Source: a virus. Taken from it: a stretch of 64,000 bases of DNA. The notes beneath the pieces are model-generated. The model searched no databases, had not been told where the DNA came from, and was given only the letters and a program-made list of their open reading frames with translations. The position numbers and the translations under genes are program-made. Of this stretch, positions 1 to 64,000 are shown piece by piece (within the stretch, counting starts at the first letter, position 1; every line of letters starts with the position of its first letter). Location: the IMG/VR virus record IMGVR_UViG_3300020442_001467, positions 1 through 64,000 of that record. One strand, 5' to 3'.

Positions 1-75
1 GACATGATTGATTTGCATGATGATGATTCATGCTGTGATCACCTTGAATTTGAACAACTCGTATTATTCTCATGA
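1..75 (+). CDS. 3' end of a hypothetical protein (truncated by window start)
   Basis: Frame 1 is open to TGA at 73-75, which overlaps the next ATG (ATGA). Confidence 0.45.
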   Translation, partial: DMIDLHDDDSCCDHLEFEQLVLFS

Positions 76-266
76 TTGACGCTGCTTGGAGAGAACACTG
101 CAAAGGATTACTATCTGATGTCATTGCAGAGTATCTGAATGATGATAAGATGACACCTAATGATTTCATTGAGGATGTCAAGGGAGAGTTAGATACGTGG
201 ATGGAATATCACAAAGGACAATACGTTAAAGCATCTAGTATTCAAGACAAACTTCAACAACTCTGA
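72..266 (+). CDS. hypothetical early protein
   Basis: 64-aa ORF with ATGA/TGATG coupling to both neighbours. Confidence 0.7.
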   Translation: MIDAAWREHCKGLLSDVIAEYLNDDKMTPNDFIEDVKGELDTWMEYHKGQYVKASSIQDKLQQL

Positions 267-364
267 TGACTGTTCCTGTTTCAACTTGGGCATCATACCT
301 GCACTGGCTGGATGACTGCCAGAACGGTAGTGAGCTGCTACTGGTGTTGTCCATCATCAACTGA
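266..364 (+). CDS. small hypothetical protein (32 aa)
   Basis: MTVPVSTWASYLHWLDDCQNGSELLLVLSIIN; TGATG overlap with the previous stop; below the ORF-track cutoff. Confidence 0.45.
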   Translation: MTVPVSTWASYLHWLDDCQNGSELLLVLSIIN

Positions 365-418
365 CCACTGCTCGAACTGTCCACTGAACCCACACAGGGC
401 ATGCCAATGCCCTATACT
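363..418 (+). promoter_or_regulatory. early promoter: palindromic upstream element plus -10 TATACT
   Basis: GACCACTgctcgAACTGTCCAC at 363-384; TATACT at 413-418; C/A-rich leader to ATG 445. Confidence 0.65.
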
Positions 419-444
419 ATGTTCATCAGCAAGGGACACCACCC

Positions 445-681
445 ATGACCACCACCATCGTCAAGCACTCCTACTACAAGATCGAGATCGACACCATCGA
501 TGCTCCGCAGCAACCGATCGTGTATTTCCGTAAGGAAGGCAAGTGCAAGACTGCCAAGGGCATGGATCGTCAGCACAATCGCATTGTGAACGAGACTGTA
601 GAGGAGTGGCGTCAGTTCTCGGAGCAGATCCGTCGTTACACCATCTCTCGTGTCCCTGCTAGCGAGTATGTGGCAGCATGA
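445..681 (+). CDS. hypothetical early protein
   Basis: 78-aa ORF directly downstream of the promoter. Confidence 0.75.
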   Translation: MTTTIVKHSYYKIEIDTIDAPQQPIVYFRKEGKCKTAKGMDRQHNRIVNETVEEWRQFSEQIRRYTISRVPASEYVAA

Positions 682-875
682 TCGGTCAATTCTTCTCTCC
701 TGAATCACACGGCTCCTGGACAATGGTTTATCGCATCACAGCTGTCACTCCTGACGAAGGTAAGGTGACCTACGACGTGCTAGACGAGCGTGAAGCGCGT
801 AGACTACACTCCAACCTGCTCGAAAGGCAGTTGATGGGTGACGGTACACAAGGTGTCACAGTGCGTGTTGTCTGA
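678..875 (+). CDS. hypothetical protein
   Basis: 65-aa ORF with ATGA overlap. Confidence 0.6.
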   Translation: MIGQFFSPESHGSWTMVYRITAVTPDEGKVTYDVLDEREARRLHSNLLERQLMGDGTQGVTVRVV

Positions 876-895
876 CCTCTCCCATGGACTATACT
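838..895 (+). promoter_or_regulatory. early promoter: palindromic element plus -10 TATACT
   Basis: GTGACGGTacacaaGGTGTCACA at 838-860; TATACT at 890-895. Confidence 0.65.
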
Positions 896-916
896 AAACA
901 CATCAACCAAACGGAC

Positions 917-1369
917 ATGACCACTTCCTTCGCTGACTTCGTTGCCACTCAAGATGCTCGCAACGACATTCAACTCCGCATTCGTGAGTATTGCCTGATG
1001 CTGTGTGAAGCATTGGAGCAAGACTTTGTTAAGGATAGTCTGCGACGTGCTGATTTCTTCCTGCAAACTGATGCCGAGTATCGTGCCAAGCGTATTGCTG
1101 ACATCAAAGCAGGTAAGGGCATGTATAAGTTCAGCATTGAGAGTGGACGTAAGTATCACAAGATTGTGATGGAGACTGAATCACAGAGCAAGAGTGTACA
1201 TTGCTTTGTCAACATGAAGACTGGTGAGTTGCACAAGGCAGCATCATTCAAAGCACCAGTGAAAGAACCACGTTTCGATCTGCGTGTGATCAAGGAGCGT
1301 GAGTGGGTATTTGAGAACTGTGACTGGAGTGGCGGTTATCTCTACAAAAATGCATACTACCAGGGTTGA
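917..1369 (+). CDS. conserved phage hypothetical protein
   Basis: GRKYHKIV...SVHCFVNMKTGELHKAASFKAP motif seen in many large phages; start placed at ATG 917, downstream of the -10 box. Confidence 0.8.
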   Translation: MTTSFADFVATQDARNDIQLRIREYCLMLCEALEQDFVKDSLRRADFFLQTDAEYRAKRIADIKAGKGMYKFSIESGRKYHKIVMETESQSKSVHCFVNMKTGELHKAASFKAPVKEPRFDLRVIKEREWVFENCDWSGGYLYKNAYYQG

Positions 1370-1394
1370 CACCCTGACCAATACATAGTATACT
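1366..1394 (+). promoter_or_regulatory. sigma70-type promoter
   Basis: TTGACA (1366-1371), 17-bp spacer, TATACT (1389-1394); AAGGAG RBS before ATG 1420. Confidence 0.8.
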
Positions 1395-1419
1395 ATCAAC
1401 AGTTCACTCAAGGAGCACA

Positions 1420-1641
1420 ATGGACCACGATCTCATGTATGTTGTCATCAATGGTGAGGCAATCATGATCGAGAATGGATCAGCTGTATCATACCTCGTT
1501 GACGAGGATGATGGTACTATCGACTGGACAGCAGGTGATACTGTTGACTGGGAAGATATGTCTCCTGAAGAGTACAAAATGTACAAGGCAGCATATGATT
1601 TCTTGCTGACTTACAACCAAACTTATGTGTACACAAAATGA
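1420..1641 (+). CDS. acidic hypothetical protein
   Basis: 73 aa, good RBS. Confidence 0.75.
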   Translation: MDHDLMYVVINGEAIMIENGSAVSYLVDEDDGTIDWTAGDTVDWEDMSPEEYKMYKAAYDFLLTYNQTYVYTK

Positions 1642-1865
1642 GCATTGTCACTGACCACGTTCTCGAACTGCTAGAACCCATTGATGACCGACTCAAGGTT
1701 AAACCACGTCTCGACATTTCTGATCGAGAGTATCAACTCTTCTGGCGTTATCATGGGCATTATCCTGCCGAGTTTGCTGCTGCTGTAGCTAAATCTCTTC
1801 CTGAAGGACATGTCTTTGTCTCTTATGATCACTTGAAGAATCTACTCATCACTGATCATGAATAA
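1638..1865 (+). CDS. hypothetical protein
   Basis: 75 aa, ATGA coupling. Confidence 0.7.
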   Translation: MSIVTDHVLELLEPIDDRLKVKPRLDISDREYQLFWRYHGHYPAEFAAAVAKSLPEGHVFVSYDHLKNLLITDHE

Positions 1866-2139
1866 AGCAACCGCTGAACGAATCTCCAGACTGGTCGATA
1901 AGATCATGGAGAATCGCACACGACGATTCAAGTTTTTGATCAGGAAAGAGCGTCTTGATGATGCTTTTGCTGTTGCTGATGAATTCTATGAATGGTTGCA
2001 TCCTGACTTTGCCGATGATGATGACCTAATTGTTTACTATGACAGCGAAGAACTCGAAGCCCTCTACTACCAAAAGAAAGTCCAAAGTCTCATCAAAGAA
2101 GACTTTGAAGATTACGGATCGGAGGAAGAGCATTACTGA
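1858..2139 (+). CDS. hypothetical protein
   Basis: 93 aa, overlaps the previous stop. Confidence 0.7.
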   Translation: MNKATAERISRLVDKIMENRTRRFKFLIRKERLDDAFAVADEFYEWLHPDFADDDDLIVYYDSEELEALYYQKKVQSLIKEDFEDYGSEEEHY

Positions 2140-2374
2140 CTGGCCTGCACATGCACAGGCATTCCCTTTCCGTCTTGAATACATCTCACATGGTGATAAG
2201 ATCATTGCCATGTTTGAATGTCAAGAACACTTGAACAAACACCTACAGAGGTACAATCTAAACAAGAAGAATTCGAGGGTGGACATCTTCCCTGATCATC
2301 AGTACAAACCACCCACCAACTACAAGAAACCAAAGCGTCAACTATTCTCCACCATTGAAGACTTTTTCGTATGA
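2039..2374 (+). CDS. hypothetical basic protein
   Basis: ATG at 2039; FPFRLEY...AMFECQEHLNKHLQRYNL; 101-nt overlap with the upstream ORF, so the start is uncertain. Confidence 0.6.
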   Translation: MTAKNSKPSTTKRKSKVSSKKTLKITDRRKSITDWPAHAQAFPFRLEYISHGDKIIAMFECQEHLNKHLQRYNLNKKNSRVDIFPDHQYKPPTNYKKPKRQLFSTIEDFFV

Positions 2375-2529
2375 AACTCAAGACAACCACTAGACAGTTT
2401 GTAGACAGCAAGGGTAACACCTGGGAATGGGAAGAGAGTGATGAAACACGCAAAGCAATTGCTAAACTTCACCAGACTATGCAATCTAATCTCGAAGCAC
2501 AAGCAAATGACTATGGAGTAGGTAAGTGA
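2371..2529 (+). CDS. small hypothetical protein (52 aa)
   Basis: MKLKTTTRQFVDSKGNTWEWEES...; fills the gap with ATGA/GTGA coupling. Confidence 0.65.
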   Translation: MKLKTTTRQFVDSKGNTWEWEESDETRKAIAKLHQTMQSNLEAQANDYGVGK

Positions 2530-2732
2530 ATCCATTCAACTTGACATGGGATGAACAACTCCTCCAAACAATGAATGAACTCGGTTGGGAACGTACTGAC
2601 CTGATTGATGTGCAAGTTGGTGGTACACAAGTACATGAGATTGATGGACTAGATACTAAATGGTCACCCAAGAAGGGGACACGTAAGTACAACAAGGATG
2701 CATTTATTGTACTGAAACGACATGAACTATGA
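2526..2732 (+). CDS. hypothetical protein
   Basis: 68 aa, GTG start overlapping the previous stop. Confidence 0.65.
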   Translation: MNPFNLTWDEQLLQTMNELGWERTDLIDVQVGGTQVHEIDGLDTKWSPKKGTRKYNKDAFIVLKRHEL

Positions 2733-2943
2733 TGGACCATTGTATGCACCCTGGCACAAAGTTATTCAAGGCAGACCTAATCTCATGACATTCAACCTAG
2801 AAGAACTTAAATACCTACAAGAGGTATTGGAACAGGCAACACAATACACAAAGGCACGAGGTGAACAAGTAGAACACCCATCAGTGTCACACGATAAGAT
2901 CCTCAACAAAATTAAAGAGAAGATACACAAACTCACAGCATGA
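2722..2943 (+). CDS. hypothetical protein
   Basis: 73-aa ORF. Confidence 0.6.
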   Translation: MNYDGPLYAPWHKVIQGRPNLMTFNLEELKYLQEVLEQATQYTKARGEQVEHPSVSHDKILNKIKEKIHKLTA

Positions 2944-3512
2944 TTTACTCACTTGACCTAGACACACCACCTGATCTTATTAAGTATATTGAAGAGTCTG
3001 TCTCTACAATACCTACAGAGATAGCACAGGTGCATAGTCATACGGCAAAGAGTAAGCAAGTCACAAAGAAAGATGTACGCTCATGTGTTACTCAAGTATG
3101 TAACATGAATGAGTGTTGGATACCTGGGTTCTTTGATTCATACATCCGACGATTCAATCAAGTGTACTATCACTATGATATTTCTCATCTACGTGATTCA
3201 GTACAATTCATTACCTATGGTGTAGATGATCACTATGATTGGCATGTAGATGAAACAACACATCTTCAACCACAGTTCAAAGGTGATAGAGATCTGGTAA
3301 GAAAGATTTCATTTTCTTTTCTATGTAATGATGACTATGAAGGAGGAGACCTAGAGTTCTGGAATAAACAAGATGGTAGTACATACACTGTACCAAAGAA
3401 AACATCTAGACTTATTGTATTCCCATCATCAACTCGACATAGAGTCAAACCAGTGACTAAAGGTGTACGTAAATCAATTGTAGGTTGGATGGTTGGTCCT
3501 CCATGGAAATGA
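2940..3512 (+). CDS. 2OG-Fe(II) oxygenase (prolyl-4-hydroxylase/PKHD-like)
   Basis: YDWHVD (HxD), RKISFS, DYEGGDLEF, FPSSTRHRVKPVTKGVRKSIVGW. Confidence 0.9.
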   Translation: MIYSLDLDTPPDLIKYIEESVSTIPTEIAQVHSHTAKSKQVTKKDVRSCVTQVCNMNECWIPGFFDSYIRRFNQVYYHYDISHLRDSVQFITYGVDDHYDWHVDETTHLQPQFKGDRDLVRKISFSFLCNDDYEGGDLEFWNKQDGSTYTVPKKTSRLIVFPSSTRHRVKPVTKGVRKSIVGWMVGPPWK

Positions 3513-3513
3513 C

Positions 3514-3702
3514 ATGAGATATTATACTGTAGAATATGAACACACTTACTATGGACATACACAGTCATGTATCACTAGAGCAGTCTATTTTCAACTCGAA
3601 TCAGCACAACAAGCGATGATGACGATGATTCACCGAGGACAAGTCGTAACGGGTTTATGTGAACATACACTGGATAGTTCCCGTAGAGGCACTCCCAAGT
3701 AA
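3514..3702 (+). CDS. hypothetical protein
   Basis: ATG at 3514 just after the oxygenase stop. Confidence 0.55.
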   Translation: MRYYTVEYEHTYYGHTQSCITRAVYFQLESAQQAMMTMIHRGQVVTGLCEHTLDSSRRGTPK

Positions 3703-3747
3703 CTGTAAGGGTTATCAACGACGCATTTTGTGTATTTCTTAACAACT

Positions 3748-3768
3748 TGTGGAAAAACCTGTGGAAAA
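3748..3768. promoter_or_regulatory. two tandem cyanobacterial-type DnaA boxes (TGTGGAAAA = TTTTCCACA)
   Basis: TGTGGAAAA at 3748-3756 and 3760-3768, intergenic and beside an AT-rich tract. Confidence 0.55.
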
Positions 3769-3848
3769 CTAAATGTATTAAAAAACATAGGTATTGTGCG
3801 GAGTTGTTGTTGGTTTAGCACCCGACCACTCGAATGTCAACCCCGAGT

Positions 3849-3906
3849 GTGCCAGTTTATCAGGAGACCCCGAGAACTTGACAAATCCGAGTTTTTCGGT
3901 TATTAT
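3849..3906 (+). promoter_or_regulatory. sigma70 promoter with an upstream half-element
   Basis: GTGCCAGTT at 3849-3857; TTGACA 3878-3883, 17-bp spacer, TATTAT 3901-3906. Confidence 0.75.
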
Positions 3907-3971
3907 AGAAATATGAAAAGTTCAAAAAGTCAGTTTTTTGAGTTTTTCAGAAATCTCAAATTTTAAAAAAG

Positions 3972-4202
3972 ATGGAATTTAAAGATTTTGAATCTTCTGC
4001 TATTTCAAGTTTAACAACTAATCAGAATAATCTCACTATTGTGTTTAATAGTTCTCCTAAAGAGTATAATTACACTATAAATGATACAAATTGGGTAGAA
4101 TTACTCACTAATTGTGTCAAAAACGGTGAAAGTGTTGGTAAATTCATCAATAAATCTCTAAAAGAGAAGAATATTGAAGAATTAGTCAATATTTCTAAAT
4201 AA
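3972..4202 (+). CDS. KTSC-domain-like protein
   Basis: SSAISSL...LTIVFNSSPKEYNY...ESVGKFINKSLK matches the KTSC pattern. Confidence 0.65.
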   Translation: MEFKDFESSAISSLTTNQNNLTIVFNSSPKEYNYTINDTNWVELLTNCVKNGESVGKFINKSLKEKNIEELVNISK

Positions 4203-4236
4203 TTACTCAAATTATTGCATAAACACAGTAATAACA

Positions 4237-4395
4237 ATGAAAAGCAATCGTAAATTCAATCCTGATAGTAAACATAAACAAATTCAGATTGAAGATGATT
4301 ATGAAGACTTTGGATATGAAGTCAAGAATGCAAAGAGATTTAAAAGCAGAGCAAAACAATCTGCCAAGTTCAGAGACTACGATGAATTCGATTGA
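4237..4395 (+). CDS. small charged hypothetical protein (52 aa)
   Basis: MKSNRKFNPDSKHKQIQIEDDYEDFGYEVKNAKRFK...; below the ORF-track cutoff. Confidence 0.6.
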   Translation: MKSNRKFNPDSKHKQIQIEDDYEDFGYEVKNAKRFKSRAKQSAKFRDYDEFD

Positions 4396-4409
4396 TATCT
4401 AGAGGACGT

Positions 4410-4467
4410 GTGCCACTAATCGTAGTGTCCACTAACACTTGCATTTCAGATTGATCTGTGCAATAGT
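4410..4467 (+). promoter_or_regulatory. early promoter with palindromic element
   Basis: GTGCCACTaatcgtAGTGTCCAC 4410-4432; TTGCAT 4439-4444; TGcAATAGT 4459-4467. Confidence 0.6.
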
Positions 4468-4491
4468 AACACTGTCGAACAAATCACACAA

Positions 4492-4740
4492 ATGACTGAC
4501 AACATCATCGATCGCGATCAGTTGCAAAATGCACTCATCGAAACCATCATTGATGGTATGGATCACAAGGACATGTGGCAGTTCGTTTATGATAGTTTGA
4601 ACGGCAACTTTGATGATTACTCTGTCGATGAACTTATCAAGGAAACTGAAGAGTATTATCCCCATTTGTTGGAAGATGCCGCAGTGGTACATGTGACCTA
4701 CACTGACACACCGATGGCAGAAGAGGTCTACGGCGGGTAG
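4492..4740 (+). CDS. acidic hypothetical early protein
   Basis: 82 aa with a C/A-rich leader. Confidence 0.75.
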   Translation: MTDNIIDRDQLQNALIETIIDGMDHKDMWQFVYDSLNGNFDDYSVDELIKETEEYYPHLLEDAAVVHVTYTDTPMAEEVYGG

Positions 4741-4795
4741 ACAGTCGAGGTAGTGGCACAGCCTCGGTTGTGCCCTCCCCAATCTCGTGTATTGT
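4740..4795 (+). promoter_or_regulatory. early promoter with palindromic element
   Basis: GACAGTcgaggtAGTGGCACA 4740-4760; TATTGT 4790-4795. Confidence 0.65.
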
Positions 4796-4823
4796 ATAGA
4801 AGTCAACCAAACGACACCATTTC

Positions 4824-5147
4824 ATGCGTAAGATCGAATCCCTGATGAACGCTGCAGTTGCTAACAACAGCAACTGGACAAACAGCAACACCAGTGTTAC
4901 GTACTGCCCTGAATCTGAAGAGTCTAAAGTGTACCTGCACGGCAACCACATTGCTACCGTAGGTGATGACTTCCTCCAAATATTTGATGGAGGTTGGCAG
5001 TCCAACACCACCAAATCTCGTCTGAATGCACTCATCAACCGCTTCTGCAATGGGGTGACCGATGGTGTACACCAGTCTAAATTTGTGTGGTACATTCGTG
5101 ATAACAACGTCGAGCGTGAGTTCGAGAATGGTTACATCTTCGCCTGA
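4824..5147 (+). CDS. conserved cyanophage hypothetical early protein
   Basis: MRKIE...VYLHGNHIA...GGWQSNTTKSRLNAL. Confidence 0.8.
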   Translation: MRKIESLMNAAVANNSNWTNSNTSVTYCPESEESKVYLHGNHIATVGDDFLQIFDGGWQSNTTKSRLNALINRFCNGVTDGVHQSKFVWYIRDNNVEREFENGYIFA

Positions 5148-5153
5148 TGTAAC

Positions 5154-5178
5154 AGGGGGTTAACAACCCCCTTTTTTT
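5154..5178 (+). terminator. intrinsic terminator
   Basis: AGGGGGTT-aac-AACCCCCT followed by a T tract. Confidence 0.85.
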
Positions 5179-5219
5179 ATGCTAAAATATATACACTGCA
5201 CACATAGGAGTTAGTATAC

Positions 5220-5351
5220 ATGGACTTCAAGGATTACGTCGAGGGAGAGATGAAATACTATGAAGAATACTATGCTGAACTTAACATCCTATTGAAAGAA
5301 TACGGGTACGATTGTGATTGCTTTGACATTGAATATACTACCGCTGATTGA
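5220..5351 (+). CDS. small acidic hypothetical protein (43 aa)
   Basis: AGGAG RBS; MDFKDYVEGEMKYYEEYY... Confidence 0.55.
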   Translation: MDFKDYVEGEMKYYEEYYAELNILLKEYGYDCDCFDIEYTTAD

Positions 5352-5372
5352 TACCCAGGTCAGCCGCTTCGC

Positions 5373-5428
5373 TGCCAGTTGCCGAAGTGGCACACAAAAT
5401 AGGCACAGCACCCCAGACCGTGTATTGT
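5373..5428 (+). promoter_or_regulatory. early promoter with palindromic element
   Basis: TGCCAGTTgccgAAGTGGCACA 5373-5394; TATTGT 5423-5428. Confidence 0.65.
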
Positions 5429-5458
5429 AAGGGCATGGAATTCAAAGACCCCTGCACA

Positions 5459-5629
5459 ATGGCAATCGAGACCGACCGACTGATGGAGTTACAAGACTTC
5501 ATGTTTGACACCATGGCATCGCCAGAGATGGCAGTTGACTGGTGGTGTGACCGCTTCGGCGTGTCTGCCACTGATGAGGTGATCGACCTGGTTGTGGATG
5601 CCCATTTCGCCATGTTCGCTGATCAATGA
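5459..5629 (+). CDS. hypothetical early protein
   Basis: ATG at 5459 (alternative 5435) downstream of the promoter. Confidence 0.65.
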   Translation: MAIETDRLMELQDFMFDTMASPEMAVDWWCDRFGVSATDEVIDLVVDAHFAMFADQ

Positions 5630-5751
5630 AACGCATTAAGAAAGTCTTCCCCCTGACCCTTGCCCTGATCGTGGGCATCATGGCAGCAGACTACGTGAAG
5701 CAGGGTGCAGTTGCAGGACTGGCACTGCATCAACAGCACGTCTGCCGCTGA
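5626..5751 (+). CDS. small putative membrane protein (41 aa)
   Basis: MKRIKKVFPLTLALIVGIMAADYVK: basic N-terminus plus a hydrophobic helix; ATGA coupling. Confidence 0.5.
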   Translation: MKRIKKVFPLTLALIVGIMAADYVKQGAVAGLALHQQHVCR

Positions 5752-5762
5752 CCCTGTAGGAT
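5705..5762 (+). promoter_or_regulatory. early promoter with palindromic element
   Basis: GTGCAGTTgcaggACTGGCAC 5705-5725; TAGGAT 5757-5762; ACACACAACAAAC leader. Confidence 0.55.
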
Positions 5763-5783
5763 ACACACAACAAACAAAACGAC

Positions 5784-5972
5784 ATGAAATTCGATTCAGA
5801 CGGCATCTACGCTTCATCTGCCAAACTCAAAGAGATTGCACTGATCGTGCTTGAGCAGGAGAAGCGTGATCGGGAAGCAGCCCGACGTGCTGCCGAGTCT
5901 GCATCCGAGTTCCCATCCTGGGGACCTGCCATGGGACAGTGGGGACACTGGAACATCAGCGACCGCGATTGA
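5784..5972 (+). CDS. hypothetical early protein
   Basis: 62-aa ORF. Confidence 0.65.
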   Translation: MKFDSDGIYASSAKLKEIALIVLEQEKRDREAARRAAESASEFPSWGPAMGQWGHWNISDRD

Positions 5973-5991
5973 TCGCCCTGGGCTCTACAAT
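5933..5991 (+). promoter_or_regulatory. early promoter with palindromic element
   Basis: GGGACAGTggggacACTGGAAC 5933-5954; TACAAT 5986-5991. Confidence 0.55.
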
Positions 5992-6013
5992 ACACACAAC
6001 AACCAACCAAAGC

Positions 6014-6250
6014 ATGTTTGCAGTTCAACCCGCCGCCTGGTCCAAATTCGATGAGCATGGGGCAGACTATGCCATCAGCATCTCCCACGCTTATCGACTC
6101 TGTGGCATCTGGCAGGAGCGAGGCGAAGCCCAGGGCGACATGATGGTATGGCGTCTCACCTCTGGTCATCCTGTGAAGTGGGTTCGGGTCTATGAAGACG
6201 AGAGCATCGACAGTGTGACAGATGACGCACTGGCTCTGTTGGCAGTCTGA
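6014..6250 (+). CDS. hypothetical early protein
   Basis: ATG at 6014 after a C/A-rich leader; MFAVQP... Confidence 0.7.
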   Translation: MFAVQPAAWSKFDEHGADYAISISHAYRLCGIWQERGEAQGDMMVWRLTSGHPVKWVRVYEDESIDSVTDDALALLAV

Positions 6251-6272
6251 TCGCCCCATCACCGTCTACAAT
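6215..6272 (+). promoter_or_regulatory. early promoter with palindromic element
   Basis: GTGACAGAtgacgcACTGGCTC 6215-6236; TACAAT 6267-6272. Confidence 0.55.
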
Positions 6273-6296
6273 ACACACAAGCAAACAAACCACACG

Positions 6297-6548
6297 ATGC
6301 AAGCACTCGAACCCATGATCCCCGAGCGTACCGACTACAACGGGTGGACCAACTATGAGACCTGGAACGTTGCCCTGTGGTTGCAGAACGATGAGGCGAT
6401 GTATGAAGTCGCCAAGCACTACAGCACCTACGACGCCCTGATCCCTCGCCTGGAATATCGGTTCGGGCAGATGACCCCTGACTCGGTGCGTTGGATGGAT
6501 GGACGCATCAACACCGATGAACTCGACGAGATGCTCACGGATCTCTGA
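6297..6548 (+). CDS. conserved phage hypothetical protein
   Basis: YNGWTNYETWNVALWLQNDE motif, widespread in phage early genes. Confidence 0.8.
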   Translation: MQALEPMIPERTDYNGWTNYETWNVALWLQNDEAMYEVAKHYSTYDALIPRLEYRFGQMTPDSVRWMDGRINTDELDEMLTDL

Positions 6549-6552
6549 TCCA

Positions 6553-6561
6553 TGCTATAAT
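6553..6561 (+). promoter_or_regulatory. extended -10 promoter
   Basis: TGcTATAAT upstream of ATG 6587. Confidence 0.65.
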
Positions 6562-6586
6562 TTCATCAACCACACAACACCACACC

Positions 6587-7168
6587 ATGACGACCCTCAC
6601 CCCTTACAACCTGACCGAGGCGCACCGCATCTATGTGGAGCGGATCGCCCCCCTGCATGAGCAATACCTCTCCGAGCAGAACGCAGGCGGCAAGATGAGG
6701 GCATCCATGGGCGACCTCTATGAAGACGTGGCACAGGCAGTGATCTATGCTGTCGATCCGACCGTCGTGTGTAAGCACAACGACTATATCATGATCGAGA
6801 GCAAGGGGGGCAAGCATTACAAGAGAACACAGGTGGACATCCACGCATACAAGGATGGCGAGCTGGCGTTCATCGTGGAGGGCAAGACCTACATCGACTC
6901 GTCCATGCTGGACCGTGCCTGCAGTGAGTTCGATAAGATCAGACGGGTCTACCCTGACATCCCTGCCGCTGTGTTCTCTGGGCAGGACGCCACCGACCCT
7001 GACTCTGCAGCATGGTTCGCTGATGAGTGTGATCACCAAGTGTTCATCGTGAACACCACCAAGCAACGCAGCAGCAGCGCCCCGATCTTCCAGACCGCCG
7101 ACCCATTGGACACTGTAGCACTGCAGCAGTTCGCAGCGTGGGTTGCCCAGTGCCTCGCAGATCGGTGA
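6587..7168 (+). CDS. PD-(D/E)xK restriction-endonuclease-like nuclease
   Basis: GDLYED helix, QVDIH and FIVEGKTY give the E...D...ExK catalytic pattern. Confidence 0.65.
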   Translation: MTTLTPYNLTEAHRIYVERIAPLHEQYLSEQNAGGKMRASMGDLYEDVAQAVIYAVDPTVVCKHNDYIMIESKGGKHYKRTQVDIHAYKDGELAFIVEGKTYIDSSMLDRACSEFDKIRRVYPDIPAAVFSGQDATDPDSAAWFADECDHQVFIVNTTKQRSSSAPIFQTADPLDTVALQQFAAWVAQCLADR

Positions 7169-7347
7169 GTTTTTGCTAAATCCGACAGGGGGCAGTATTT
7201 TGCCCCTAGTACGGGTGTACGCCCGCCGCCGTACCAAAAAAGTACCTTCTTCCTAACCTACAAAGTGTTACCCAAGCAAGATAAATATTACGGGTCCCCC
7301 ATATACAAAAAAATCGCCCAGAAAATTTTTACCTGTATAGTTGAATC

Positions 7348-7557
7348 ATGAAAGACTACGATGGATACCTGAATAGGCAAGCAGAAGTCCTCAACGAATT
7401 TGACGACTTTTGTGAACAATTTGAGAAACGCGCCGCCGAGCAATTTAAGAATGCAGATAAATCAGATGAAAGATTCAAGCTCCTCCGAGAAATCGCAAAT
7501 GAACCTGGAGGAAGTGCTGGAGATAGCGTTCCAGGAGATCAGGGAACTGAAAGCTGA
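7348..7557 (+). CDS. hypothetical protein
   Basis: 69 aa; first gene after the non-coding junction. Confidence 0.65.
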   Translation: MKDYDGYLNRQAEVLNEFDDFCEQFEKRAAEQFKNADKSDERFKLLREIANEPGGSAGDSVPGDQGTES

Positions 7558-7675
7558 AGTAGAACGTCTAAAGTCTCCACAACTCATGTATAGACGCCCT
7601 GGTGCTGACGCACATGAGAAAGTAACAGATTACTTGGATGATGTAGACGCCCGCTTAAAAAATCTAGAGAAATAA
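7499..7675 (+). CDS. small coiled-coil hypothetical protein
   Basis: ATG at 7499; LMYRRPG...HEKVTDYLD; TAATG coupling. Confidence 0.7.
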   Translation: MNLEEVLEIAFQEIRELKAEVERLKSPQLMYRRPGADAHEKVTDYLDDVDARLKNLEK

Positions 7676-8544
7676 TGGCAATCCTCATACCTAACGGCAC
7701 TAGTTTTACCAACGTTGGTGGTATGTGGAAGATGCTGCCTGCCCCTGGACCCTTTGTGTTACCCGACATGAGGAGAGAGGGGGTAGACATTAATATCTAC
7801 GAGACTGCTGGGGTGGTGAACGTCACTGCTCAAGCAAACTTGGTATGTCCTGGAGGAACACCTGGTCCCTCGCAACCTAGTCCCGAGTTAATCACAGGTA
7901 TCAGTGTCAGTGTCTATCAACCTGGTGTTATAGTCCTGAAAGGAGGAGTATCTACCATTCCAGAGATGAGAGATGGTACTGATGCTGTGAGTATGGGGAG
8001 TATCAGTGTAGCACCTGGAGTTACCACATTAGTGCTGCCGATCCCTATCATTGGCAATTACACGGAGAAGTGGTTATATGATAGTGAGGCAGGCTTCATT
8101 GAGAGTTATAAGGGACTAGAGGTGCCAATGGCACAGGACAATGTGAGAAGTTCATCATTCTTCAGTGGACAGGGTAGGGTGAAACCTATCTCACCAAAAA
8201 TGAGGACCGAGCCTCTGATAGCGAGAAAAATACCTGGAACGGGTGTAAGGAACTTTGCATATCAGAATAGTGTAGGTAGAGAGTTATATGGACCTGTAGG
8301 GCACGACCTTGCTCAACAGAATAGTAATTACATGTGGAGTTACCGACCCTCTCTGATAAAAACTCTGCGCTATCATTATCTAATCACTGTTACTAGTACA
8401 TGTCCACCATATACTTGGACATTCCCAGCATATGTGGATGTAGACAATAATTGGCGTCATCATAAGAGTAGGACGCTACATAGATTGAAGAAACAACGTA
8501 CTGCAACTGAAGGTACTGTAGGAACAACTGGAGGCAACCCCTAA
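7675..8544 (+). CDS. hypothetical protein, probably baseplate hub/spike associated
   Basis: 289 aa, coupled (TAATG) to the PAAR gene. Confidence 0.7.
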   Translation: MAILIPNGTSFTNVGGMWKMLPAPGPFVLPDMRREGVDINIYETAGVVNVTAQANLVCPGGTPGPSQPSPELITGISVSVYQPGVIVLKGGVSTIPEMRDGTDAVSMGSISVAPGVTTLVLPIPIIGNYTEKWLYDSEAGFIESYKGLEVPMAQDNVRSSSFFSGQGRVKPISPKMRTEPLIARKIPGTGVRNFAYQNSVGRELYGPVGHDLAQQNSNYMWSYRPSLIKTLRYHYLITVTSTCPPYTWTFPAYVDVDNNWRHHKSRTLHRLKKQRTATEGTVGTTGGNP

Positions 8545-8843
8545 TGGCAGCAGGATCTGGTATAAGCAGAATCAAAGACCTAGAGAGTGGTCATCAGTGT
8601 TGGCCACCTGTACCTGTCATTACAGGGTCTCTGAACGTCTTTGTGAACAAGAAACAAGCATTGCGTGTAGGTGACGTGACATCAGTCCATGTATGTGGCA
8701 AGAACCCACCTCATACTGATAAGTGTGTGAAGGGATCGACGAAAGTCTTCTGTAATAAGAAAGCAATCATGCGTATTGGTGATGTATTGTCATTTGGAGC
8801 AGTGATGACACAAGGATCACATACGGTGTTGGCAGGTGGGTAA
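8544..8843 (+). CDS. PAAR spike-tip protein (T4 gp5.4-like)
   Basis: Three GSxxVFxN...RxGD repeats with His/Cys metal ligands (GHQC, HVCG, PHT). Confidence 0.9.
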   Translation: MAAGSGISRIKDLESGHQCWPPVPVITGSLNVFVNKKQALRVGDVTSVHVCGKNPPHTDKCVKGSTKVFCNKKAIMRIGDVLSFGAVMTQGSHTVLAGG

Positions 8844-8857
8844 ATTTGTGGTATAAT
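8829..8857 (+). promoter_or_regulatory. sigma70-type promoter
   Basis: TTGGCA, 17-bp spacer, TATAAT with extended TG. Confidence 0.7.
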
Positions 8858-8879
8858 ATCATCAGTTCATCATTGATCA

Positions 8880-9026
8880 ATGGCAAAGGTTAAAAAGTCT
8901 CTTCTTGGACAACAGTTTATTGAAGCAACTCCCAAGAAATCTCGTCAAGGTTCTGGACAGCATACCAAGTATGCAGCAACATCCCGTAACAAGGCAAAGA
9001 AGCGTTATCGGGGTCAAGGTAAGTGA
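8880..9026 (+). CDS. small basic protein (48 aa)
   Basis: MAKVKKSLLG...KKSRQGSG...RNKAKKRYRGQGK; conserved KRYRGQG-type phage peptide; not in the ORF track. Confidence 0.75.
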   Translation: MAKVKKSLLGQQFIEATPKKSRQGSGQHTKYAATSRNKAKKRYRGQGK

Positions 9027-9676
9027 ATCTAATTTGCAATCTTCCTGCTCAAAAGGTATGGGTTCGTAAAGAATACTTACGAGACCACCAAGATGGACAT
9101 GGGGAGTTTGTAGAGGGCGTCTGGGTATGTGCTAAAAGCATACCTGGGCGTGCTTTTTACTTTGAGACGTACTTGCCTACCTATGGCGCAATGTATGACA
9201 AGCTTCCTATCAGTGCCTTTGTAAGATCACCCAAGACTCCAGACGTAGACATGAGTTTGGAGAATCTACAATTCTGGAATTGTATGGATTATGGGGTAGC
9301 ATGTATGAGCAAAGGGTTTGTGGCATCTATGGACTGTGAGGTCTACACACGAGATCATGGATTGATGCGAGGACAGTATCTGTTTACACTAGATAACTAT
9401 CATGCAAACATCGATGTTATAGATAATAATGTAAGTGAGGTGCCACAAGAGCACAAGTCGCATAACTGCATCGCTTTAAACAACGGTCAGTATGCACTAT
9501 ATCCTAACAACAGAATGCGACTGTATGACCTCTCTATAACCCCACAGGACCCTCAATTCCCTGACTTTAAGGTATCCACCATAGAATACCAAGTAGAGGC
9601 AGGAATCGACTGGGGACGCCTTGGAGACACTGACGATTATTTCTGGCAAACACCAAAGGAGAAAGAAAATGGGTAA
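9023..9676 (+). CDS. conserved marine phage hypothetical protein
   Basis: VRKEYL...GEF...SIPGRA...GAMYDKLPISAF...EHKSHN...GQYALYPNNR. Confidence 0.85.
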   Translation: MNLICNLPAQKVWVRKEYLRDHQDGHGEFVEGVWVCAKSIPGRAFYFETYLPTYGAMYDKLPISAFVRSPKTPDVDMSLENLQFWNCMDYGVACMSKGFVASMDCEVYTRDHGLMRGQYLFTLDNYHANIDVIDNNVSEVPQEHKSHNCIALNNGQYALYPNNRMRLYDLSITPQDPQFPDFKVSTIEYQVEAGIDWGRLGDTDDYFWQTPKEKENG

Positions 9677-9797
9677 TTCACCTACCGACAAAAGTAAAGA
9701 TTTTATCAAGTCTGGAATGACCCTGATCACACAGGTTGACTCCGACAGGTATCTGAAGAAGATGAAGAAAGAAGATCAGAAAAAGGACCATAAATAA
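9669..9797 (+). CDS. small hypothetical protein (42 aa)
   Basis: MGNSPTDKSKDFIKSGMTLITQ...; AAGGAG upstream. Confidence 0.6.
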   Translation: MGNSPTDKSKDFIKSGMTLITQVDSDRYLKKMKKEDQKKDHK

Positions 9798-9815
9798 ACA
9801 ATAAATTGTGTTATT

Positions 9816-10211
9816 GTGCCTAATCAACAGTCTTTTAAAGATTTAAAGGTCACCTTCAATCCACACCCCATTACAGGGGACTTGCAGGTGACAAAAGATG
9901 AGGCAGCTATTAAACAGTCAATTACTAATTTGTTATTGACATCACCTGGAGAAAGATTGTTTGATAGTAAAATCGGTTCGGGGATTCGCGACTTGTTGTT
10001 TGAATCTCTTGATTTTGCTATTGCGGGTCTTATTGCTGATGAGATCAAACGTACTCTATCAAAATACGAACCTAGGATAAAACTGCAAGAAGTTGAGGTC
10101 ATACCAGACTTTGACAATAATGCTTTTGAAACGAACATTGAGTTCACAATTATTGGTCGTCAAGACACTCCTGACCAATCAATCAACTTCCTCCTCCAGA
10201 GAACCCGATGA
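9816..10211 (+). CDS. gp25: baseplate wedge subunit gp25
   Basis: AIKQSITNLLLTSPGERLFDSKIGS...YEPRI (GPW/gp25 family); synteny with gp6. Confidence 0.92.
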   Translation: MPNQQSFKDLKVTFNPHPITGDLQVTKDEAAIKQSITNLLLTSPGERLFDSKIGSGIRDLLFESLDFAIAGLIADEIKRTLSKYEPRIKLQEVEVIPDFDNNAFETNIEFTIIGRQDTPDQSINFLLQRTR

Positions 10212-12010
10212 AGCATATTCAAGTAAATGATTTAGACTTTGAAAATATTAAGACTACTCTCAAAGAATATTTGAGAGCACAGTCTGATTTCACTGATTAT
10301 GATTTCGAGGGTTCTGTCTGGAGCACATTACTCGACGTATTAGCATATAATACGTATTACACCGCGTTCAACACGAACATGGTGGTAAATGAGTTATTTC
10401 TAGAGTCTGCCACTCTTCGTGACAATGTAATTTCTCTGGCAAAGCAACTAGGGTATAAACCAAAGTCCGTAGTTGCGGCAAAGGCAATGGTTAATTTCCA
10501 AGTAAATTTTCCAGGATCCGCACCTCCAATCATTGTATTGAAGAAGGGTACGGGATTTGTCACTACCTATAATGATAAACTGTACCGCTTTGTAGTATTA
10601 GATGACTACAAGGCGGGTGTTGTTAATGGACAAGCGTTTTTCACTAACGTAGAGTTGTATGAAGGTTCTGTTGTTGAGGACAACTTTACCGTAAGTAATT
10701 TCATCAAATCGCAAAAATTCTTACTGTCCAACGGAAAAGCGGATACTAGCACCATTAGAGTCAAAGTATACCCTACAGAACAGTCTAGTGAGTTCGCTTA
10801 CTTCAATATGATCGATAATATCATCGACATCAAAGACACTGACGGTATTTTCTACGTAGATGAAACCGCAGACGAGAGATATGAGTTGTTCTTTGGTGAC
10901 GGTGTTATTGGTCAGAAACTAGATCACAACAACTATGTCGAAGCATCGTACCTAATTTCTAATGGTTCTGAAGCAAATGGCGCATCGTTATTTGTATTTG
11001 CTGGAGTTTTAGAGGATGTCAACGGAACTGCGTTTGGAACTGAAGTAAGAAACATCACAGTTGTTGATATAGCAAACGGCGGTGCTGATATTGAAAGCAT
11101 TGACAAGATTAAGTTCAATGCACCGAAATTGTATGCTACACAGAATAGAGCAGTAACAGCTACTGATTACGCTGCTATTGTAAGAAAGATTTACCCAGCA
11201 ATCTCTGACATTATCACATACGGCGGCGAAGAAGAGAGATACCCCGAATTTGGTAAGGTCAAGATTGTTATTAAACCAGACAGTGGTTCTACCTTATCTA
11301 CAACAACCAAGCAACAAATTATTGCTGGATTGAAAGATTACGCTGTTGCTTCTGTAACTCCCGAGATTAAGGACCCATCTATCCTATATCTGGAGTTAAA
11401 CAGCAGAATTAACTTTAACACTAGAGTTACTAATCAATATCCAGAAGATATCAGAACCAAGGTCTATGCTGGCGTTGAGCAGTATACTAAAGCATCAAGT
11501 ACCGAAAAATTCAACGGTAAGTTCAGATACAGTAAGTACGTTGGAGTCATCGACTCTGCTGATAGATCCATCACATCTAACACTACAACTGTATTGATGA
11601 GAAAGGATTTCTATCCTCTGATCAACAGCACTTCTTACTACGAACTCTGCTTCCAGAACCCATTTAAGAGCAACTGTCCTGAAGATGGTCCTGTCATTCA
11701 GAGCACAGCATTTAGAGTCAGTGAATATCCCATTACTGATGTCTACATGGAAGATCGCTTCGGCAAAATGATCCTATATAGACTAGATCCTGGAACTGGC
11801 GAAAAGATAGTATTGAAGGACTATATTGGCGATGTAGATTACGACGAGGGTGAAATCAAGTTGTATGACGTGACTATTATAGAAGGTACTTTCTTCGACA
11901 ACAGAATTTCAGTTCGTGTCGTTCCTCGTAATAACGATATCGATGCATCTAGACATATGTACTTGGATGTAGATGTTGCTAATAGTAAGTTCGCGGTATA
12001 CCCAGAGTAA
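10208..12010 (+). CDS. gp6: baseplate wedge subunit gp6
   Basis: LDFENIK...FTDYDFEGS...LLDVLAYNTYY...QNRAVTATDY. Confidence 0.95.
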   Translation: MKHIQVNDLDFENIKTTLKEYLRAQSDFTDYDFEGSVWSTLLDVLAYNTYYTAFNTNMVVNELFLESATLRDNVISLAKQLGYKPKSVVAAKAMVNFQVNFPGSAPPIIVLKKGTGFVTTYNDKLYRFVVLDDYKAGVVNGQAFFTNVELYEGSVVEDNFTVSNFIKSQKFLLSNGKADTSTIRVKVYPTEQSSEFAYFNMIDNIIDIKDTDGIFYVDETADERYELFFGDGVIGQKLDHNNYVEASYLISNGSEANGASLFVFAGVLEDVNGTAFGTEVRNITVVDIANGGADIESIDKIKFNAPKLYATQNRAVTATDYAAIVRKIYPAISDIITYGGEEERYPEFGKVKIVIKPDSGSTLSTTTKQQIIAGLKDYAVASVTPEIKDPSILYLELNSRINFNTRVTNQYPEDIRTKVYAGVEQYTKASSTEKFNGKFRYSKYVGVIDSADRSITSNTTTVLMRKDFYPLINSTSYYELCFQNPFKSNCPEDGPVIQSTAFRVSEYPITDVYMEDRFGKMILYRLDPGTGEKIVLKDYIGDVDYDEGEIKLYDVTIIEGTFFDNRISVRVVPRNNDIDASRHMYLDVDVANSKFAVYPE

Positions 12011-12014
12011 GTAG

Positions 12015-15000
12015 ATGAGTAATAAAATTTCATCGCTAATCGAGACACAGCTTCCTGCGTTTATCGTTTCTGAATATGGAAATGTTGCGGCAGTTATTGA
12101 AGCATACTATGAGCAACTAGAATCGACGGGTCAGTCTTTAGATATTATATCGAACATCACATCATACCGTGATGTCGATTTTTATGAAAAAAATCTGTTA
12201 ACAGAACAGACCACACTAACTGTTGGTATTTCTGCTGCAGCTACCACTATCGCTGTTGCTGATGCATCTTCATTCCCCAGAAAGAATGGATACATCAAAA
12301 TTGGTGATGAAATTTGTTTTTATGCTTCTAGAACAGATACAGAGTTCTTGGAAGTTTCTAGAGGAGTTAGTGGGACCACCCAATTAGGGGATCTCTACGA
12401 AAAGTCCCAATACACGTCCTCTGACGCAAAGTTTCACGCTACCAGTTCGGCAGTACATAATTTAAGTCACCTCTTCCTGTACGCCCTTGTGAAGGCGTTT
12501 GAGAGAGAATATCTGGTTGATGTGCCAGAAGTATATCTCAAAGGAGATATTGACAAACGTCAGTTAATTAAGAATATTGCCGACTTTTACAAAGTCAAAG
12601 GAACTGACAAGTCAATTAGGTTTATCTTCAACTCTATCGTCTCAAAGAGTGCTGATGACATCCCTACAACATACTATCCAAAAGATTTTACTGTAAAAGT
12701 ATCAGAATCGAATTGGGATGCTGCTTTTGCTCTGCAAGTAATTATTCTGGAAGGTAACGCCAACTGGTTGATTGGACAAACTATTGTACAGCAATCTGAC
12801 AAAAATTCTCCAGATGCTTCATATGCATCTGTAAGCATCGAGAATGTAGTTGGTATTGGCAAGGTTGGTGACTATGGGTTGTTTAACCTGATTATCAACC
12901 CAAATACCGTAAATGGTAATTTTGCGATCCCCCAAAAGACAGTCCTGGACAGGGATCTCGCGACTACTCAAGGTCCTGGAGATACAATCACTGTAGACTC
13001 TACTTTGGGTTGGTCAGCACAGTCTGGATACCTACAAGTCAATAATGAGATCATTAAATTTGAAGGAAAGGGTGCTAGACAGTTTATTATCAGCGAAAGG
13101 GGTAATATCACCAGAACACACAATGTTGGTGACCTGGTAGTAAACTATTCTAATGTTTCAGCATCTACTAATGACGGTAGAGTCAAGTTGCTTGTCTATG
13201 GAACTCTAACAAATCTCAATGTCGAGAATGGAGAACCATACTCTCAAGTAGGTGACAAGGTTCAAGTTTCCAAACCAGGATTTGAAACCAAGAATTTAGT
13301 CATCTATGACCAAAGGGCAAACAATGTTCGCTGGAAGGTAAACACCTCTGGTCTAACTCCTTCTGTTCCATTCAACCCTGGTGTTGGTCAAGGACTACAG
13401 AAGTTCCTTTCTGATGTCAGTGCAGTATATGAGGATAGTCAGTATTACTACTTTGCTACATCGTCATATCCATCTACTCCTATTTTAACGGGTCAGACTC
13501 AACCAGTTCCTATGGTTGATCCCCAACTGCTTAAACTCATTCCAAAGCAGACTAGCACAACTCCTGAAGTATATAAGACTCCAACCAGAGATGTAGGCAT
13601 TTTTGTTGACGGTTCTATTGCTTTCAGTTTTAAGAGTGAGAACAATATTCCTTATGGAGATATTCAGACCTACACACTCACCAAACGTGGTTCTGGATAC
13701 ACTAAACCTCCTTATGTCTTGGTAAACGGAGATTCGTCTATTGCTCTGTCTTCTTTGGCAGGTGATACTGTCAATGCCATCACAACTATTAAGAGTCAAA
13801 ATTACACAGCAGATCCTCTGATCGAGATTACTGCTGGTAGAGATGGTAAAGCAGAAGCAGTTATCACATCTGGAGAAATTACTAGTATCAGAGTTATTGA
13901 TGCTGGTGAATATTATTCTGCACCTCCTCTTGTCGTTATTAGTGACCTAGCAGGAAAAGGTAGGTTTGCTGAATATCGTGCAAAGACAAATACATTAGGA
14001 AAAATCACAGAGTTTGAGAAAATCTCTGGTGGTAAGTTCTACACACAAGAAAATGTAAGGGTTGAATTAATTTCCGAAGGACAAAACAACCCTGCATCTG
14101 CAACTGCCGAAATCTACCGTTGGGTCCAAAATAGATTCTTTGAAAATGAGTTAATTTTAGATGATAACAACGGACTAGCAGTAAAAGATGTAATTGAAAA
14201 TGAATATTATTACGGTATTGCTGCAAACCCAAAAAGACTGCGTTTGAGGTTGCAAGACAGCATCCAAAATATCACGTTCCAAGAAACGGCAACTGTTACT
14301 CACTCACCAATTCTTGGGTATGCTTATGATGGAAATCCAATTTATGGTCCATATGGATTCTCCGATCCCCTAGACAGCTCATCCTCCATTGCGAGAATGA
14401 ACAGTGGATATCAACTTAAGAGTTCTAGAACTGATGGTCCCGTCGATGCTCCATACGAGATGGGCACATTTGTTGATGACTATGAGTGGGTTGCTACAGT
14501 TGATACTGGCAAGACTCGTCTTGATATCAATAATGGTAGATTCTGTGTAACACCAGAATTCCCACAAGGAACGTATGCATACTTCATTACCATCGATGCT
14601 ACGAATAAACCCGTATATCCATACATCCTTGGTGAGAACTTCTATTCCCTTCCTGTCAGATCAAACTACGAAAGTAAGATTACTCAAAAATCTATTCCTT
14701 CCGATTCTAGAAGACTGTTTATTCCTGGCACATTGAAGAATGGTTCTGGAGAAATAGCATTTGTAGATTCTGTATCAACTGGTTTTGTCTCTTCTGTAAA
14801 AATTGAAGATTCACAACCTAACTTCCAAGTTGGATCTAGAATCTATGTTGATGACTCTGGAAGTGGTGGTAGCGGTGCATCTGGTATTGTATCTTCTACT
14901 TTCGGTAAACCTGTTACCAGTATCGAATCAAAAGAACTCAAAGCAGTTCAACTAACCACTCTAAATTCATTCTATGGTTTCCTTGGCGATACAATCACCC

Positions 15001-18000
15001 AAGAGGGAACAGGTGCTGTTGGTGAGTTGATCAGAGATGTCAGTGAAGAAAATGAAATTGTTTTGAGAAGTGTTACTGGTACATTTGTACCAGGAAATGA
15101 AATCAACTCTTCTACTAGAGTAATTAACCTCTTGCTCTCACAGAACAGCACATACACCCAAGGCGAGACTCTTGCTCTTGTATTGTTTGATGATCCCACC
15201 ACAGAGATTGCTACTGGTGAGATTTTAGCAGGAACTGTCGAACAGAATGCTGTCAGACTAAAAGTATTGTCTGGTAACTTTGATGATTACCTGAATTATG
15301 CAGAAGGCGAAGTTATTCTGAAGAGTAGTGATCTGGGCAACACTGCAGGAACCGAAATTGTAATTATCAAAGAATTGAGTAAGAATGTTGGTGTCACTGG
15401 TGTTGATGAATCTATTGCTATCCTAGAAACAACTGAAGCACATGATTTTGGTAGTGGTGATATTATTGACATCATCGTAGATCCTGACGAAGCAACTACA
15501 GAGACTACCTATTATGTTACCAAGAAGAAATTCCAAGAAGTTTCTCTATTAGATCTACAATATAGTGCCAAAGTAAACGATAGTGGTATCGGAGCATCTA
15601 CTGTCATTGGTCTTGGTAAAGACTACTATACAAACACATATAATGATGTACCCCTGGTATTTGCAAATGCTGCAAAGAACAGAGATGATATTGTTCAGGC
15701 AAAAGCAACTGTGGTTGTTGCTGGTGACAACTTTGATGGTAGTGGCAATATTGCTAGTATCAGTATTACCGACCCAGGTTCTAACTATCGTAGAGATGAT
15801 ATCCTAACTTTAGATCCAACTGCTATTCCTAGGGTAGATCCTGCCGATTTGGATCAGAGTCCTAATCTTGGTATGGAGTACACCAACCAGCAACAAGTAG
15901 AAGCAAACTTATCGAAGAGATTCTTTGTTGCCGAAGCTGACTATGACGACTTCATTGCCAACGAATATGTGGCAGCTGCCTTCGGACAGAATGATGGTGG
16001 TAACGTAAACTTCATTTACCAGAACACAGATCCAGATAATTTTAGTGTTCAGTATTTCATTGTTGATGAGGAAGGAGATGATCTCTCCACTTCCGATACA
16101 ATTGGTGGATATGCAATTACCGCTACAGATACTTTCTATCCCCCTGGTTCACTGTTGCCCCAGTACGTATTCAAAGATCTGGATACGAACGAAGTAAACC
16201 CTGATTACAATCTTCGTGTCGGTAGCACACTCACTATTCCTAATATGGGAGGTCACACCATTTATGTGGTGTCTGACTACAGCACATCGCTGGCATTGGA
16301 TGGATATGCATTGAAAATAGATGACTATGACATTGCTACTGGATCTTCTACTGATCAATCTTCTCCAATTACATTCACACCAGTATTTGCTGGTACATAC
16401 TACTATATCTGTATTGCCCACCCAGAGATGGTTGGAACCATTACTGTGTATCCTTCCCCAGGATCATCCACTCCTCTAATCAATGTAGATTCTGCTGGAT
16501 TTGGTGTTGACAGAACAGATCTCAATGTAACCAACACTTTCGGTATTGCAGTGAATGATTTACTGTCTATCGGATCCGAAGTTATCAAGGTTGTCACAGT
16601 TGACAATGCTAATAAGAAGATGACTGTGTTGAGAGCACAGGAAGGAACCAGTAAGTCAGATCATGGTGATGGCAAAGAGATAACCTCTTTCAGTCCAACA
16701 TACAATTTCACTCCTGGATCTAAACTTGGCGGCAATACTGTCAATGATCCTGTTGTTGTGTCTTATGATAAGACTGCCAAGACTTTAGTCGTCAACTGGG
16801 ATTACGACGCAACATCAACAGTTCCACTGACAACTGTATCTTCTATTGAAGATCAAAGTACACCACCTAAAGTGGTATCTATTTCTAGTGCAGAACCCAT
16901 CAAAGAGAAGCTTCTATTCTCTTTAGACAATACCAATTTTGACACTAACCCTGTTGTTGATATTCAGAAGTATTACTTCTACAAGTTTGATGTCAGTCAT
17001 CCTTCGATGCTGAATTCGTACCTGGATATTTCTACAAGTCCAAACTTTAATGTCTTCACTGAAGAAAAAGAAGTTGGATTGACCGAACCAGGCAACCCTG
17101 GCGCATTTGTAAGAATTAGACTTGGTTATGGCGCAAACATTGGTGAGAAGACACGTAAGGATGTAAACTTCACTAGTTACTACTATTTCCTTACAAATTC
17201 TTCTACAGACACCGAAGGATCTTTCTTGAGAGTTATTGACGATCCTCTTTCTGGTAGAAAGTCTGTCACATACACAACTGACACTAAAGTTGTCTATGGT
17301 CTAGATGAAGTTCCTCAATATGACGGTTCTGGAAGTATTAATTACACAGGACGTTCTGTTGGTAAGATTGCATCTATTACATTAGACAATCTAGGTTCTA
17401 ACTACAAGAAACTGCCTGTTATCAGAGGTGTTGTTCCTGCCGATGGATATAAAGCAAAAGTAACTGCGGTCAGAAATGCCACATCTAATGAAATCGAGGC
17501 AATCACTATTTCTGATCCTGGTCAAGGATATTCTAAACCAGAATTGGTAGTTGCTAGTGGAGATGGCACTGGTCTTCGTACTGTAGTGGACACTCAAAAT
17601 GGTAAAGTTACTCAAGTAAGAATTATCAATGGAGGAACATTTACAGAGACTCCATTGGTTGATATTATCGAAACTGACAACAAATTATTCTTTGAATCCG
17701 AAAACATTGGATTGCCACAAAATGTCAACTTCGTTAAGTATGGATCTGGATTCCACACTGATGATACTATTATCTCTGAATACTCCACACCGTCTGTATT
17801 TGTCTTGAGATCTTTTGATCTAGATGCATTCAAACCTGGAGAACTCATTGAACAACGTTCTGGTCAACTTGTCACTGCTCAAGGTAGGGTTGCACCTAAT
17901 GGATGGACAAAAGGTTCTAATATACTGCGTCTTGAAAAAATTACTGGTGTGTTCAAACAAAACGAGCAGATCATCGGAAAGAGTGGAAAAAATACTGCTA

Positions 18001-21000
18001 TCATCGATAGCATCAAGAAAACTACATTTTCTCCAGTTATTGTAACGAGAGACAAGACTTTAGGTGTGTTTACTTCTGATAGAGGTAAAATCAGTTCTGG
18101 TAACCAGAAGATTCATGACTCTGATTTCTATCAAGATTACTCCTATGTAATTAGATCTAGAACTCCAATCAAGCAGTGGCGTAATATCATCAAAGATACT
18201 ACACACCCTGCAGGATTTAAGGCGTTTGGTGAGGTGTACCTGGAAACACAGGCACCAGCAATCATGCCTAGTAGTCAACCAGTCAAAAAGACTACTGTGA
18301 TTCTCACAGGTCCACCTGTAAACCTATCTACAGTTTCGACCAAGAGAACTATTACTACCAGTGTATTCAAGGTAGAAGACTCTAGAGTCTCTAGAGGTGC
18401 TGGTTCTGTATCTGTTGATGATTTTGATGTAACCCTGTTTAAGACTAGAGAGTTGGAACTTACTCCTGACTTTGATGGTAAATATGATCCTCAAACAGGT
18501 CTGAAGATTGGTAATACACAGTTCACTATTATTGACAAGGAAACAGGCACTGCATACACTCCATACAACGAGCAAGAACTGCTCATGACTATTGATGGTA
18601 TAGCACAGAGACCTGGTTATTCTTTCAAGGTTACTGGCAACCAACTCAATTTCTACGAACCACCTCTTGGTGTCAGAATTGTAGAGGATCAGGAAGTTCC
18701 AGCACAACAAGAATATATTAGATCTTTCAAATTTAGAGAAGACACCGACAATGCTCGTTATCTCAAGAGACTACAGAACATTGCAGATTCTTTTGATGGC
18801 AGAACCAGAATCTTTGATCTGCGTTGGGAAGATGGTAGTGTCGTAAAAACACAGGTCAATGAAGATCTGTTTGTATATCTTGATGGAGTATTGCAGCAAG
18901 GTTCGTATGAAATCAGACGATTTTCAAGCCCAAACAAAACAGATCGTATCGCTTTCAATAAAGCACCCAAAAACTACAAAGACCTATACGATGCTGATGC
19001 TTTTCCACAAGAACTACAGAACGAAACATATTTCTATGGATTTGGTGTGGGTCTATACGAAAGACTTGGTATTGACGAAAGAATAGTTCCTTTCAACACA
19101 TATAATAGTTACTCCATCTATGATTCTAAAGGTGACGTAATTAATGTAGATGATGATAAGAATCTCTATGTTTATGTTGATGGTGTATTACAGAATAGAG
19201 AGTTCTCTTACAAGATTGCTGGATCTTCTATCATATTCAACCAACCACTTACTTTTGCAGAACAAGCGGATGGTGGGTATACAACTGCTAGAGTTGACAT
19301 TATCCGTCTGTATGGTAAAGATGCTCAACAGACAGTCACCCTGTTTAACCACGAACCTGATGTTTACTTTAACAGAGCAACAGTTCAATTAGATCTTGCT
19401 GGTGGTTATGACGCTCTCACAACTTGGCGCACACAAAATACTACTGACACTACGATTGTCAAACAAGGAGATAAAGTATGGGGAGATCTCATCTCTGTTT
19501 CTTCGGATGCTGGCAACACATTTAAAATTGAACTGCGTTCACAAAACATTTTATCCGACACATCTCTGCCCATCACTTTTGATAGAAATGATGGTGCTCC
19601 ACTTACACTGAATCCAGATAGTTTTACTATTTCATATGTAACTAATGAAGATGGAGAAAGAGTCCTCAATAGACTAGAGGCAAACTACATTCCTTACTTA
19701 CCTACAGGTGATGCCTTTGATAGTTATGACTACAGAGGTGAGATTCTGAAGCAACATCCAAACCTTCGTGTTGGTGATAAGATCAAAATTGATGGTGAAA
19801 AATCATACAGAAGTATTATCAGTTCACCACTATTTGCAAGACCAACCGAATATCGTGACGACGAACAAGTATCCAACAACTTCTTCACGAAGATTGCTGC
19901 TGGTAACTATAACGGCGAAAGGTTTGGTGAAGGTTTGTCTGTAGTTGCCAACATTACTGCTGGTAAAGTAACTTCTCTTGATTGGAATCGTAGAGATCTC
20001 TCATACTACTTCAATCACGGTGTCCTTATCAATCCAACTGCATATAATTACAACAGCGCACCAATTCTAAACTTTGTTCCTGTCAATGGTGAAGGTGGTG
20101 GTGCTAAAGCAAGAGTGATTGTATATGGTGGTCAAATCATTGACATTGAGGTCGTAGATCCTGGATCTGGTTATACCAAGGCACCCAGAGTCGTAGTTTC
20201 TAGAGGTTATTCAATCCTTCGTGAGAATAATCATCCAGAGTTCTTCATGACCAGATATACTACTGGTGGTGGGGGTCAGCAACTAGTTGCCACTATCTCT
20301 GCTGTATCATCTGTTATTCCTCTGTTTGATAGAAACCTTATTGAATCTCTCGCTATCATACAGTCACCAAATCCTCTCCAATTCAATAACGAATACGTCA
20401 GAGTTATTCAACCAGCGTCTCCCGCAATTGGAATGGGTGAAGTATCTGAACAGAAGATCCTCTCTCAAATTCAGTATGTTGCTGCTACAGAATCTCCTGC
20501 TGCAGTGTCACAACCTGCATTTACGAGAATCTTCCCTGACAATATGGATCTTGGTTTTGAGTCATTTAGGGCAGTTAAGACCAGACAATATAGTTCTGGT
20601 GTCGTTGCACTAGATGAGCAACCAGTTAATAACCCTCATCTCTATTCTCAAGGTAAGTTAGGAACTACAGTATCCTCCTTTATTGATTACTTGTTCCTAG
20701 ATGTTGGTTATGCAAATGTGTCTGGTATTACTCTGGAGCAACTAGAATTGACTTATACACAATTCCAAGGTATTAGCGAAGGAGTTGATACCTGGATGGA
20801 TAACATGGCAATCAATGCCTCTTCATTAACTACCGATGGAACACTATTCAACCCAGGTGTCCCATCACTACAAGAACATGTCAGTTTCTTGGATGCTCCT
20901 GCAACTGATGTGTCAATTGTCCTTTATGTTCCAGACACTTCCAGGTTCCCCGACTCTGGAAAACTCTTGTTGGGTAAAGAACTTGTAACATATACTAGCA

Positions 21001-21110
21001 AGTCAGCTGATCGTTTTGCTGGTGTGACAAGGGGTGTCGATGGCACCACTGCAGAAGCACATGCTGCAGGTACATTCATCAGGACTATCGGTCTAGAGAC
21101 AACTCTCTAA
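12015..21110 (+). CDS. gp7: baseplate wedge initiator gp7-like giant protein, with YHYH domain and cupredoxin-like insert
   Basis: N-terminal IETQLPAF...KNIADFYKVKGT; IHDSDFYQDYSYVIRS...HPAGFKAFG; lies between gp6 and gp8; HSPILGYAYDGNPIYGPYG (YHYH). Confidence 0.85.
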   Translation: MSNKISSLIETQLPAFIVSEYGNVAAVIEAYYEQLESTGQSLDIISNITSYRDVDFYEKNLLTEQTTLTVGISAAATTIAVADASSFPRKNGYIKIGDEICFYASRTDTEFLEVSRGVSGTTQLGDLYEKSQYTSSDAKFHATSSAVHNLSHLFLYALVKAFEREYLVDVPEVYLKGDIDKRQLIKNIADFYKVKGTDKSIRFIFNSIVSKSADDIPTTYYPKDFTVKVSESNWDAAFALQVIILEGNANWLIGQTIVQQSDKNSPDASYASVSIENVVGIGKVGDYGLFNLIINPNTVNGNFAIPQKTVLDRDLATTQGPGDTITVDSTLGWSAQSGYLQVNNEIIKFEGKGARQFIISERGNITRTHNVGDLVVNYSNVSASTNDGRVKLLVYGTLTNLNVENGEPYSQVGDKVQVSKPGFETKNLVIYDQRANNVRWKVNTSGLTPSVPFNPGVGQGLQKFLSDVSAVYEDSQYYYFATSSYPSTPILTGQTQPVPMVDPQLLKLIPKQTSTTPEVYKTPTRDVGIFVDGSIAFSFKSENNIPYGDIQTYTLTKRGSGYTKPPYVLVNGDSSIALSSLAGDTVNAITTIKSQNYTADPLIEITAGRDGKAEAVITSGEITSIRVIDAGEYYSAPPLVVISDLAGKGRFAEYRAKTNTLGKITEFEKISGGKFYTQENVRVELISEGQNNPASATAEIYRWVQNRFFENELILDDNNGLAVKDVIENEYYYGIAANPKRLRLRLQDSIQNITFQETATVTHSPILGYAYDGNPIYGPYGFSDPLDSSSSIARMNSGYQLKSSRTDGPVDAPYEMGTFVDDYEWVATVDTGKTRLDINNGRFCVTPEFPQGTYAYFITIDATNKPVYPYILGENFYSLPVRSNYESKITQKSIPSDSRRLFIPGTLKNGSGEIAFVDSVSTGFVSSVKIEDSQPNFQVGSRIYVDDSGSGGSGASGIVSSTFGKPVTSIESKELKAVQLTTLNSFYGFLGDTITQEGTGAVGELIRDVSEENEIVLRSVTGTFVPGNEINSSTRVINLLLSQNSTYTQGETLALVLFDDPTTEIATGEILAGTVEQNAVRLKVLSGNFDDYLNYAEGEVILKSSDLGNTAGTEIVIIKELSKNVGVTGVDESIAILETTEAHDFGSGDIIDIIVDPDEATTETTYYVTKKKFQEVSLLDLQYSAKVNDSGIGASTVIGLGKDYYTNTYNDVPLVFANAAKNRDDIVQAKATVVVAGDNFDGSGNIASISITDPGSNYRRDDILTLDPTAIPRVDPADLDQSPNLGMEYTNQQQVEANLSKRFFVAEADYDDFIANEYVAAAFGQNDGGNVNFIYQNTDPDNFSVQYFIVDEEGDDLSTSDTIGGYAITATDTFYPPGSLLPQYVFKDLDTNEVNPDYNLRVGSTLTIPNMGGHTIYVVSDYSTSLALDGYALKIDDYDIATGSSTDQSSPITFTPVFAGTYYYICIAHPEMVGTITVYPSPGSSTPLINVDSAGFGVDRTDLNVTNTFGIAVNDLLSIGSEVIKVVTVDNANKKMTVLRAQEGTSKSDHGDGKEITSFSPTYNFTPGSKLGGNTVNDPVVVSYDKTAKTLVVNWDYDATSTVPLTTVSSIEDQSTPPKVVSISSAEPIKEKLLFSLDNTNFDTNPVVDIQKYYFYKFDVSHPSMLNSYLDISTSPNFNVFTEEKEVGLTEPGNPGAFVRIRLGYGANIGEKTRKDVNFTSYYYFLTNSSTDTEGSFLRVIDDPLSGRKSVTYTTDTKVVYGLDEVPQYDGSGSINYTGRSVGKIASITLDNLGSNYKKLPVIRGVVPADGYKAKVTAVRNATSNEIEAITISDPGQGYSKPELVVASGDGTGLRTVVDTQNGKVTQVRIINGGTFTETPLVDIIETDNKLFFESENIGLPQNVNFVKYGSGFHTDDTIISEYSTPSVFVLRSFDLDAFKPGELIEQRSGQLVTAQGRVAPNGWTKGSNILRLEKITGVFKQNEQIIGKSGKNTAIIDSIKKTTFSPVIVTRDKTLGVFTSDRGKISSGNQKIHDSDFYQDYSYVIRSRTPIKQWRNIIKDTTHPAGFKAFGEVYLETQAPAIMPSSQPVKKTTVILTGPPVNLSTVSTKRTITTSVFKVEDSRVSRGAGSVSVDDFDVTLFKTRELELTPDFDGKYDPQTGLKIGNTQFTIIDKETGTAYTPYNEQELLMTIDGIAQRPGYSFKVTGNQLNFYEPPLGVRIVEDQEVPAQQEYIRSFKFREDTDNARYLKRLQNIADSFDGRTRIFDLRWEDGSVVKTQVNEDLFVYLDGVLQQGSYEIRRFSSPNKTDRIAFNKAPKNYKDLYDADAFPQELQNETYFYGFGVGLYERLGIDERIVPFNTYNSYSIYDSKGDVINVDDDKNLYVYVDGVLQNREFSYKIAGSSIIFNQPLTFAEQADGGYTTARVDIIRLYGKDAQQTVTLFNHEPDVYFNRATVQLDLAGGYDALTTWRTQNTTDTTIVKQGDKVWGDLISVSSDAGNTFKIELRSQNILSDTSLPITFDRNDGAPLTLNPDSFTISYVTNEDGERVLNRLEANYIPYLPTGDAFDSYDYRGEILKQHPNLRVGDKIKIDGEKSYRSIISSPLFARPTEYRDDEQVSNNFFTKIAAGNYNGERFGEGLSVVANITAGKVTSLDWNRRDLSYYFNHGVLINPTAYNYNSAPILNFVPVNGEGGGAKARVIVYGGQIIDIEVVDPGSGYTKAPRVVVSRGYSILRENNHPEFFMTRYTTGGGGQQLVATISAVSSVIPLFDRNLIESLAIIQSPNPLQFNNEYVRVIQPASPAIGMGEVSEQKILSQIQYVAATESPAAVSQPAFTRIFPDNMDLGFESFRAVKTRQYSSGVVALDEQPVNNPHLYSQGKLGTTVSSFIDYLFLDVGYANVSGITLEQLELTYTQFQGISEGVDTWMDNMAINASSLTTDGTLFNPGVPSLQEHVSFLDAPATDVSIVLYVPDTSRFPDSGKLLLGKELVTYTSKSADRFAGVTRGVDGTTAEAHAAGTFIRTIGLETTL

Positions 21111-21118
21111 AAACACCG

Positions 21119-21132
21119 TATAAATATAAATA
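21119..21132 (+). promoter_or_regulatory. T4-type late promoter (two overlapping TATAAATA)
   Basis: TATAAATA at 21119 and 21125. Confidence 0.85.
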
Positions 21133-21164
21133 ACACAGAAATCCAACCCGTATCTCTTATTTCA

Positions 21165-23030
21165 ATGGCTGCTATTATCTCGGAAAAGTTCAGAATTTTT
21201 AATGCGAAGCAGTTCCTAGAGTCTCTTACTGAAGGCGCTAGCGATACTGGTGCCGACCGAAGTCGTATGTACTTCTTTGTCGGCAGACCCCAAGCATGGG
21301 ATTCGTTTTTAGAAGTATATTCAACAGACGGTGGTTCGTTCACCGTAGGTAACGAAGTATATGTTGGTGCCAACTATGCTGGCGCTACATTCAAGGCAAC
21401 AATCGCAAAGATTCTTCCTGAAAGTCTTCTACTCAACTTGGTAGGACCACTTCCAACTAGTGCTCCTGCTCTAGGATCTCTGTTAAAGGAATACGACGGT
21501 TCGGCGGATACGGGTGTCCAAGCAACCACGGGTGTCTACAGATATTCTACAGAGAACGTTCCTCCTGTACCTCTTGATAACCTAACCGAGAAATTCAGCG
21601 TTTATAGTGACATCATTGCAGCGAAGAGAATCACTTCTTCCTATGCAAGATCTGTTGTAAGAAGATACAATTGGGACACAGCGAACAATCCAAAGTTCGA
21701 CATGTGGAAACCCAACTATTCTGCTACCCCTGCTGGTGGTGGTCAGGTCGGTGTTGGAACTGCTCTTGGCGGATCTTCTATCTCTGGAGCAAAGTTCTAT
21801 GTAATGAACCAGGGTTATGAGGTATTCAAATGCCTCTACAACGGTGAGTCTGTTGCTAACCCATCTGGTGTCAACGTAGTTCACGAACCCAAAACTAATC
21901 CTTCTGCTGGTCTCGGTACATATTCTAACGGCATCTTTACTGCTCCTGATGGATCTTACATCTGGAAGTACATGTACACCATGCCTACTGATGATGTACT
22001 AGCATTCCTCTCTTCTGACTTCATGCCTATTGCAGCAGCAGGAGAAGCGAGCAGAGTTGCAACTGAAACTGCAGCAGTATCAGGTTCTCTTGACGTTGCT
22101 CTTATTAGAGACGGCGGAACTGGTCTTACCAACGGCACTTTCTATGCTCCTGTATTAGGAGATGGTACTGGCGGCATTGCTAAACTAACTGTTGCTGCTG
22201 GTGTTATCACTGGTGCTGAAATGGAAGCAGCAGGTTCTGGTTATACCTATGCATCTATTCCTGTTGTGACTGGTGTTCCTTCTGGAACTGCTGGTAGCAC
22301 CGAAGCAATCGGTCTATTCACTGATACTGCTCTTACAGTATCTCAAGCAGTTGCAGCAACATCTGCTCCATCACTAGAAGTGGTTATCCCCCCACAAGGT
22401 GGTCACGGTTCCGACTTCGAGACCGAATTTAACGCAAAGCGTGTTATGGCAAATATTCGTCTCACTTTCGTTGAAAGTGCTGGCGACTTCCCTGTCGATA
22501 ACGATTTCCGCCGTATTGGAATCATCAAAGATCCTCTTGATTACGGTACTACTACTTTCGCTACTTCTGATACCCTTTCTGGATTGAAGGCAGTTAAGAT
22601 CACTGGAGCAACTGGAGACTTCACTCCCGATGAGATGATCTCCCAGACCGTCGCTGGTGGCACTGCAAAGGGCACTGTAGTCTCTTGGACCCTAGATGCT
22701 GGATCTCCTACTCCAACACCTTCTACCCCTGGTAGCGGCGTTCTGAAGTACATGCAAAGTTCCGAGTATCACATGGATGCTAACTACATTGTGAGAGAAT
22801 TTGCGTCTGACGCTGCTAACGCAATTGTAGGTGCAGATTCTGCTTCTCAAGGTACTGTAGATGTTGCATTGGCAGATGGTACAGAACTAATTGGTTCCGT
22901 ATTCACCGATGGTCTGGCAGATCCCGAGATCGAAGCGAACACAGGCGATCTCATATACATAGAGAACAGAAGACTAATCACCAGAGCAGCAGACCAAATT
23001 GAGGACATCAAGTTAGTCATCGAATTCTGA
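21165..23030 (+). CDS. gp8: baseplate wedge subunit gp8
   Basis: MAAIISEKFRIFNAKQF...VFKCLYNG...DGSYIWKYMYT...IYIENRRLITRAADQIEDIKLVIEF. Confidence 0.92.
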   Translation: MAAIISEKFRIFNAKQFLESLTEGASDTGADRSRMYFFVGRPQAWDSFLEVYSTDGGSFTVGNEVYVGANYAGATFKATIAKILPESLLLNLVGPLPTSAPALGSLLKEYDGSADTGVQATTGVYRYSTENVPPVPLDNLTEKFSVYSDIIAAKRITSSYARSVVRRYNWDTANNPKFDMWKPNYSATPAGGGQVGVGTALGGSSISGAKFYVMNQGYEVFKCLYNGESVANPSGVNVVHEPKTNPSAGLGTYSNGIFTAPDGSYIWKYMYTMPTDDVLAFLSSDFMPIAAAGEASRVATETAAVSGSLDVALIRDGGTGLTNGTFYAPVLGDGTGGIAKLTVAAGVITGAEMEAAGSGYTYASIPVVTGVPSGTAGSTEAIGLFTDTALTVSQAVAATSAPSLEVVIPPQGGHGSDFETEFNAKRVMANIRLTFVESAGDFPVDNDFRRIGIIKDPLDYGTTTFATSDTLSGLKAVKITGATGDFTPDEMISQTVAGGTAKGTVVSWTLDAGSPTPTPSTPGSGVLKYMQSSEYHMDANYIVREFASDAANAIVGADSASQGTVDVALADGTELIGSVFTDGLADPEIEANTGDLIYIENRRLITRAADQIEDIKLVIEF

Positions 23031-23063
23031 TTATAAACAAAAACAAGACGGTAGTTTAATACA

Positions 23064-26000
23064 ATGCCACAGAAGACTAATCTTAAAGCCGCCCCATATT
23101 TTGACGACTACGATTCTAGAAAGGATTTTTACAAAGTATTATACAGACCTGGTTACCCTGTACAGGGTAGGGAACTTAATACTACACAATCTATTCTACA
23201 GAATCAGATCGAAAGCTATGGCAAATATGCTTTCAAACAGGGCGACCTAGTTGTCCCTGGAGAGGTCGGTCTTAACAAAAAACTGGACTTTGTAAAACTA
23301 TCGTCTGTTTCTGAAGTTGCTGTTAATGTCGATGGCGAATTAGTATATCAGAAGTACGACATCGATGGTCTAGTTGGTCAGAAGATCAACGGACTATCTT
23401 CTGGTGTTATTGCTATTGTTCAAACTGTTGTAAAAGCAACAGAGAACAATTCCGATACATTATATGTAAAATATTTGACGGCAGGTGACAGTGGAGACGA
23501 AGAAACATTCCGCCAAGGAGAAACTCTCGAAGTTGTTGATGGCATTAACTCGCCTCTCCTTGTTGTTGGTACTGACGGTAGTGTTCTTCCTACTAGCGTT
23601 GCAGTCTTAAATCCTGATACAAATGAGACTACATTTGTAGATAGTGGTGCCATGGGATTTGGTTCCGCTGTACAAGTGGAAGAAGGTGTTTATTTTGTTA
23701 ATGGTTATTTCGTAAGAAATGATTCTGGTCTTATTGTTGTTGATGGTTACAGCGACAATCCTTCAGTAAAAGTTGGATTTAAAATTGACGAAACCCTAGT
23801 TACACCAGAGGATGAACCCTCTCTGTATGACAATGCTTTTGGGTCTTCTAACTATGCAGCACCTGGAGCACATAGATTACAGATCACATTAAATCTGGTC
23901 AAATATCAGTTTGAACAGACTCCAGATAAGAATTTTATTCAACTCCTATCCATCAAGAATGGAGTTATCCAGAAGCAAGTTAAGCAAGCAGCATATAATA
24001 CTCTTGAGAATACTCTTGCAAGAAGAACCTACGATGAATCTGGCGATTACGTAGTAGAAAATTTTGACGTTGATATTAGAGAGTTCTATCAAAGAGATGG
24101 AAACTTTGGTTTGTATCGTGCTGGCGTTGATGGCACAGTAGGACCAAATGGTATTTCTGCAACCGAAGCTGCAGATAAACTAATTGCAACGGTTGGTGCT
24201 GGTAAAGCATATGTTCGTGGTTTTGAAATTGTCAACAAAGAAACCAAGTATCTAGAAATTGATAAAGCAAGAGAAACCCTTGCTAGAGATAATGTAACGA
24301 TCAAGTCTAATGGTCTTGCATCTTTCACGCTAACTAACGTATACAACACCCTCCCTCTAAATGCAGAAGGAGCAGATCTTACTGCATATCCAACTATCTT
24401 CCTGAATGCTGCATATAATGACGGCACCATTGGATTCAATAATCTAGAAGATGTCACTGAATACAGACAGACTATTTCTAGAAGAGGACAAGGGTTCGAC
24501 AAAGATGATGCTATTAAGACTATCTGGGTACAGGCATCTGCCGATCTAGGTCTTATTGACGATACCAGTATTTCCGATTCCCCTGGTGCTGGAAAACTGG
24601 ATTTAAGAACTTTGTACTTTGTTCAGACCAGAACAGACACTGGTGGTGTAGCAACAACAAATACTGTTAAGTGTCTATCATTTGCAAAAGTCACCAGACC
24701 TGAAATTGGTGATGTAAATGCACAATTCCTTCAGTTGACAGTTGCTGGCAGAAAAGATTTACTGGATGACTTCTTCATTGAGTATGACGATAACGTAGCA
24801 ACAAGAAGAAGATTCTTATACACCAGTCTTGCTAATGTTCAGCAAGAAGTTAACAACGTAGGATACATTGTAGATTATTCCGACAGCATTGTTCCTGTCA
24901 TCGGTGTAGCAAAACCAAAAGACTTTACTCTCGTTAAGAGACCAGAGGGATTCAATCAAGATACAGATATCATTATCTCTCGTGGAAAACTTGCTGATGG
25001 TAGACAGACATACAATGGCAACTTCGATCTCTCTTATTTCAATCCAGTATTTTTCACCAGACTTTTCGTAGATTCTCCTGTCACTCCAGCCTTCGCACCT
25101 GGTAAGTACATTTATGGCACTACAAGCGGCGCGTATGGCATTGTAGAGGGTTCTTCTAATGGTTACATGTCATTGGGTAGAAGTCTGTTTGTAAAGACCT
25201 TGTACGGCAATTTCCTGCCTGGTGAGACTATCAACAGCGAAGAAGGTTCAGTCCTACGTATTCCAAAGAACAACACCATCTCCCACTTCGTTGTACAACG
25301 TCAAGGAACTGGTTACGTTGCAGGATCGAAAATCAATGTCAACGGCACTCTATTTGAAAGTGCTGATATCGAAGTTGGTATTGATGGTGGTACTGTTTAC
25401 AAGATTGTAATTAAGAACAGAGATGCAGTGCAAACTGAATTTGCTGCACCTCCTATTTGTGAAGTAACTGGAGCGAATACAATTGCTGTAGGTATTGCTC
25501 CTGTATTGTATAGAGATACAGTCTTGACATACACAGCACAGAATGTCAAATCTTTGTATTCTGAATTTGGATCTAATAATAAGTTCTCTGCTGACATCGA
25601 AACTACTGAAGGTAGTCTTTCTGATACAAGAAACGTAACCGAGTCTACTTTCTCTGGTACGAAAGGATATAAGTTTATTGAGTGCAATGCGTTCGGATCC
25701 GACGCATCTCTTATTCTTGTTCAGGGTGACATCATTCAATTCAACGATGATACTGGAAGAGTTAACAAGTTCACTGTCGAACTAGTAACCACACCGAGAG
25801 GAACCGACAAGTCTAGAATCTACTTGAATGGTGCGCTGCCCGATACTATGACAGCAAAAACTGTCATTAGACAACGTGGAAAGATTAACAATGGTTCTAC
25901 ATCCACATTGATCTTCCCAACAGGAAGTAAAGAAGTTGGCAGTTTGGTTAAGTCAACTGAAGATACCAAACTAACTTATTACATCAGAAGAGACTTTGTA

Positions 26001-29000
26001 ACCACTGGCAGTGATAATGGTGGTAACATTACTTTTGCTGCACAATTAGACTTTGGTACACAGAGATTTACTCAATTTACAGAAAGAGATTTCCTCATCA
26101 CTGTCCTAGACAAAGGTGGTTCTGACCTAGTAGAAACTGGCGATGTTGTTTATGTTTCTTCAGAGTTTGTCAAGATTCTGAATACTACAGATGCTACCTC
26201 TGGTTTGTCTTCTGGTAGTATCACCCTGACTTTCCCTGGTAACTACTTTGGCAACAACGTAACCAACTTCCCCAAACTGAAGTTGACTGCTACCATTGAG
26301 GTCTCAAAAGGTAGACCAAAACTCAAGACAGCAATTAAGAATAAGAGAGTCGTTATCCAATCTCCTGGAGACCAGGTTCTACCTCTCCGTGGTTTGGACT
26401 ATGATAGCGACAGCACCGAAGTATTCTCCTATTCAGATGCATTCCGTATCAGATACATCTATGAAGGATCATCTTCTGCTCCCCCAACTGTTGATGTCAA
26501 TGGCAATCTGGTTGTTGGTACAGATCTTACTAACAGATTTACTTTTGATGATGGACAAAGGGATACATTCTATGACGTATCCAGAATCGTTCTGAAACCT
26601 GGATTTAGTCCACCAACAGGTCAACTAGTTGTTGCTTTCGATTACTTCGAGCATTCTCAAGGAGACTTCTGCACTGTTGACTCTTACATCCATGAAGCAG
26701 GTGTAGTCCTAGATGAGATTCCTGATTTCAACTCTAACGTTCATGGCAACGTAAGTCTGAAGAATGTTATTGACTTCAGACCAAAAGTAGACTCTACTGC
26801 AATTATTCCTGGATATCAGGACACATCACTACTGTCACAATCAGAGTACATCAACTTCATTGGACCTGGTGGTTCTGTTTCTAGCACACCATCTTCTGCT
26901 AGAAATCTTCCTTACACTATCTCATTCAGTGAGTCACAGTTCCTTGACAGAATTGATGGCGTCTTCCTCACCAAGAAGGGCGAATTCGTTGTCAAGAAAG
27001 GTAATGCATCTCTTAACCCAAGCAAACCAGAGATTATCGAAGATGGCATTCCTCTCTACTACATGTTCATCCCTGCGTTTACGAAGTCCAGCAAGGATGT
27101 AAGAATTACTCCTGTTGACAACCGTCGTTACACAATGCGTGACATCGGTAAACTAGAGAAGCGTATTGAACGACTTGAGTATTACACTACGTTGAGCATT
27201 CTTGAGCAGCAAGCTCTCAACATGCAAGTCAAAGATACTCTTGGTATTGATAAGACAAAGAGTGGTTTCTTGGTTGATAACTATGAAACTCATAATGTCG
27301 GTAACGTCAAGTCTATCGACCACCTCTGTTCTATTGATGCACAACAGTCTGTATTGAGACCTCAATCTAAAGAAGACAGTTTTACACTCAAAGAAGTCAA
27401 CAGAAGAGATGACCAGAGAAACATTTCTGGATATACAAACTCTAATGGTGTTATCACACTTCCATACACCAACGTTGTGTATGCACAAAATCAATTTGCA
27501 ACTAGTACAGTAAATCCAAACCCATTCGTTGTTCTACAATATGTTGGCGATGCTGCACTAATGCCAAACATCGACCAATGGTATAACAGTGCAGTTGCAC
27601 CGTTGGTAACCGAAAACAATACTAATCTGTTCTCTGTCTTCTTGGCAAAACAAGATGCACGAGTAGCATTCTCTAGTATCTACAACTCCTTTGTAATTAA
27701 CTGGGTCGGTGTAAACAAAACCTTCTATAACTTGAAGAGTTTTGCAGAGAACAACGGAAGATCTGCCGAGTCTACTGTGAGCAGTGCTGCCATTGGGTCC
27801 TCTTCTAATGTCAGTCCACAAAACAATGAGATTGCGAAGGGAGTCGGATACAAGACAGTTAATGGAACTAACGTATCTAATGCACTGAAGTTCTATGCCA
27901 GATCTGTTCCTGTTAAGTATGTCGTAAGACGTATGAAACCAAAGACGAAACTACACGTCTTTATGGAAGGCAGAGACATCTCTAGATGGATTAACCCAGA
28001 CTCTAGATTTACTGGTATTGCTGGAAACTCTTCTACTACATTTGGTAGTGGTATTACAACAGATCAATATGGCAATGCTAGCGGTATCATTCTAGTACCA
28101 TCGGGATATGCACCTAGAGAGAATTCTTTCTGGACTGGTAACATCGATACCATGCTATATGATGACACCTCCGAAGAAGTATATTTCTCCACAGGTATCA
28201 AGACAATCAGATTTACTTCTAGTTCTACTGATGCTCCTATTACTGATGTAAATGGAGTCAGTTCTTTCGCTGAAGTCAAGTTCTATGCTACTGGTATTCT
28301 GCCAGAGAACCCTGCATCTATTATCTCTACTGCACCAGCATTCTTCAAAGCAAACGAAGGTGTACAGGAGATTGATAGTAACACAGAGAACAAAGAAAGA
28401 CCAAACCCAATGGCACAGACTTTCAAAGTCGAAAGCTTTGAGGGTGGTATGTTTGCAACAGGCGTTGACCTGTTCTTCTCCGAGAAGAGTGCTACTGTTC
28501 CATTAAGAGTTTATCTCTCTAACGTAGAAGCAGACAAACCTGGTAAGTACATCCTTCCTGGATCTATCAGGACTCTCTATCCAGATACTTTCCTGAAGGT
28601 ATATTCTTCTGGAAATATTACTATTCAACAGGGAGAAGATGTCACTGGCAACAGAAGTCTTGCTAAAGGACCTATTGCTAAAGTTCTTGATAGAAACAAT
28701 TTTGAAGTTACCCCTTCCAGTAATGGCGAGATCTCTCTAACAAATGAGCAGACTTATACGTTCATCTTGAATAATCACAACGGAAGAGATTTCCTACAGA
28801 ACGAAGATTTGACTATCGGCACAGTTACTGCATACAACAATGCTAACAATGCTACAGTAGGTCTGAAGATTGCTAAAGACTCTGGTCGTGTATCCAAACT
28901 GAATATTACCAATTTGGGTTCTGGATACGAAAGCGCAACCATCACTATTGAAAGTCCACAACTACCTGGCGGAAGCAACGCTACTGGATCTGTTAAAGTA

Positions 29001-31184
29001 TCTAGTGGTCAACTGTTCCTTGCCGATGTAAGTCTTGCTGGTAGAGGATATACCGAAGCACCATCTGTTGTTATCAGAGGAACTGGTGCTGGTAATAATG
29101 GCGCTGTTATCGAATCCGAGATTGAAATCGACGAACCCGCTGTAAGAATGGGTGTCGCAGTCGATCCTGAAGGTGGCATTAAATCCACCACGCCTACACG
29201 TTTCAACTTCGAGTATCCTGTTTATCTACAAAATGATACCGAGTATGCACTCAATATTGAGTGTGATGCTGTTGAATACAAACTATGGTCTTCCAAGTTG
29301 GGAGAAGAAGATATTTCTTCTGGTCTGGTTGTCAATGCACAACCTCTCCTTGGATCTCTATTCAAGTCTCAAAACACTGCTAACTGGGAAGAAGATCTAT
29401 TTGAGGATATCAAGTTCAATCTATACAGAGCAGAATTCGATACTTCTAGACCTGGTGAACTGGTTATCAAGAACGAGGATCTGGGATACGAAAAACTAAA
29501 ATCTGATCCTTTCGAGACTTATGCTCTTGCCAACAGCACAGCAACTTCTCCTCTGTTCAAAAACAACAGCAACATCATTAAGGTATATCACAGAGATCAT
29601 GGTTTCGAGACCACTGGAGATTCTAAAGTATTCTTCAGAGGACTGCCTGATTTCGCTGGATATGATGCCATCGAACTAGAGTCCACCCTATTCCAAGTTT
29701 CTAATGCAGGCATTGACTCTTACAATATCGTTGGACCATCTAGAGCATCTGATACTGGATTCTTCGGTCAAGATGCAGTTCTAGCATCTTACAATAGAAA
29801 GTACGAAAAACTCTACGCACAAATTCCTTACTTGCAAGTCAGTGGAACTTCTATTGACAGCATGGTAAAAACCACCAATGTTGTTCCTGTTGATTCCAAC
29901 ACTACCAACTACACTTCATATTCTATGACAGATTATGAGACAACTTTCTTGAATGAGGAACAATACTTCCTGAATCAAAAGTTGATTGCATCTCCAATCA
30001 ATGAGAGTCTCAATAATCTAGAGGGATCTTTGATGTACAAATTGACGATGAAGACCGAGAAGTCACATCTGTCTCCTGTTGTTGACTTGAGATCTGCTTC
30101 TGCAAAGACTGTCAGCAATAGAGTAGAAAATTCTGTAGGAACAGAAGGAAGATATGGTAAGAGATATCAAGAAGTTCAATTGTTCCCTGTATACAGATTC
30201 ACTATACAAGGAAACGAGAGCGGCGGTAATCTTGTTCCTATCACCATTGATCAAAATGTCACTGGCGTAACTTCTGGTGCAGAATCTGAAGTCCTGCGTG
30301 TACGTGATAATGACATCTTTGTTAAGATCAAAAACTCTGTAAACTTTGTCTTGGGCGAGACGCTGTACTTCAGTACCCAATCTGCTTCTGGTGGTGATCT
30401 AGATGGAATTACTGTAGTGGTTGCAAACTCTGGAATCTTTAATGAAATTCCAGAGTTTGTAGTTGGTTCCACAGTTACTGCATTCAATCCTTCAGTAAGA
30501 ACCGAAAAGTATGATAATAAAGTCAGTGGTAAAGTAGTCTTCTGGGATTCAAACACCAAGACATTAACTCTTGAAAATGATAAGAGACCTATCAATGATG
30601 ACTACACCAGTGAAATTACACTGGGTAGTGACTTTGCTAGAACTGCAACCACGAGTCTACAAACATCGGATGTCTTCAGAGTCGGTGATCTAATTGACTT
30701 TAAGAATGCCTCTTTCGAGACATCCAAGTTTGCTGAAATTAAGGCAATGTCGTTTGGAAATGGTGTTGACTTTGTTGCAGAAAATGGTTCTGTGAATACA
30801 TCTGGTGTATCCAAGTATGTAACTAAAGAGATCTCCCTAGCAAGTTCTGCTTCTTCACTGAATACTAAATTGACTGTCAATGCAACCGATGTTAATAACA
30901 TCCAAGTTCTGTACAAGATCAAACCAGAAGCATCGCAACAGAAATTTGATGATATCAGTTGGACCTATTTCAATGGAGATGGTTCTTCGGATAATGATGT
31001 CATTGCTACAGCACAGAATAGTATCTCTGGACAGTATGAATCTCAAGATGCATATCAAGAACTATCATTCACCGCGAGTGATATTCCTGACTTCGCATCC
31101 TTTGCTATTAAGATTGTTATGAAATCTGATAATCCTTCTTATGTTCCCAAAATTCAGGACATGAGAACTGTTGCTTCTTTCTAA
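23064..31184 (+). CDS. VrlC-like / DUF4815 large virion structural protein
   Basis: MPQKTNL..APYFDDYD...LYRPG..VQGRELN; LARRTYDESGDY; RRYTMRDIGKLEKRIERLEYYT. Confidence 0.85.
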   Translation: MPQKTNLKAAPYFDDYDSRKDFYKVLYRPGYPVQGRELNTTQSILQNQIESYGKYAFKQGDLVVPGEVGLNKKLDFVKLSSVSEVAVNVDGELVYQKYDIDGLVGQKINGLSSGVIAIVQTVVKATENNSDTLYVKYLTAGDSGDEETFRQGETLEVVDGINSPLLVVGTDGSVLPTSVAVLNPDTNETTFVDSGAMGFGSAVQVEEGVYFVNGYFVRNDSGLIVVDGYSDNPSVKVGFKIDETLVTPEDEPSLYDNAFGSSNYAAPGAHRLQITLNLVKYQFEQTPDKNFIQLLSIKNGVIQKQVKQAAYNTLENTLARRTYDESGDYVVENFDVDIREFYQRDGNFGLYRAGVDGTVGPNGISATEAADKLIATVGAGKAYVRGFEIVNKETKYLEIDKARETLARDNVTIKSNGLASFTLTNVYNTLPLNAEGADLTAYPTIFLNAAYNDGTIGFNNLEDVTEYRQTISRRGQGFDKDDAIKTIWVQASADLGLIDDTSISDSPGAGKLDLRTLYFVQTRTDTGGVATTNTVKCLSFAKVTRPEIGDVNAQFLQLTVAGRKDLLDDFFIEYDDNVATRRRFLYTSLANVQQEVNNVGYIVDYSDSIVPVIGVAKPKDFTLVKRPEGFNQDTDIIISRGKLADGRQTYNGNFDLSYFNPVFFTRLFVDSPVTPAFAPGKYIYGTTSGAYGIVEGSSNGYMSLGRSLFVKTLYGNFLPGETINSEEGSVLRIPKNNTISHFVVQRQGTGYVAGSKINVNGTLFESADIEVGIDGGTVYKIVIKNRDAVQTEFAAPPICEVTGANTIAVGIAPVLYRDTVLTYTAQNVKSLYSEFGSNNKFSADIETTEGSLSDTRNVTESTFSGTKGYKFIECNAFGSDASLILVQGDIIQFNDDTGRVNKFTVELVTTPRGTDKSRIYLNGALPDTMTAKTVIRQRGKINNGSTSTLIFPTGSKEVGSLVKSTEDTKLTYYIRRDFVTTGSDNGGNITFAAQLDFGTQRFTQFTERDFLITVLDKGGSDLVETGDVVYVSSEFVKILNTTDATSGLSSGSITLTFPGNYFGNNVTNFPKLKLTATIEVSKGRPKLKTAIKNKRVVIQSPGDQVLPLRGLDYDSDSTEVFSYSDAFRIRYIYEGSSSAPPTVDVNGNLVVGTDLTNRFTFDDGQRDTFYDVSRIVLKPGFSPPTGQLVVAFDYFEHSQGDFCTVDSYIHEAGVVLDEIPDFNSNVHGNVSLKNVIDFRPKVDSTAIIPGYQDTSLLSQSEYINFIGPGGSVSSTPSSARNLPYTISFSESQFLDRIDGVFLTKKGEFVVKKGNASLNPSKPEIIEDGIPLYYMFIPAFTKSSKDVRITPVDNRRYTMRDIGKLEKRIERLEYYTTLSILEQQALNMQVKDTLGIDKTKSGFLVDNYETHNVGNVKSIDHLCSIDAQQSVLRPQSKEDSFTLKEVNRRDDQRNISGYTNSNGVITLPYTNVVYAQNQFATSTVNPNPFVVLQYVGDAALMPNIDQWYNSAVAPLVTENNTNLFSVFLAKQDARVAFSSIYNSFVINWVGVNKTFYNLKSFAENNGRSAESTVSSAAIGSSSNVSPQNNEIAKGVGYKTVNGTNVSNALKFYARSVPVKYVVRRMKPKTKLHVFMEGRDISRWINPDSRFTGIAGNSSTTFGSGITTDQYGNASGIILVPSGYAPRENSFWTGNIDTMLYDDTSEEVYFSTGIKTIRFTSSSTDAPITDVNGVSSFAEVKFYATGILPENPASIISTAPAFFKANEGVQEIDSNTENKERPNPMAQTFKVESFEGGMFATGVDLFFSEKSATVPLRVYLSNVEADKPGKYILPGSIRTLYPDTFLKVYSSGNITIQQGEDVTGNRSLAKGPIAKVLDRNNFEVTPSSNGEISLTNEQTYTFILNNHNGRDFLQNEDLTIGTVTAYNNANNATVGLKIAKDSGRVSKLNITNLGSGYESATITIESPQLPGGSNATGSVKVSSGQLFLADVSLAGRGYTEAPSVVIRGTGAGNNGAVIESEIEIDEPAVRMGVAVDPEGGIKSTTPTRFNFEYPVYLQNDTEYALNIECDAVEYKLWSSKLGEEDISSGLVVNAQPLLGSLFKSQNTANWEEDLFEDIKFNLYRAEFDTSRPGELVIKNEDLGYEKLKSDPFETYALANSTATSPLFKNNSNIIKVYHRDHGFETTGDSKVFFRGLPDFAGYDAIELESTLFQVSNAGIDSYNIVGPSRASDTGFFGQDAVLASYNRKYEKLYAQIPYLQVSGTSIDSMVKTTNVVPVDSNTTNYTSYSMTDYETTFLNEEQYFLNQKLIASPINESLNNLEGSLMYKLTMKTEKSHLSPVVDLRSASAKTVSNRVENSVGTEGRYGKRYQEVQLFPVYRFTIQGNESGGNLVPITIDQNVTGVTSGAESEVLRVRDNDIFVKIKNSVNFVLGETLYFSTQSASGGDLDGITVVVANSGIFNEIPEFVVGSTVTAFNPSVRTEKYDNKVSGKVVFWDSNTKTLTLENDKRPINDDYTSEITLGSDFARTATTSLQTSDVFRVGDLIDFKNASFETSKFAEIKAMSFGNGVDFVAENGSVNTSGVSKYVTKEISLASSASSLNTKLTVNATDVNNIQVLYKIKPEASQQKFDDISWTYFNGDGSSDNDVIATAQNSISGQYESQDAYQELSFTASDIPDFASFAIKIVMKSDNPSYVPKIQDMRTVASF

Positions 31185-31185
31185 T

Positions 31186-31383
31186 ATGAAACTATCTGAA
31201 TACCTACAAGTCGAAGGTCAAGAAGGACTTGTACGAGACATGAATACGGGTGCCATTATTAACACGGCACCCAAACCAAAAAAGAGACTCGCAGAAGAGT
31301 TCAAGAATGTGCAGGATGATCTAAATACTTTGAAGGAAGAAATGTCCGAAATCAAGTCCCTCCTTAAGCAGTTAATCAAATGA
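31186..31383 (+). CDS. small coiled-coil virion-associated protein
   Basis: VEGQEGLVRDMNTGAIIN plus heptad C-terminus. Confidence 0.8.
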   Translation: MKLSEYLQVEGQEGLVRDMNTGAIINTAPKPKKRLAEEFKNVQDDLNTLKEEMSEIKSLLKQLIK

Positions 31384-33686
31384 CACTACGTAACGTACCA
31401 AAGGCGCATACGCTGGAACAGCAGCGTCAAGAGATTAACTTAATTGCATCTGACCTAGACACAGCAGTCGATGGTACAAAAACATTTGGCGGGAGTAAAA
31501 CATTTTCTAGTGATGTAACATTCCAAAGCACTGTAGCATTCGACGGCATTGCAACATTCAATAGCAGTCCTACTTTTTCTGATAATATAGTAGCAAACTT
31601 CGGTGATGATGCCGACCTAAAAATTTACTATGATGGTTCAGCGGGTGTCCTGACATCATTTATTGATTCTGATGCTTTACAGATGAGATCAGAATCTGAT
31701 ACTAGTGAATTGTATGCCACATTCCTGAAGGATGGACCTGTTGAGCTATACTACGACGGTGCTAAAAAATTCGGAACTAACCTTACAGGTGCGACAGTTT
31801 TAGGAAATCTTGAAATTGATGACGAGATCCATTCTGCATCTGGTCTTATAACATTAAAAGTTGCTGATGAGATAACTCCTGGCAACATGATCACCGCAGC
31901 AATTTTTGGTGGTGCAATATATGCACCATATGGTTTTCAGTCTCATAATGCTAATGATGAGGGTATCAGTGAGACATCTACTACTTCTGGATTTAATGTA
32001 ACCAGCGGTGGACAGATTTATATTTCCACTGGTGGATCAAGTGCTCTCTGGAAAGGAAAACAAACTGGAGCTACAACTGTCACATCAGAAATCAATGCTC
32101 AAGGTAATGCTAGATTTGATGGAACTGGCACTTTTGGAGGCGATGTTTTTATTGGAGGATCCGCAAGTTTTGCTAACAATGCTGTCACCGTCAAAGACGA
32201 TGGATATGTATTCATAAACCGAACATCAGGACAAGGGTTAATCATTCAACAAAATGGAGACGGATCGTCATCTGATAATAAAATTACTTTAGGTGTTGAC
32301 GGATCTGCTACATTTGCTGGAACTATCGATGCGGCAGGAATTACAGTTAGTGGATCCGCAATTCAGACTGCCGTTGCAACCACGTCTACTGTCGGTACTG
32401 TACAACCAGATGGCACAACTATCGCTATTGATGGCAATGGTGTTATCAGCGTAGCGGGTGGTGGCGATCCATTCACTGCTAACGGATTCAAGTTTGGTGT
32501 CAATGAAGGATCTGGTCCATCAGGAACTCTGGGCGAATTAAGACAGATTGGAGGCAGACCACATTTCTATGATGGATCTGCATGGCAAGAGTTTATTCTT
32601 GGTAGCACTCAACAGGTTACAATCCCAGCGGAAACTGATTGGGACAAAGTGCTCATTAGATCCACTTTCGATAGTGATTTTAATGATGTAAAATTTAGTG
32701 TCGTTGGTAATGTTAATTACGATAACAGTGTAGTTGATGCTACTTTGGTTGGAGCTCCAGTTAAAGTGGGAACCAATTCAATGAAATCCAATGGAGACGG
32801 TGTTTTATATCCCCATAGATCTGATTATGATTTCACTGGAACATGGACCATTGAATTTTGGATTTATTTTGATAGTGATGGTGGTCTTTCTTCTAACACC
32901 AACAATGGACAGCAAGATATTATTTCAAAAGCTAATACAAATTTTGATGCTGGATCTTGGGCAATTATTACGACAAAAGATCAATATGCAAATAGAAGTT
33001 GGAAATTTAAATATTATGATGTAGTTGCTCAACAAACCTATTATAAATTTCTAGTTAATGATGCTGGGGTTACGTGGAATTCAAAGTACAATCAACAGTG
33101 GGTTCATGTGGCTATCACACACGAAAGTGATGGATCACTTCATCTATACGAGAATGGTGTTGAGTCAGGCAGCACTAATTCTGGTCAGTCAGTTGTTAAT
33201 GATATTAATAACAACAGTCATGATATCATATTTGGTGGTGGTCATCTGACCCGTTCAAACATGTTTGATGGATTTATTGATGATCTTCGTGTCACTAAAG
33301 ATGTTAGATATACTGGTAATGGCACTGCAAATACACAATCTTTCACACCACCAACCACACAACATCCTATCAGTGGCACCACAACAACATTCACACCACC
33401 CCCAACCAGCAAAGCTGGTGAGATTACGCTAGGCGCATCTCCTACGTGGACTGGAACAGCAGGAGTAACAGTTTCGCAGCAATCCACTGGCAACTATCGC
33501 ATGACCTTCACGAATCCATTTACCAATGCCACTGACTACTATGTCTTTACCAACCATATGGATGGTTCTGAAGCAATGCTTGTAACATCTGTTAGATCTA
33601 CTGGACATATAGATTTTTCAGTAAAGAATGTATCTGGTTCATTTATTGACACTGGGTCTATCGCTGTCCAAGTTATTGCACACTGA
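31380..33686 (+). CDS. fibre protein with LamG/concanavalin-A-like domain
   Basis: WTIEFWIY...WVHVAIT...LYENG...FDGFIDDLRVTK; N-terminal TLEQQRQEIN docking motif. Confidence 0.8.
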   Translation: MTLRNVPKAHTLEQQRQEINLIASDLDTAVDGTKTFGGSKTFSSDVTFQSTVAFDGIATFNSSPTFSDNIVANFGDDADLKIYYDGSAGVLTSFIDSDALQMRSESDTSELYATFLKDGPVELYYDGAKKFGTNLTGATVLGNLEIDDEIHSASGLITLKVADEITPGNMITAAIFGGAIYAPYGFQSHNANDEGISETSTTSGFNVTSGGQIYISTGGSSALWKGKQTGATTVTSEINAQGNARFDGTGTFGGDVFIGGSASFANNAVTVKDDGYVFINRTSGQGLIIQQNGDGSSSDNKITLGVDGSATFAGTIDAAGITVSGSAIQTAVATTSTVGTVQPDGTTIAIDGNGVISVAGGGDPFTANGFKFGVNEGSGPSGTLGELRQIGGRPHFYDGSAWQEFILGSTQQVTIPAETDWDKVLIRSTFDSDFNDVKFSVVGNVNYDNSVVDATLVGAPVKVGTNSMKSNGDGVLYPHRSDYDFTGTWTIEFWIYFDSDGGLSSNTNNGQQDIISKANTNFDAGSWAIITTKDQYANRSWKFKYYDVVAQQTYYKFLVNDAGVTWNSKYNQQWVHVAITHESDGSLHLYENGVESGSTNSGQSVVNDINNNSHDIIFGGGHLTRSNMFDGFIDDLRVTKDVRYTGNGTANTQSFTPPTTQHPISGTTTTFTPPPTSKAGEITLGASPTWTGTAGVTVSQQSTGNYRMTFTNPFTNATDYYVFTNHMDGSEAMLVTSVRSTGHIDFSVKNVSGSFIDTGSIAVQVIAH

Positions 33687-33718
33687 TAAATACTAAAATA
33701 GAGGAATAGTCTGGTATC

Positions 33719-35155
33719 ATGCCATTAAGAAACGTACCAATTACATATACCCTTGATCAACAGCGCCAGGAGATCAATGCTCTTGCTGCTGATGTAAACG
33801 GGTTAGACGTTACCTTTGACGAGAAGGTGGATGATAGGGTTGCTGCCCTATTACAAGGTGGTGTGGGAACAGCGGTCACTTATGATGACGCCAACGGATC
33901 GTTAACAATCGATCTAGCATTCAACGAGTTTTCCACATCTTCGGTTCTGGAAGGCACCAACCTCTACTTCACAGATGCCAGAGCGAATGCTGCTATTGAC
34001 GCGAGAGTAAACCAGACATTTGTCAATAACCTGAATATCACAAATCTTGGTCCCCAAGATTCTATTACTCTATCTCTAGGTCAAACAACCAAGTATCTAA
34101 CTCCTCTAAACTACAACAACGTATCGTGGGACACTGCCTATGGATGGGGTGATCATGGTGCTGTTGGATATCTAACGAGTTACACAGAGAGTTCTACACT
34201 AAACGATGTAGTTGGACGAGGAGACACAACTGCCTCTAGTATTACTGTTGGTGGAGTGACTACAAACAGCGTCACCACAGCAACAGCATCAGCAAACTTG
34301 ACATTGACTGGAAACAATGTAGTTGTTCCATCTAACACCAGATTTGGTACTATTGCTACTGCACTGGCAAATGACTATGGTGTGCTTGTCGATAAAGATG
34401 GCGAAATTGTAATTAACCACGCACCAGGTTCTGGCGGTTTAACACTCAAGTCCAGTGGCAACACTACATTCAATATCGACGGCACTGGAAAAATTAATGG
34501 TGTTGTTAAGTTTGTAACTTCTGATGGCACCCCTGGGCAATCTCTAACCACTGACGGAAATGGTCAACTGTATTGGGGTGAAGGTGGTGGTGCTAATGTC
34601 GAAGTAGGTGACAACCCACCATCCAATGCCACCAGTGGAGATATGTGGTGGGAGAGTGATTCTGGTCGATTGAAAGTTTATTATGACAATGGAGCAAACC
34701 CAGCAGCATGGGTTGATGCATCTCCTCCTCTCGTAGTAGATTCTCCAAACTCGGCATTTAGAAATGCTGTTGGCGACTGTGATGCATCGTTTACTTTGGG
34801 TGGATCTGGAACATTGTTCACTGATGACAATGGAACGTTTAACGCGGGTATTACTGTATCAAACTTTAGCAGAGTTAGAATTAGCATTCTGTTTGGTAAA
34901 CTGAATGGTACTAACAATACCAGTGGACTTATTGCTCTCGAAAGAAGTGACGGATCTACACTGACAGAAATCTGTACAGTCGCTACAACAGATCCAAATA
35001 TTACTGGTATAACTCCACTTTACTTCGAGTTTGTTGACGAGCATGGTGGAACTACTGGCGACATCATGACATATCAAATTAGATTGAAGTCCCTGACTGC
35101 ATCTGGAAGTAGAACTGGTACTGAAACGTGTCAGTTATATGTTCAAGAAATTTGA
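33719..35155 (+). CDS. fibre protein
   Basis: Same N-terminal LRNVP..TLxQQRQEIN motif; EGTNLYFTDARA; WDTAYGWGDH; GDMWWESDSGRLKVYY. Confidence 0.8.
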   Translation: MPLRNVPITYTLDQQRQEINALAADVNGLDVTFDEKVDDRVAALLQGGVGTAVTYDDANGSLTIDLAFNEFSTSSVLEGTNLYFTDARANAAIDARVNQTFVNNLNITNLGPQDSITLSLGQTTKYLTPLNYNNVSWDTAYGWGDHGAVGYLTSYTESSTLNDVVGRGDTTASSITVGGVTTNSVTTATASANLTLTGNNVVVPSNTRFGTIATALANDYGVLVDKDGEIVINHAPGSGGLTLKSSGNTTFNIDGTGKINGVVKFVTSDGTPGQSLTTDGNGQLYWGEGGGANVEVGDNPPSNATSGDMWWESDSGRLKVYYDNGANPAAWVDASPPLVVDSPNSAFRNAVGDCDASFTLGGSGTLFTDDNGTFNAGITVSNFSRVRISILFGKLNGTNNTSGLIALERSDGSTLTEICTVATTDPNITGITPLYFEFVDEHGGTTGDIMTYQIRLKSLTASGSRTGTETCQLYVQEI

Positions 35156-35186
35156 AATAAATAACTAAACGGAGAGATCTTAAGAA

Positions 35187-35828
35187 ATGGCAATTCTATT
35201 CCCAGATACCGCTGGACAAGCTACAGACGGTTCATTTACACATACCGAGGGTGGTCTTACTTGGATCTGGAATGGTAGCAGCTGGAAATCCAGTGGTGGA
35301 ACCCTTGATACATATCAACTACCAACTGCAAGCACAACTGTATTGGGTGGTGTAAAAGTAGATGGATCTACGGTCACTATCTCCAACGGTGTAATTAGCT
35401 CCGCTGGTGGCGGCGGTGGCGGTGGAGGTGGTGGCACCAGTCTTGGAACGAGACAAGACTTTAATGCCTCTACTACTTCCACACATGCCAATGATGTTGA
35501 CGAGAGTATTGTTATTACAGCATACAAGTCATATGCACTACTGAAGTTAAATGTATCTCACCCAGCATGGGTAAGAATTTACCCCACATCTGCTGCTCGT
35601 GCAGCGGATGCATCTAGAACTATTTCTGAAGATCCCACCCCTGGTTCTGGCGTAATTGCAGAAGCTATTACAACAGGAACCAATGAAGATGTTCTCTTCA
35701 CTCCTGCTTTGATTGGATTTAACGATGATGCTACGCCATCAACAAACGTTTATCTAGCAGTTATGAACAAGTCTGGAGGGCAACAAACCATCACTGTTGA
35801 AATGACTGTACTCCAACTAGAGGCATAA
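35187..35828 (+). CDS. fibre-associated structural protein
   Basis: TWIWNGSSW and LPTASTTVLGGVKV motifs; Gly10 linker. Confidence 0.75.
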   Translation: MAILFPDTAGQATDGSFTHTEGGLTWIWNGSSWKSSGGTLDTYQLPTASTTVLGGVKVDGSTVTISNGVISSAGGGGGGGGGGTSLGTRQDFNASTTSTHANDVDESIVITAYKSYALLKLNVSHPAWVRIYPTSAARAADASRTISEDPTPGSGVIAEAITTGTNEDVLFTPALIGFNDDATPSTNVYLAVMNKSGGQQTITVEMTVLQLEA

Positions 35829-35829
35829 A

Positions 35830-38085
35830 ATGGAACTAGGCGGTTCAGCGGTATTAGTAGATGTAGTTCTTGTCGAAGGAACTGACAAGCAAGCATTTGT
35901 AGATAGTTTTGATGAGAATAAAGCAGAGTGGTGGAATATGCTTCCATCTATGCCTACCTTGCTTGTTATGCTTGTCGAAGGAGATTTCGTTGAGACTCTA
36001 GGAGCAGACCCAAGAGTTGTTTCTGCAACTGAAGTTCCACAATCATTTCCATGTACTCTCCCAGATAAGGAGAGCATGACAAAAAGATTTACTTCTTCCA
36101 CGAGTTCATCTTACAGAGCAGCATCTGGACTAGGAGAAGATAATTCTGGTCTTCAGTTTTACTTGGACACAGAACATATCGTTGCTACAGATCCTGGTGG
36201 AGAAATTCAAAAAATTGGTAGAGAAGTTGGTAGCACTAATGGTGACGACGCATACTTTGTTGATGGCACTTATACTTCTAGATGGACTGGAAAGAACGTC
36301 GATATCGTCACATTAGAATCTGGTAGTGGTGGAGACTGGTCTACTCACCAAGGTTTGCATGATGTACACCCAGACTTCCAAAAGTTACCAAGCGAAGATG
36401 ACTCTCATGCGAGAGTAGATCCTTATTGGTATCAGTGTACAGCACACCCCAATATGAAAAACACCATCACAGTTAATCCTGCTGATGGAACTAGAGAAGA
36501 ATATAACATTGCTGTAAGTTTTGGTGGTTCTGGCATCTACACTTTAAGTGGATCAGATAGAAATGGAACTGTTAATGGAAGCAATCCTCCACTAGTATTT
36601 CAGGAAGGGGATATTGTTACCTTCAGCGTATCTGCTTCTGGACACCCATTTGTAATCAGACTTGCTGATGGTGGATTAAACGTAACTGATGGCAGTGTAG
36701 ATAATCAAGGAGACGATTCTGGAGATGTTGTCTGGACTTTAAGAACATCATCTAGATTCATTCCAACGGATTGGCCAGATCTAGAAGCAGCTGCTAACAA
36801 CCAAGTAACATCTCAAGATGGTGGCAACAGTGGATTGACTAATCATGGCATTGGTGTATTGAGTGTTTCTGGTGGTACTATTTGTGGATTTGCAAAGAAA
36901 GCAAATCTCTATGCAATGTACCTAGTTACTGGTGACAGTCCAACGGAGTGTATTCAAGCATTGATTGATTGGCATAATGCCAAACCAAATAATCCAGAAA
37001 CTGGAGAGAAAAACCCCACTATCATGATTGCAGAATATCAGTATCTGCAAGACAGGAAACGTGCAATTCCAGTAGATTATGTTGACAGTATTGTCACGCC
37101 AAATGGAACTGTCAATAGACCTGCTGGTGGTTCTTGGGGATCTGATCTATCAGATTTCGTGAGGGCAAACATTATCCCATTCAAAGTCTACGATGCAACT
37201 AACGGCACCAGATGGTGTGTCGTGATGCCTACCCAGTATACATATAGTTCTTTACACACAGCACTAGAAACTGCTTGGAATAGTGGTATCGTCTGTGTTA
37301 ATGCCGCTGGTAATAATGGTGGAACATATACAAAGAGAGACGATTCTCAAGATGTATACATCACTGTAGATGAACCAACGCCATATGACATCACATTCAT
37401 CAGCTATGGAAGTAATAATAGTGCTTCTACTTCCAGCAGCACTTCTTGGTATCCTCACATAGCATATGGTCCACATGGAACTAATAACAATATTGATGTA
37501 GCAGCAGGATACAACTCGGAAGCAATGCCTGGTTGGGATGGATATTCAAACCGTGGACCTGGCATTACTGTTACTGGACTTGGAGCGAACACTTACAGCG
37601 CATATCAAAGTTCAACATATGGATCCCACAAGTGGGGTATGTTCTCTGGAACAAGTTGTGCAACACCAACTGTTGTAGGAAAAGTTGCCTGCCTGATGGA
37701 GAAGTATCAACACTATAACGGAACTTGGCCATCACCAAGCGTAACCAAGCAATTATTGGTTAGGGCAGCAAAGAATGTACTACGTAGTATCCCTTCAGGC
37801 GGAACCAGTTTCTCTTGGACTAATGTTCCTAGTGCTGGGGGCGCATCTCTATCCAACGCAATTTCTTTTGGAAACTGCTCCATTACAAATGGTAGTGGGA
37901 ATGGCGGATATAAGTATACAGAGGCAGCAGGAACACCTGGACTACGAGCATTCTTTGACGAACCAGACTTCTCTGGTCATAAATTAAAACTTAAAGGTAG
38001 AAGACCAGTTCAGGGAGCAACATACCCCAGAACACCTAATTCCATTGGAAGAACATCCATAACCTACCCAGAATTGATCGTCTAA
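35830..38085 (+). CDS. S8 subtilisin-like serine protease (likely virion-associated) with cupredoxin-like insert
   Basis: TGKNVDIVTLESG, NHGIGVLS, NAAGN (oxyanion Asn), FSGTSCATPTVVG (catalytic Ser). Confidence 0.85.
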   Translation: MELGGSAVLVDVVLVEGTDKQAFVDSFDENKAEWWNMLPSMPTLLVMLVEGDFVETLGADPRVVSATEVPQSFPCTLPDKESMTKRFTSSTSSSYRAASGLGEDNSGLQFYLDTEHIVATDPGGEIQKIGREVGSTNGDDAYFVDGTYTSRWTGKNVDIVTLESGSGGDWSTHQGLHDVHPDFQKLPSEDDSHARVDPYWYQCTAHPNMKNTITVNPADGTREEYNIAVSFGGSGIYTLSGSDRNGTVNGSNPPLVFQEGDIVTFSVSASGHPFVIRLADGGLNVTDGSVDNQGDDSGDVVWTLRTSSRFIPTDWPDLEAAANNQVTSQDGGNSGLTNHGIGVLSVSGGTICGFAKKANLYAMYLVTGDSPTECIQALIDWHNAKPNNPETGEKNPTIMIAEYQYLQDRKRAIPVDYVDSIVTPNGTVNRPAGGSWGSDLSDFVRANIIPFKVYDATNGTRWCVVMPTQYTYSSLHTALETAWNSGIVCVNAAGNNGGTYTKRDDSQDVYITVDEPTPYDITFISYGSNNSASTSSSTSWYPHIAYGPHGTNNNIDVAAGYNSEAMPGWDGYSNRGPGITVTGLGANTYSAYQSSTYGSHKWGMFSGTSCATPTVVGKVACLMEKYQHYNGTWPSPSVTKQLLVRAAKNVLRSIPSGGTSFSWTNVPSAGGASLSNAISFGNCSITNGSGNGGYKYTEAAGTPGLRAFFDEPDFSGHKLKLKGRRPVQGATYPRTPNSIGRTSITYPELIV

Positions 38086-38109
38086 ATATAGATACTTGTT
38101 ATACTCAAT

Positions 38110-38298
38110 ATGGATAATGCACAGTTGCGAGCTGAATTTGAAAAGCAGTTTGCAGACTATGATCTGAAAATCAGAAGAGGTGAAGAAGAACTTGCCAAGT
38201 TGCGTGAATATCGCACTAAACTAGAAGGCGGTTTGGAAGCACTTAACCTACTAGAAAAGGATACCGATGGCAGCGATACCAGTCAACATACTGATTGA
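38110..38298 (+). CDS. small coiled-coil protein
   Basis: 62 aa with heptads; KLEGGLEALNLL. Confidence 0.7.
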   Translation: MDNAQLRAEFEKQFADYDLKIRRGEEELAKLREYRTKLEGGLEALNLLEKDTDGSDTSQHTD

Positions 38299-38599
38299 TA
38301 AAGGAGCAGACTTTGCCGTCACCTTCTTCATCACTAATAAAGACGGAACCCCACTAAACATGTCGGGGTATACTGGTGCTGCAGCGATGAAGAAGAGTTA
38401 TTCTGCAACTACTTCAGTCCCATTTACTCTAGATTTTGTCAACAGAACTACAGGGGAAATTGCTCTGACACTAACAGACACCGAGACCCTGGCATTAGAT
38501 CGTAGAAGATATGTCTATGACATTGTTCTCACAGATCCTAACGGATACAAGACCAGAGTAATTATGGGCAATGCCGAAGTAAGTCCTGGAGTTTCCTGA
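38267..38599 (+). CDS. virion structural/adaptor protein
   Basis: NILIDKGADF...PLNMSGYTG...RYVYDIVL...GNAEVSPGV, a common phage tail-associated pattern. Confidence 0.75.
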   Translation: MAAIPVNILIDKGADFAVTFFITNKDGTPLNMSGYTGAAAMKKSYSATTSVPFTLDFVNRTTGEIALTLTDTETLALDRRRYVYDIVLTDPNGYKTRVIMGNAEVSPGVS

Positions 38600-39318
38600 T
38601 GGCACAGTATAACGTCAGGGTTGGTAATAATGCATATCGTGTTGGTAAGCAGTTGCCAGCGCAACATAAACTTGACGTAAACTACCAGATTCCGTCAAAG
38701 TCAGTACAAAATTCAAATCTTCTGATTGAATCACTGGCATCACAGTTTGATGGAACACAAGACACATTCAATCTGCTCGTTAACGGAGAACCTTATACTC
38801 CACTTAACGAAGAACAAATCATGATTTCTGTTGGGGACGTTGTTCTGTCACCAGGAGTTGACTACATTGTATCTAACGACCAGATTGTTTTTAGTACGCC
38901 ACCATCTGCTGGTGTGCAATTCTTTGGAGTAGCATATGCTACTACAGCAGATTTAACCAGAACTCTTAACTATGTCATAGACAGTGGTTCTTTCCCCATG
39001 GGGAATGGTCCAAAAGGAACCATGACCGTTGACGTTACTGGAACTATCGAATCTTGGACCATCCTTGCTGATAGCGAGGGCAACATCGAAGTTGATATCG
39101 AGAAGTGCAGTTTTGCTGACTTCCCCAACTTTCAGTCTATTTGTGGCACTGAACGTCCTACCTTGGGATCCATAAATAACTTCACGGCTAGAAAAAACAA
39201 AGACGACAGTCTGTCCACCTGGAACACTACAGTGAACGCAGGAGACATTTTTCAGTTTAAGGTGAATTATTCGATCAATATTTCACGATGCATGGTCTCA
39301 TTAAAACTGAAACTATAA
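38599..39318 (+). CDS. virion structural protein
   Basis: QFDGTQDTFNL...ISVGDVVLSPGVDY...IVFSTPP; same module recurs in gp7. Confidence 0.75.
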   Translation: MAQYNVRVGNNAYRVGKQLPAQHKLDVNYQIPSKSVQNSNLLIESLASQFDGTQDTFNLLVNGEPYTPLNEEQIMISVGDVVLSPGVDYIVSNDQIVFSTPPSAGVQFFGVAYATTADLTRTLNYVIDSGSFPMGNGPKGTMTVDVTGTIESWTILADSEGNIEVDIEKCSFADFPNFQSICGTERPTLGSINNFTARKNKDDSLSTWNTTVNAGDIFQFKVNYSINISRCMVSLKLKL

Positions 39319-39336
39319 ATAGTAACGATATAAATA
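39314..39336 (+). promoter_or_regulatory. two T4-type late promoters
   Basis: TATAAATA at 39314-39321 and 39329-39336. Confidence 0.85.
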
Positions 39337-39370
39337 AATTTACACCGAGAGATAAACACGGAGAGTTTAC

Positions 39371-40798
39371 ATGGCACTGCTAGTAACCGACAACGGTGAA
39401 ATTGATTCTCTGCGTAATCTGCTGAATTATAATCAGGAGATTCCCAGGAACCTAATTCTTAAGTTGTTCACCACCAATACGTATCCTGCTGAAAGTGATA
39501 CACCTTCCCAAACCAGATATTATGAGCCTTACACCAACAACAATACGTTGGGTTATGGTTCTGCACCTGTAACTGGTTACCACCAAATTGAAAACAACAG
39601 AACTGATCAGAACTACTCTAACCAGTATGGCATTCTGTTGAACGGCAACCGTTGGACGATTGAAACCCTACAAGCTGCTGCAGTTGCTGCTGTACAAGGT
39701 AGTGGTACACAAGACGAATATACCATCACTGTTGCTGCTAACACTGGTATCAAAAAAGGCGACTATGTAACTGGCGGCGACGTTGGTACTGGTGCATATG
39801 TCGTTGACATCGACGGTCTAACTCTCCTCTTAAGCGTCAAGAATACTGGTACATTCTCCAACCAAAACCTAGACTTTGGTGCTGGTAGAACAACCGCTTC
39901 TTATCCAGAGCAAACCTTCACCTTCAGTGGCGCTGCTGGTGACGTTTATGGTTACATGCTTGTTCGTGCCAACAACATGCCTACCACTATTCATGGTGTA
40001 GCAGACGCTGCTACAGCATCCGCTGGAACAACTATCAGTAAGACTGGTGTTCGTGGTACTATCGGCAATGACTACATCGTCCTTGCTGCTGTTTCTAACA
40101 CTACCACCATCACTGGTACTTCTGGTGAATTTGAGGTAACTGTTGGTGCTACTTCGGGTCTTGCAGTTGGTCAGAGACTAACTGGTACTGGCGTTGCTGC
40201 TGGTGCAAGAATTGCTGGTATCGCAGGAACCACTGTTTATCTAGACAAAGCACTCACTGGTGCTGCTTCTGGCAACGGTGTATTCCAAGCAGAAGTCGGT
40301 GAAGATCTAACCGTGGGCATGGCAGTTTCCCAGACTGGTACTGCTGGTGTTGTCGGTGGTGCTCCTAACGGCATCGACGCTGCAACCATTATCACTGGTA
40401 TCGATCACGTCACTTATGACGATAATGGTTCTGAACTGCTAGGACAAGTTACTGTCTACCTGAACAACGTACTGATTGACAACATTCAGCCTTCTAACAA
40501 CAATGACGAGGTTGAGTTTGACTTCAGCAAGGTAACCGCAACTGCACACGGTCTTGTCAAAGGCGATGCAGTCTACATCGACCAGGGTACTGGCAACAGC
40601 ACCACAACTCCTGGCACATACACCGTATTCGATGTACTCGATGCCAACACCTTCACTACAACCAAGGCACTAGATGGCACTGGTGATCTAACACTTTACA
40701 GCGCAATCTTCTTCGCTGAAAGATTCACCAATGGTCCATACGCGATTCAAAACGCTGGTGACCAAATCAAAGTCACCCTGAACGTCAGCCTCGACTGA
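39371..40798 (+). CDS. probable high-copy fibre/filament subunit
   Basis: LILKLFTTN...ASYPEQTFTFSG...VYGYMLV...FAERFTNGPY.I.N.GDQIKVTL; two late promoters, GGAG RBS and its own terminator. Confidence 0.75.
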   Translation: MALLVTDNGEIDSLRNLLNYNQEIPRNLILKLFTTNTYPAESDTPSQTRYYEPYTNNNTLGYGSAPVTGYHQIENNRTDQNYSNQYGILLNGNRWTIETLQAAAVAAVQGSGTQDEYTITVAANTGIKKGDYVTGGDVGTGAYVVDIDGLTLLLSVKNTGTFSNQNLDFGAGRTTASYPEQTFTFSGAAGDVYGYMLVRANNMPTTIHGVADAATASAGTTISKTGVRGTIGNDYIVLAAVSNTTTITGTSGEFEVTVGATSGLAVGQRLTGTGVAAGARIAGIAGTTVYLDKALTGAASGNGVFQAEVGEDLTVGMAVSQTGTAGVVGGAPNGIDAATIITGIDHVTYDDNGSELLGQVTVYLNNVLIDNIQPSNNNDEVEFDFSKVTATAHGLVKGDAVYIDQGTGNSTTTPGTYTVFDVLDANTFTTTKALDGTGDLTLYSAIFFAERFTNGPYAIQNAGDQIKVTLNVSLD

Positions 40799-40822
40799 TA
40801 TTCTGAAATTGAGTTCTACATT

Positions 40823-40862
40823 ATGGGGGGATTGCTTCGCTGGCGATCCCCCTATTTTTTTA
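40823..40862 (+). terminator. intrinsic terminator
   Basis: GGGGGATTGCT-tcgct-GGCGATCCCCC followed by TATTTTTTT. Confidence 0.85.
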
Positions 40863-40877
40863 ACTTGGCTGTAGTCT

Positions 40878-43800
40878 ATGGTATTCTCCTACGCTGGTAC
40901 TGGAAGAATGCCCCAGTTTGTTGCTGTGAAGGCACTGGGGTTAATTTCGTACAGCTATACATCAGCGATTGAGGAGCAGTTTTTATATCTAGATTTTGGT
41001 GCGCTGGGTCGTGCATACTGGGTAATTGCAGACCACGCAAGTAAAGTAATTGAAGATTACAAAGATGATCAAATAGTTGACTTGGTGGAGTCAGGCGGTC
41101 CCCTGAACCAAGTTGATTATGGATCTATCACAGAAGTAGAAGCATACGCCACGGATGACTGGGGCGAAATCACAGTCACAGCAAATATTCAGGCAATGGG
41201 TCGCACCCATTTCCACTCGCTCACCACCTGGTCTGTTATCAAGACTTGGGTTGGTTCTGGTACAGTATTCGAGTTCGGCGGATCCAGATACAGACTGGAT
41301 GCTCCATACATCGTTTCTGGAACACTGTGGGTTGCTGGCAATGCCAACACTCATTATGTACCTGCGATTGCTGCGGAGGGTCTACTACCCCTCCGTAGTG
41401 ACACTAAAATTGCTTATGCTCCTAACTGGAACGCATTCGGCACCCTGTTCAGCGGTAGCTTTACTGGAGAGGCTGTCGTCAAGGTATCCCCAGAGGATAG
41501 CAAGACATTATTTAACGTCCATGGTGATGCTGGTGTCAGCTTCAGACCCAACTGGGTTGGTTCTGGCGTCCTGTTTAACTTCAGCACCACTACCTTCAAA
41601 CAGACATACGATTATGTCGGTGAAGGAACTCTATTTGGTATCTCTTCTACAGAAGAAAAGGTTGTCTGGGATTACAACAATTCCAGCATCGATTACTTTA
41701 CCTATGAGAACTTCGGATCGGTTGCTGAATCACCAATCGAATCCATCACGATTCAGTCGATTGCTAATGAGACAATCCAGAGTCGTGCAAACGAAAGAAT
41801 TATTGATCTAGTTGTAGCTGGATCTACTTCTGGTGCATTCCTAGACTTTGGCAGTATCCTCACTGATGGTGAGCAGACTCCATCTACTGTCGGACTAGAT
41901 TGGGGTCACATTCTCACAAACCAGACGGATTATCCATTCGGTCTGTTCCCAATCAGTGGTACTGCCAAGCAAGTATTTACTCCCAACTTTGTTGGTTCTG
42001 GTGGACTGTTCGCATTCGTCAATGGTCGCGGCAGAACGAAACCCAGATGGATTGCCTTTGTCAACATCGGAATCTTTGGTGCATCGAAGACAAACTTCAG
42101 TCTTCTACACCAAGGTTCTGGTTCTCTATTCAGCATCAACAATGCAGAAGACAGCAGAGCATACGCTTATAACGGTTCTGGCGCTCTCTATGCCTTCTCT
42201 GGTGCCGCCGAGGCAGTTGGGTTCAACCCACCAGAAGATACCGCTCTACTGCCACTACAGGGCGCTGCGAAGGTGTCCTTCGCCCCCAACTGGGTTGCAG
42301 AAGGTACAGTCAAGGCAGAAGGCGCAGCAGTCGAGAGACAGACAGATCATTACAAAGGATCTGGAACTCTATTCAACTTCGAGACAGGGATCGAGAAAGT
42401 TGCATATCACTATAGCAGCACATCCAATGCTATCTTCCAGTATCGCAACTATGGATCTGTTGCTGATCAACCAATTGAATCTATTACGATTCAATCTATT
42501 GCTAATGAGACCATTGAAAGTCGTAAGGACGACAGAATTATTGACCTGGTAGTAGGTGGCACTACTTCTGGATCTTACCTGGATTATGGTCCAATTCTTA
42601 TCGATGGCGAGGACGCTCCAGAGACTGTTCGCGAAGACTATGGTTCCATCATGGAATCCATCTCTCGCTACGCAATGGGCGATCTGTTGGTACATGGTAC
42701 TGCAGCAGTCAGGAGAGAGTTCTCCTACGTTGGTAAAGGTGATCTGTTTGCCTTCGTCGAGGGTCGTGGTAGAACGAAACCCAGATGGATTGCCAATGTC
42801 AATATTGAGGTCCGTGGCGAGGGTCAAGATGCAGTCGTCAAACGCTTCGTTGGCGATGGTAATCTATTCAACTTCGAGAAAGCAGAAGAAAGGAGAACCT
42901 TCGGTTACGAAGTTCAAGGAACTCTCTTCACGTCTGGCGAAGCTGCTATCGCATTCGAGAGAGCACCATATCCTGCATATGTCCTCTTCGATGTTACTGG
43001 CAACACAAAAGTTGCATTCGTACCCAACTTCAATGGTTCTGGTGTTGCCAGTATCGATGTCGAGCACGTCGAAAGAACTACATTCAGCGAGGTTGGATCT
43101 GGTGTCCTCTTCGACATGGGCAACCTGGTCGAGAGAAGGACATACCACTACAGTCATACTTCCGACACTATATTCACTCCTCTGGATTATGGTTCGGTTG
43201 CTGCCAATCCAATCGACTCCATTACGATCCAGTCTATCGCTAATGATACGATTGAAAGTCGTAAGGACCAGAGAATTATTGATCTTGTAACTGGTGGTTC
43301 TACCTCTGGTTCTTACTTCGATTATGGAACTGTCAGTGACTTCTATCCATCTATCACGGATGACTATGAAGGTATCACAGAGACAGTCACCAGATATGCG
43401 ATGGGTGGTCCACAAATCAGTGGTGCTGCCGATGTCAACTTCAGACCTGTCTACATTGGTTCTGGAGACATTACTATCAATGTCAGCACTATCATCAGAG
43501 TGCTGCCCAGATGGATTGCCTTTGTACCCATCGAGTTTACAGGTGTTGCAACAGACACCTTCACCAAAGCATACAAAGGTTCTGGTATTCTTCCTCTACC
43601 TGTCAGCACGACAGATGCAAGAAGCTTTGCATACGAAGGCAAAGGAGAACTATTTGCTATCAACGGTGGGGAAGAAGCAGTCGCATTCGACTACCCACGT
43701 CAAGATCCTGTATTTACAATTACAGGCGAAGCAAAAGTTGCATTCGTACCCAACTTCAATGGTTCTGGTACAGCAACCCTTTCTGGTACACTCGTCGAGA

Positions 43801-46800
43801 GAGCTGCATTCAATCCTCCTGCGCGTGGAGATCTCTTCAGCTTCAACAATCTCGATGAGCGTAGAACATATCATTACAACTCCAGTTCTATTGATCTACT
43901 CAACAGAATCAGCTATGGTTCTGTTGCTTCGCCAGTCATTGATTCTTGGGTCATTGCTGACCACGCAACCAAGGTCATTCAGGACTACAGAAATGATAAG
44001 ATCGTCGATCTTGTCGAGGGATCTGGTGGCGACTACTTCGATTATGGATTCCTAGAACAAGAAAATGTTGGTGGTCTTCCCAACATCAATACTCCAGATG
44101 CTACCGAAGATTATCAGTTCATCAGAGATCCAGATCTCGATGCTTCCCGATACCCCTTCGGTCATCTATTCAAGTTCTCTGGTCGTTCTGGTGGAGTCAA
44201 GGTTGTCATCAATCTGCGTCACATCGCAGTTCTGGACAAACCAACACTCAAGATTTCTGGCGATGTATTCGTCAAACTTCCCAACAAACACGAGGGAAGT
44301 GGTGTTCTATTCAACACTGGTGGTGCAGCAGAGTCTGCAACATTCAGAGAAGTCAAGGACGGTCTATTCGAGTTCGTTGGATTCGCTGCAACCAGAAGAA
44401 TCCCCAACTTCAATGGCAGCGGTACTATCACATTGGATGGTGCATCCAGCAGTGCAGTTGCATTCGCAGGATTCCAAGAGAACACGATTGTTCTTCGCGG
44501 TATCTCTGGCGTCAAGTACACACCATCCTATGCTGGAACTGGTGTTATCTCCACATTGTCTGGTGCTGCCGAGGCAGTTACAGCAAGTCCAGACGATCTC
44601 ATTGGTCTGTTCGACTTTGTTGGAACGGCAACAGAAAAAGCAACAGCAGCATACACTGGTTCTGGTTCACTGTTTGCATTGTCTGGCGCAGTCGAGGCAG
44701 TTGCTGTTGCAGAAGAGAAGAGAAATCTTATCAAGATCAGCGGCAACGCTGGCGAGAGATTCATCCCGAACTTCAATGGTTCTGGTGCTCTATCTGTACT
44801 ATCTGGCGCAGCAGAATCCAGAACAGCAAGTCCAGACGATCTGTTCACTCTGTTCGACTTTACTGGTCGTGGCACGGTCAGGGCAACTATTGCCGAATCT
44901 GGATTCGCTCTTCTCTCTGTATCTGGCACAACAGAACCAGAGGTCCTCACGTTTGCAGAGCAACCATTTGGTACTGCTACGATCAGTGGCAATGCTGGAG
45001 AGAGATTTGTTCCCAACTGGGTTGGTTCTGGTACTATCGCAACCTTGTCGGGTGCAGCAGAATCTGCAACATTCAATCCTCTGGAGAGACAGCTTCTGTT
45101 CTCCATGGGTGGCGTTGCTACAGAAGCATTTGCTGCAGCACCCACAATCAAGGGAGCAGAGATCAAACTCTCTGGAACCACCGCTCCAGAAATTCGCACA
45201 TTTGCAGAGCAACCATTCGGGGTTATTCCTGTCAGTGGTATTGCAGAAGTCATCAACGTCGATGTATATCTGGCAGAAGGTACTCTGTTCTCTGGTGGAT
45301 TCACTTCAGAATCTGTCACGTTCAAGATTCCTCCAGTCAGAGATGGAGACATTCTCTTCCGTGGTTCTGCAGTCGAGGCAGTTGGATTCAATCCACCAGA
45401 AGAAACTGCACATCTTCTCCTTTCTGGAGAGGTTGTCATTCCTCTTCGCACATTCGCAGAGCAACCAACCGTTCGTGTTGCTATCAGCGGTGTTGCAATC
45501 GAGAAGAACACCGAAGTATATGTTGGAACTGGTGCTATCTTCTCCAACGGATTCACCTCCGAATCTGTCACCAGAAAACTCCCAGAGTTCACAGCACACC
45601 TCAATGTTACTGGTCTCGCAGAAGAGAGAGCAACATTCAGAGAGATCTTCTTTGGTTCCCTCTTCAAGTTCAGAGGATCTGCAGGTCGCGCACTCCTCAC
45701 GTTTGCAGAGCAACCACAGACTCTATCCAAGATTAGTGGTGTTGCTGCTACCACCAGAGCAAGAGACTTCGTTGGCGAAGGCAACATTGCAACTCTTTCT
45801 GGTGCTGCCGAGGCAGTCACTTTCAATCCTCTGGAAAGAGATCTGCTCTTCGATGTTACTGGCATCGCTGCAGAAAGAAGAACAAATGTATTTGTTGGTT
45901 CTGGTCAAATCAAGGTCTACCCAGAAGCAGCAGACATCAGATTCATCCCCAACTGGAATGCAGAAGGTGTCATTCCTGTCAGTGGTACTGCGGTCGAACG
46001 GGTTGCAAGAGACGAGGTTGTTCAGGTCAACATCGGAACATTCTCTGGTGCAGCAGAGTCTGTCACCTTCAATCCACTCGAAAAAGATATGCTGTTCTCT
46101 GTTGGAGGCAGAGCAGCATACAGAACTTCTGTATCGGAAGTCAAACTTGCCAACGCAAGACTCTTCGCAGACGACAACAACGGAGCAACTACCAGGATAC
46201 ACGTTGGTTCTGGAACAGCAACTCTATCTGGTGCTGGTCGTATTGTCATTACTCTCTCCTTCGTTGGAGACATCAGAATTGGTACATTCTCTGGTGCAGC
46301 AGAAGCAGTCACCTTCAATCCACTGGAGAAGGATCTACTATTCTCTGCATCTGGTATTGCATCCCTACGTTCCACTCGCGCTTACTCTGGAACTGGTTCT
46401 CTCTTTGCAGTCAACGGTGCAGCAGAATCCAGAACTGTTGTTCCACCAGCAGATGGTCTGTATGCAATCAATGGCGAAGCGAAGATTGTTATTACAGTCT
46501 CCCACATTGGCGATGGCAATCTCTTCAGTTTCGTCAAGGGTGCAGAAAGCTTTACTTACGATTACGTTGGGGAGCAAGTTCTCTTCAATCTATCTGGCGA
46601 AGCAGTCGAGAGAATTACCAATGCAGAATCTGGATTTGGTTCTATCTTCTCCATCGGTGGTGCTGCAGAAAGAGTTGCCTTTGTACCAAGTCTGCTTGCA
46701 GATGTCAACATTGCTGGTCGTGCAGCAACTCCAAGATCCAGAGTATTCACTGGTTCTGGAGACCTATATGCATTCGACGGTGCAGCAGAGTCCAGAACAA

Positions 46801-47264
46801 TTGCTTACGAGAACGTCGCAATCTTCGACTTCCTCGGTCAGGTCAAACCTGCTATCACCAAGGCATATGTTGGCGAAGCAGAGATCGAAGTTTCTGGAGC
46901 AGCGGCAGTTGCATTCGTCAGAGCACCTTATCCTGGTCAAGCAGACGCTCAACTGTCTGGCACAGCAACAGAGAGCACAACTGTCAACCCACCAGAAGAC
47001 GGCACAGAGATTGCAACCTCTGGCGAGGCAAAGGTTCTTCGCTCCTTCGGTTACGAAGGATCTGGTCAACTCAAAGTACACGGCGATACCATTATTGGTA
47101 TTTCTCTCCGTATCTTTGGTACTGGATCTATCAAGGTCGATGTTCGCACGAGATACTTCCCACTACTCCAGCACACACCAGATGTTCACATCTACATCGC
47201 TGGCAGCGCAGCAACTGTCAAGATCGATGTTGCTCCACCACGTACCTATGGATGGATTATTTAA
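40878..47264 (+). CDS. 2128-aa repetitive structural protein (possible fibre scaffold/ruler)
   Basis: Long ORF of G-S-G-x-L-F / SGAAE repeats with five periodic IIDLV...DYG modules. Confidence 0.8.
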   Translation: MVFSYAGTGRMPQFVAVKALGLISYSYTSAIEEQFLYLDFGALGRAYWVIADHASKVIEDYKDDQIVDLVESGGPLNQVDYGSITEVEAYATDDWGEITVTANIQAMGRTHFHSLTTWSVIKTWVGSGTVFEFGGSRYRLDAPYIVSGTLWVAGNANTHYVPAIAAEGLLPLRSDTKIAYAPNWNAFGTLFSGSFTGEAVVKVSPEDSKTLFNVHGDAGVSFRPNWVGSGVLFNFSTTTFKQTYDYVGEGTLFGISSTEEKVVWDYNNSSIDYFTYENFGSVAESPIESITIQSIANETIQSRANERIIDLVVAGSTSGAFLDFGSILTDGEQTPSTVGLDWGHILTNQTDYPFGLFPISGTAKQVFTPNFVGSGGLFAFVNGRGRTKPRWIAFVNIGIFGASKTNFSLLHQGSGSLFSINNAEDSRAYAYNGSGALYAFSGAAEAVGFNPPEDTALLPLQGAAKVSFAPNWVAEGTVKAEGAAVERQTDHYKGSGTLFNFETGIEKVAYHYSSTSNAIFQYRNYGSVADQPIESITIQSIANETIESRKDDRIIDLVVGGTTSGSYLDYGPILIDGEDAPETVREDYGSIMESISRYAMGDLLVHGTAAVRREFSYVGKGDLFAFVEGRGRTKPRWIANVNIEVRGEGQDAVVKRFVGDGNLFNFEKAEERRTFGYEVQGTLFTSGEAAIAFERAPYPAYVLFDVTGNTKVAFVPNFNGSGVASIDVEHVERTTFSEVGSGVLFDMGNLVERRTYHYSHTSDTIFTPLDYGSVAANPIDSITIQSIANDTIESRKDQRIIDLVTGGSTSGSYFDYGTVSDFYPSITDDYEGITETVTRYAMGGPQISGAADVNFRPVYIGSGDITINVSTIIRVLPRWIAFVPIEFTGVATDTFTKAYKGSGILPLPVSTTDARSFAYEGKGELFAINGGEEAVAFDYPRQDPVFTITGEAKVAFVPNFNGSGTATLSGTLVERAAFNPPARGDLFSFNNLDERRTYHYNSSSIDLLNRISYGSVASPVIDSWVIADHATKVIQDYRNDKIVDLVEGSGGDYFDYGFLEQENVGGLPNINTPDATEDYQFIRDPDLDASRYPFGHLFKFSGRSGGVKVVINLRHIAVLDKPTLKISGDVFVKLPNKHEGSGVLFNTGGAAESATFREVKDGLFEFVGFAATRRIPNFNGSGTITLDGASSSAVAFAGFQENTIVLRGISGVKYTPSYAGTGVISTLSGAAEAVTASPDDLIGLFDFVGTATEKATAAYTGSGSLFALSGAVEAVAVAEEKRNLIKISGNAGERFIPNFNGSGALSVLSGAAESRTASPDDLFTLFDFTGRGTVRATIAESGFALLSVSGTTEPEVLTFAEQPFGTATISGNAGERFVPNWVGSGTIATLSGAAESATFNPLERQLLFSMGGVATEAFAAAPTIKGAEIKLSGTTAPEIRTFAEQPFGVIPVSGIAEVINVDVYLAEGTLFSGGFTSESVTFKIPPVRDGDILFRGSAVEAVGFNPPEETAHLLLSGEVVIPLRTFAEQPTVRVAISGVAIEKNTEVYVGTGAIFSNGFTSESVTRKLPEFTAHLNVTGLAEERATFREIFFGSLFKFRGSAGRALLTFAEQPQTLSKISGVAATTRARDFVGEGNIATLSGAAEAVTFNPLERDLLFDVTGIAAERRTNVFVGSGQIKVYPEAADIRFIPNWNAEGVIPVSGTAVERVARDEVVQVNIGTFSGAAESVTFNPLEKDMLFSVGGRAAYRTSVSEVKLANARLFADDNNGATTRIHVGSGTATLSGAGRIVITLSFVGDIRIGTFSGAAEAVTFNPLEKDLLFSASGIASLRSTRAYSGTGSLFAVNGAAESRTVVPPADGLYAINGEAKIVITVSHIGDGNLFSFVKGAESFTYDYVGEQVLFNLSGEAVERITNAESGFGSIFSIGGAAERVAFVPSLLADVNIAGRAATPRSRVFTGSGDLYAFDGAAESRTIAYENVAIFDFLGQVKPAITKAYVGEAEIEVSGAAAVAFVRAPYPGQADAQLSGTATESTTVNPPEDGTEIATSGEAKVLRSFGYEGSGQLKVHGDTIIGISLRIFGTGSIKVDVRTRYFPLLQHTPDVHIYIAGSAATVKIDVAPPRTYGWII

Positions 47265-47267
47265 TAG

Positions 47268-47275
47268 TATAAATA
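47268..47275 (+). promoter_or_regulatory. T4-type late promoter
   Basis: TATAAATA. Confidence 0.85.
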
Positions 47276-47300
47276 ACATTGGTATCCTAAATTAATTTTA

Positions 47301-47759
47301 ATGACTACCCAGGTACAGTTTAGAAGAGGTACTACTGCTGAACATGCTCACTTCGCGGGAGCGCAGGGTGAGTTGACTATTGATACTGATAAGAATATGG
47401 CGGTTGTCCATGATGGACAAACGAATGGTGGATTTGACGTTTTTCGTGCTCGGTGGGAGTATCTAAATCAAAGTGTCACACTTGGCACCAGTCTTCGTTA
47501 TCTCGTAGACTCGTCTGGAGGACCACTTACGTTAACTCTACCACTATATAATAATCAGTTGGTTCCCAAAGCAGGGGACACCTTGGAGTTCATTGATATT
47601 AATTTTACGTGGGATACAAATAATGTAACAATCGTCGATCCAATTGGAAGAGAATTTCAAAACACTTTTGGAGTTATTTCCAGTCCTTTAGTATTCGACT
47701 TGAAAGGAGCGAGAGTGCAACTAATTTGGGACGGTAACTACTGGAGGGTAATTGTATGA
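47301..47759 (+). CDS. tail protein with Mtd-N-like N-terminus and gp9/gp10-like C-terminal domain
   Basis: QVQFRRGTTAEH..F.GAQGELTIDTD; YLVDSSGGPLTLTLP...GDTLEFID. Confidence 0.75.
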   Translation: MTTQVQFRRGTTAEHAHFAGAQGELTIDTDKNMAVVHDGQTNGGFDVFRARWEYLNQSVTLGTSLRYLVDSSGGPLTLTLPLYNNQLVPKAGDTLEFIDINFTWDTNNVTIVDPIGREFQNTFGVISSPLVFDLKGARVQLIWDGNYWRVIV

Positions 47760-48148
47760 CAATGTTTATTAGCGATAGCTATCAACAAGCTGGGGGGAGT
47801 GGTCAATCCTTTTCCACCAATAGCTACACCCTTGGTAATGACTTTACCATTCATGCTCTTCAAAGAGATGATGATGGAATGCTTCGTTACACCAGAATTA
47901 GATCTATTGATGATGAAATTGGAGATTTTTACCGTTTAGACGGAACCCCATACCTAGATATTGCTACAGGTGTGTATGACTACGTAGAAGAAACTACAGA
48001 ATCCAAGTCATATAAGAATCATCCACAAGATAAATACCAACAGTATAGATTTGATAGTCGCAAGATTAGCTATTTTATTGATGATGACGGATACTTTGTA
48101 ATTCGTTTCAATGAAAATTATGATTACACCACCGAAGGACCCAAATAA
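47756..48148 (+). CDS. hypothetical structural protein
   Basis: 130 aa, ATGA coupling; YQQYRFD...YFIDDDGYFV. Confidence 0.7.
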   Translation: MTMFISDSYQQAGGSGQSFSTNSYTLGNDFTIHALQRDDDGMLRYTRIRSIDDEIGDFYRLDGTPYLDIATGVYDYVEETTESKSYKNHPQDKYQQYRFDSRKISYFIDDDGYFVIRFNENYDYTTEGPK

Positions 48149-48163
48149 TAAGGCAGCATAAAC

Positions 48164-51100
48164 ATGGCAGATTTCAGATTAGGCAGACTTAAGTTTAATT
48201 GGAGGGGCGACTGGACAGTTGCCACTGCATACGTCATCGATGACATCGTTAAGTTTGGCGCAAACACCTTTGTTTGTATTTCCAACCACACGTCAGCATC
48301 GAATGAGGCACAATGGTATGGTTCGGATGGTGCCAGATGGCAAGTCCATACCGAAGGCATTTACCATAGAGGTGAATGGGCGGATGCAACCTTCTATAGA
48401 ACTAATGATATTGTCAAGTATGGCAATGATCAGTATAGGGTTGTCAACCCCCACACTTCAGCAGGATCCTTCGCTTCTGCAAACTTTGTCTCTTATGCTA
48501 ACGGACTGAAGTTTGAAGATACGTGGGATTCCAACACTGAATACCAACAGGGAGACATCGTAACCTTTGGTGGTTATTCATACATCGCTCAAGCAATCAC
48601 TACTGGTTCTAGACCTAACCAGAACCTTGGCACTGATTGGGAGATCCTAACTACTGGTTTCAAGGTAGTTGGTACATGGAGCAACAGCACCGAGTATAAG
48701 CCTGGTGACGTTGTACTTCTTGGTGGTAACTCTTACGTTGCTAAAACAACCAATACAAACTCCACACCTGGATCTAATCCTTCTGATTGGGACTTCGTTG
48801 TTGGTGGTTTCACCTGGAGAGGTACTTGGAACAACACCACAACTTATCAGCCTGGTGACGCTGTTACCAGAGCAAGTAACTCCTACATCTGTGTTGCCGA
48901 GACAACTGGCAACGAACCTGAACTAGATGTTAACGGAGACTACTGGAACTCCCTGACCCAAGGCGCACAGTCTAACGTCCTAACTGATCCTGGCGATGTT
49001 CTTTACATCTCTGGTTCTGGTGCTGCAAGACTGCCTATCGGAAATAATGGTCAAGTTCTAACTGTTGATAGCAACGGTTTCCCTGCATGGCAAAATAATA
49101 ATGTTACCGATCCTGTTTTCTATGTCACCACAAATGGTGATGACCTGAATGACGGTTCTAACATTAGTAAAGCATTTGCTTCACTTGCTCATGCTGTAAA
49201 CACCGTTACTGGTCCTGCTACCATTTATGTCAAGGCAGGTATCTATAACGAAACTCTACCAATCATCGTTCCAGAGAACGTTTCGATCATTGGTGACAAC
49301 ATGAGAACGTCCACCATTAAACCAAATGTTGGACAACCTTCTAACATCCAAAGACTAACACTCGCAACGATTCCTCTCGCTTCTGAAAGAGTCATTGGCG
49401 AGACATGCACAAACGGTGCTGGCGATAAGACCGCACAGATCATGGATGTTAGAGACGGTGGTGCTACCATCGACGTTATGCCACTGACTGGTGGTGTCTG
49501 GACTACCTCCGATGCTTTCGATAACGGTGGTGCTGATATTGCACTCAATACAGTATCTACTCTCAATAACGAGAACGCAACTCTCTTCTATCTGTCTAAC
49601 AGATCGATGCTGAAGGATCTCGTTATGGACGGCATGGCAGGATTCGTTCCTTCTTCTACCGATCCGAAGGACATGAACACCTCTACTCCAGATGGTGTAT
49701 TCGTCAGACTGAACCCCAACTCCCCAATCACCAAGTCTCCTTACGTTTCGCAGTGTTCTGCATTCTCACAGACTGGTATTGGTGCAATTGTTGACGGTGG
49801 TGTTCACGAGAAGTATGACGGAACTGGAACTCCTTCCAACAAGTCTATTGTTTTTGACTCCTGGACTAACATCCACGAAAGCGGTGGTGTAGGTTTCTGG
49901 ATTACGAACAACGGCGCTGCTGAAATCGTATCCTGCTTCACTTACTATTGCCACATCTCCTACACCTCTACTAGAGGTGGTAGAATCAGATCCTTGGCAG
50001 GTAACTCCTCCTGGGGTACTTACGCTATTGTTTCTTCTGGTTTCAACGAGAATGAAGCTACTCTCGATGGATTCATCGACGGTATCGAACTCAACTACGA
50101 TCCTCTTACCCTATCTACTGGATTCTCTTTTGAGACTGCAGAGCAAGTTACTGGCGGCACTTCTGGTGCGGTTGGTGAAGTTGCTAGCTTCCAACCTTCT
50201 GCAGATAAGATTCTTATCCGTCCTCTCAAAGGTAACTTTACACAGAACGAAGTTGTTACTGGTAGCGTTTCTACAGCAACTGCAACTCTGGTCAATAACG
50301 CTGACGCCCAGAAGGGTATGTCAGGTTTCACCTTTGTTCTTGGCGGTCTAACTGCTGCTCCTGACCCAGGTGGTTCGATTGAATACATCACTGGTCCTGG
50401 TGGACTTGGTTCCGACCTCTTCACTTATGTAATTGCTAACTCTTCTTACTCTGGACCTACTGGTCGTGGAGAACTGACCGTAACCAGAGGACTACTTGGT
50501 TCTTCTGCTACAACTCATGATGGTTTGAGCACTGTTGCTAGATACCAAACTGGTACTGCAACGTCTCTAACTGCTCCTATCAGTGATGCAGTCAGCGTTA
50601 TCATCCAAGTTGCTTCGATTACTGGTATTAACACTGGTGGTTATATCATCGTCGAAAACGAGATGATGGAAGTTGTCTCCTTCCCAACTGCAACTTCGGT
50701 CGAAGTTATCAGAGGAGTAGAAGGCACTACTGGTGCTGCACATAACTCTGGCGTCACCGTCAGAGCACTTCAGATCAAGGTTCCTAGCGAAACAACTACC
50801 GCTAGAGACCTAACAGCATCTGACACAATTATTCTTGTTGAATCGTCCACGGGTACTCTATCCTCCGACTATATCAAGATTGACAATGAGTTCATGCAGG
50901 TTTCTAATTCTGCAACAATTACAACTGGTACTGTTCTGGTTGTTCTTGCAGAAGAAAAACCAACTGCAACTTATGACCGTCAAGCTACAAGAATCAGATA
51001 CCTGTATTCTCAAGTCAGACTAACTGGTCACGACTTCCTGGATATCGGTACTGGTAACAAAACCCAGACTAACTGGCCAGGTCTGCCACTTTCGGCACCT

Positions 51101-51436
51101 GCACCAGGTAATGAGGTTACTGAAAACTTCCCTGGTCGTGTGTTCTTTGTATCCACGGACCAAGATGGTAACTTCACCGTTGGTCGTTACTTCAAAGTTA
51201 ACCAGGCAACTGGTAGCACAACCTTGAACGCATCTTCCTTCGACCTGTCTGGTCTATCGTCCTTGAGACTTGGTTCTATCGGTGCTCAAATCGGTGAATC
51301 CATTAATGAGTTCACAAGCGACGTTACATTCTCTGCTAATAGCAACTCTAAAGTTCCTACGCAGAAGGCAGTCAAGACTTACGTTGACACAAAGACGAAG
51401 ACTAAAGGCTTCACTTTCTGGGCGGGAGCAATGTGA
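48164..51436 (+). CDS. tail fibre/spike with CBM5/12-like repeats and pectin-lyase-like beta-helix
   Basis: Repeated W..xTxYxxGDxV units; FYVTTNGDDLNDG...TIYVKAGIYNETLPIIVPENVSIIGDNMR. Confidence 0.8.
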   Translation: MADFRLGRLKFNWRGDWTVATAYVIDDIVKFGANTFVCISNHTSASNEAQWYGSDGARWQVHTEGIYHRGEWADATFYRTNDIVKYGNDQYRVVNPHTSAGSFASANFVSYANGLKFEDTWDSNTEYQQGDIVTFGGYSYIAQAITTGSRPNQNLGTDWEILTTGFKVVGTWSNSTEYKPGDVVLLGGNSYVAKTTNTNSTPGSNPSDWDFVVGGFTWRGTWNNTTTYQPGDAVTRASNSYICVAETTGNEPELDVNGDYWNSLTQGAQSNVLTDPGDVLYISGSGAARLPIGNNGQVLTVDSNGFPAWQNNNVTDPVFYVTTNGDDLNDGSNISKAFASLAHAVNTVTGPATIYVKAGIYNETLPIIVPENVSIIGDNMRTSTIKPNVGQPSNIQRLTLATIPLASERVIGETCTNGAGDKTAQIMDVRDGGATIDVMPLTGGVWTTSDAFDNGGADIALNTVSTLNNENATLFYLSNRSMLKDLVMDGMAGFVPSSTDPKDMNTSTPDGVFVRLNPNSPITKSPYVSQCSAFSQTGIGAIVDGGVHEKYDGTGTPSNKSIVFDSWTNIHESGGVGFWITNNGAAEIVSCFTYYCHISYTSTRGGRIRSLAGNSSWGTYAIVSSGFNENEATLDGFIDGIELNYDPLTLSTGFSFETAEQVTGGTSGAVGEVASFQPSADKILIRPLKGNFTQNEVVTGSVSTATATLVNNADAQKGMSGFTFVLGGLTAAPDPGGSIEYITGPGGLGSDLFTYVIANSSYSGPTGRGELTVTRGLLGSSATTHDGLSTVARYQTGTATSLTAPISDAVSVIIQVASITGINTGGYIIVENEMMEVVSFPTATSVEVIRGVEGTTGAAHNSGVTVRALQIKVPSETTTARDLTASDTIILVESSTGTLSSDYIKIDNEFMQVSNSATITTGTVLVVLAEEKPTATYDRQATRIRYLYSQVRLTGHDFLDIGTGNKTQTNWPGLPLSAPAPGNEVTENFPGRVFFVSTDQDGNFTVGRYFKVNQATGSTTLNASSFDLSGLSSLRLGSIGAQIGESINEFTSDVTFSANSNSKVPTQKAVKTYVDTKTKTKGFTFWAGAM

Positions 51437-51445
51437 TCCCCTCTT

Positions 51446-51453
51446 TATAAATA
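51446..51453 (+). promoter_or_regulatory. T4-type late promoter
   Basis: TATAAATA; AAGGAG RBS downstream. Confidence 0.85.
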
Positions 51454-51498
51454 CTAGTAAAATTACGAAATCTCGGCAAACTTAAGGAGTAATAAAAA

Positions 51499-51819
51499 AT
51501 GGCTTCTGGAATCCTGGGGACACAAGCTTCCCTTTCAGCAAACACCCTAACCACAGTATATACCGTCCCTGCATCAACCGTTGCATACGTGAACTTCAAC
51601 ATCGTCAACACCAACGCTACGCCTGTTAGCGTTCGTGTTGCTCTCGCTGCTACCAGCACACCTACTGGAGCAGAATACATTGAGTATAATGCAGAAATTG
51701 CAGGATACGGTATTTTGGAGAGAACTGGTATTGCGCTTCAGGCAACTAAAAACATTGTAGTCCTATCCGATACGGCAAACGTCAGCGTGTCTGCGTATGG
51801 CGTTGAAGAAGAGGCTTGA
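51499..51819 (+). CDS. small beta-sandwich structural protein
   Basis: TTVYTVPA...YIEY...LERTGI...VSVSAYGVE; paralogous to domains in 61929-63071. Confidence 0.8.
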   Translation: MASGILGTQASLSANTLTTVYTVPASTVAYVNFNIVNTNATPVSVRVALAATSTPTGAEYIEYNAEIAGYGILERTGIALQATKNIVVLSDTANVSVSAYGVEEEA

Positions 51820-51847
51820 TAAATAACAAAAAGGAGTTATAAGAACA

Positions 51848-52177
51848 ATGGGACGCAATCTATCAACCCCACCAAACGAGCAAAGAACTACAGTTTCTAT
51901 CACTGCAGCACATAGTATTCTATCGGGAGAAATCCTTCTGATTGATACTACCGCTGGCACTGAAATTACTTTGACGTTACCAGCAAACCCATCGCCTGGC
52001 GATAGAGTAAATCTAATCGATGCCGCTGGTCAGTGTGGAACAACTAAAGCAGTTATCGCTAGAAATGGCAACAAAATTGCTAACCTAGCAGAAGACCTAG
52101 ACTTCGATATTAAAAATGCATCGCTTGAATTAATCTATAGTGGATCTTCTTACGGTTGGTCGATCCTTTCTAACTGA
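51848..52177 (+). CDS. gp9/gp10-like small tail protein
   Basis: IDTTAG..ITLTLPANPSPGDRVNLIDAAG...IARNGNKI...ELIYSG..YGW. Confidence 0.75.
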   Translation: MGRNLSTPPNEQRTTVSITAAHSILSGEILLIDTTAGTEITLTLPANPSPGDRVNLIDAAGQCGTTKAVIARNGNKIANLAEDLDFDIKNASLELIYSGSSYGWSILSN

Positions 52178-52201
52178 TATACCTAGGGAGGGATATGAAT
52201 C

Positions 52202-53137
52202 ATGTCGAGTTTAAGAGATTTATTAGATATTGCTGATCCGTCCGTAGTACCCGTTACTACGTACTACGGACCTCAAGGAAGTCACCAGATTTGGTTCCGT
52301 GGTGCTCACTGTTGGGAATTCAACAGCAACCATAACTACAACTGGCAAGAGCTTTGCTGGTGCGTTCCAGCATGCTGTGTCTGTAAACTAGAGATCGAAA
52401 TCTGGGGCGGAGGCGGCGGAGGTTCTGGCGCTTGCTGCTGTATGATGGGTTGGAATGGTCACTCTGGTCAGTACAACAAAGTTACAGTTTGTGCATCGCA
52501 GTCTAACATTAACGGTACTTCACTAGACGGTTGTAAGTATTGTTTCTGTGCAGCATCCATCACTTGTAGATATCCATCTAACGGTGGTTTTGACGGATGT
52601 AAGTCCTGGGTAAATGGTCCTGGTCTAGATAACTTCTGTGCTTGTGGCGGTTGCTACGGTAACTCCTGCTGCTTTGGTTCTTCTAACTACGCTGGTGGTT
52701 GCAGAACCAGAATCAACTGGATGACAGGTGAAGCATGGAACAGATGGCAGACTAACTGCTGGAGTCAAGATAGAGCATGTCGTGAATACTGCTGCGAGTA
52801 CGGTAAGGAATACTGGGGTGCTCAAAACTCCTATAACCAGATGGACTGCGCCGACTGTGGTAACTGGTGTATGATGAAAAACTATGTTCCTACCGCTCCT
52901 TACATGGACGGCAAGTTTGGAACACTACATACTACCAGACGTTGCTCGATGGCAACTTGTGGTAGAGAAGCAACAATGTGGATGGAAGGCAACAACGGGG
53001 GCATTTCGGGCGATTGTTGGAGAAACGGTCCTCCTGGTATGGGTGGATTCTCTGCTGACGTATTTGGCAGAGGTTGCTGCTGCGGTTCCGAAGGTGCTGC
53101 AGGTCTTGTTAAAATCACATGGCACTGTAAGACATAA
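52202..53137 (+). CDS. Cys/Gly-rich protein, paralog 1
   Basis: EIWGGGGGGSGACCC...GAAGLVKITW (glycine-rich fibre-tip-like); about 35 Cys by hand count. Confidence 0.8.
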   Translation: MSSLRDLLDIADPSVVPVTTYYGPQGSHQIWFRGAHCWEFNSNHNYNWQELCWCVPACCVCKLEIEIWGGGGGGSGACCCMMGWNGHSGQYNKVTVCASQSNINGTSLDGCKYCFCAASITCRYPSNGGFDGCKSWVNGPGLDNFCACGGCYGNSCCFGSSNYAGGCRTRINWMTGEAWNRWQTNCWSQDRACREYCCEYGKEYWGAQNSYNQMDCADCGNWCMMKNYVPTAPYMDGKFGTLHTTRRCSMATCGREATMWMEGNNGGISGDCWRNGPPGMGGFSADVFGRGCCCGSEGAAGLVKITWHCKT

Positions 53138-53143
53138 TAAAAG

Positions 53144-54076
53144 ATGGCAAATTTACGAGGACTACTTGGTAAAGAGTTCGGCTCTACCATTGACGATACT
53201 GCCGCTACTTTCGGCAGTTACAATAAAGTTAGGGACGGTATGGTCTTTAACTTCATGCCCTATTGTAACATGGGTAACTGCGATAACAGCTATCGTGGTT
53301 ATTACATTCAACATTGGTGCGTTCCCTGCGGTACTACCCAGATCACCTTTGAACTCTGGGGTGGCGGCGGATCAGGCGGTGGCGCTTGCTGCTGTCAGCA
53401 AGGCGTACCAGGTGGTTCTGGTTCATATGTCAGAAAGACCCTGCAGTATCCACAGATCCAAGGTGGATGGTGTTACTACCTTTGCGTAGCACCACCTACC
53501 TGCTGTGCATCCTGCTGCTGTGGTATCCAAGGTTGTAAGTCTTACATCACTGGTTGTAACTTAAGTAACCTTTGTGCAGACGGTGGTTTCCCTGGCAAGA
53601 CTTGCTGCTATGCATTCTGGAGCAACGACTTCAGATGTACTGACAGACATTACTTCGCTGGTGCTGGTGGTTGGACTCCTGGAACAGACGGTGCATCATC
53701 TTATGGTGGTGACGAAATGATCAAAGGTGGACCTGGATTCTTCAGAACTTATAATACTTCCAGCACTTGCTGGACGAAGATTGGCATGCCTTATCCACCT
53801 AGACTTATCGACCACAAAGGTGGTCACATTATGTCTAACGTTTCTGGTGATGCATGCAACCAAGAAAGAACATATTGTACTGGTACTACTCCTTGGGCGT
53901 ATAACTCCAACTGTAACGGTGGTGCTGGTATGCCTGGTGTTGGCGCTCCTTCTGCTACATCTTGTGGTGGCAGCTGCTGCTACGGGCGTAGAGGCGTTGG
54001 CGGCATGATCAAGATCACTTATTGCTCTTGCTGGTTAGGCGTTAACAATAACTGTGCTTATCATTTCTGTAACTAA
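53144..54076 (+). CDS. Cys/Gly-rich protein, paralog 2
   Basis: WCVPCGTTQITFELWGGGGSGGGACCC...GVGGMIKITY. Confidence 0.8.
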   Translation: MANLRGLLGKEFGSTIDDTAATFGSYNKVRDGMVFNFMPYCNMGNCDNSYRGYYIQHWCVPCGTTQITFELWGGGGSGGGACCCQQGVPGGSGSYVRKTLQYPQIQGGWCYYLCVAPPTCCASCCCGIQGCKSYITGCNLSNLCADGGFPGKTCCYAFWSNDFRCTDRHYFAGAGGWTPGTDGASSYGGDEMIKGGPGFFRTYNTSSTCWTKIGMPYPPRLIDHKGGHIMSNVSGDACNQERTYCTGTTPWAYNSNCNGGAGMPGVGAPSATSCGGSCCYGRRGVGGMIKITYCSCWLGVNNNCAYHFCN

Positions 54077-54102
54077 ATAACATATAAGAAGGATCATAGA
54101 AG

Positions 54103-54999
54103 ATGCCAAACACCAATTTACGAGACTTGTTGGGAGTCGTCACAACTAAATCAATTGAAGGATTATCATCCGCTGACACCACCACCAAGGTGCCACCATA
54201 TCCTTCAAAGGATTATACTGTCATGTACATCAGTGGACAGTGTGGTGCGACTTGTGATAACTGGACTTCTAACTATGGATACTTCGAGTATCCTGACTGG
54301 AAAGTCCCATCCAACACCACAGAGATCATTTTTGAGATCTGGGGCGCTGGTGGATCTGGTGGCGATAGTCGCTGCTGTGGTAGAGGCATCCCTGGCGGTT
54401 CTGGTGCTTATGCATATAAGAAACTATCTGGTAATCAGGTAGTTCCTGGTTGTTCATACTCCATGGAGATTGGACAGGGTGGTAGAGCAAGAACAAACCT
54501 AACCTGTGGTGTTAAAGGTGGAGACACTTACATCACTGGTCACAATCTTTCTAACTTCTGTGCTGTTGGTGGTGATGGAGGATGCTCCTGCTGCTACATG
54601 TGCTGCTGCTTCTGGCACACGAAGTGTACTGTATGCTGCAATGGTCCTTGTGCGCTATACTATGGTGCTGACAGAGGTGCTTATGGCAACCCTGGCGCTG
54701 GTTACATCTTCTGCCACAGCAACCACTGCCACAACAAGCAGTACATCCCATATCCTGGTGGTCTAGTTAACGGTAAGGGCGGTTGGTTGCCCATGACCCA
54801 ATGTGAGCACAGAGGATGTGGATATTGCAGCACCATGTATGCTACCGCACAACTATCTTGGGGTGGTTTCAACGATAGAAACTATGTTCCTGGTATCGGC
54901 GGTGCTTCTGGTTGGACTGACGGTGGCTGCTGCTATGGTCAGCATGGTAACCACGGTTTGATTAGAATCAGTTACAAGCAATCTGAATGCAGCTACTGA
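54103..54999 (+). CDS. Cys/Gly-rich protein, paralog 3
   Basis: WKVPSNTTEIIFEIWGAGGSGGDSRCC...GNHGLIRISY. Confidence 0.8.
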   Translation: MPNTNLRDLLGVVTTKSIEGLSSADTTTKVPPYPSKDYTVMYISGQCGATCDNWTSNYGYFEYPDWKVPSNTTEIIFEIWGAGGSGGDSRCCGRGIPGGSGAYAYKKLSGNQVVPGCSYSMEIGQGGRARTNLTCGVKGGDTYITGHNLSNFCAVGGDGGCSCCYMCCCFWHTKCTVCCNGPCALYYGADRGAYGNPGAGYIFCHSNHCHNKQYIPYPGGLVNGKGGWLPMTQCEHRGCGYCSTMYATAQLSWGGFNDRNYVPGIGGASGWTDGGCCYGQHGNHGLIRISYKQSECSY

Positions 55000-55019
55000 T
55001 CACCGAACAATCTATTCTA

Positions 55020-55027
55020 TATAAATA
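55020..55027 (+). promoter_or_regulatory. T4-type late promoter
   Basis: TATAAATA. Confidence 0.85.
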
Positions 55028-55068
55028 TCTAAAGCAATAACCACAGACTACTTAAAGAGATTACTACC

Positions 55069-55797
55069 ATGGCGAAAATTTCAAAAGAATTTACATACGA
55101 TCTACCTGATGAGTACACAAAGCAGACTAGTGATCTTGGACTAACTGCTACTGCGACCTATGAGGGTCCTGAATTCCTGTACGTATTTGTTGATGCTGCA
55201 ACAGGTAGACTGCTAGCATCCCAGTCGTTCATGCCTACAAAGAACGAAACTGTTGATGCAGAGAATGCACAGATCAGAGCAGGTCTTGACGAGAGAGCAA
55301 TCCTCCTCCGTCCTAAAGCATCCAACACCGATGCAATCATTGCATCCCTCTTCATCGCTCCTGACACTGGAGAGTCCACCGACTATCCACAGAAAAAGTA
55401 CACCCTTGATGGTGAGACCGAACCATATTACGTTCGTCCCGATCCCCAGTGGACTAACCACACCTATCAAGTAGATGAGATCGAATATGATTTCACTGCT
55501 GGTGAGTGGAGCACTCCTTTCCCCTGGATGAAGCCTTGGATGACTCTTGAGATGCATACCACTGCTAGAGATAACATTGTTGGTGGCGCAAGAAAGTTCC
55601 TTGAGGACAACAGAGCAAATCTGACCGCAGCTCAAATTGCTGCTATCGAAGCATTCGGCACCGAGATGGACGCTACATACACCAAGTATGCTGGCATCGA
55701 TGCTCACATGATTCCTTTCCCAGACGATCCAACTGCTGGTCTAGTCGATGGTTACGACTATAACGTAGACGAAGATGGTCTGCTATCCGCTGAATGA
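55069..55797 (+). CDS. hypothetical acidic protein (possible fibre assembly chaperone)
   Basis: 242 aa; helical C-terminus ending IPFPDDP, in the position typical of a tail-fibre-assembly gene. Confidence 0.65.
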   Translation: MAKISKEFTYDLPDEYTKQTSDLGLTATATYEGPEFLYVFVDAATGRLLASQSFMPTKNETVDAENAQIRAGLDERAILLRPKASNTDAIIASLFIAPDTGESTDYPQKKYTLDGETEPYYVRPDPQWTNHTYQVDEIEYDFTAGEWSTPFPWMKPWMTLEMHTTARDNIVGGARKFLEDNRANLTAAQIAAIEAFGTEMDATYTKYAGIDAHMIPFPDDPTAGLVDGYDYNVDEDGLLSAE

Positions 55798-55819
55798 TAA
55801 CTGATTCTGTGGTATACTG

Positions 55820-55843
55820 GGGGCGGGGAACCGCCCCTTTTTT
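55820..55843 (+). terminator. intrinsic terminator
   Basis: GGGGCGG-ggaa-CCGCCCC-TTTTTT; followed by the late-like CATAAATA at 55848. Confidence 0.85.
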
Positions 55844-55882
55844 CATGCATAAATAGTAGAAACTAAATCATTGTGATTGATT

Positions 55883-57019
55883 ATGAGACCTAAATCATTC
55901 TTTATCAATGGTGGTGCTGGACGTGTGCTTTGTTCAATTCCCGCCCTTGAGAAGTATCAAGAAGATCATCCAGACGAAGATTTTCTGATCGTATGTGAAG
56001 GAGGTACAGACTTCTTCAAAGGACATCCTACACTTTATGGTAAGGTGTACGATAACTGGCATAAGAATCTCTTTAGAGATAAACTGATTCACACTGACAC
56101 TATTTCCCCAGAACCTTATAGGGTATGGGAATACTACAATCAGAAGTGTAATCTCTCTCAAGCATTCGATATTGCTATCAACAATAAAGGTATTAGAGAT
56201 TTACCTAAACCAACAATCAAACTTTCCAAGGAAGAGTCGATCAACGGGAAGTTTATTGTTGCAGAAGTAAGACAAAAGACGAATAAGAAAAAGACTGTTG
56301 TCTTCCAACCATATGGTAGAGGAGTACAGCAGGCAGGTAATATCATTACCGATCCTTCTGGCAGAAGTTTTGAACACGGAAACATGGTTTCCATTATCAA
56401 GAGACTTCAGAAAAAGTATTCTGTCATTTTGATGTCAGAGTTTGCATTTGATTTTGAGAAAGAAGGACTTCGTGATACTATTTCATTCCCTGCTGGCAAT
56501 GGAGTTCCCATGCGTGGTTGGGCAGGTATCATCAAAGAAGCAGATCTCTTTCTTGGTTGTGACTCGGTGGGTCAACACATTGCACATGCAGTTGGCACTC
56601 CTGTAGTTGCTGTCATGGGATCAACTTTCGGAGTCAACGTTTCTTATCCAGAAGAAGAAATGTTTGATGTCCTTGACATGGGCGAAGGTCTTCGTCAGTA
56701 TGATCCGATCCGTATCTGTCCTGATGAAGAGTCTGCAAGACTTAATGATGGCATCATGGCAATGAATGACAAGGTAGAAGAAGTCATCATGAAGTCGGTT
56801 GACAAACTGATGAACAAATACTATCGCAAACCATCTATGGAGGTTGTTCTTCCTCCAGAATTTGGTGGTCCTACAGCAGATGGATGTAACCTACCAGAAG
56901 CACCCAGCAGCAATGGAAACAATTTCCAAATTCCAATGCAGCAACCCGCTCCTGGTGGATCAGATGTAAAAATTCCAGCACTAGATATTCCCAGCAAAGG
57001 GTTTTCCGTTAAAAAATAA
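55883..57019 (+). CDS. glycosyltransferase family 9 (heptosyltransferase-like)
   Basis: GGAGRVLCSIPALE N-terminus; ADLFLGCDSVGQHIAHAVGTPVVAVMGST, the GT9 nucleotide-sugar binding motif. Confidence 0.75.
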   Translation: MRPKSFFINGGAGRVLCSIPALEKYQEDHPDEDFLIVCEGGTDFFKGHPTLYGKVYDNWHKNLFRDKLIHTDTISPEPYRVWEYYNQKCNLSQAFDIAINNKGIRDLPKPTIKLSKEESINGKFIVAEVRQKTNKKKTVVFQPYGRGVQQAGNIITDPSGRSFEHGNMVSIIKRLQKKYSVILMSEFAFDFEKEGLRDTISFPAGNGVPMRGWAGIIKEADLFLGCDSVGQHIAHAVGTPVVAVMGSTFGVNVSYPEEEMFDVLDMGEGLRQYDPIRICPDEESARLNDGIMAMNDKVEEVIMKSVDKLMNKYYRKPSMEVVLPPEFGGPTADGCNLPEAPSSNGNNFQIPMQQPAPGGSDVKIPALDIPSKGFSVKK

Positions 57020-57032
57020 TTGAGGATTAGTA

Positions 57033-58715
57033 ATGAACATTCTTGCAATTGCCCGTGGTCATAACGGGAGCACTACCCTGCTGGTTGACGGTAAGGTAGT
57101 ATTCTATCTAGAGGAAGAACGCCTCTCTAGATTTAAGTATGATGGTTCCCCTCTGTTGGGAATCGCAAAGGCGTTTGAATATGTTGATCATATCGACCAC
57201 CTGGTCATCTGTCACACCCACCGTGCTGGTCCAACGTTAGACTGGTCTGGTGAAGATGCATACCAGGGTTGGGTGAGGAAACTTGCCAGGAAGAAGTTTG
57301 AGTTTGAAACTCACTTCATCGATATCAATCATCATGAGATGCATGCAGCATGTGGATTCTATAACTCTGGATTTGAAGATGCTGCTTGTGTCATCGCTGA
57401 CGGTGCTGGCAGTTTCCTACAGATTGAACAAGTGGGAGATGTCTCCTACGAGTTTGAAACTATCTTTGATGCATCGTATCCTGGTGAGTTTGATACTGTG
57501 TTTAAACACATTGGAACCAAAGCAGCTATTGGTTGCAATGAAGCAGAGAAAGGTATCTTTATTACAGAATACCCTGGTCACACCAAGATGTATGAAGCAG
57601 TAACTCAATACTGTGGATTCCCAGCAATTGAAGCTGGCAAACTTATGGGTCTTGCTCCATACGGCAAACCCAACGAAGATTTGCCAGACTTCTTCAGAGA
57701 TGGTTGGGGTAACAGGGACTTAATTATTCCTACGTATCCTAATGCTGCTCAAATTAACATTGGTCGCTATGAAATTCTCAAGAAGGATTACGAGAACCAT
57801 GTAGAAGGTGAGTACACGGATATTCAAAAGGATCTTGCATACAAGATTCAGGAACAAACTTCCGACCGTATGGTTGAGTTGATTCGCAAAGCACACGAAT
57901 TGACTGGTAAAAAGAACATTGTAATTTGTGGTGGTTATGGTCTCAACTGCGTTGCAAACTACAAGTATTGGAATGAGTTCCCTGACCTCAACATCTACTG
58001 CGAACCTATTTCGCATGACGGTGGTACTTCTATTGGTGGTGCTAAATACATCTACCACAAAGTAAAAGAAACCGAAAAACCACAGAAACAGGAATCTGTT
58101 TACTATGGTCCTCAATACGCCCCTGAAGAATACCTTGCAGATCTGGGTGATCTGGAAGTTACCGACACTTCTTATGATGATGTTGCAAAACTGATTCGTG
58201 AAGGTAACATCGTTACTATCTACCAAGGTCGTTCTGAAGGTGGTCCTCGCGCACTTGGCAACAGATCTATTCTGTTTGATCCTACTATCAAAGATGGTAA
58301 AGATCATGTCAATGCAGTCAAGCGTCGTGAGTGGTTCCGTCCTTTCGCTTGCTCTATCAAGAAAGAAAAAGTCCATGACTGGTTCGATCTTGCAGGAAGA
58401 GAAGAAACTCCCCATATGATGTACGCTGTTAAGTGTCATGATGGAGTAGAAGAAAAGATTCCTTCGGTTATTCATGTGGACAATACTTGCCGCATTCAGA
58501 CTGTAACCAAGGAGCAGAATGAACACTACTACAATCTCATTGATGCATTCGATAAGATTACGGATGTCCCTATTCTGTTTAACACTTCTTTTAATCTTGG
58601 TGGAGACCCGCTGGTCGAGACAATCGAAGATGCAGTCAACACACTAGAGAAGAGCGACATCGAATGGATGTATCTCCCTGAAATTCAGAAGTTGGTCCAT
58701 GTCCCAAATCAGTGA
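57033..58715 (+). CDS. carbamoyltransferase (CmcH/NodU/TobZ family)
   Basis: EEERLSR, HHEMHA, GKLMGLAPYG, EGGPRALGNRSIL, KRREWFRPFA, NTSFN. Confidence 0.95.
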   Translation: MNILAIARGHNGSTTLLVDGKVVFYLEEERLSRFKYDGSPLLGIAKAFEYVDHIDHLVICHTHRAGPTLDWSGEDAYQGWVRKLARKKFEFETHFIDINHHEMHAACGFYNSGFEDAACVIADGAGSFLQIEQVGDVSYEFETIFDASYPGEFDTVFKHIGTKAAIGCNEAEKGIFITEYPGHTKMYEAVTQYCGFPAIEAGKLMGLAPYGKPNEDLPDFFRDGWGNRDLIIPTYPNAAQINIGRYEILKKDYENHVEGEYTDIQKDLAYKIQEQTSDRMVELIRKAHELTGKKNIVICGGYGLNCVANYKYWNEFPDLNIYCEPISHDGGTSIGGAKYIYHKVKETEKPQKQESVYYGPQYAPEEYLADLGDLEVTDTSYDDVAKLIREGNIVTIYQGRSEGGPRALGNRSILFDPTIKDGKDHVNAVKRREWFRPFACSIKKEKVHDWFDLAGREETPHMMYAVKCHDGVEEKIPSVIHVDNTCRIQTVTKEQNEHYYNLIDAFDKITDVPILFNTSFNLGGDPLVETIEDAVNTLEKSDIEWMYLPEIQKLVHVPNQ

Positions 58716-59352
58716 CGACTACTTCCCAGGAATTCTAGAAGCTACCGATCTCTTGCCTAAAAAACAAGTGATCGGTATGCAGAAAACAGTATTGAATTCC
58801 GAGTTCCCATGGAACTTTGTTAGAGAGATTACGGCTCCATACCAATCGTGGAGAGACAATGACTTATACAAACAACCGTATGTAGATAGTCCTTTTTCTG
58901 TTCATGGATTTGTTCACGAACTATGGAGTCAAGGTAAGGTAGTGTCAAAACACTACGATCAGTTTCTTCCTGTAGTCTATGCACTAGAAGATGCTGCCGA
59001 TCTTGAGATCGAAGATTTGGTGGAGTTCAGATTAAATCTCTTCACCAAGAATGTCAATAATGTGCCTTATCACATACCACATATTGATATCTCTAAACCA
59101 GGTAAGATGTACAGTGCCATCTTTTACATTTGTGAATCAGATGGAAACACTCACTTCTTTGAGGAATTCTTCGATCCTGATGTCAAGAGATTTATCGATG
59201 GGTATCGTCCAGATCTATTCAATGTAGTAAAGACAGTACCACCAGAACAAGGTAAAGCGATTCTGTTTGATTCTAGAAGATATCATGCAAGTGCATATCC
59301 AGAAAGACATCCAGAACGTGTAGTATTAAACATGACGTTCAAAGTCAAATGA
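58699..59352 (+). CDS. 2OG-Fe(II) oxygenase
   Basis: PHID (HxD), IFYICESDGNTHFF, LFDSRRYHAS, RVVLN. Confidence 0.8.
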   Translation: MSQISDDYFPGILEATDLLPKKQVIGMQKTVLNSEFPWNFVREITAPYQSWRDNDLYKQPYVDSPFSVHGFVHELWSQGKVVSKHYDQFLPVVYALEDAADLEIEDLVEFRLNLFTKNVNNVPYHIPHIDISKPGKMYSAIFYICESDGNTHFFEEFFDPDVKRFIDGYRPDLFNVVKTVPPEQGKAILFDSRRYHASAYPERHPERVVLNMTFKVK

Positions 59353-59747
59353 AAATATCTTTTGTCAATGGTTGTTTTGATGTGTTACACCCAGGACACA
59401 TTGAACTATTGAAGTATGCTAGGTCTTTTGGAGACTATCTCATTGTTGCTATCGACTCCGACAGGAAGGTAGCAGAAATGAAAGGTCCCGAGAGACCTAT
59501 TTTTTCGCAATCCGATAGGAGACTGATGCTGTCAGCAATCAGGTATGTTGATGTGGTCCACACGTTCGACACCAAACAAGAACTTGAGGAGTTGCTGGAA
59601 TCGATCAAACCTGATACAATGGTAGTCGGTTCCGACTGGAAAGGAAAAGAAGTAGTAGGTTCACGCTATGCAAAATCAGTTCGGTTTTTTGATCGACAAG
59701 GAGACTACTCCACAACCCAAACAATTCAAGGTACTCCTTATCGGTGA
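59349..59747 (+). CDS. heptose-1-phosphate nucleotidyltransferase-like (HldE domain II / HldC)
   Basis: NGCFDVLHPGH (HxGH), LIVAIDSD, KGPERPI, GSDW, YSTT. Confidence 0.88.
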   Translation: MKISFVNGCFDVLHPGHIELLKYARSFGDYLIVAIDSDRKVAEMKGPERPIFSQSDRRLMLSAIRYVDVVHTFDTKQELEELLESIKPDTMVVGSDWKGKEVVGSRYAKSVRFFDRQGDYSTTQTIQGTPYR

Positions 59748-60453
59748 CACCTGCACTGACAGATATGTCTATGGCAGAGTCACTAGGATCAGTCCAGAGG
59801 CACCTGTACCAGTCATGGTCTACGATAGAGTAGAAACTGCTAAAGGTATGGCATACAACGTCAGAGAGAATCTGATGTCCTTTGGGGATGAAGTTTACAT
59901 GATGACTCATGAAGCACAAATAACCAAGACTCGATACGTAGACTCCAAGTCCAACCAGCAGATCATGCGGTTGGATGAGAATGATGAAGCAGAAGATTTT
60001 GGATGGGAGTTACCCAAAGAAAAGTTTGATGCTATGGTCATCTCTGACTACAACAAAGGATTCCTTTCCCAAGAGAAGATTCAAGAACTGGTAGACTGGT
60101 TCGATGGTCCCGTTTTTATTGACAGCAAGAAAACTGTTCTCCCAACTACTTGCTTCCTTAAGATCAATGATAGGGAAGCACAACAACTAGAAGGGGAATA
60201 CCCTAATCTGATTGTCACCAAAGGTTCTGAAGGTTGTACTTACAATGGCAGAACCTTTCCTGGTATTAAGGTGCCAGTGTTTGATGTAGCAGGTGCTGGT
60301 GATACGTTCCTAGCAGCTCTGGTACATTTCTATCTGTTGCTTGGTACGATTGATCGTGCTATTCCTTATGCAAACAAAGCAGCAGCAATTGCCGTTACAC
60401 ACTTCGGCACTTATGTTCTATCCAAAGATGATGTAAATGAAATACGTTGTTGA
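59668..60453 (+). CDS. PfkB-family heptose-7-phosphate kinase-like (HldE domain I / HldA)
   Basis: VLLIGD..DRYVYG...RISPEAPVPV, ISDYNKG, VFDVAGAGDTF. Confidence 0.88.
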   Translation: MQNQFGFLIDKETTPQPKQFKVLLIGDTCTDRYVYGRVTRISPEAPVPVMVYDRVETAKGMAYNVRENLMSFGDEVYMMTHEAQITKTRYVDSKSNQQIMRLDENDEAEDFGWELPKEKFDAMVISDYNKGFLSQEKIQELVDWFDGPVFIDSKKTVLPTTCFLKINDREAQQLEGEYPNLIVTKGSEGCTYNGRTFPGIKVPVFDVAGAGDTFLAALVHFYLLLGTIDRAIPYANKAAAIAVTHFGTYVLSKDDVNEIRC

Positions 60454-60760
60454 TATTGACGGCACTATCTGCTTCCCTGGCGAAGGTGATGCTGTATACA
60501 CTCATGCCAGACCCAGGACGGATCGTATCAGTAGAATCAATCAACTATACATCGAAGGGCATGAAGTATACTACTTCACAGCTAGAGGTATGGGACGCTA
60601 TAATAATGATCGCCAGAAAGCATATGATGAATTCTACGAGTTCACCAAGAAACAATTATGTAACTGGGGATGCATGTTCAACGATCTGTATCTAGGCAAA
60701 CCTTCTGGAGATATATACATTGACGACAAAGGAGTCAGCGACCATGAGTTCTTCAATTAA
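60437..60760 (+). CDS. small HAD phosphatase (candidate GmhB-type step)
   Basis: DIDGTI, FTARG, GKP..DIYIDDK. Confidence 0.8.
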   Translation: MKYVVDIDGTICFPGEGDAVYTHARPRTDRISRINQLYIEGHEVYYFTARGMGRYNNDRQKAYDEFYEFTKKQLCNWGCMFNDLYLGKPSGDIYIDDKGVSDHEFFN

Positions 60761-61097
60761 GTTCGTCCCAAAAGGTTGGGGTCACGAGAAATGGATCGTC
60801 AACAACGAAAAATACTGTGGAAAACTTTTATTCTTTGAAAAGGGAAAGAGGTGTTCTTGGCATTACCACAAAAGAAAAGAAGAAACGTTTTACATTCATT
60901 CAGGTAAACTACAGTTAGTGTATGGATACATGGATGATTTTACAGATGCAGATACATTAATACTAACCCCTGGAGACAAGTTTGAAGTCCCCAGGGAATT
61001 GCGTCATCAAATGAAGGCGTTAGAAGATACAGAGATGTATGAGTTCTCTACTACACACTTTGAGTCTGATTCTTATCGAGTAAAGAAAGGTGACTGA
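60744..61097 (+). CDS. cupin sugar(-phosphate) isomerase-like protein
   Basis: KGWGHE, YCGKLL, SWHYHKRKEETFY, RHQM; AAGGAG RBS. Confidence 0.8.
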   Translation: MSSSIKFVPKGWGHEKWIVNNEKYCGKLLFFEKGKRCSWHYHKRKEETFYIHSGKLQLVYGYMDDFTDADTLILTPGDKFEVPRELRHQMKALEDTEMYEFSTTHFESDSYRVKKGD

Positions 61098-61872
61098 TGT
61101 AGGTCTCAATTGAGATGAACTCTTTTTGATCCCACTTAAAATTAGAAAAAGTATTGTATTGATACTTGTCTTTCAGATGTTCGGGGAAGGGGATCTCTTT
61201 GATCTCCGCCCCGAATTTTTCTGCAATGATTTCTGCTACCTGTCTGAAAGAATAGACGTGACCAGATCCTAGATCATAGATACCAGATCCAACACCATTG
61301 TTGTCTACAATGTCTATAACATCATCCACCCAGATGAAGTCTCTCTTACAGTTTTCAGATCCCTCAAAGATTTCAATCACACCATTCTGTACTGCTTGCT
61401 CTGCAAACTTGCTTACAGGACTGCGCTGATTGCCTTTATGTTCTTCACCCAGACCATATACATTGAAGAATCTAAATCCTTGAATGAGGTCAAACCTATC
61501 AATGTTTTCAGATACCCATAGATCCACAGCAACTTTTGACTTTGCATATAGGTTGAGAGGGTCTAGTCCACCATCAGTTCTGTTGCCATACACAGAAGCA
61601 GATGATGCATACTTTACAGGGATACCATACTCAAGTGCCTTCTCGAACAATTCAATAGAATATTCTACGTTGAAACATGTAAGTTTTTCTTCATCTGTAC
61701 ATGTGGTAGAAGAGATTGCACCCATGTGGATAATCTCGTCGATGTCTTTCCACCCATTAAAGTTCTCAAGCATTGCCCAAGCGTTATAATCTTCTACTCC
61801 AATGAACGGTTGGTGCTTTTCTGCAAACTTCTTTCCAATGAATCCATTGCATCCAGTAATCAGTTTAGGCAT
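61051..61872 (-). CDS. hldD: ADP-L-glycero-D-manno-heptose 6-epimerase-like (HldD/RfaD)
   Basis: ITGCNGFIG (GxxGxxG), HMGAISST, YASSASVYG, YAKSK (YxxxK), GFRFFNVYGLGEEHKG. Confidence 0.82.
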   Translation of the reverse strand: MPKLITGCNGFIGKKFAEKHQPFIGVEDYNAWAMLENFNGWKDIDEIIHMGAISSTTCTDEEKLTCFNVEYSIELFEKALEYGIPVKYASSASVYGNRTDGGLDPLNLYAKSKVAVDLWVSENIDRFDLIQGFRFFNVYGLGEEHKGNQRSPVSKFAEQAVQNGVIEIFEGSENCKRDFIWVDDVIDIVDNNGVGSGIYDLGSGHVYSFRQVAEIIAEKFGAEIKEIPFPEHLKDKYQYNTFSNFKWDQKEFISIETYISHLSLLDKNQTQSV

Positions 61873-61887
61873 CGTATTGTAGACGGG

Positions 61888-61895
61888 TATAAATA
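61888..61895 (+). promoter_or_regulatory. T4-type late promoter
   Basis: TATAAATA upstream of 61929. Confidence 0.8.
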
Positions 61896-61904
61896 AGTAT
61901 AACA
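61896..61904 (-). promoter_or_regulatory. extended -10 promoter for the epimerase
   Basis: TGtTATACT on the minus strand about 25 nt above ATG 61872. Confidence 0.5.
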
Positions 61905-61928
61905 CAGAAGGACTATAGCGACAACAAG

Positions 61929-63071
61929 ATGTCTAATCCCACTTTTGGATATTTAGCGTCTCTCGTTTCACCTAAAAAAACTAGAGTCGCACTACATACT
62001 GCCCCAACAGGCAAAGTTGTAGAGGGTAAAATTTCGATTACACATAAAGATCCTTATCCAATTCGGGTTAGAATCGGTGTTTCTAGCGGAGGTCTACTAG
62101 ACTTCAACCCTGAAAACTATATCTTATTTGATTATGAGATTGGTGAAGGTCAGAGTTATGAGAGTGATACCATCTATTATGGTGGCGACCAATCTCTAGT
62201 TGTATGGGCAAGTTGCGATAACGCATCATTTGTTCTCCACGGTCAGATTCAAGATGACCCAACTGCTACTGGATTCGTTGCAGCAGCTCTACCAACACCA
62301 AGACAAAACACAGCAATCTATACAGTTCCTACTGGCGAAGAGGCACTGATCAGTTTGTTTGTTGCAAACCAAGGACCATCACCTGCTAGATTTAGAGTAG
62401 CAATCAGTGATGAAGGTGCTGGTACTACAATTACTTCTGATCAATATCTGGAATACAATAGAGACATTGTTCCCAGAACTTCTTATCAAAGAACTAACTT
62501 AAAAATTCGCGGTGGTCAATCTGTAGTTGTATTCACAGATACTGCTGATGTATCCTTCTCTGTCTACGCAAAGTTTAACTACTCGGTAGTTAGTACAGAC
62601 TTCTCTGTTGGCGGTGAATTGGATGTAGGCGGCGCAACTCTCTTGAGAGATGCTCTAGAAGTACAAGGCATCACCACACTGAAAGAACCATTGAATGCCG
62701 AGAAGGCAATTACATTAGGTACTGATTCTGTTCCAGCAAACCTAACTGTAAAGGGTGATATTGCAACTGGTTCTGGAAGTGTAAGTATCACAGACTCTAC
62801 TGGTAACATCTCAACCTCTGGAGTTTTAACAGCAGGTACTATCGCAACTACTGGAAATATTACTGCAGGATCAAACAAAGTCGTCTTAAATGCAACCACT
62901 GGAGACGTTACTGTAACAGGAATTTTGGATCCTCAAGGTGGATTCCTAGGTGATCTGGATCTTCTAAATAATAAAGTAACGAATCTGGCAGATCCTGCTG
63001 CCGCAACGGACGCTGCAAACCGCAAGTACGTTGATAGTAAGGTTGTAGCATTCTCTATCGCACTAGGATAA
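61929..63071 (+). CDS. tail structural protein (two beta-sandwich repeats plus fibre segment)
   Basis: Two copies of the 51499-type domain; KVTNLADPAAATDAANRKYVD fibre motif. Confidence 0.8.
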   Translation: MSNPTFGYLASLVSPKKTRVALHTAPTGKVVEGKISITHKDPYPIRVRIGVSSGGLLDFNPENYILFDYEIGEGQSYESDTIYYGGDQSLVVWASCDNASFVLHGQIQDDPTATGFVAAALPTPRQNTAIYTVPTGEEALISLFVANQGPSPARFRVAISDEGAGTTITSDQYLEYNRDIVPRTSYQRTNLKIRGGQSVVVFTDTADVSFSVYAKFNYSVVSTDFSVGGELDVGGATLLRDALEVQGITTLKEPLNAEKAITLGTDSVPANLTVKGDIATGSGSVSITDSTGNISTSGVLTAGTIATTGNITAGSNKVVLNATTGDVTVTGILDPQGGFLGDLDLLNNKVTNLADPAAATDAANRKYVDSKVVAFSIALG

Positions 63072-63086
63072 TCACGGAGTTTATAA

Positions 63087-64000
63087 ATGGCAAAACGACA
63101 AATTAGAGACTATGTATTCTCCCCAGGCATCGCTGGTGTCGGTACTCTAAAGATCCTGGACAAGGTAGATGTTGATCAGATTCTGATCATCACCAATGCT
63201 ACCAGCAACCAATTTTTATATAACTTCAGTGATCCGTCCTTACCGATTTCGGTAGACTTTACCTCAACTACAGACGGATCTGACCCAGACTTCCCATACA
63301 GTAATACATTGTCAAATGGTGTCACCACCATTACGTTCCTGTATGATACTTCTGCACAGTTTGCTACTGACAAGATCCTAATCTTTGTAGAAGCAGAAGA
63401 GCAAAGAACTAGACCATACGACTTCGGTACTGATGCTATCGAACGTATGAGGTTTGCAGAACCTCAATCGATGCTTGACGCTGACTTTGAGTATGGCATT
63501 CAACCAACCAAGTGGCAGTCTCTTGACCTGCTGCGTGGTTATCCTTCTATCTACGAAGTTCCTGGATCTGACATCGGTCTCGTTGCTGTTACAACCGACG
63601 CATCTGCTGGATCAGGTGCTATTGGTCCATCGAAAATTACTGTTGATACAGTCCTGGATCATGGTTTGACTGTAGGCGATCCTGTTTCTATTAAGGGTCT
63701 GGATGATGCTGTTTCTGGTTTCGCAAAAGCAGAAGGTTCGTTCATCATCGACGCTGTTCCTAGTACAACACAGTTTACCTACTATGCTAAAGCAAAAGTA
63801 GGAACAACTCCTGCTACTCCACTGCTGTCCTCATTTACTGTACTGAAGCAGGCAGGATTCTACACTGGTGCTGCGATTGGTACTAACCCTGTCTTCAGTG
63901 TAGTAACCAATGGTGCTTCGGGTAGCTTCCAAACAAAAGGATCTAACCCACAAGGGACGACAAGACTTGGTGTACAACCAGCTTCTGCACTACCTCCCAT
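63087..64000 (+). CDS. large virion structural protein, truncated by window end
   Basis: GGAG RBS; MAKRQIRDYVFSPG...PQSMLDADFEYGIQPTKWQ; open to the end of the window. Confidence 0.8.
   Translation, partial: MAKRQIRDYVFSPGIAGVGTLKILDKVDVDQILIITNATSNQFLYNFSDPSLPISVDFTSTTDGSDPDFPYSNTLSNGVTTITFLYDTSAQFATDKILIFVEAEEQRTRPYDFGTDAIERMRFAEPQSMLDADFEYGIQPTKWQSLDLLRGYPSIYEVPGSDIGLVAVTTDASAGSGAIGPSKITVDTVLDHGLTVGDPVSIKGLDDAVSGFAKAEGSFIIDAVPSTTQFTYYAKAKVGTTPATPLLSSFTVLKQAGFYTGAAIGTNPVFSVVTNGASGSFQTKGSNPQGTTRLGVQPASALPP

Follow-up and report, generated by a model that had tools for sequence, protein, structure and literature searches.

Why would a coding sequence avoid stop triplets in the two reading frames that it does not use? 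The question is raised by a giant repeat-protein gene of a marine cyanophage (40878..47264, + strand; 2128 aa), which lies in the tail-fibre module of the window analysed here, the 64,000 nt at positions 1 to 64,000 of the IMG/VR record IMGVR_UViG_3300020442_001467. The gene matches PHROG 11522 over its whole length (E=0) and none of the Pfam families, and 553 relatives at E<=1e-5 were found among the 8000 candidates scored. Its C-terminal half, the last 3.2 kb (44056..47261, + strand; hereafter the zone), contains one TAA, TAG or TGA triplet in any of the three sense frames, a TAG at 45734, where 87 to 132 are expected; the frames then close at 47262, 47270 and 47293. The first 300 nt of the same gene hold 15 such triplets. 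An earlier note on this DNA had reported the single TAG, about 15 stops in the first ~280 nt, closure of the frames within ~35 nt and a 1076-aa shadow ORF in the +1 frame (44065..47295, + strand). Our recount confirmed these counts and positions, and the shadow ORF is present in the ORF list, with an L/S/Q/V-rich translation that is not conserved as a protein.

Off-frame stops are nearly absent from the zone

Diverged repeats of ~41 aa make up the zone, which falls into two blocks in which both unused frames are open: block A (44056..45733, + strand; stop-free run of 1681 nt), where gene nt 3122–4856 are open in the −1 frame, and block B (45737..47261, + strand; stop-free run of 1528 nt), which stays open to the stop codon. 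The exception, a TAG in the −1 frame (45734..45736, + strand; ATT AGT, Ile-Ser), sits at the joint of the two blocks, and 10 of the 13 genes aligned have it in the same column; in S-CAM3, −1 stops are clustered at the same place. The N-terminal half (40878..44055, + strand) consists of five modules of ~245 aa; its off-frame stops are clustered where a module carries no repeat (motif RIIDLV...DYG), and the beta-repeat spacers between these parts are poor in stops.

Chance as the cause of the depletion is excluded by three nulls. When synonymous codons were permuted within the zone with the protein kept (2000 shuffles), the gene's own codon usage gave an expectation of 16.5 stops in the +1 frame and 70.7 in the −1 frame, 87 together, and the lowest total was 65. 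When codons were redrawn from the usage of 26 other genes, representing genome usage (1000 draws), the expectation was 38.8 + 93.4 = 132 and the lowest value 105. A shuffle that kept every codon-junction dinucleotide (n = 1000), and so fixed the +1 frame by construction, still predicted 56.5 stops in the −1 frame, with a lowest total of 40. Composition bias was rejected on the same grounds, all three nulls lying far above the observed stops. The gene is also the outlier of its contig, with z = −14.5 against −5.5 to +1.5 for the other real ORFs; the shuffles and the per-gene comparison, both suggested in the earlier note, thus came out in its favour. Across the 73-kb contig, seven of the eight + strand stop-free runs of at least 200 nt lie inside this gene, and the − strand has no run of that length.

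The avoidance operates through synonymous, context-dependent choice, as had been claimed. T-ending codons in the zone stand before GA in 0/113 cases, before AA in 0/70 and before AG in 1/52, but before GG in 89/119; NTA codons are followed by A or G in 0/24 cases and NTG codons by A in 0/23. Off-frame TGA, TAA and TAG were seen 0, 0 and 1 times against 37, 28 and 22 expected (z of −8.0, −7.7 and −5.9), and all are within the four most depleted of the 64 off-frame triplets, with TTT (z −6.4) ranked between TAA and TAG. The specificity for stops held as well: TGG, TGC, TGT and TAT are enriched off-frame, as are the one-letter neighbours of stops TGG, CAA, CAG, CGA, AGA and TCA. The complements TCA, CTA and TTA are common off-frame (84, 17 and 22), so that the depletion is confined to the sense strand and a restriction-site effect, already doubted in the note, fails.

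These counts bear on the idea of a nucleic-acid constraint without translation, in which a strand-specific nuclease, primase or RNA-binding factor would read TAA/TAG/TGA on the sense strand, or TTA/CTA/TCA on the template, and the zone would have to escape it. Formally, the pattern does amount to three words missing from one strand, whatever the frame. However, the exact match to the three stop codons, with TGG, TAT, TAC, TGT and TGC spared, would then be a coincidence; all other genes of the contig and of S-CAM1 carry 40–60 such triplets per kb on the same strand; and the zone ends at a stop codon, a translational landmark. We consider such a constraint quite improbable.

The open frames are maintained by selection

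Relative to S-CAM1 (295 differences), the zone carries 2 private off-frame stops where ~39 were expected: none in the +1 frame (18.3 expected, P = 1e-8) and 2 in the −1 frame (20.6 expected, P = 3e-7). In control genes, private stops number 20, 31, 4 and 48, where stop creation by itself would predict 11, 31.5, 3.4 and 32.7, and the neighbouring genes display a normal turnover of off-frame stops. As gauged by these substitutions, purifying selection continues to act against TAA, TAG and TGA in the two unused sense frames of the zone. The stop-poor spacers of the N-terminal half have no such protection (13 private stops seen, 16.6 expected).

The trait is equally localized in S-CAM1 (197 kb, both strands), where five of the six stop-free runs of at least 220 nt lie in the ortholog, 16 other long genes have z of −7.0 to +1.5 and the other giant genes (3693, 3032 and 2706 aa) lack it. 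The ortholog comparison suggested in the note also favoured it: depletion is kept in S-CAM3 (z −16.1), S-SSM7 (−10.1), S-SCSM2R (−5.6) and dozens of virome contigs (z <= −7 in 34 of 37 loci, many of them near-duplicates), in orthologs down to ~25–36% amino-acid identity. In a second clade (L060, L065 and L068), a 1-kb block stays stop-free despite 116 and 126 differences. In 23 of 24 family genes the +1 frame is open over 1.0–3.8 kb, a stretch that extends to 71 nt or less from the stop codon, and the −1 frame is open in discrete blocks of 0.4–2.4 kb. The constraint is ORF-like, all-or-none within blocks and with sharp edges; exceptions occur only at the block joint and in roughly the last 40–110 nt of the gene, the one terminal stretch where the relatives tolerate stops.

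It is extremely unlikely that the depletion is a neutral by-product of repeat ancestry with gene conversion, of amino-acid composition, or of codon-pair or dinucleotide bias, a reading that is already refuted as far as sequence analysis reaches. The zone does consist of diverged repeats, and a mild shortage of off-frame stops runs through the contig (control z mean −1.05), but all three nulls fall far short of producing the depletion, new substitutions in the zone avoid stops while neighbouring genes behave neutrally, and gene conversion would be blind to the difference between stop-creating and other changes. Repeats of the same type carry stops at normal density elsewhere in distant relatives (observed/expected 0.75–1.0), on which ground an effect intrinsic to the repeats was rejected, and likewise in L041 (z −2.2).

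The unused frames do not resemble genes

Frame 0 is the conserved frame of the gene (dN/dS 0.25 against S-CAM1). True overlapping genes, with one or both unused frames encoding proteins that the phage needs, would account for open frames conserved over diverged relatives, which is their classic sign, and the L/S/Q/V-rich +1 product is plausible enough as a protein. Yet the synonymous rate in the zone is normal (dS 0.199, against 0.19–0.26 in neighbours), and each synonymous third-position change alters the second letter of a +1 codon, hence its residue, and the first letter of a −1 codon. Compared with S-CAM1, 88.7% of residues are identical in frame 0 and 81.5% in the +1 frame. BLAST scores of the alternative frames are 5–10 times below frame 0; against S-CAM3, they are 69 bits in the +1 frame and 47 in the other alternative frame, with 483 in frame 0. 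The ATG of the shadow ORF, the first of the +1 frame, is ATA even in S-CAM1, no conserved start codon for the alternative frames was found in the relatives compared, and off-frame ATG codons are not enriched in the zone (29 seen, 24.5 expected). Both frames, moreover, are open simultaneously, and their compositions are junk-like, R/S/C/W-rich or L/S/Q/V-rich and unlike the fibre repeat, with 10% Cys and 8% Trp in the −1 product. Judged by these comparisons, the unused frames encode no conserved proteins, and overlapping genes are a very unlikely explanation.

Possible departures of ribosomes from frame 0 and the fate of frameshifts

The earlier note had proposed that frame 0 is frequently abandoned by the ribosomes translating this message, through slipping, sliding or T4 gene-60-like bypassing between repeats; the open frames would then either keep the length of the product, as a ruler, or let variable fibres arise by repeat skipping. 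Three frames open over 3.2 kb and shut within 35 nt past the gene would fit such behaviour. So would matched take-off and landing codons, which are available in the 15-mer TTYGCAGAGCAACCA (Phe-Ala-Glu-Gln-Pro), present in four exact copies against 0 expected (44952..45716, + strand; spacing 249–252 nt) and retained in relatives, S-CAM3 and L037 included. However, the 6384 nt of the gene contain no in-frame X XXY YYZ heptamer, whereas 21.4 kb of control genes contain 15, and runs of T are avoided (TTTT 0 seen, 14.3 expected), which speaks against frequent frame loss. Bypassing of the gene-60 type finds neither a coding gap nor an in-frame stop in the gene. All spacings of the gene's DNA repeats, those of the 15-mer included, are multiples of 3; a hop from one repeat to another would therefore leave the frame unchanged and could do without open alternative frames. 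The same spacings led us to reject repeats lying out of phase. The alternative-frame polypeptides do not look like fibre repeats, and in the distant clade of L060, L065 and L068 the −1-open block ends ~700 nt before the end of the gene, so that product length would not be kept in the −1 frame as a ruler would require. Frequent slipping or bypassing is therefore unlikely, and neither the ruler nor repeat skipping gained support.

Evolvability is another reading. A fast-evolving, receptor-facing zone purged of off-frame stops, which act as barriers, would let an indel followed by a compensating indel yield a full-length variant, through second-order selection in an arms race. At the protein level the zone evolves faster than the N-terminal half (dN 0.066 and 0.039, dN/dS 0.33 and 0.17, respectively), the open block of L065 and L068 is among the gene's more diverged parts (11–16%), and marine phage populations are huge, so that weak selection is effective. 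Against this, the +1 and −1 translations have no match to frame 0 of 30 relatives, bar one artefact (L017, where the shadow frame was picked), and nearly all indels in global alignments are multiples of 3. Short paired gaps that are not multiples of 3 are not in excess in the zone: per 1000 mismatches they number 34 there and 36 in the N-terminal half, and the flanking genes have 28 and 33. Compensated frameshifts were rejected. One frameshift would still cost the conserved C-terminus, and complete purging demands a per-site cost that second-order selection rarely gives. We hold evolvability to be improbable.

A possible role in keeping ribosomes on a putative read-through message

A hairpin of 14 pairs (40823–40855), the best terminator-like site of the region, forms with its T run an intrinsic-terminator-like element (40823..40861, + strand) 17 nt upstream of the start codon of the 2128-aa gene; read by eye, similar hairpins stand upstream in four relatives (S-CAM3, S-SSM7, L042 and L065). 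The box TATAAATA, which we take to be the T4-type late-promoter consensus, matches the window at 8 sites, each of them on the + strand, against 2.2 expected, and none of them lies between the hairpin and the ATG. One (47268..47275, + strand) is directly 3′ of the gene and would serve the next gene (47301); the box follows the gene in 17 of the 18 orthologs listed, the exception being S-SCSM2R (CTAAATA). The transcript context of the gene may thus be a special one: with a predicted conserved terminator upstream and no promoter of its own, its message is probably made only by terminator read-through.

Selection acting through translation termination, which the earlier note had also put forward, appears the most economical reading of the depletion, although the frequent frame loss that it assumed gained no support. 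The explanation that we tentatively prefer, with a probability of roughly 0.4, is that a ribosome translating an unused frame has to be kept from terminating within this long read-through message, such that translation itself would matter and its product would not. The agent reading the avoided triplets would be the ribosome with its release factors, which suggests selection against termination within the gene by ribosomes outside frame 0; we infer such ribosomes only from the identity of the avoided triplets. They would probably arise by spontaneous frame loss or by internal initiation at the many off-frame NTG codons, and by staying on the distal 3 kb of the 6.4-kb message they would cover the RNA as far as the gene's natural end. 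The benefit would be the sense-strand counterpart of the ribosome shielding proposed for ambigrammatic narnaviruses.

Several observations weigh against this preferred explanation. Slippery sequences are avoided (T before TT in 2/78 cases in the zone), so entry into other frames by slipping should be rare, off-frame ATG codons are not in excess, and conserved start codons are lacking. The early end of the −1 block in L060, L065 and L068 means that −1-frame ribosomes would miss the end of the gene. The N-terminal stop-poor spacers are unprotected, and the phage's other giant genes are without the trait. Folding of the RNA in the zone is not special (z −4.1 and −2.2; a control gene has −3.9), and another fibre gene is depleted of A/U runs at least as strongly, so RNA stability draws no independent support from either. 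Long junk polypeptides should also be costly, contrary to the expectation of the ambush hypothesis.

Comparison with known systems

The note knew of no described system of this kind, and our literature search found no mechanism or system with a comparable gene-specific purge of stops. Overlapping (overprinted) viral and phage genes, such as Rz/Rz1, have a lowered host-frame synonymous rate, a defined start and a conserved protein of their own; the zone shares with them a conserved open alternative frame within a gene and has none of these three marks. Phage recoding, as in the −1 frameshifting of tail chaperone genes and the bypassing of T4 gene 60, takes place at one defined site each, either a slippery heptamer or a pair of matched codons flanking a gap of 50 nt with a stop. 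The structural-gene context and the departure of ribosomes from frame 0 would be common ground, but the zone has no such site, and its signal is a 3.2-kb absence of stops. Internally repetitious coding sequences, according to Ohno, are reportedly open in all frames when the repeat unit is not a multiple of three, the open frames being a passive legacy. The zone is likewise a repeat-built sequence with long open alternative frames, but its repeat spacings are all multiples of three and its open frames are actively maintained.

The ambush hypothesis (Seligmann and Pollock 2004, as summarised in PMC8410138) also invokes ribosomal frame loss and selection on off-frame stops through synonymous choice, with the opposite sign: off-frame stops are expected to be enriched so that shifted ribosomes abort early, whereas the phage gene is almost totally depleted of them. 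The debate, as that review presents it, concerns weak genome-wide enrichment and not a gene-specific purge.

The closest analogue would be the ambigrammatic narnaviruses, in which a stop-free reverse ORF runs across the RdRp gene (Retallack et al. 2021, PMC8316113; Dudas et al. 2021, PMC8155312). There, in the accounts that these reports give, the extra frame of these eukaryotic RNA viruses is found on the complementary strand, spans the whole genome segment and is required to be open, as shown by experiment; the phage gene, known from its sequence, has two extra frames on the same strand, in part of one gene of a dsDNA phage and on the same mRNA as the translated frame. What the two appear to share, on the same accounts, is an extra frame kept stop-free over kilobases by synonymous choice and under selection, apparently without a functional protein, with translation or ribosome cover as the proposed benefit.

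Off-frame stop triplets are depleted in a giant phage gene

The earlier note had claimed that some 3.2 kb of one gene (zone 44056–47261, + strand) holds a single stop triplet in any of the three sense frames, and our count agreed, returning only the TAG at 45734. When synonymous codons were permuted within the region, the two sense frames that the gene does not use (frame 0 being its coding frame) held 16.5 (+1) and 70.7 (−1) stops, and no total fell below 65 in 2000 shuffles. With codons redrawn according to the usage of 26 further genes, 132 stops would be expected (lowest 105 in 1000 draws), and a shuffle that kept every codon-junction dinucleotide still left 56.5 in the −1 frame, so that all of these nulls hold far more stops than the zone itself.

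The depletion also has the character that had been ascribed to it, namely context-dependent synonymous choice specific to the stop triplets and to one strand. Codons ending in T occurred before GA in 0 of 113 cases, before AA in 0 of 70 and before AG in 1 of 52, against 89 of 119 before GG. TAA, TAG and TGA were all within the four most depleted of the 64 off-frame triplets (TTT being the fourth), and triplets one letter away from them were enriched. The complements of the stop triplets are common in the zone, and stop-free runs of at least 200 nt are absent from the − strand of the 73.3-kb parent contig; the + strand has eight, seven of which lie in the giant gene. An antisense ORF of 445 aa (44528–45865, −) lies opposite the zone and is taken as a chance shadow, since the rest of the − strand has a normal stop density.

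Comparison gene by gene, as the note had proposed, singled out the giant gene in two genomes. Its off-frame stop count relative to synonymous shuffles, expressed as z with negative values for depletion, was −14.5, against −5.5 to +1.5 for the other real ORFs of at least 100 aa in the contig. In Synechococcus phage S-CAM1 (197,000 of 198,013 bases scanned, both strands), five of the six stop-free runs of at least 220 nt fell inside the ortholog. Here z was −13.7 for the ortholog and −7.0 to +1.5 for 16 further long genes, among them fibre genes of 3693, 3032 and 2706 aa.

The gene encodes an unnamed repeat protein of the tail-fibre module

The giant gene (40878–47264, +) encodes a protein of 2128 aa and carries the zone in its C-terminal half. 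The closest named relative of the contig is S-CAM1, a T4-like cyanomyovirus (Kyanoviridae), with 91% nucleotide identity across the zone. No Pfam domain was found in the protein, which aligns end to end with the profile of PHROG 11522, a phage protein family of unassigned function (E = 0, 4002.6 bits, residues 1–2128 on positions 1–2130 of 2130). Scoring of 8000 candidates yielded no fewer than 553 relatives at E ≤ 1e-5, almost all of them unnamed marine metagenome proteins, and a protein atlas search returned only unnamed viral clusters with scores below 0.9. The gene sits within a tail-fibre module: directly downstream is a small tail protein of 152 aa (47301–47759) that starts with an Mtd_N (major tropism determinant N-terminal) domain (E = 2.5e-14), and a tail-fibre protein of 1090 aa with CBM_5_12 repeats is also encoded downstream.

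The first half of the giant protein consists of five modules, each of about 245 aa; in the second half, diverged units some 41 aa long (HMM consensus YVGSGSLFTFGGAAESVTFNYPESTALFTISGT) follow one another in an extended array. AlphaFold2 runs on residues 1275–1774 and on the last 320 residues (26-row alignment) reached pLDDT values of 27.6 and 29.4, respectively, and because neither gave a usable model the fold cannot be named. These values, both below 30, concern two parts (44700–47261) of a protein that is well conserved. The array also contains four exact copies of the 15-mer TTYGCAGAGCAACCA (FAEQP) at 44952, 45201, 45453 and 45702, spaced by 249–252 nt. Relatives as far removed as phage S-CAM3 and virome locus L037 carry the 15-mer without a single change, and between one and four copies are present among relatives; it may serve as a recombination box by which 83-aa units are swapped or changed in number.

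The depletion is conserved under continuing selection

The note had suggested that orthologs be checked, and distant relatives proved to share the depletion. Among named phages with an ortholog, z was −15.3 in S-CAM1, −16.1 in S-CAM3 (36% amino-acid identity), −10.1 in S-SSM7 and −5.6 in S-SCSM2R; genes adjoining these orthologs had z values of −2.1 to +1.7. Across 37 virome loci, which include many near-duplicates, z was −7 or lower in 34, −6.3 and −6.9 in two, and −2.2 in L041 (25% identity). The latter gene (7590–11333 of its locus) has the same repeat type with normal off-frame stops, its longest stop-free run being 102 nt, and offers a natural contrast case within the family.

Divergence from S-CAM1 gives a measure of current selection. 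The zone differs from its S-CAM1 counterpart at 295 nucleotides, and 13% of possible single changes create an off-frame stop, so that about 39 private stops (present in only one of the two genes) would be expected; two were seen, both within the last 50 nt. By frame, the counts were 0 against 18.3 expected in +1 (P = 1e-8) and 2 against 20.6 expected in −1 (P = 3e-7). Four control genes had 20, 31, 4 and 48 private stops, where creation alone predicts 11, 31.5, 3.4 and 32.7, respectively; as they have no deficit, the method does not manufacture one. In a distant clade (virome loci L060, L065 and L068), a 1-kb block was still stop-free across 116 and 126 differences. Judged from these sequence comparisons, the depletion of stops is both conserved and actively maintained.

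Open frames are organized in blocks

Across the family the two unused frames behave differently. In all but one (L041) of the 24 genes examined, the +1 frame is open for 1.0–3.8 kb, up to 71 nt or less from the stop codon. Openness of the −1 frame is confined to separate blocks of 0.4–2.4 kb, beyond which its stop density is about normal (observed/expected 0.8–1.1). Two such blocks lie in the window, at 44000–45733 and 45737–47261 (+). Ten genes of the close clade, the window's included, have 79 in-zone stops, of which 77 belong to the −1 frame. In 10 of 13 genes a TAG falls into the alignment column of that at 45734, and in S-CAM3 several −1 stops cluster there, which marks this position as a joint between two blocks. 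The DNA around it is unusually conserved, and for this reason we claim no function for the triplet itself. Stop-poor spacers in the N-terminal half are unprotected (13 private stops against 16.6 expected).

Tolerated exceptions, counted by hand as distinct alignment columns, comprised about 20 TGA, 9 TAG and 6 TAA; they lean to the leakiest stop, not significantly by a rough chi-square. Coupling of the +1 stop to the next start codon was considered and rejected, as this stop lies anywhere from −71 to +43 nt from the frame-0 stop.

The unused frames do not behave as genes

One explanation of open alternative frames is that they encode overlapping proteins, and their lack of stops across diverged relatives would fit dual coding. 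We rejected it on several grounds. The synonymous rate is not reduced: dS is 0.199 in the zone, 0.229 in the N-terminal half and 0.187–0.261 in four neighbouring genes. Similarity to S-CAM3 amounts to 69 and 47 bits in the alternative frames and to 483 bits in frame 0. The alternative products abound in L/S/Q/V or R/S/C/W, and start codons vary among relatives, the first ATG (44065) of the 1076-aa +1-frame shadow ORF (44065–47295) being ATA in S-CAM1. On this evidence from sequence, the unused frames are not overlapping protein genes.

The note had proposed that ribosomes leave frame 0 by slipping or by bypassing of the T4 gene 60 type; neither held up as a programmed event. In-frame X XXY YYZ heptamers number 0 in the 6384-nt gene and 15 in 21,402 nt of controls, and TTTT, with 14.3 expected and none seen, likewise speaks against slipping. 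Frame 0 is continuous and conserved throughout the gene, without an in-frame stop or gap for bypassing. Out-of-phase repeats (Ohno-type) were rejected because self-BLAST among the three frames gave no match; repeat spacings are multiples of three, except for two, ascribed to chance, within a single weak family. Frame-switched homology between orthologs was rejected too, the sole match being an artefact of a truncated locus (L017) in which the shadow ORF had been taken. Compensated frameshifts are few in global alignments, and the many short paired gaps of BLAST-style alignments are about as frequent in the zone as elsewhere and are therefore alignment artefacts. Contigs assembled from RNA libraries span portions of the gene in relatives, and two paired 1-nt gaps in them resemble alignment effects.

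Could the depletion be a by-product of the repeats or of composition? An effect intrinsic to the repeat was rejected with the repeat HMM, the same repeat type in distant relatives having observed/expected values of 0.75–1.0 outside the block. Depletion of A/U runs and SD-like motifs is genome-wide and not specific to this gene. Two further biases, scarcity of T-ending codons before TT (1–13% in the giant-gene family, 40878–47264 and its orthologs, against 24%) and of in-frame ATG/GTG/TTG (0.1–1.6 per 100 codons family-wide against 2.5 in other genes), extend over the gene and the family rather than the blocks and do not explain the latter; CTG usage is normal in the window's clade. Folding z-scores gave no sign of special RNA structure in the zone, no Rfam family exceeded threshold (one chance snoRNA match, E = 0.33), and the window has no tRNA gene. 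No reverse transcriptase (PF00078), as would go with a DGR target, was found in the 73-kb contig, a fragment estimated to be 37% complete. A contingency locus found no support in homopolymer counts in the zone (TTTT 0, GGGG 2, CCCC 3, AAAAA 2), none of which exceeds expectation.

Probable read-through transcription and a possible role for off-frame ribosomes

A strong hairpin with a T run (40823–40861), resembling an intrinsic terminator, separates a 475-aa gene from the giant gene, whose ATG follows 17 nt further on; it was the best of its kind in 9.5 kb of scanned sequence. The motif TATAAATA, which we take to be a T4-type late promoter, occurs at eight sites in the window against 2.2 expected, each of them on the + strand shortly before a gene (21119, 21125, 39314, 39329, 47268, 51446, 55020 and 61888). 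The sites at 39314 and 39329 precede the upstream gene and that at 47268 lies just past the giant gene, and no TATAAATA box is found between the hairpin and the giant-gene start codon. TAAATA is absent from the 8.1-kb gene at 23064–31181, where 5.1 would be expected. By eye, comparable hairpins precede the orthologs of S-CAM3, S-SSM7, L042 and L065. The hairpin, the missing box and the similar hairpins in relatives indicate that the giant gene is probably transcribed solely by read-through, an arrangement that suggests a fixed high:low expression ratio between the 475-aa gene and the giant gene.

Because the purged set is exactly that of the stop codons, on the sense strand and within the coding region, and because the zone ends at the stop codon, the simplest reader would be a ribosome with its release factors. 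Constraint on a block is all-or-none, as in an ORF, but the products vary freely, which points to ribosome transit, or non-termination, as the selected trait. Ribosomes could enter the unused frames when, on rare occasions, they lose frame spontaneously, or when they initiate at off-frame NTG codons; off-frame ATG (n = 29) is not depleted. Off-frame ribosomes would then have to remain on the distal part of the long read-through message, a step that we put forward with modest confidence.

As to why they would have to remain, we suggest, at odds of roughly one in five, that a 6.4-kb read-through mRNA with a sparse frame-0 load is shielded in its distal part by off-frame ribosomes that reach the gene end; off-frame stops would be selected against because they remove this shield. 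Against the proposal that off-frame ribosomes have to remain stand the lack of any independent sign of selection for RNA stability in the folding and A/U-run tests, the early end of the −1 block in the L060/L065/L068 clade, and the cost that long junk polypeptides should carry.

Implications and relation to known systems

Coding sequences are usually viewed as indifferent to off-frame stops or as slightly favouring them, and the literature searched, under the ambush hypothesis, takes such stops as neutral or weakly enriched (review PMC8410138). Here a gene family abundant in marine cyanophages purges them completely over kilobases at the price of constrained codon choice, which is direct evidence that the unused frames of the mRNA have a reader, with consequences for fitness. 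If the reader is the ribosome, the family would be a natural and genetically tractable system, S-CAM1, S-CAM3, S-SSM7 and their Synechococcus hosts being culturable, in which the frequency of out-of-frame ribosomes and the cost of terminating within a long message could be measured. The kilobase shadow ORFs that arise from the trait mislead gene callers, and gene-specific stop purging without dual coding is a new signature for which other genomes can be scanned.

Literature searches on off-frame stop depletion, on examples from phages and on cyanophage fibre genes returned no relevant description, and the nearest published parallel is that of the ambigrammatic narnaviruses (PMC8316113, PMC8155312). 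Were shielding true, polysome shielding would be a selected trait of a bacterial-virus mRNA and the zone a sense-strand counterpart of these viruses. For a fitness requirement of the kind that attaches to an intact ambigrammatic ORF, the purifying selection on the zone gives indirect support only. As in an ambigrammatic ORF, the stops of extra frames in the zone have been removed through synonymous choice without constraint at the protein level; unlike such an ORF, which is open on the reverse-complement strand, the zone has its open frames on the sense strand, and stops on its − strand are normal.
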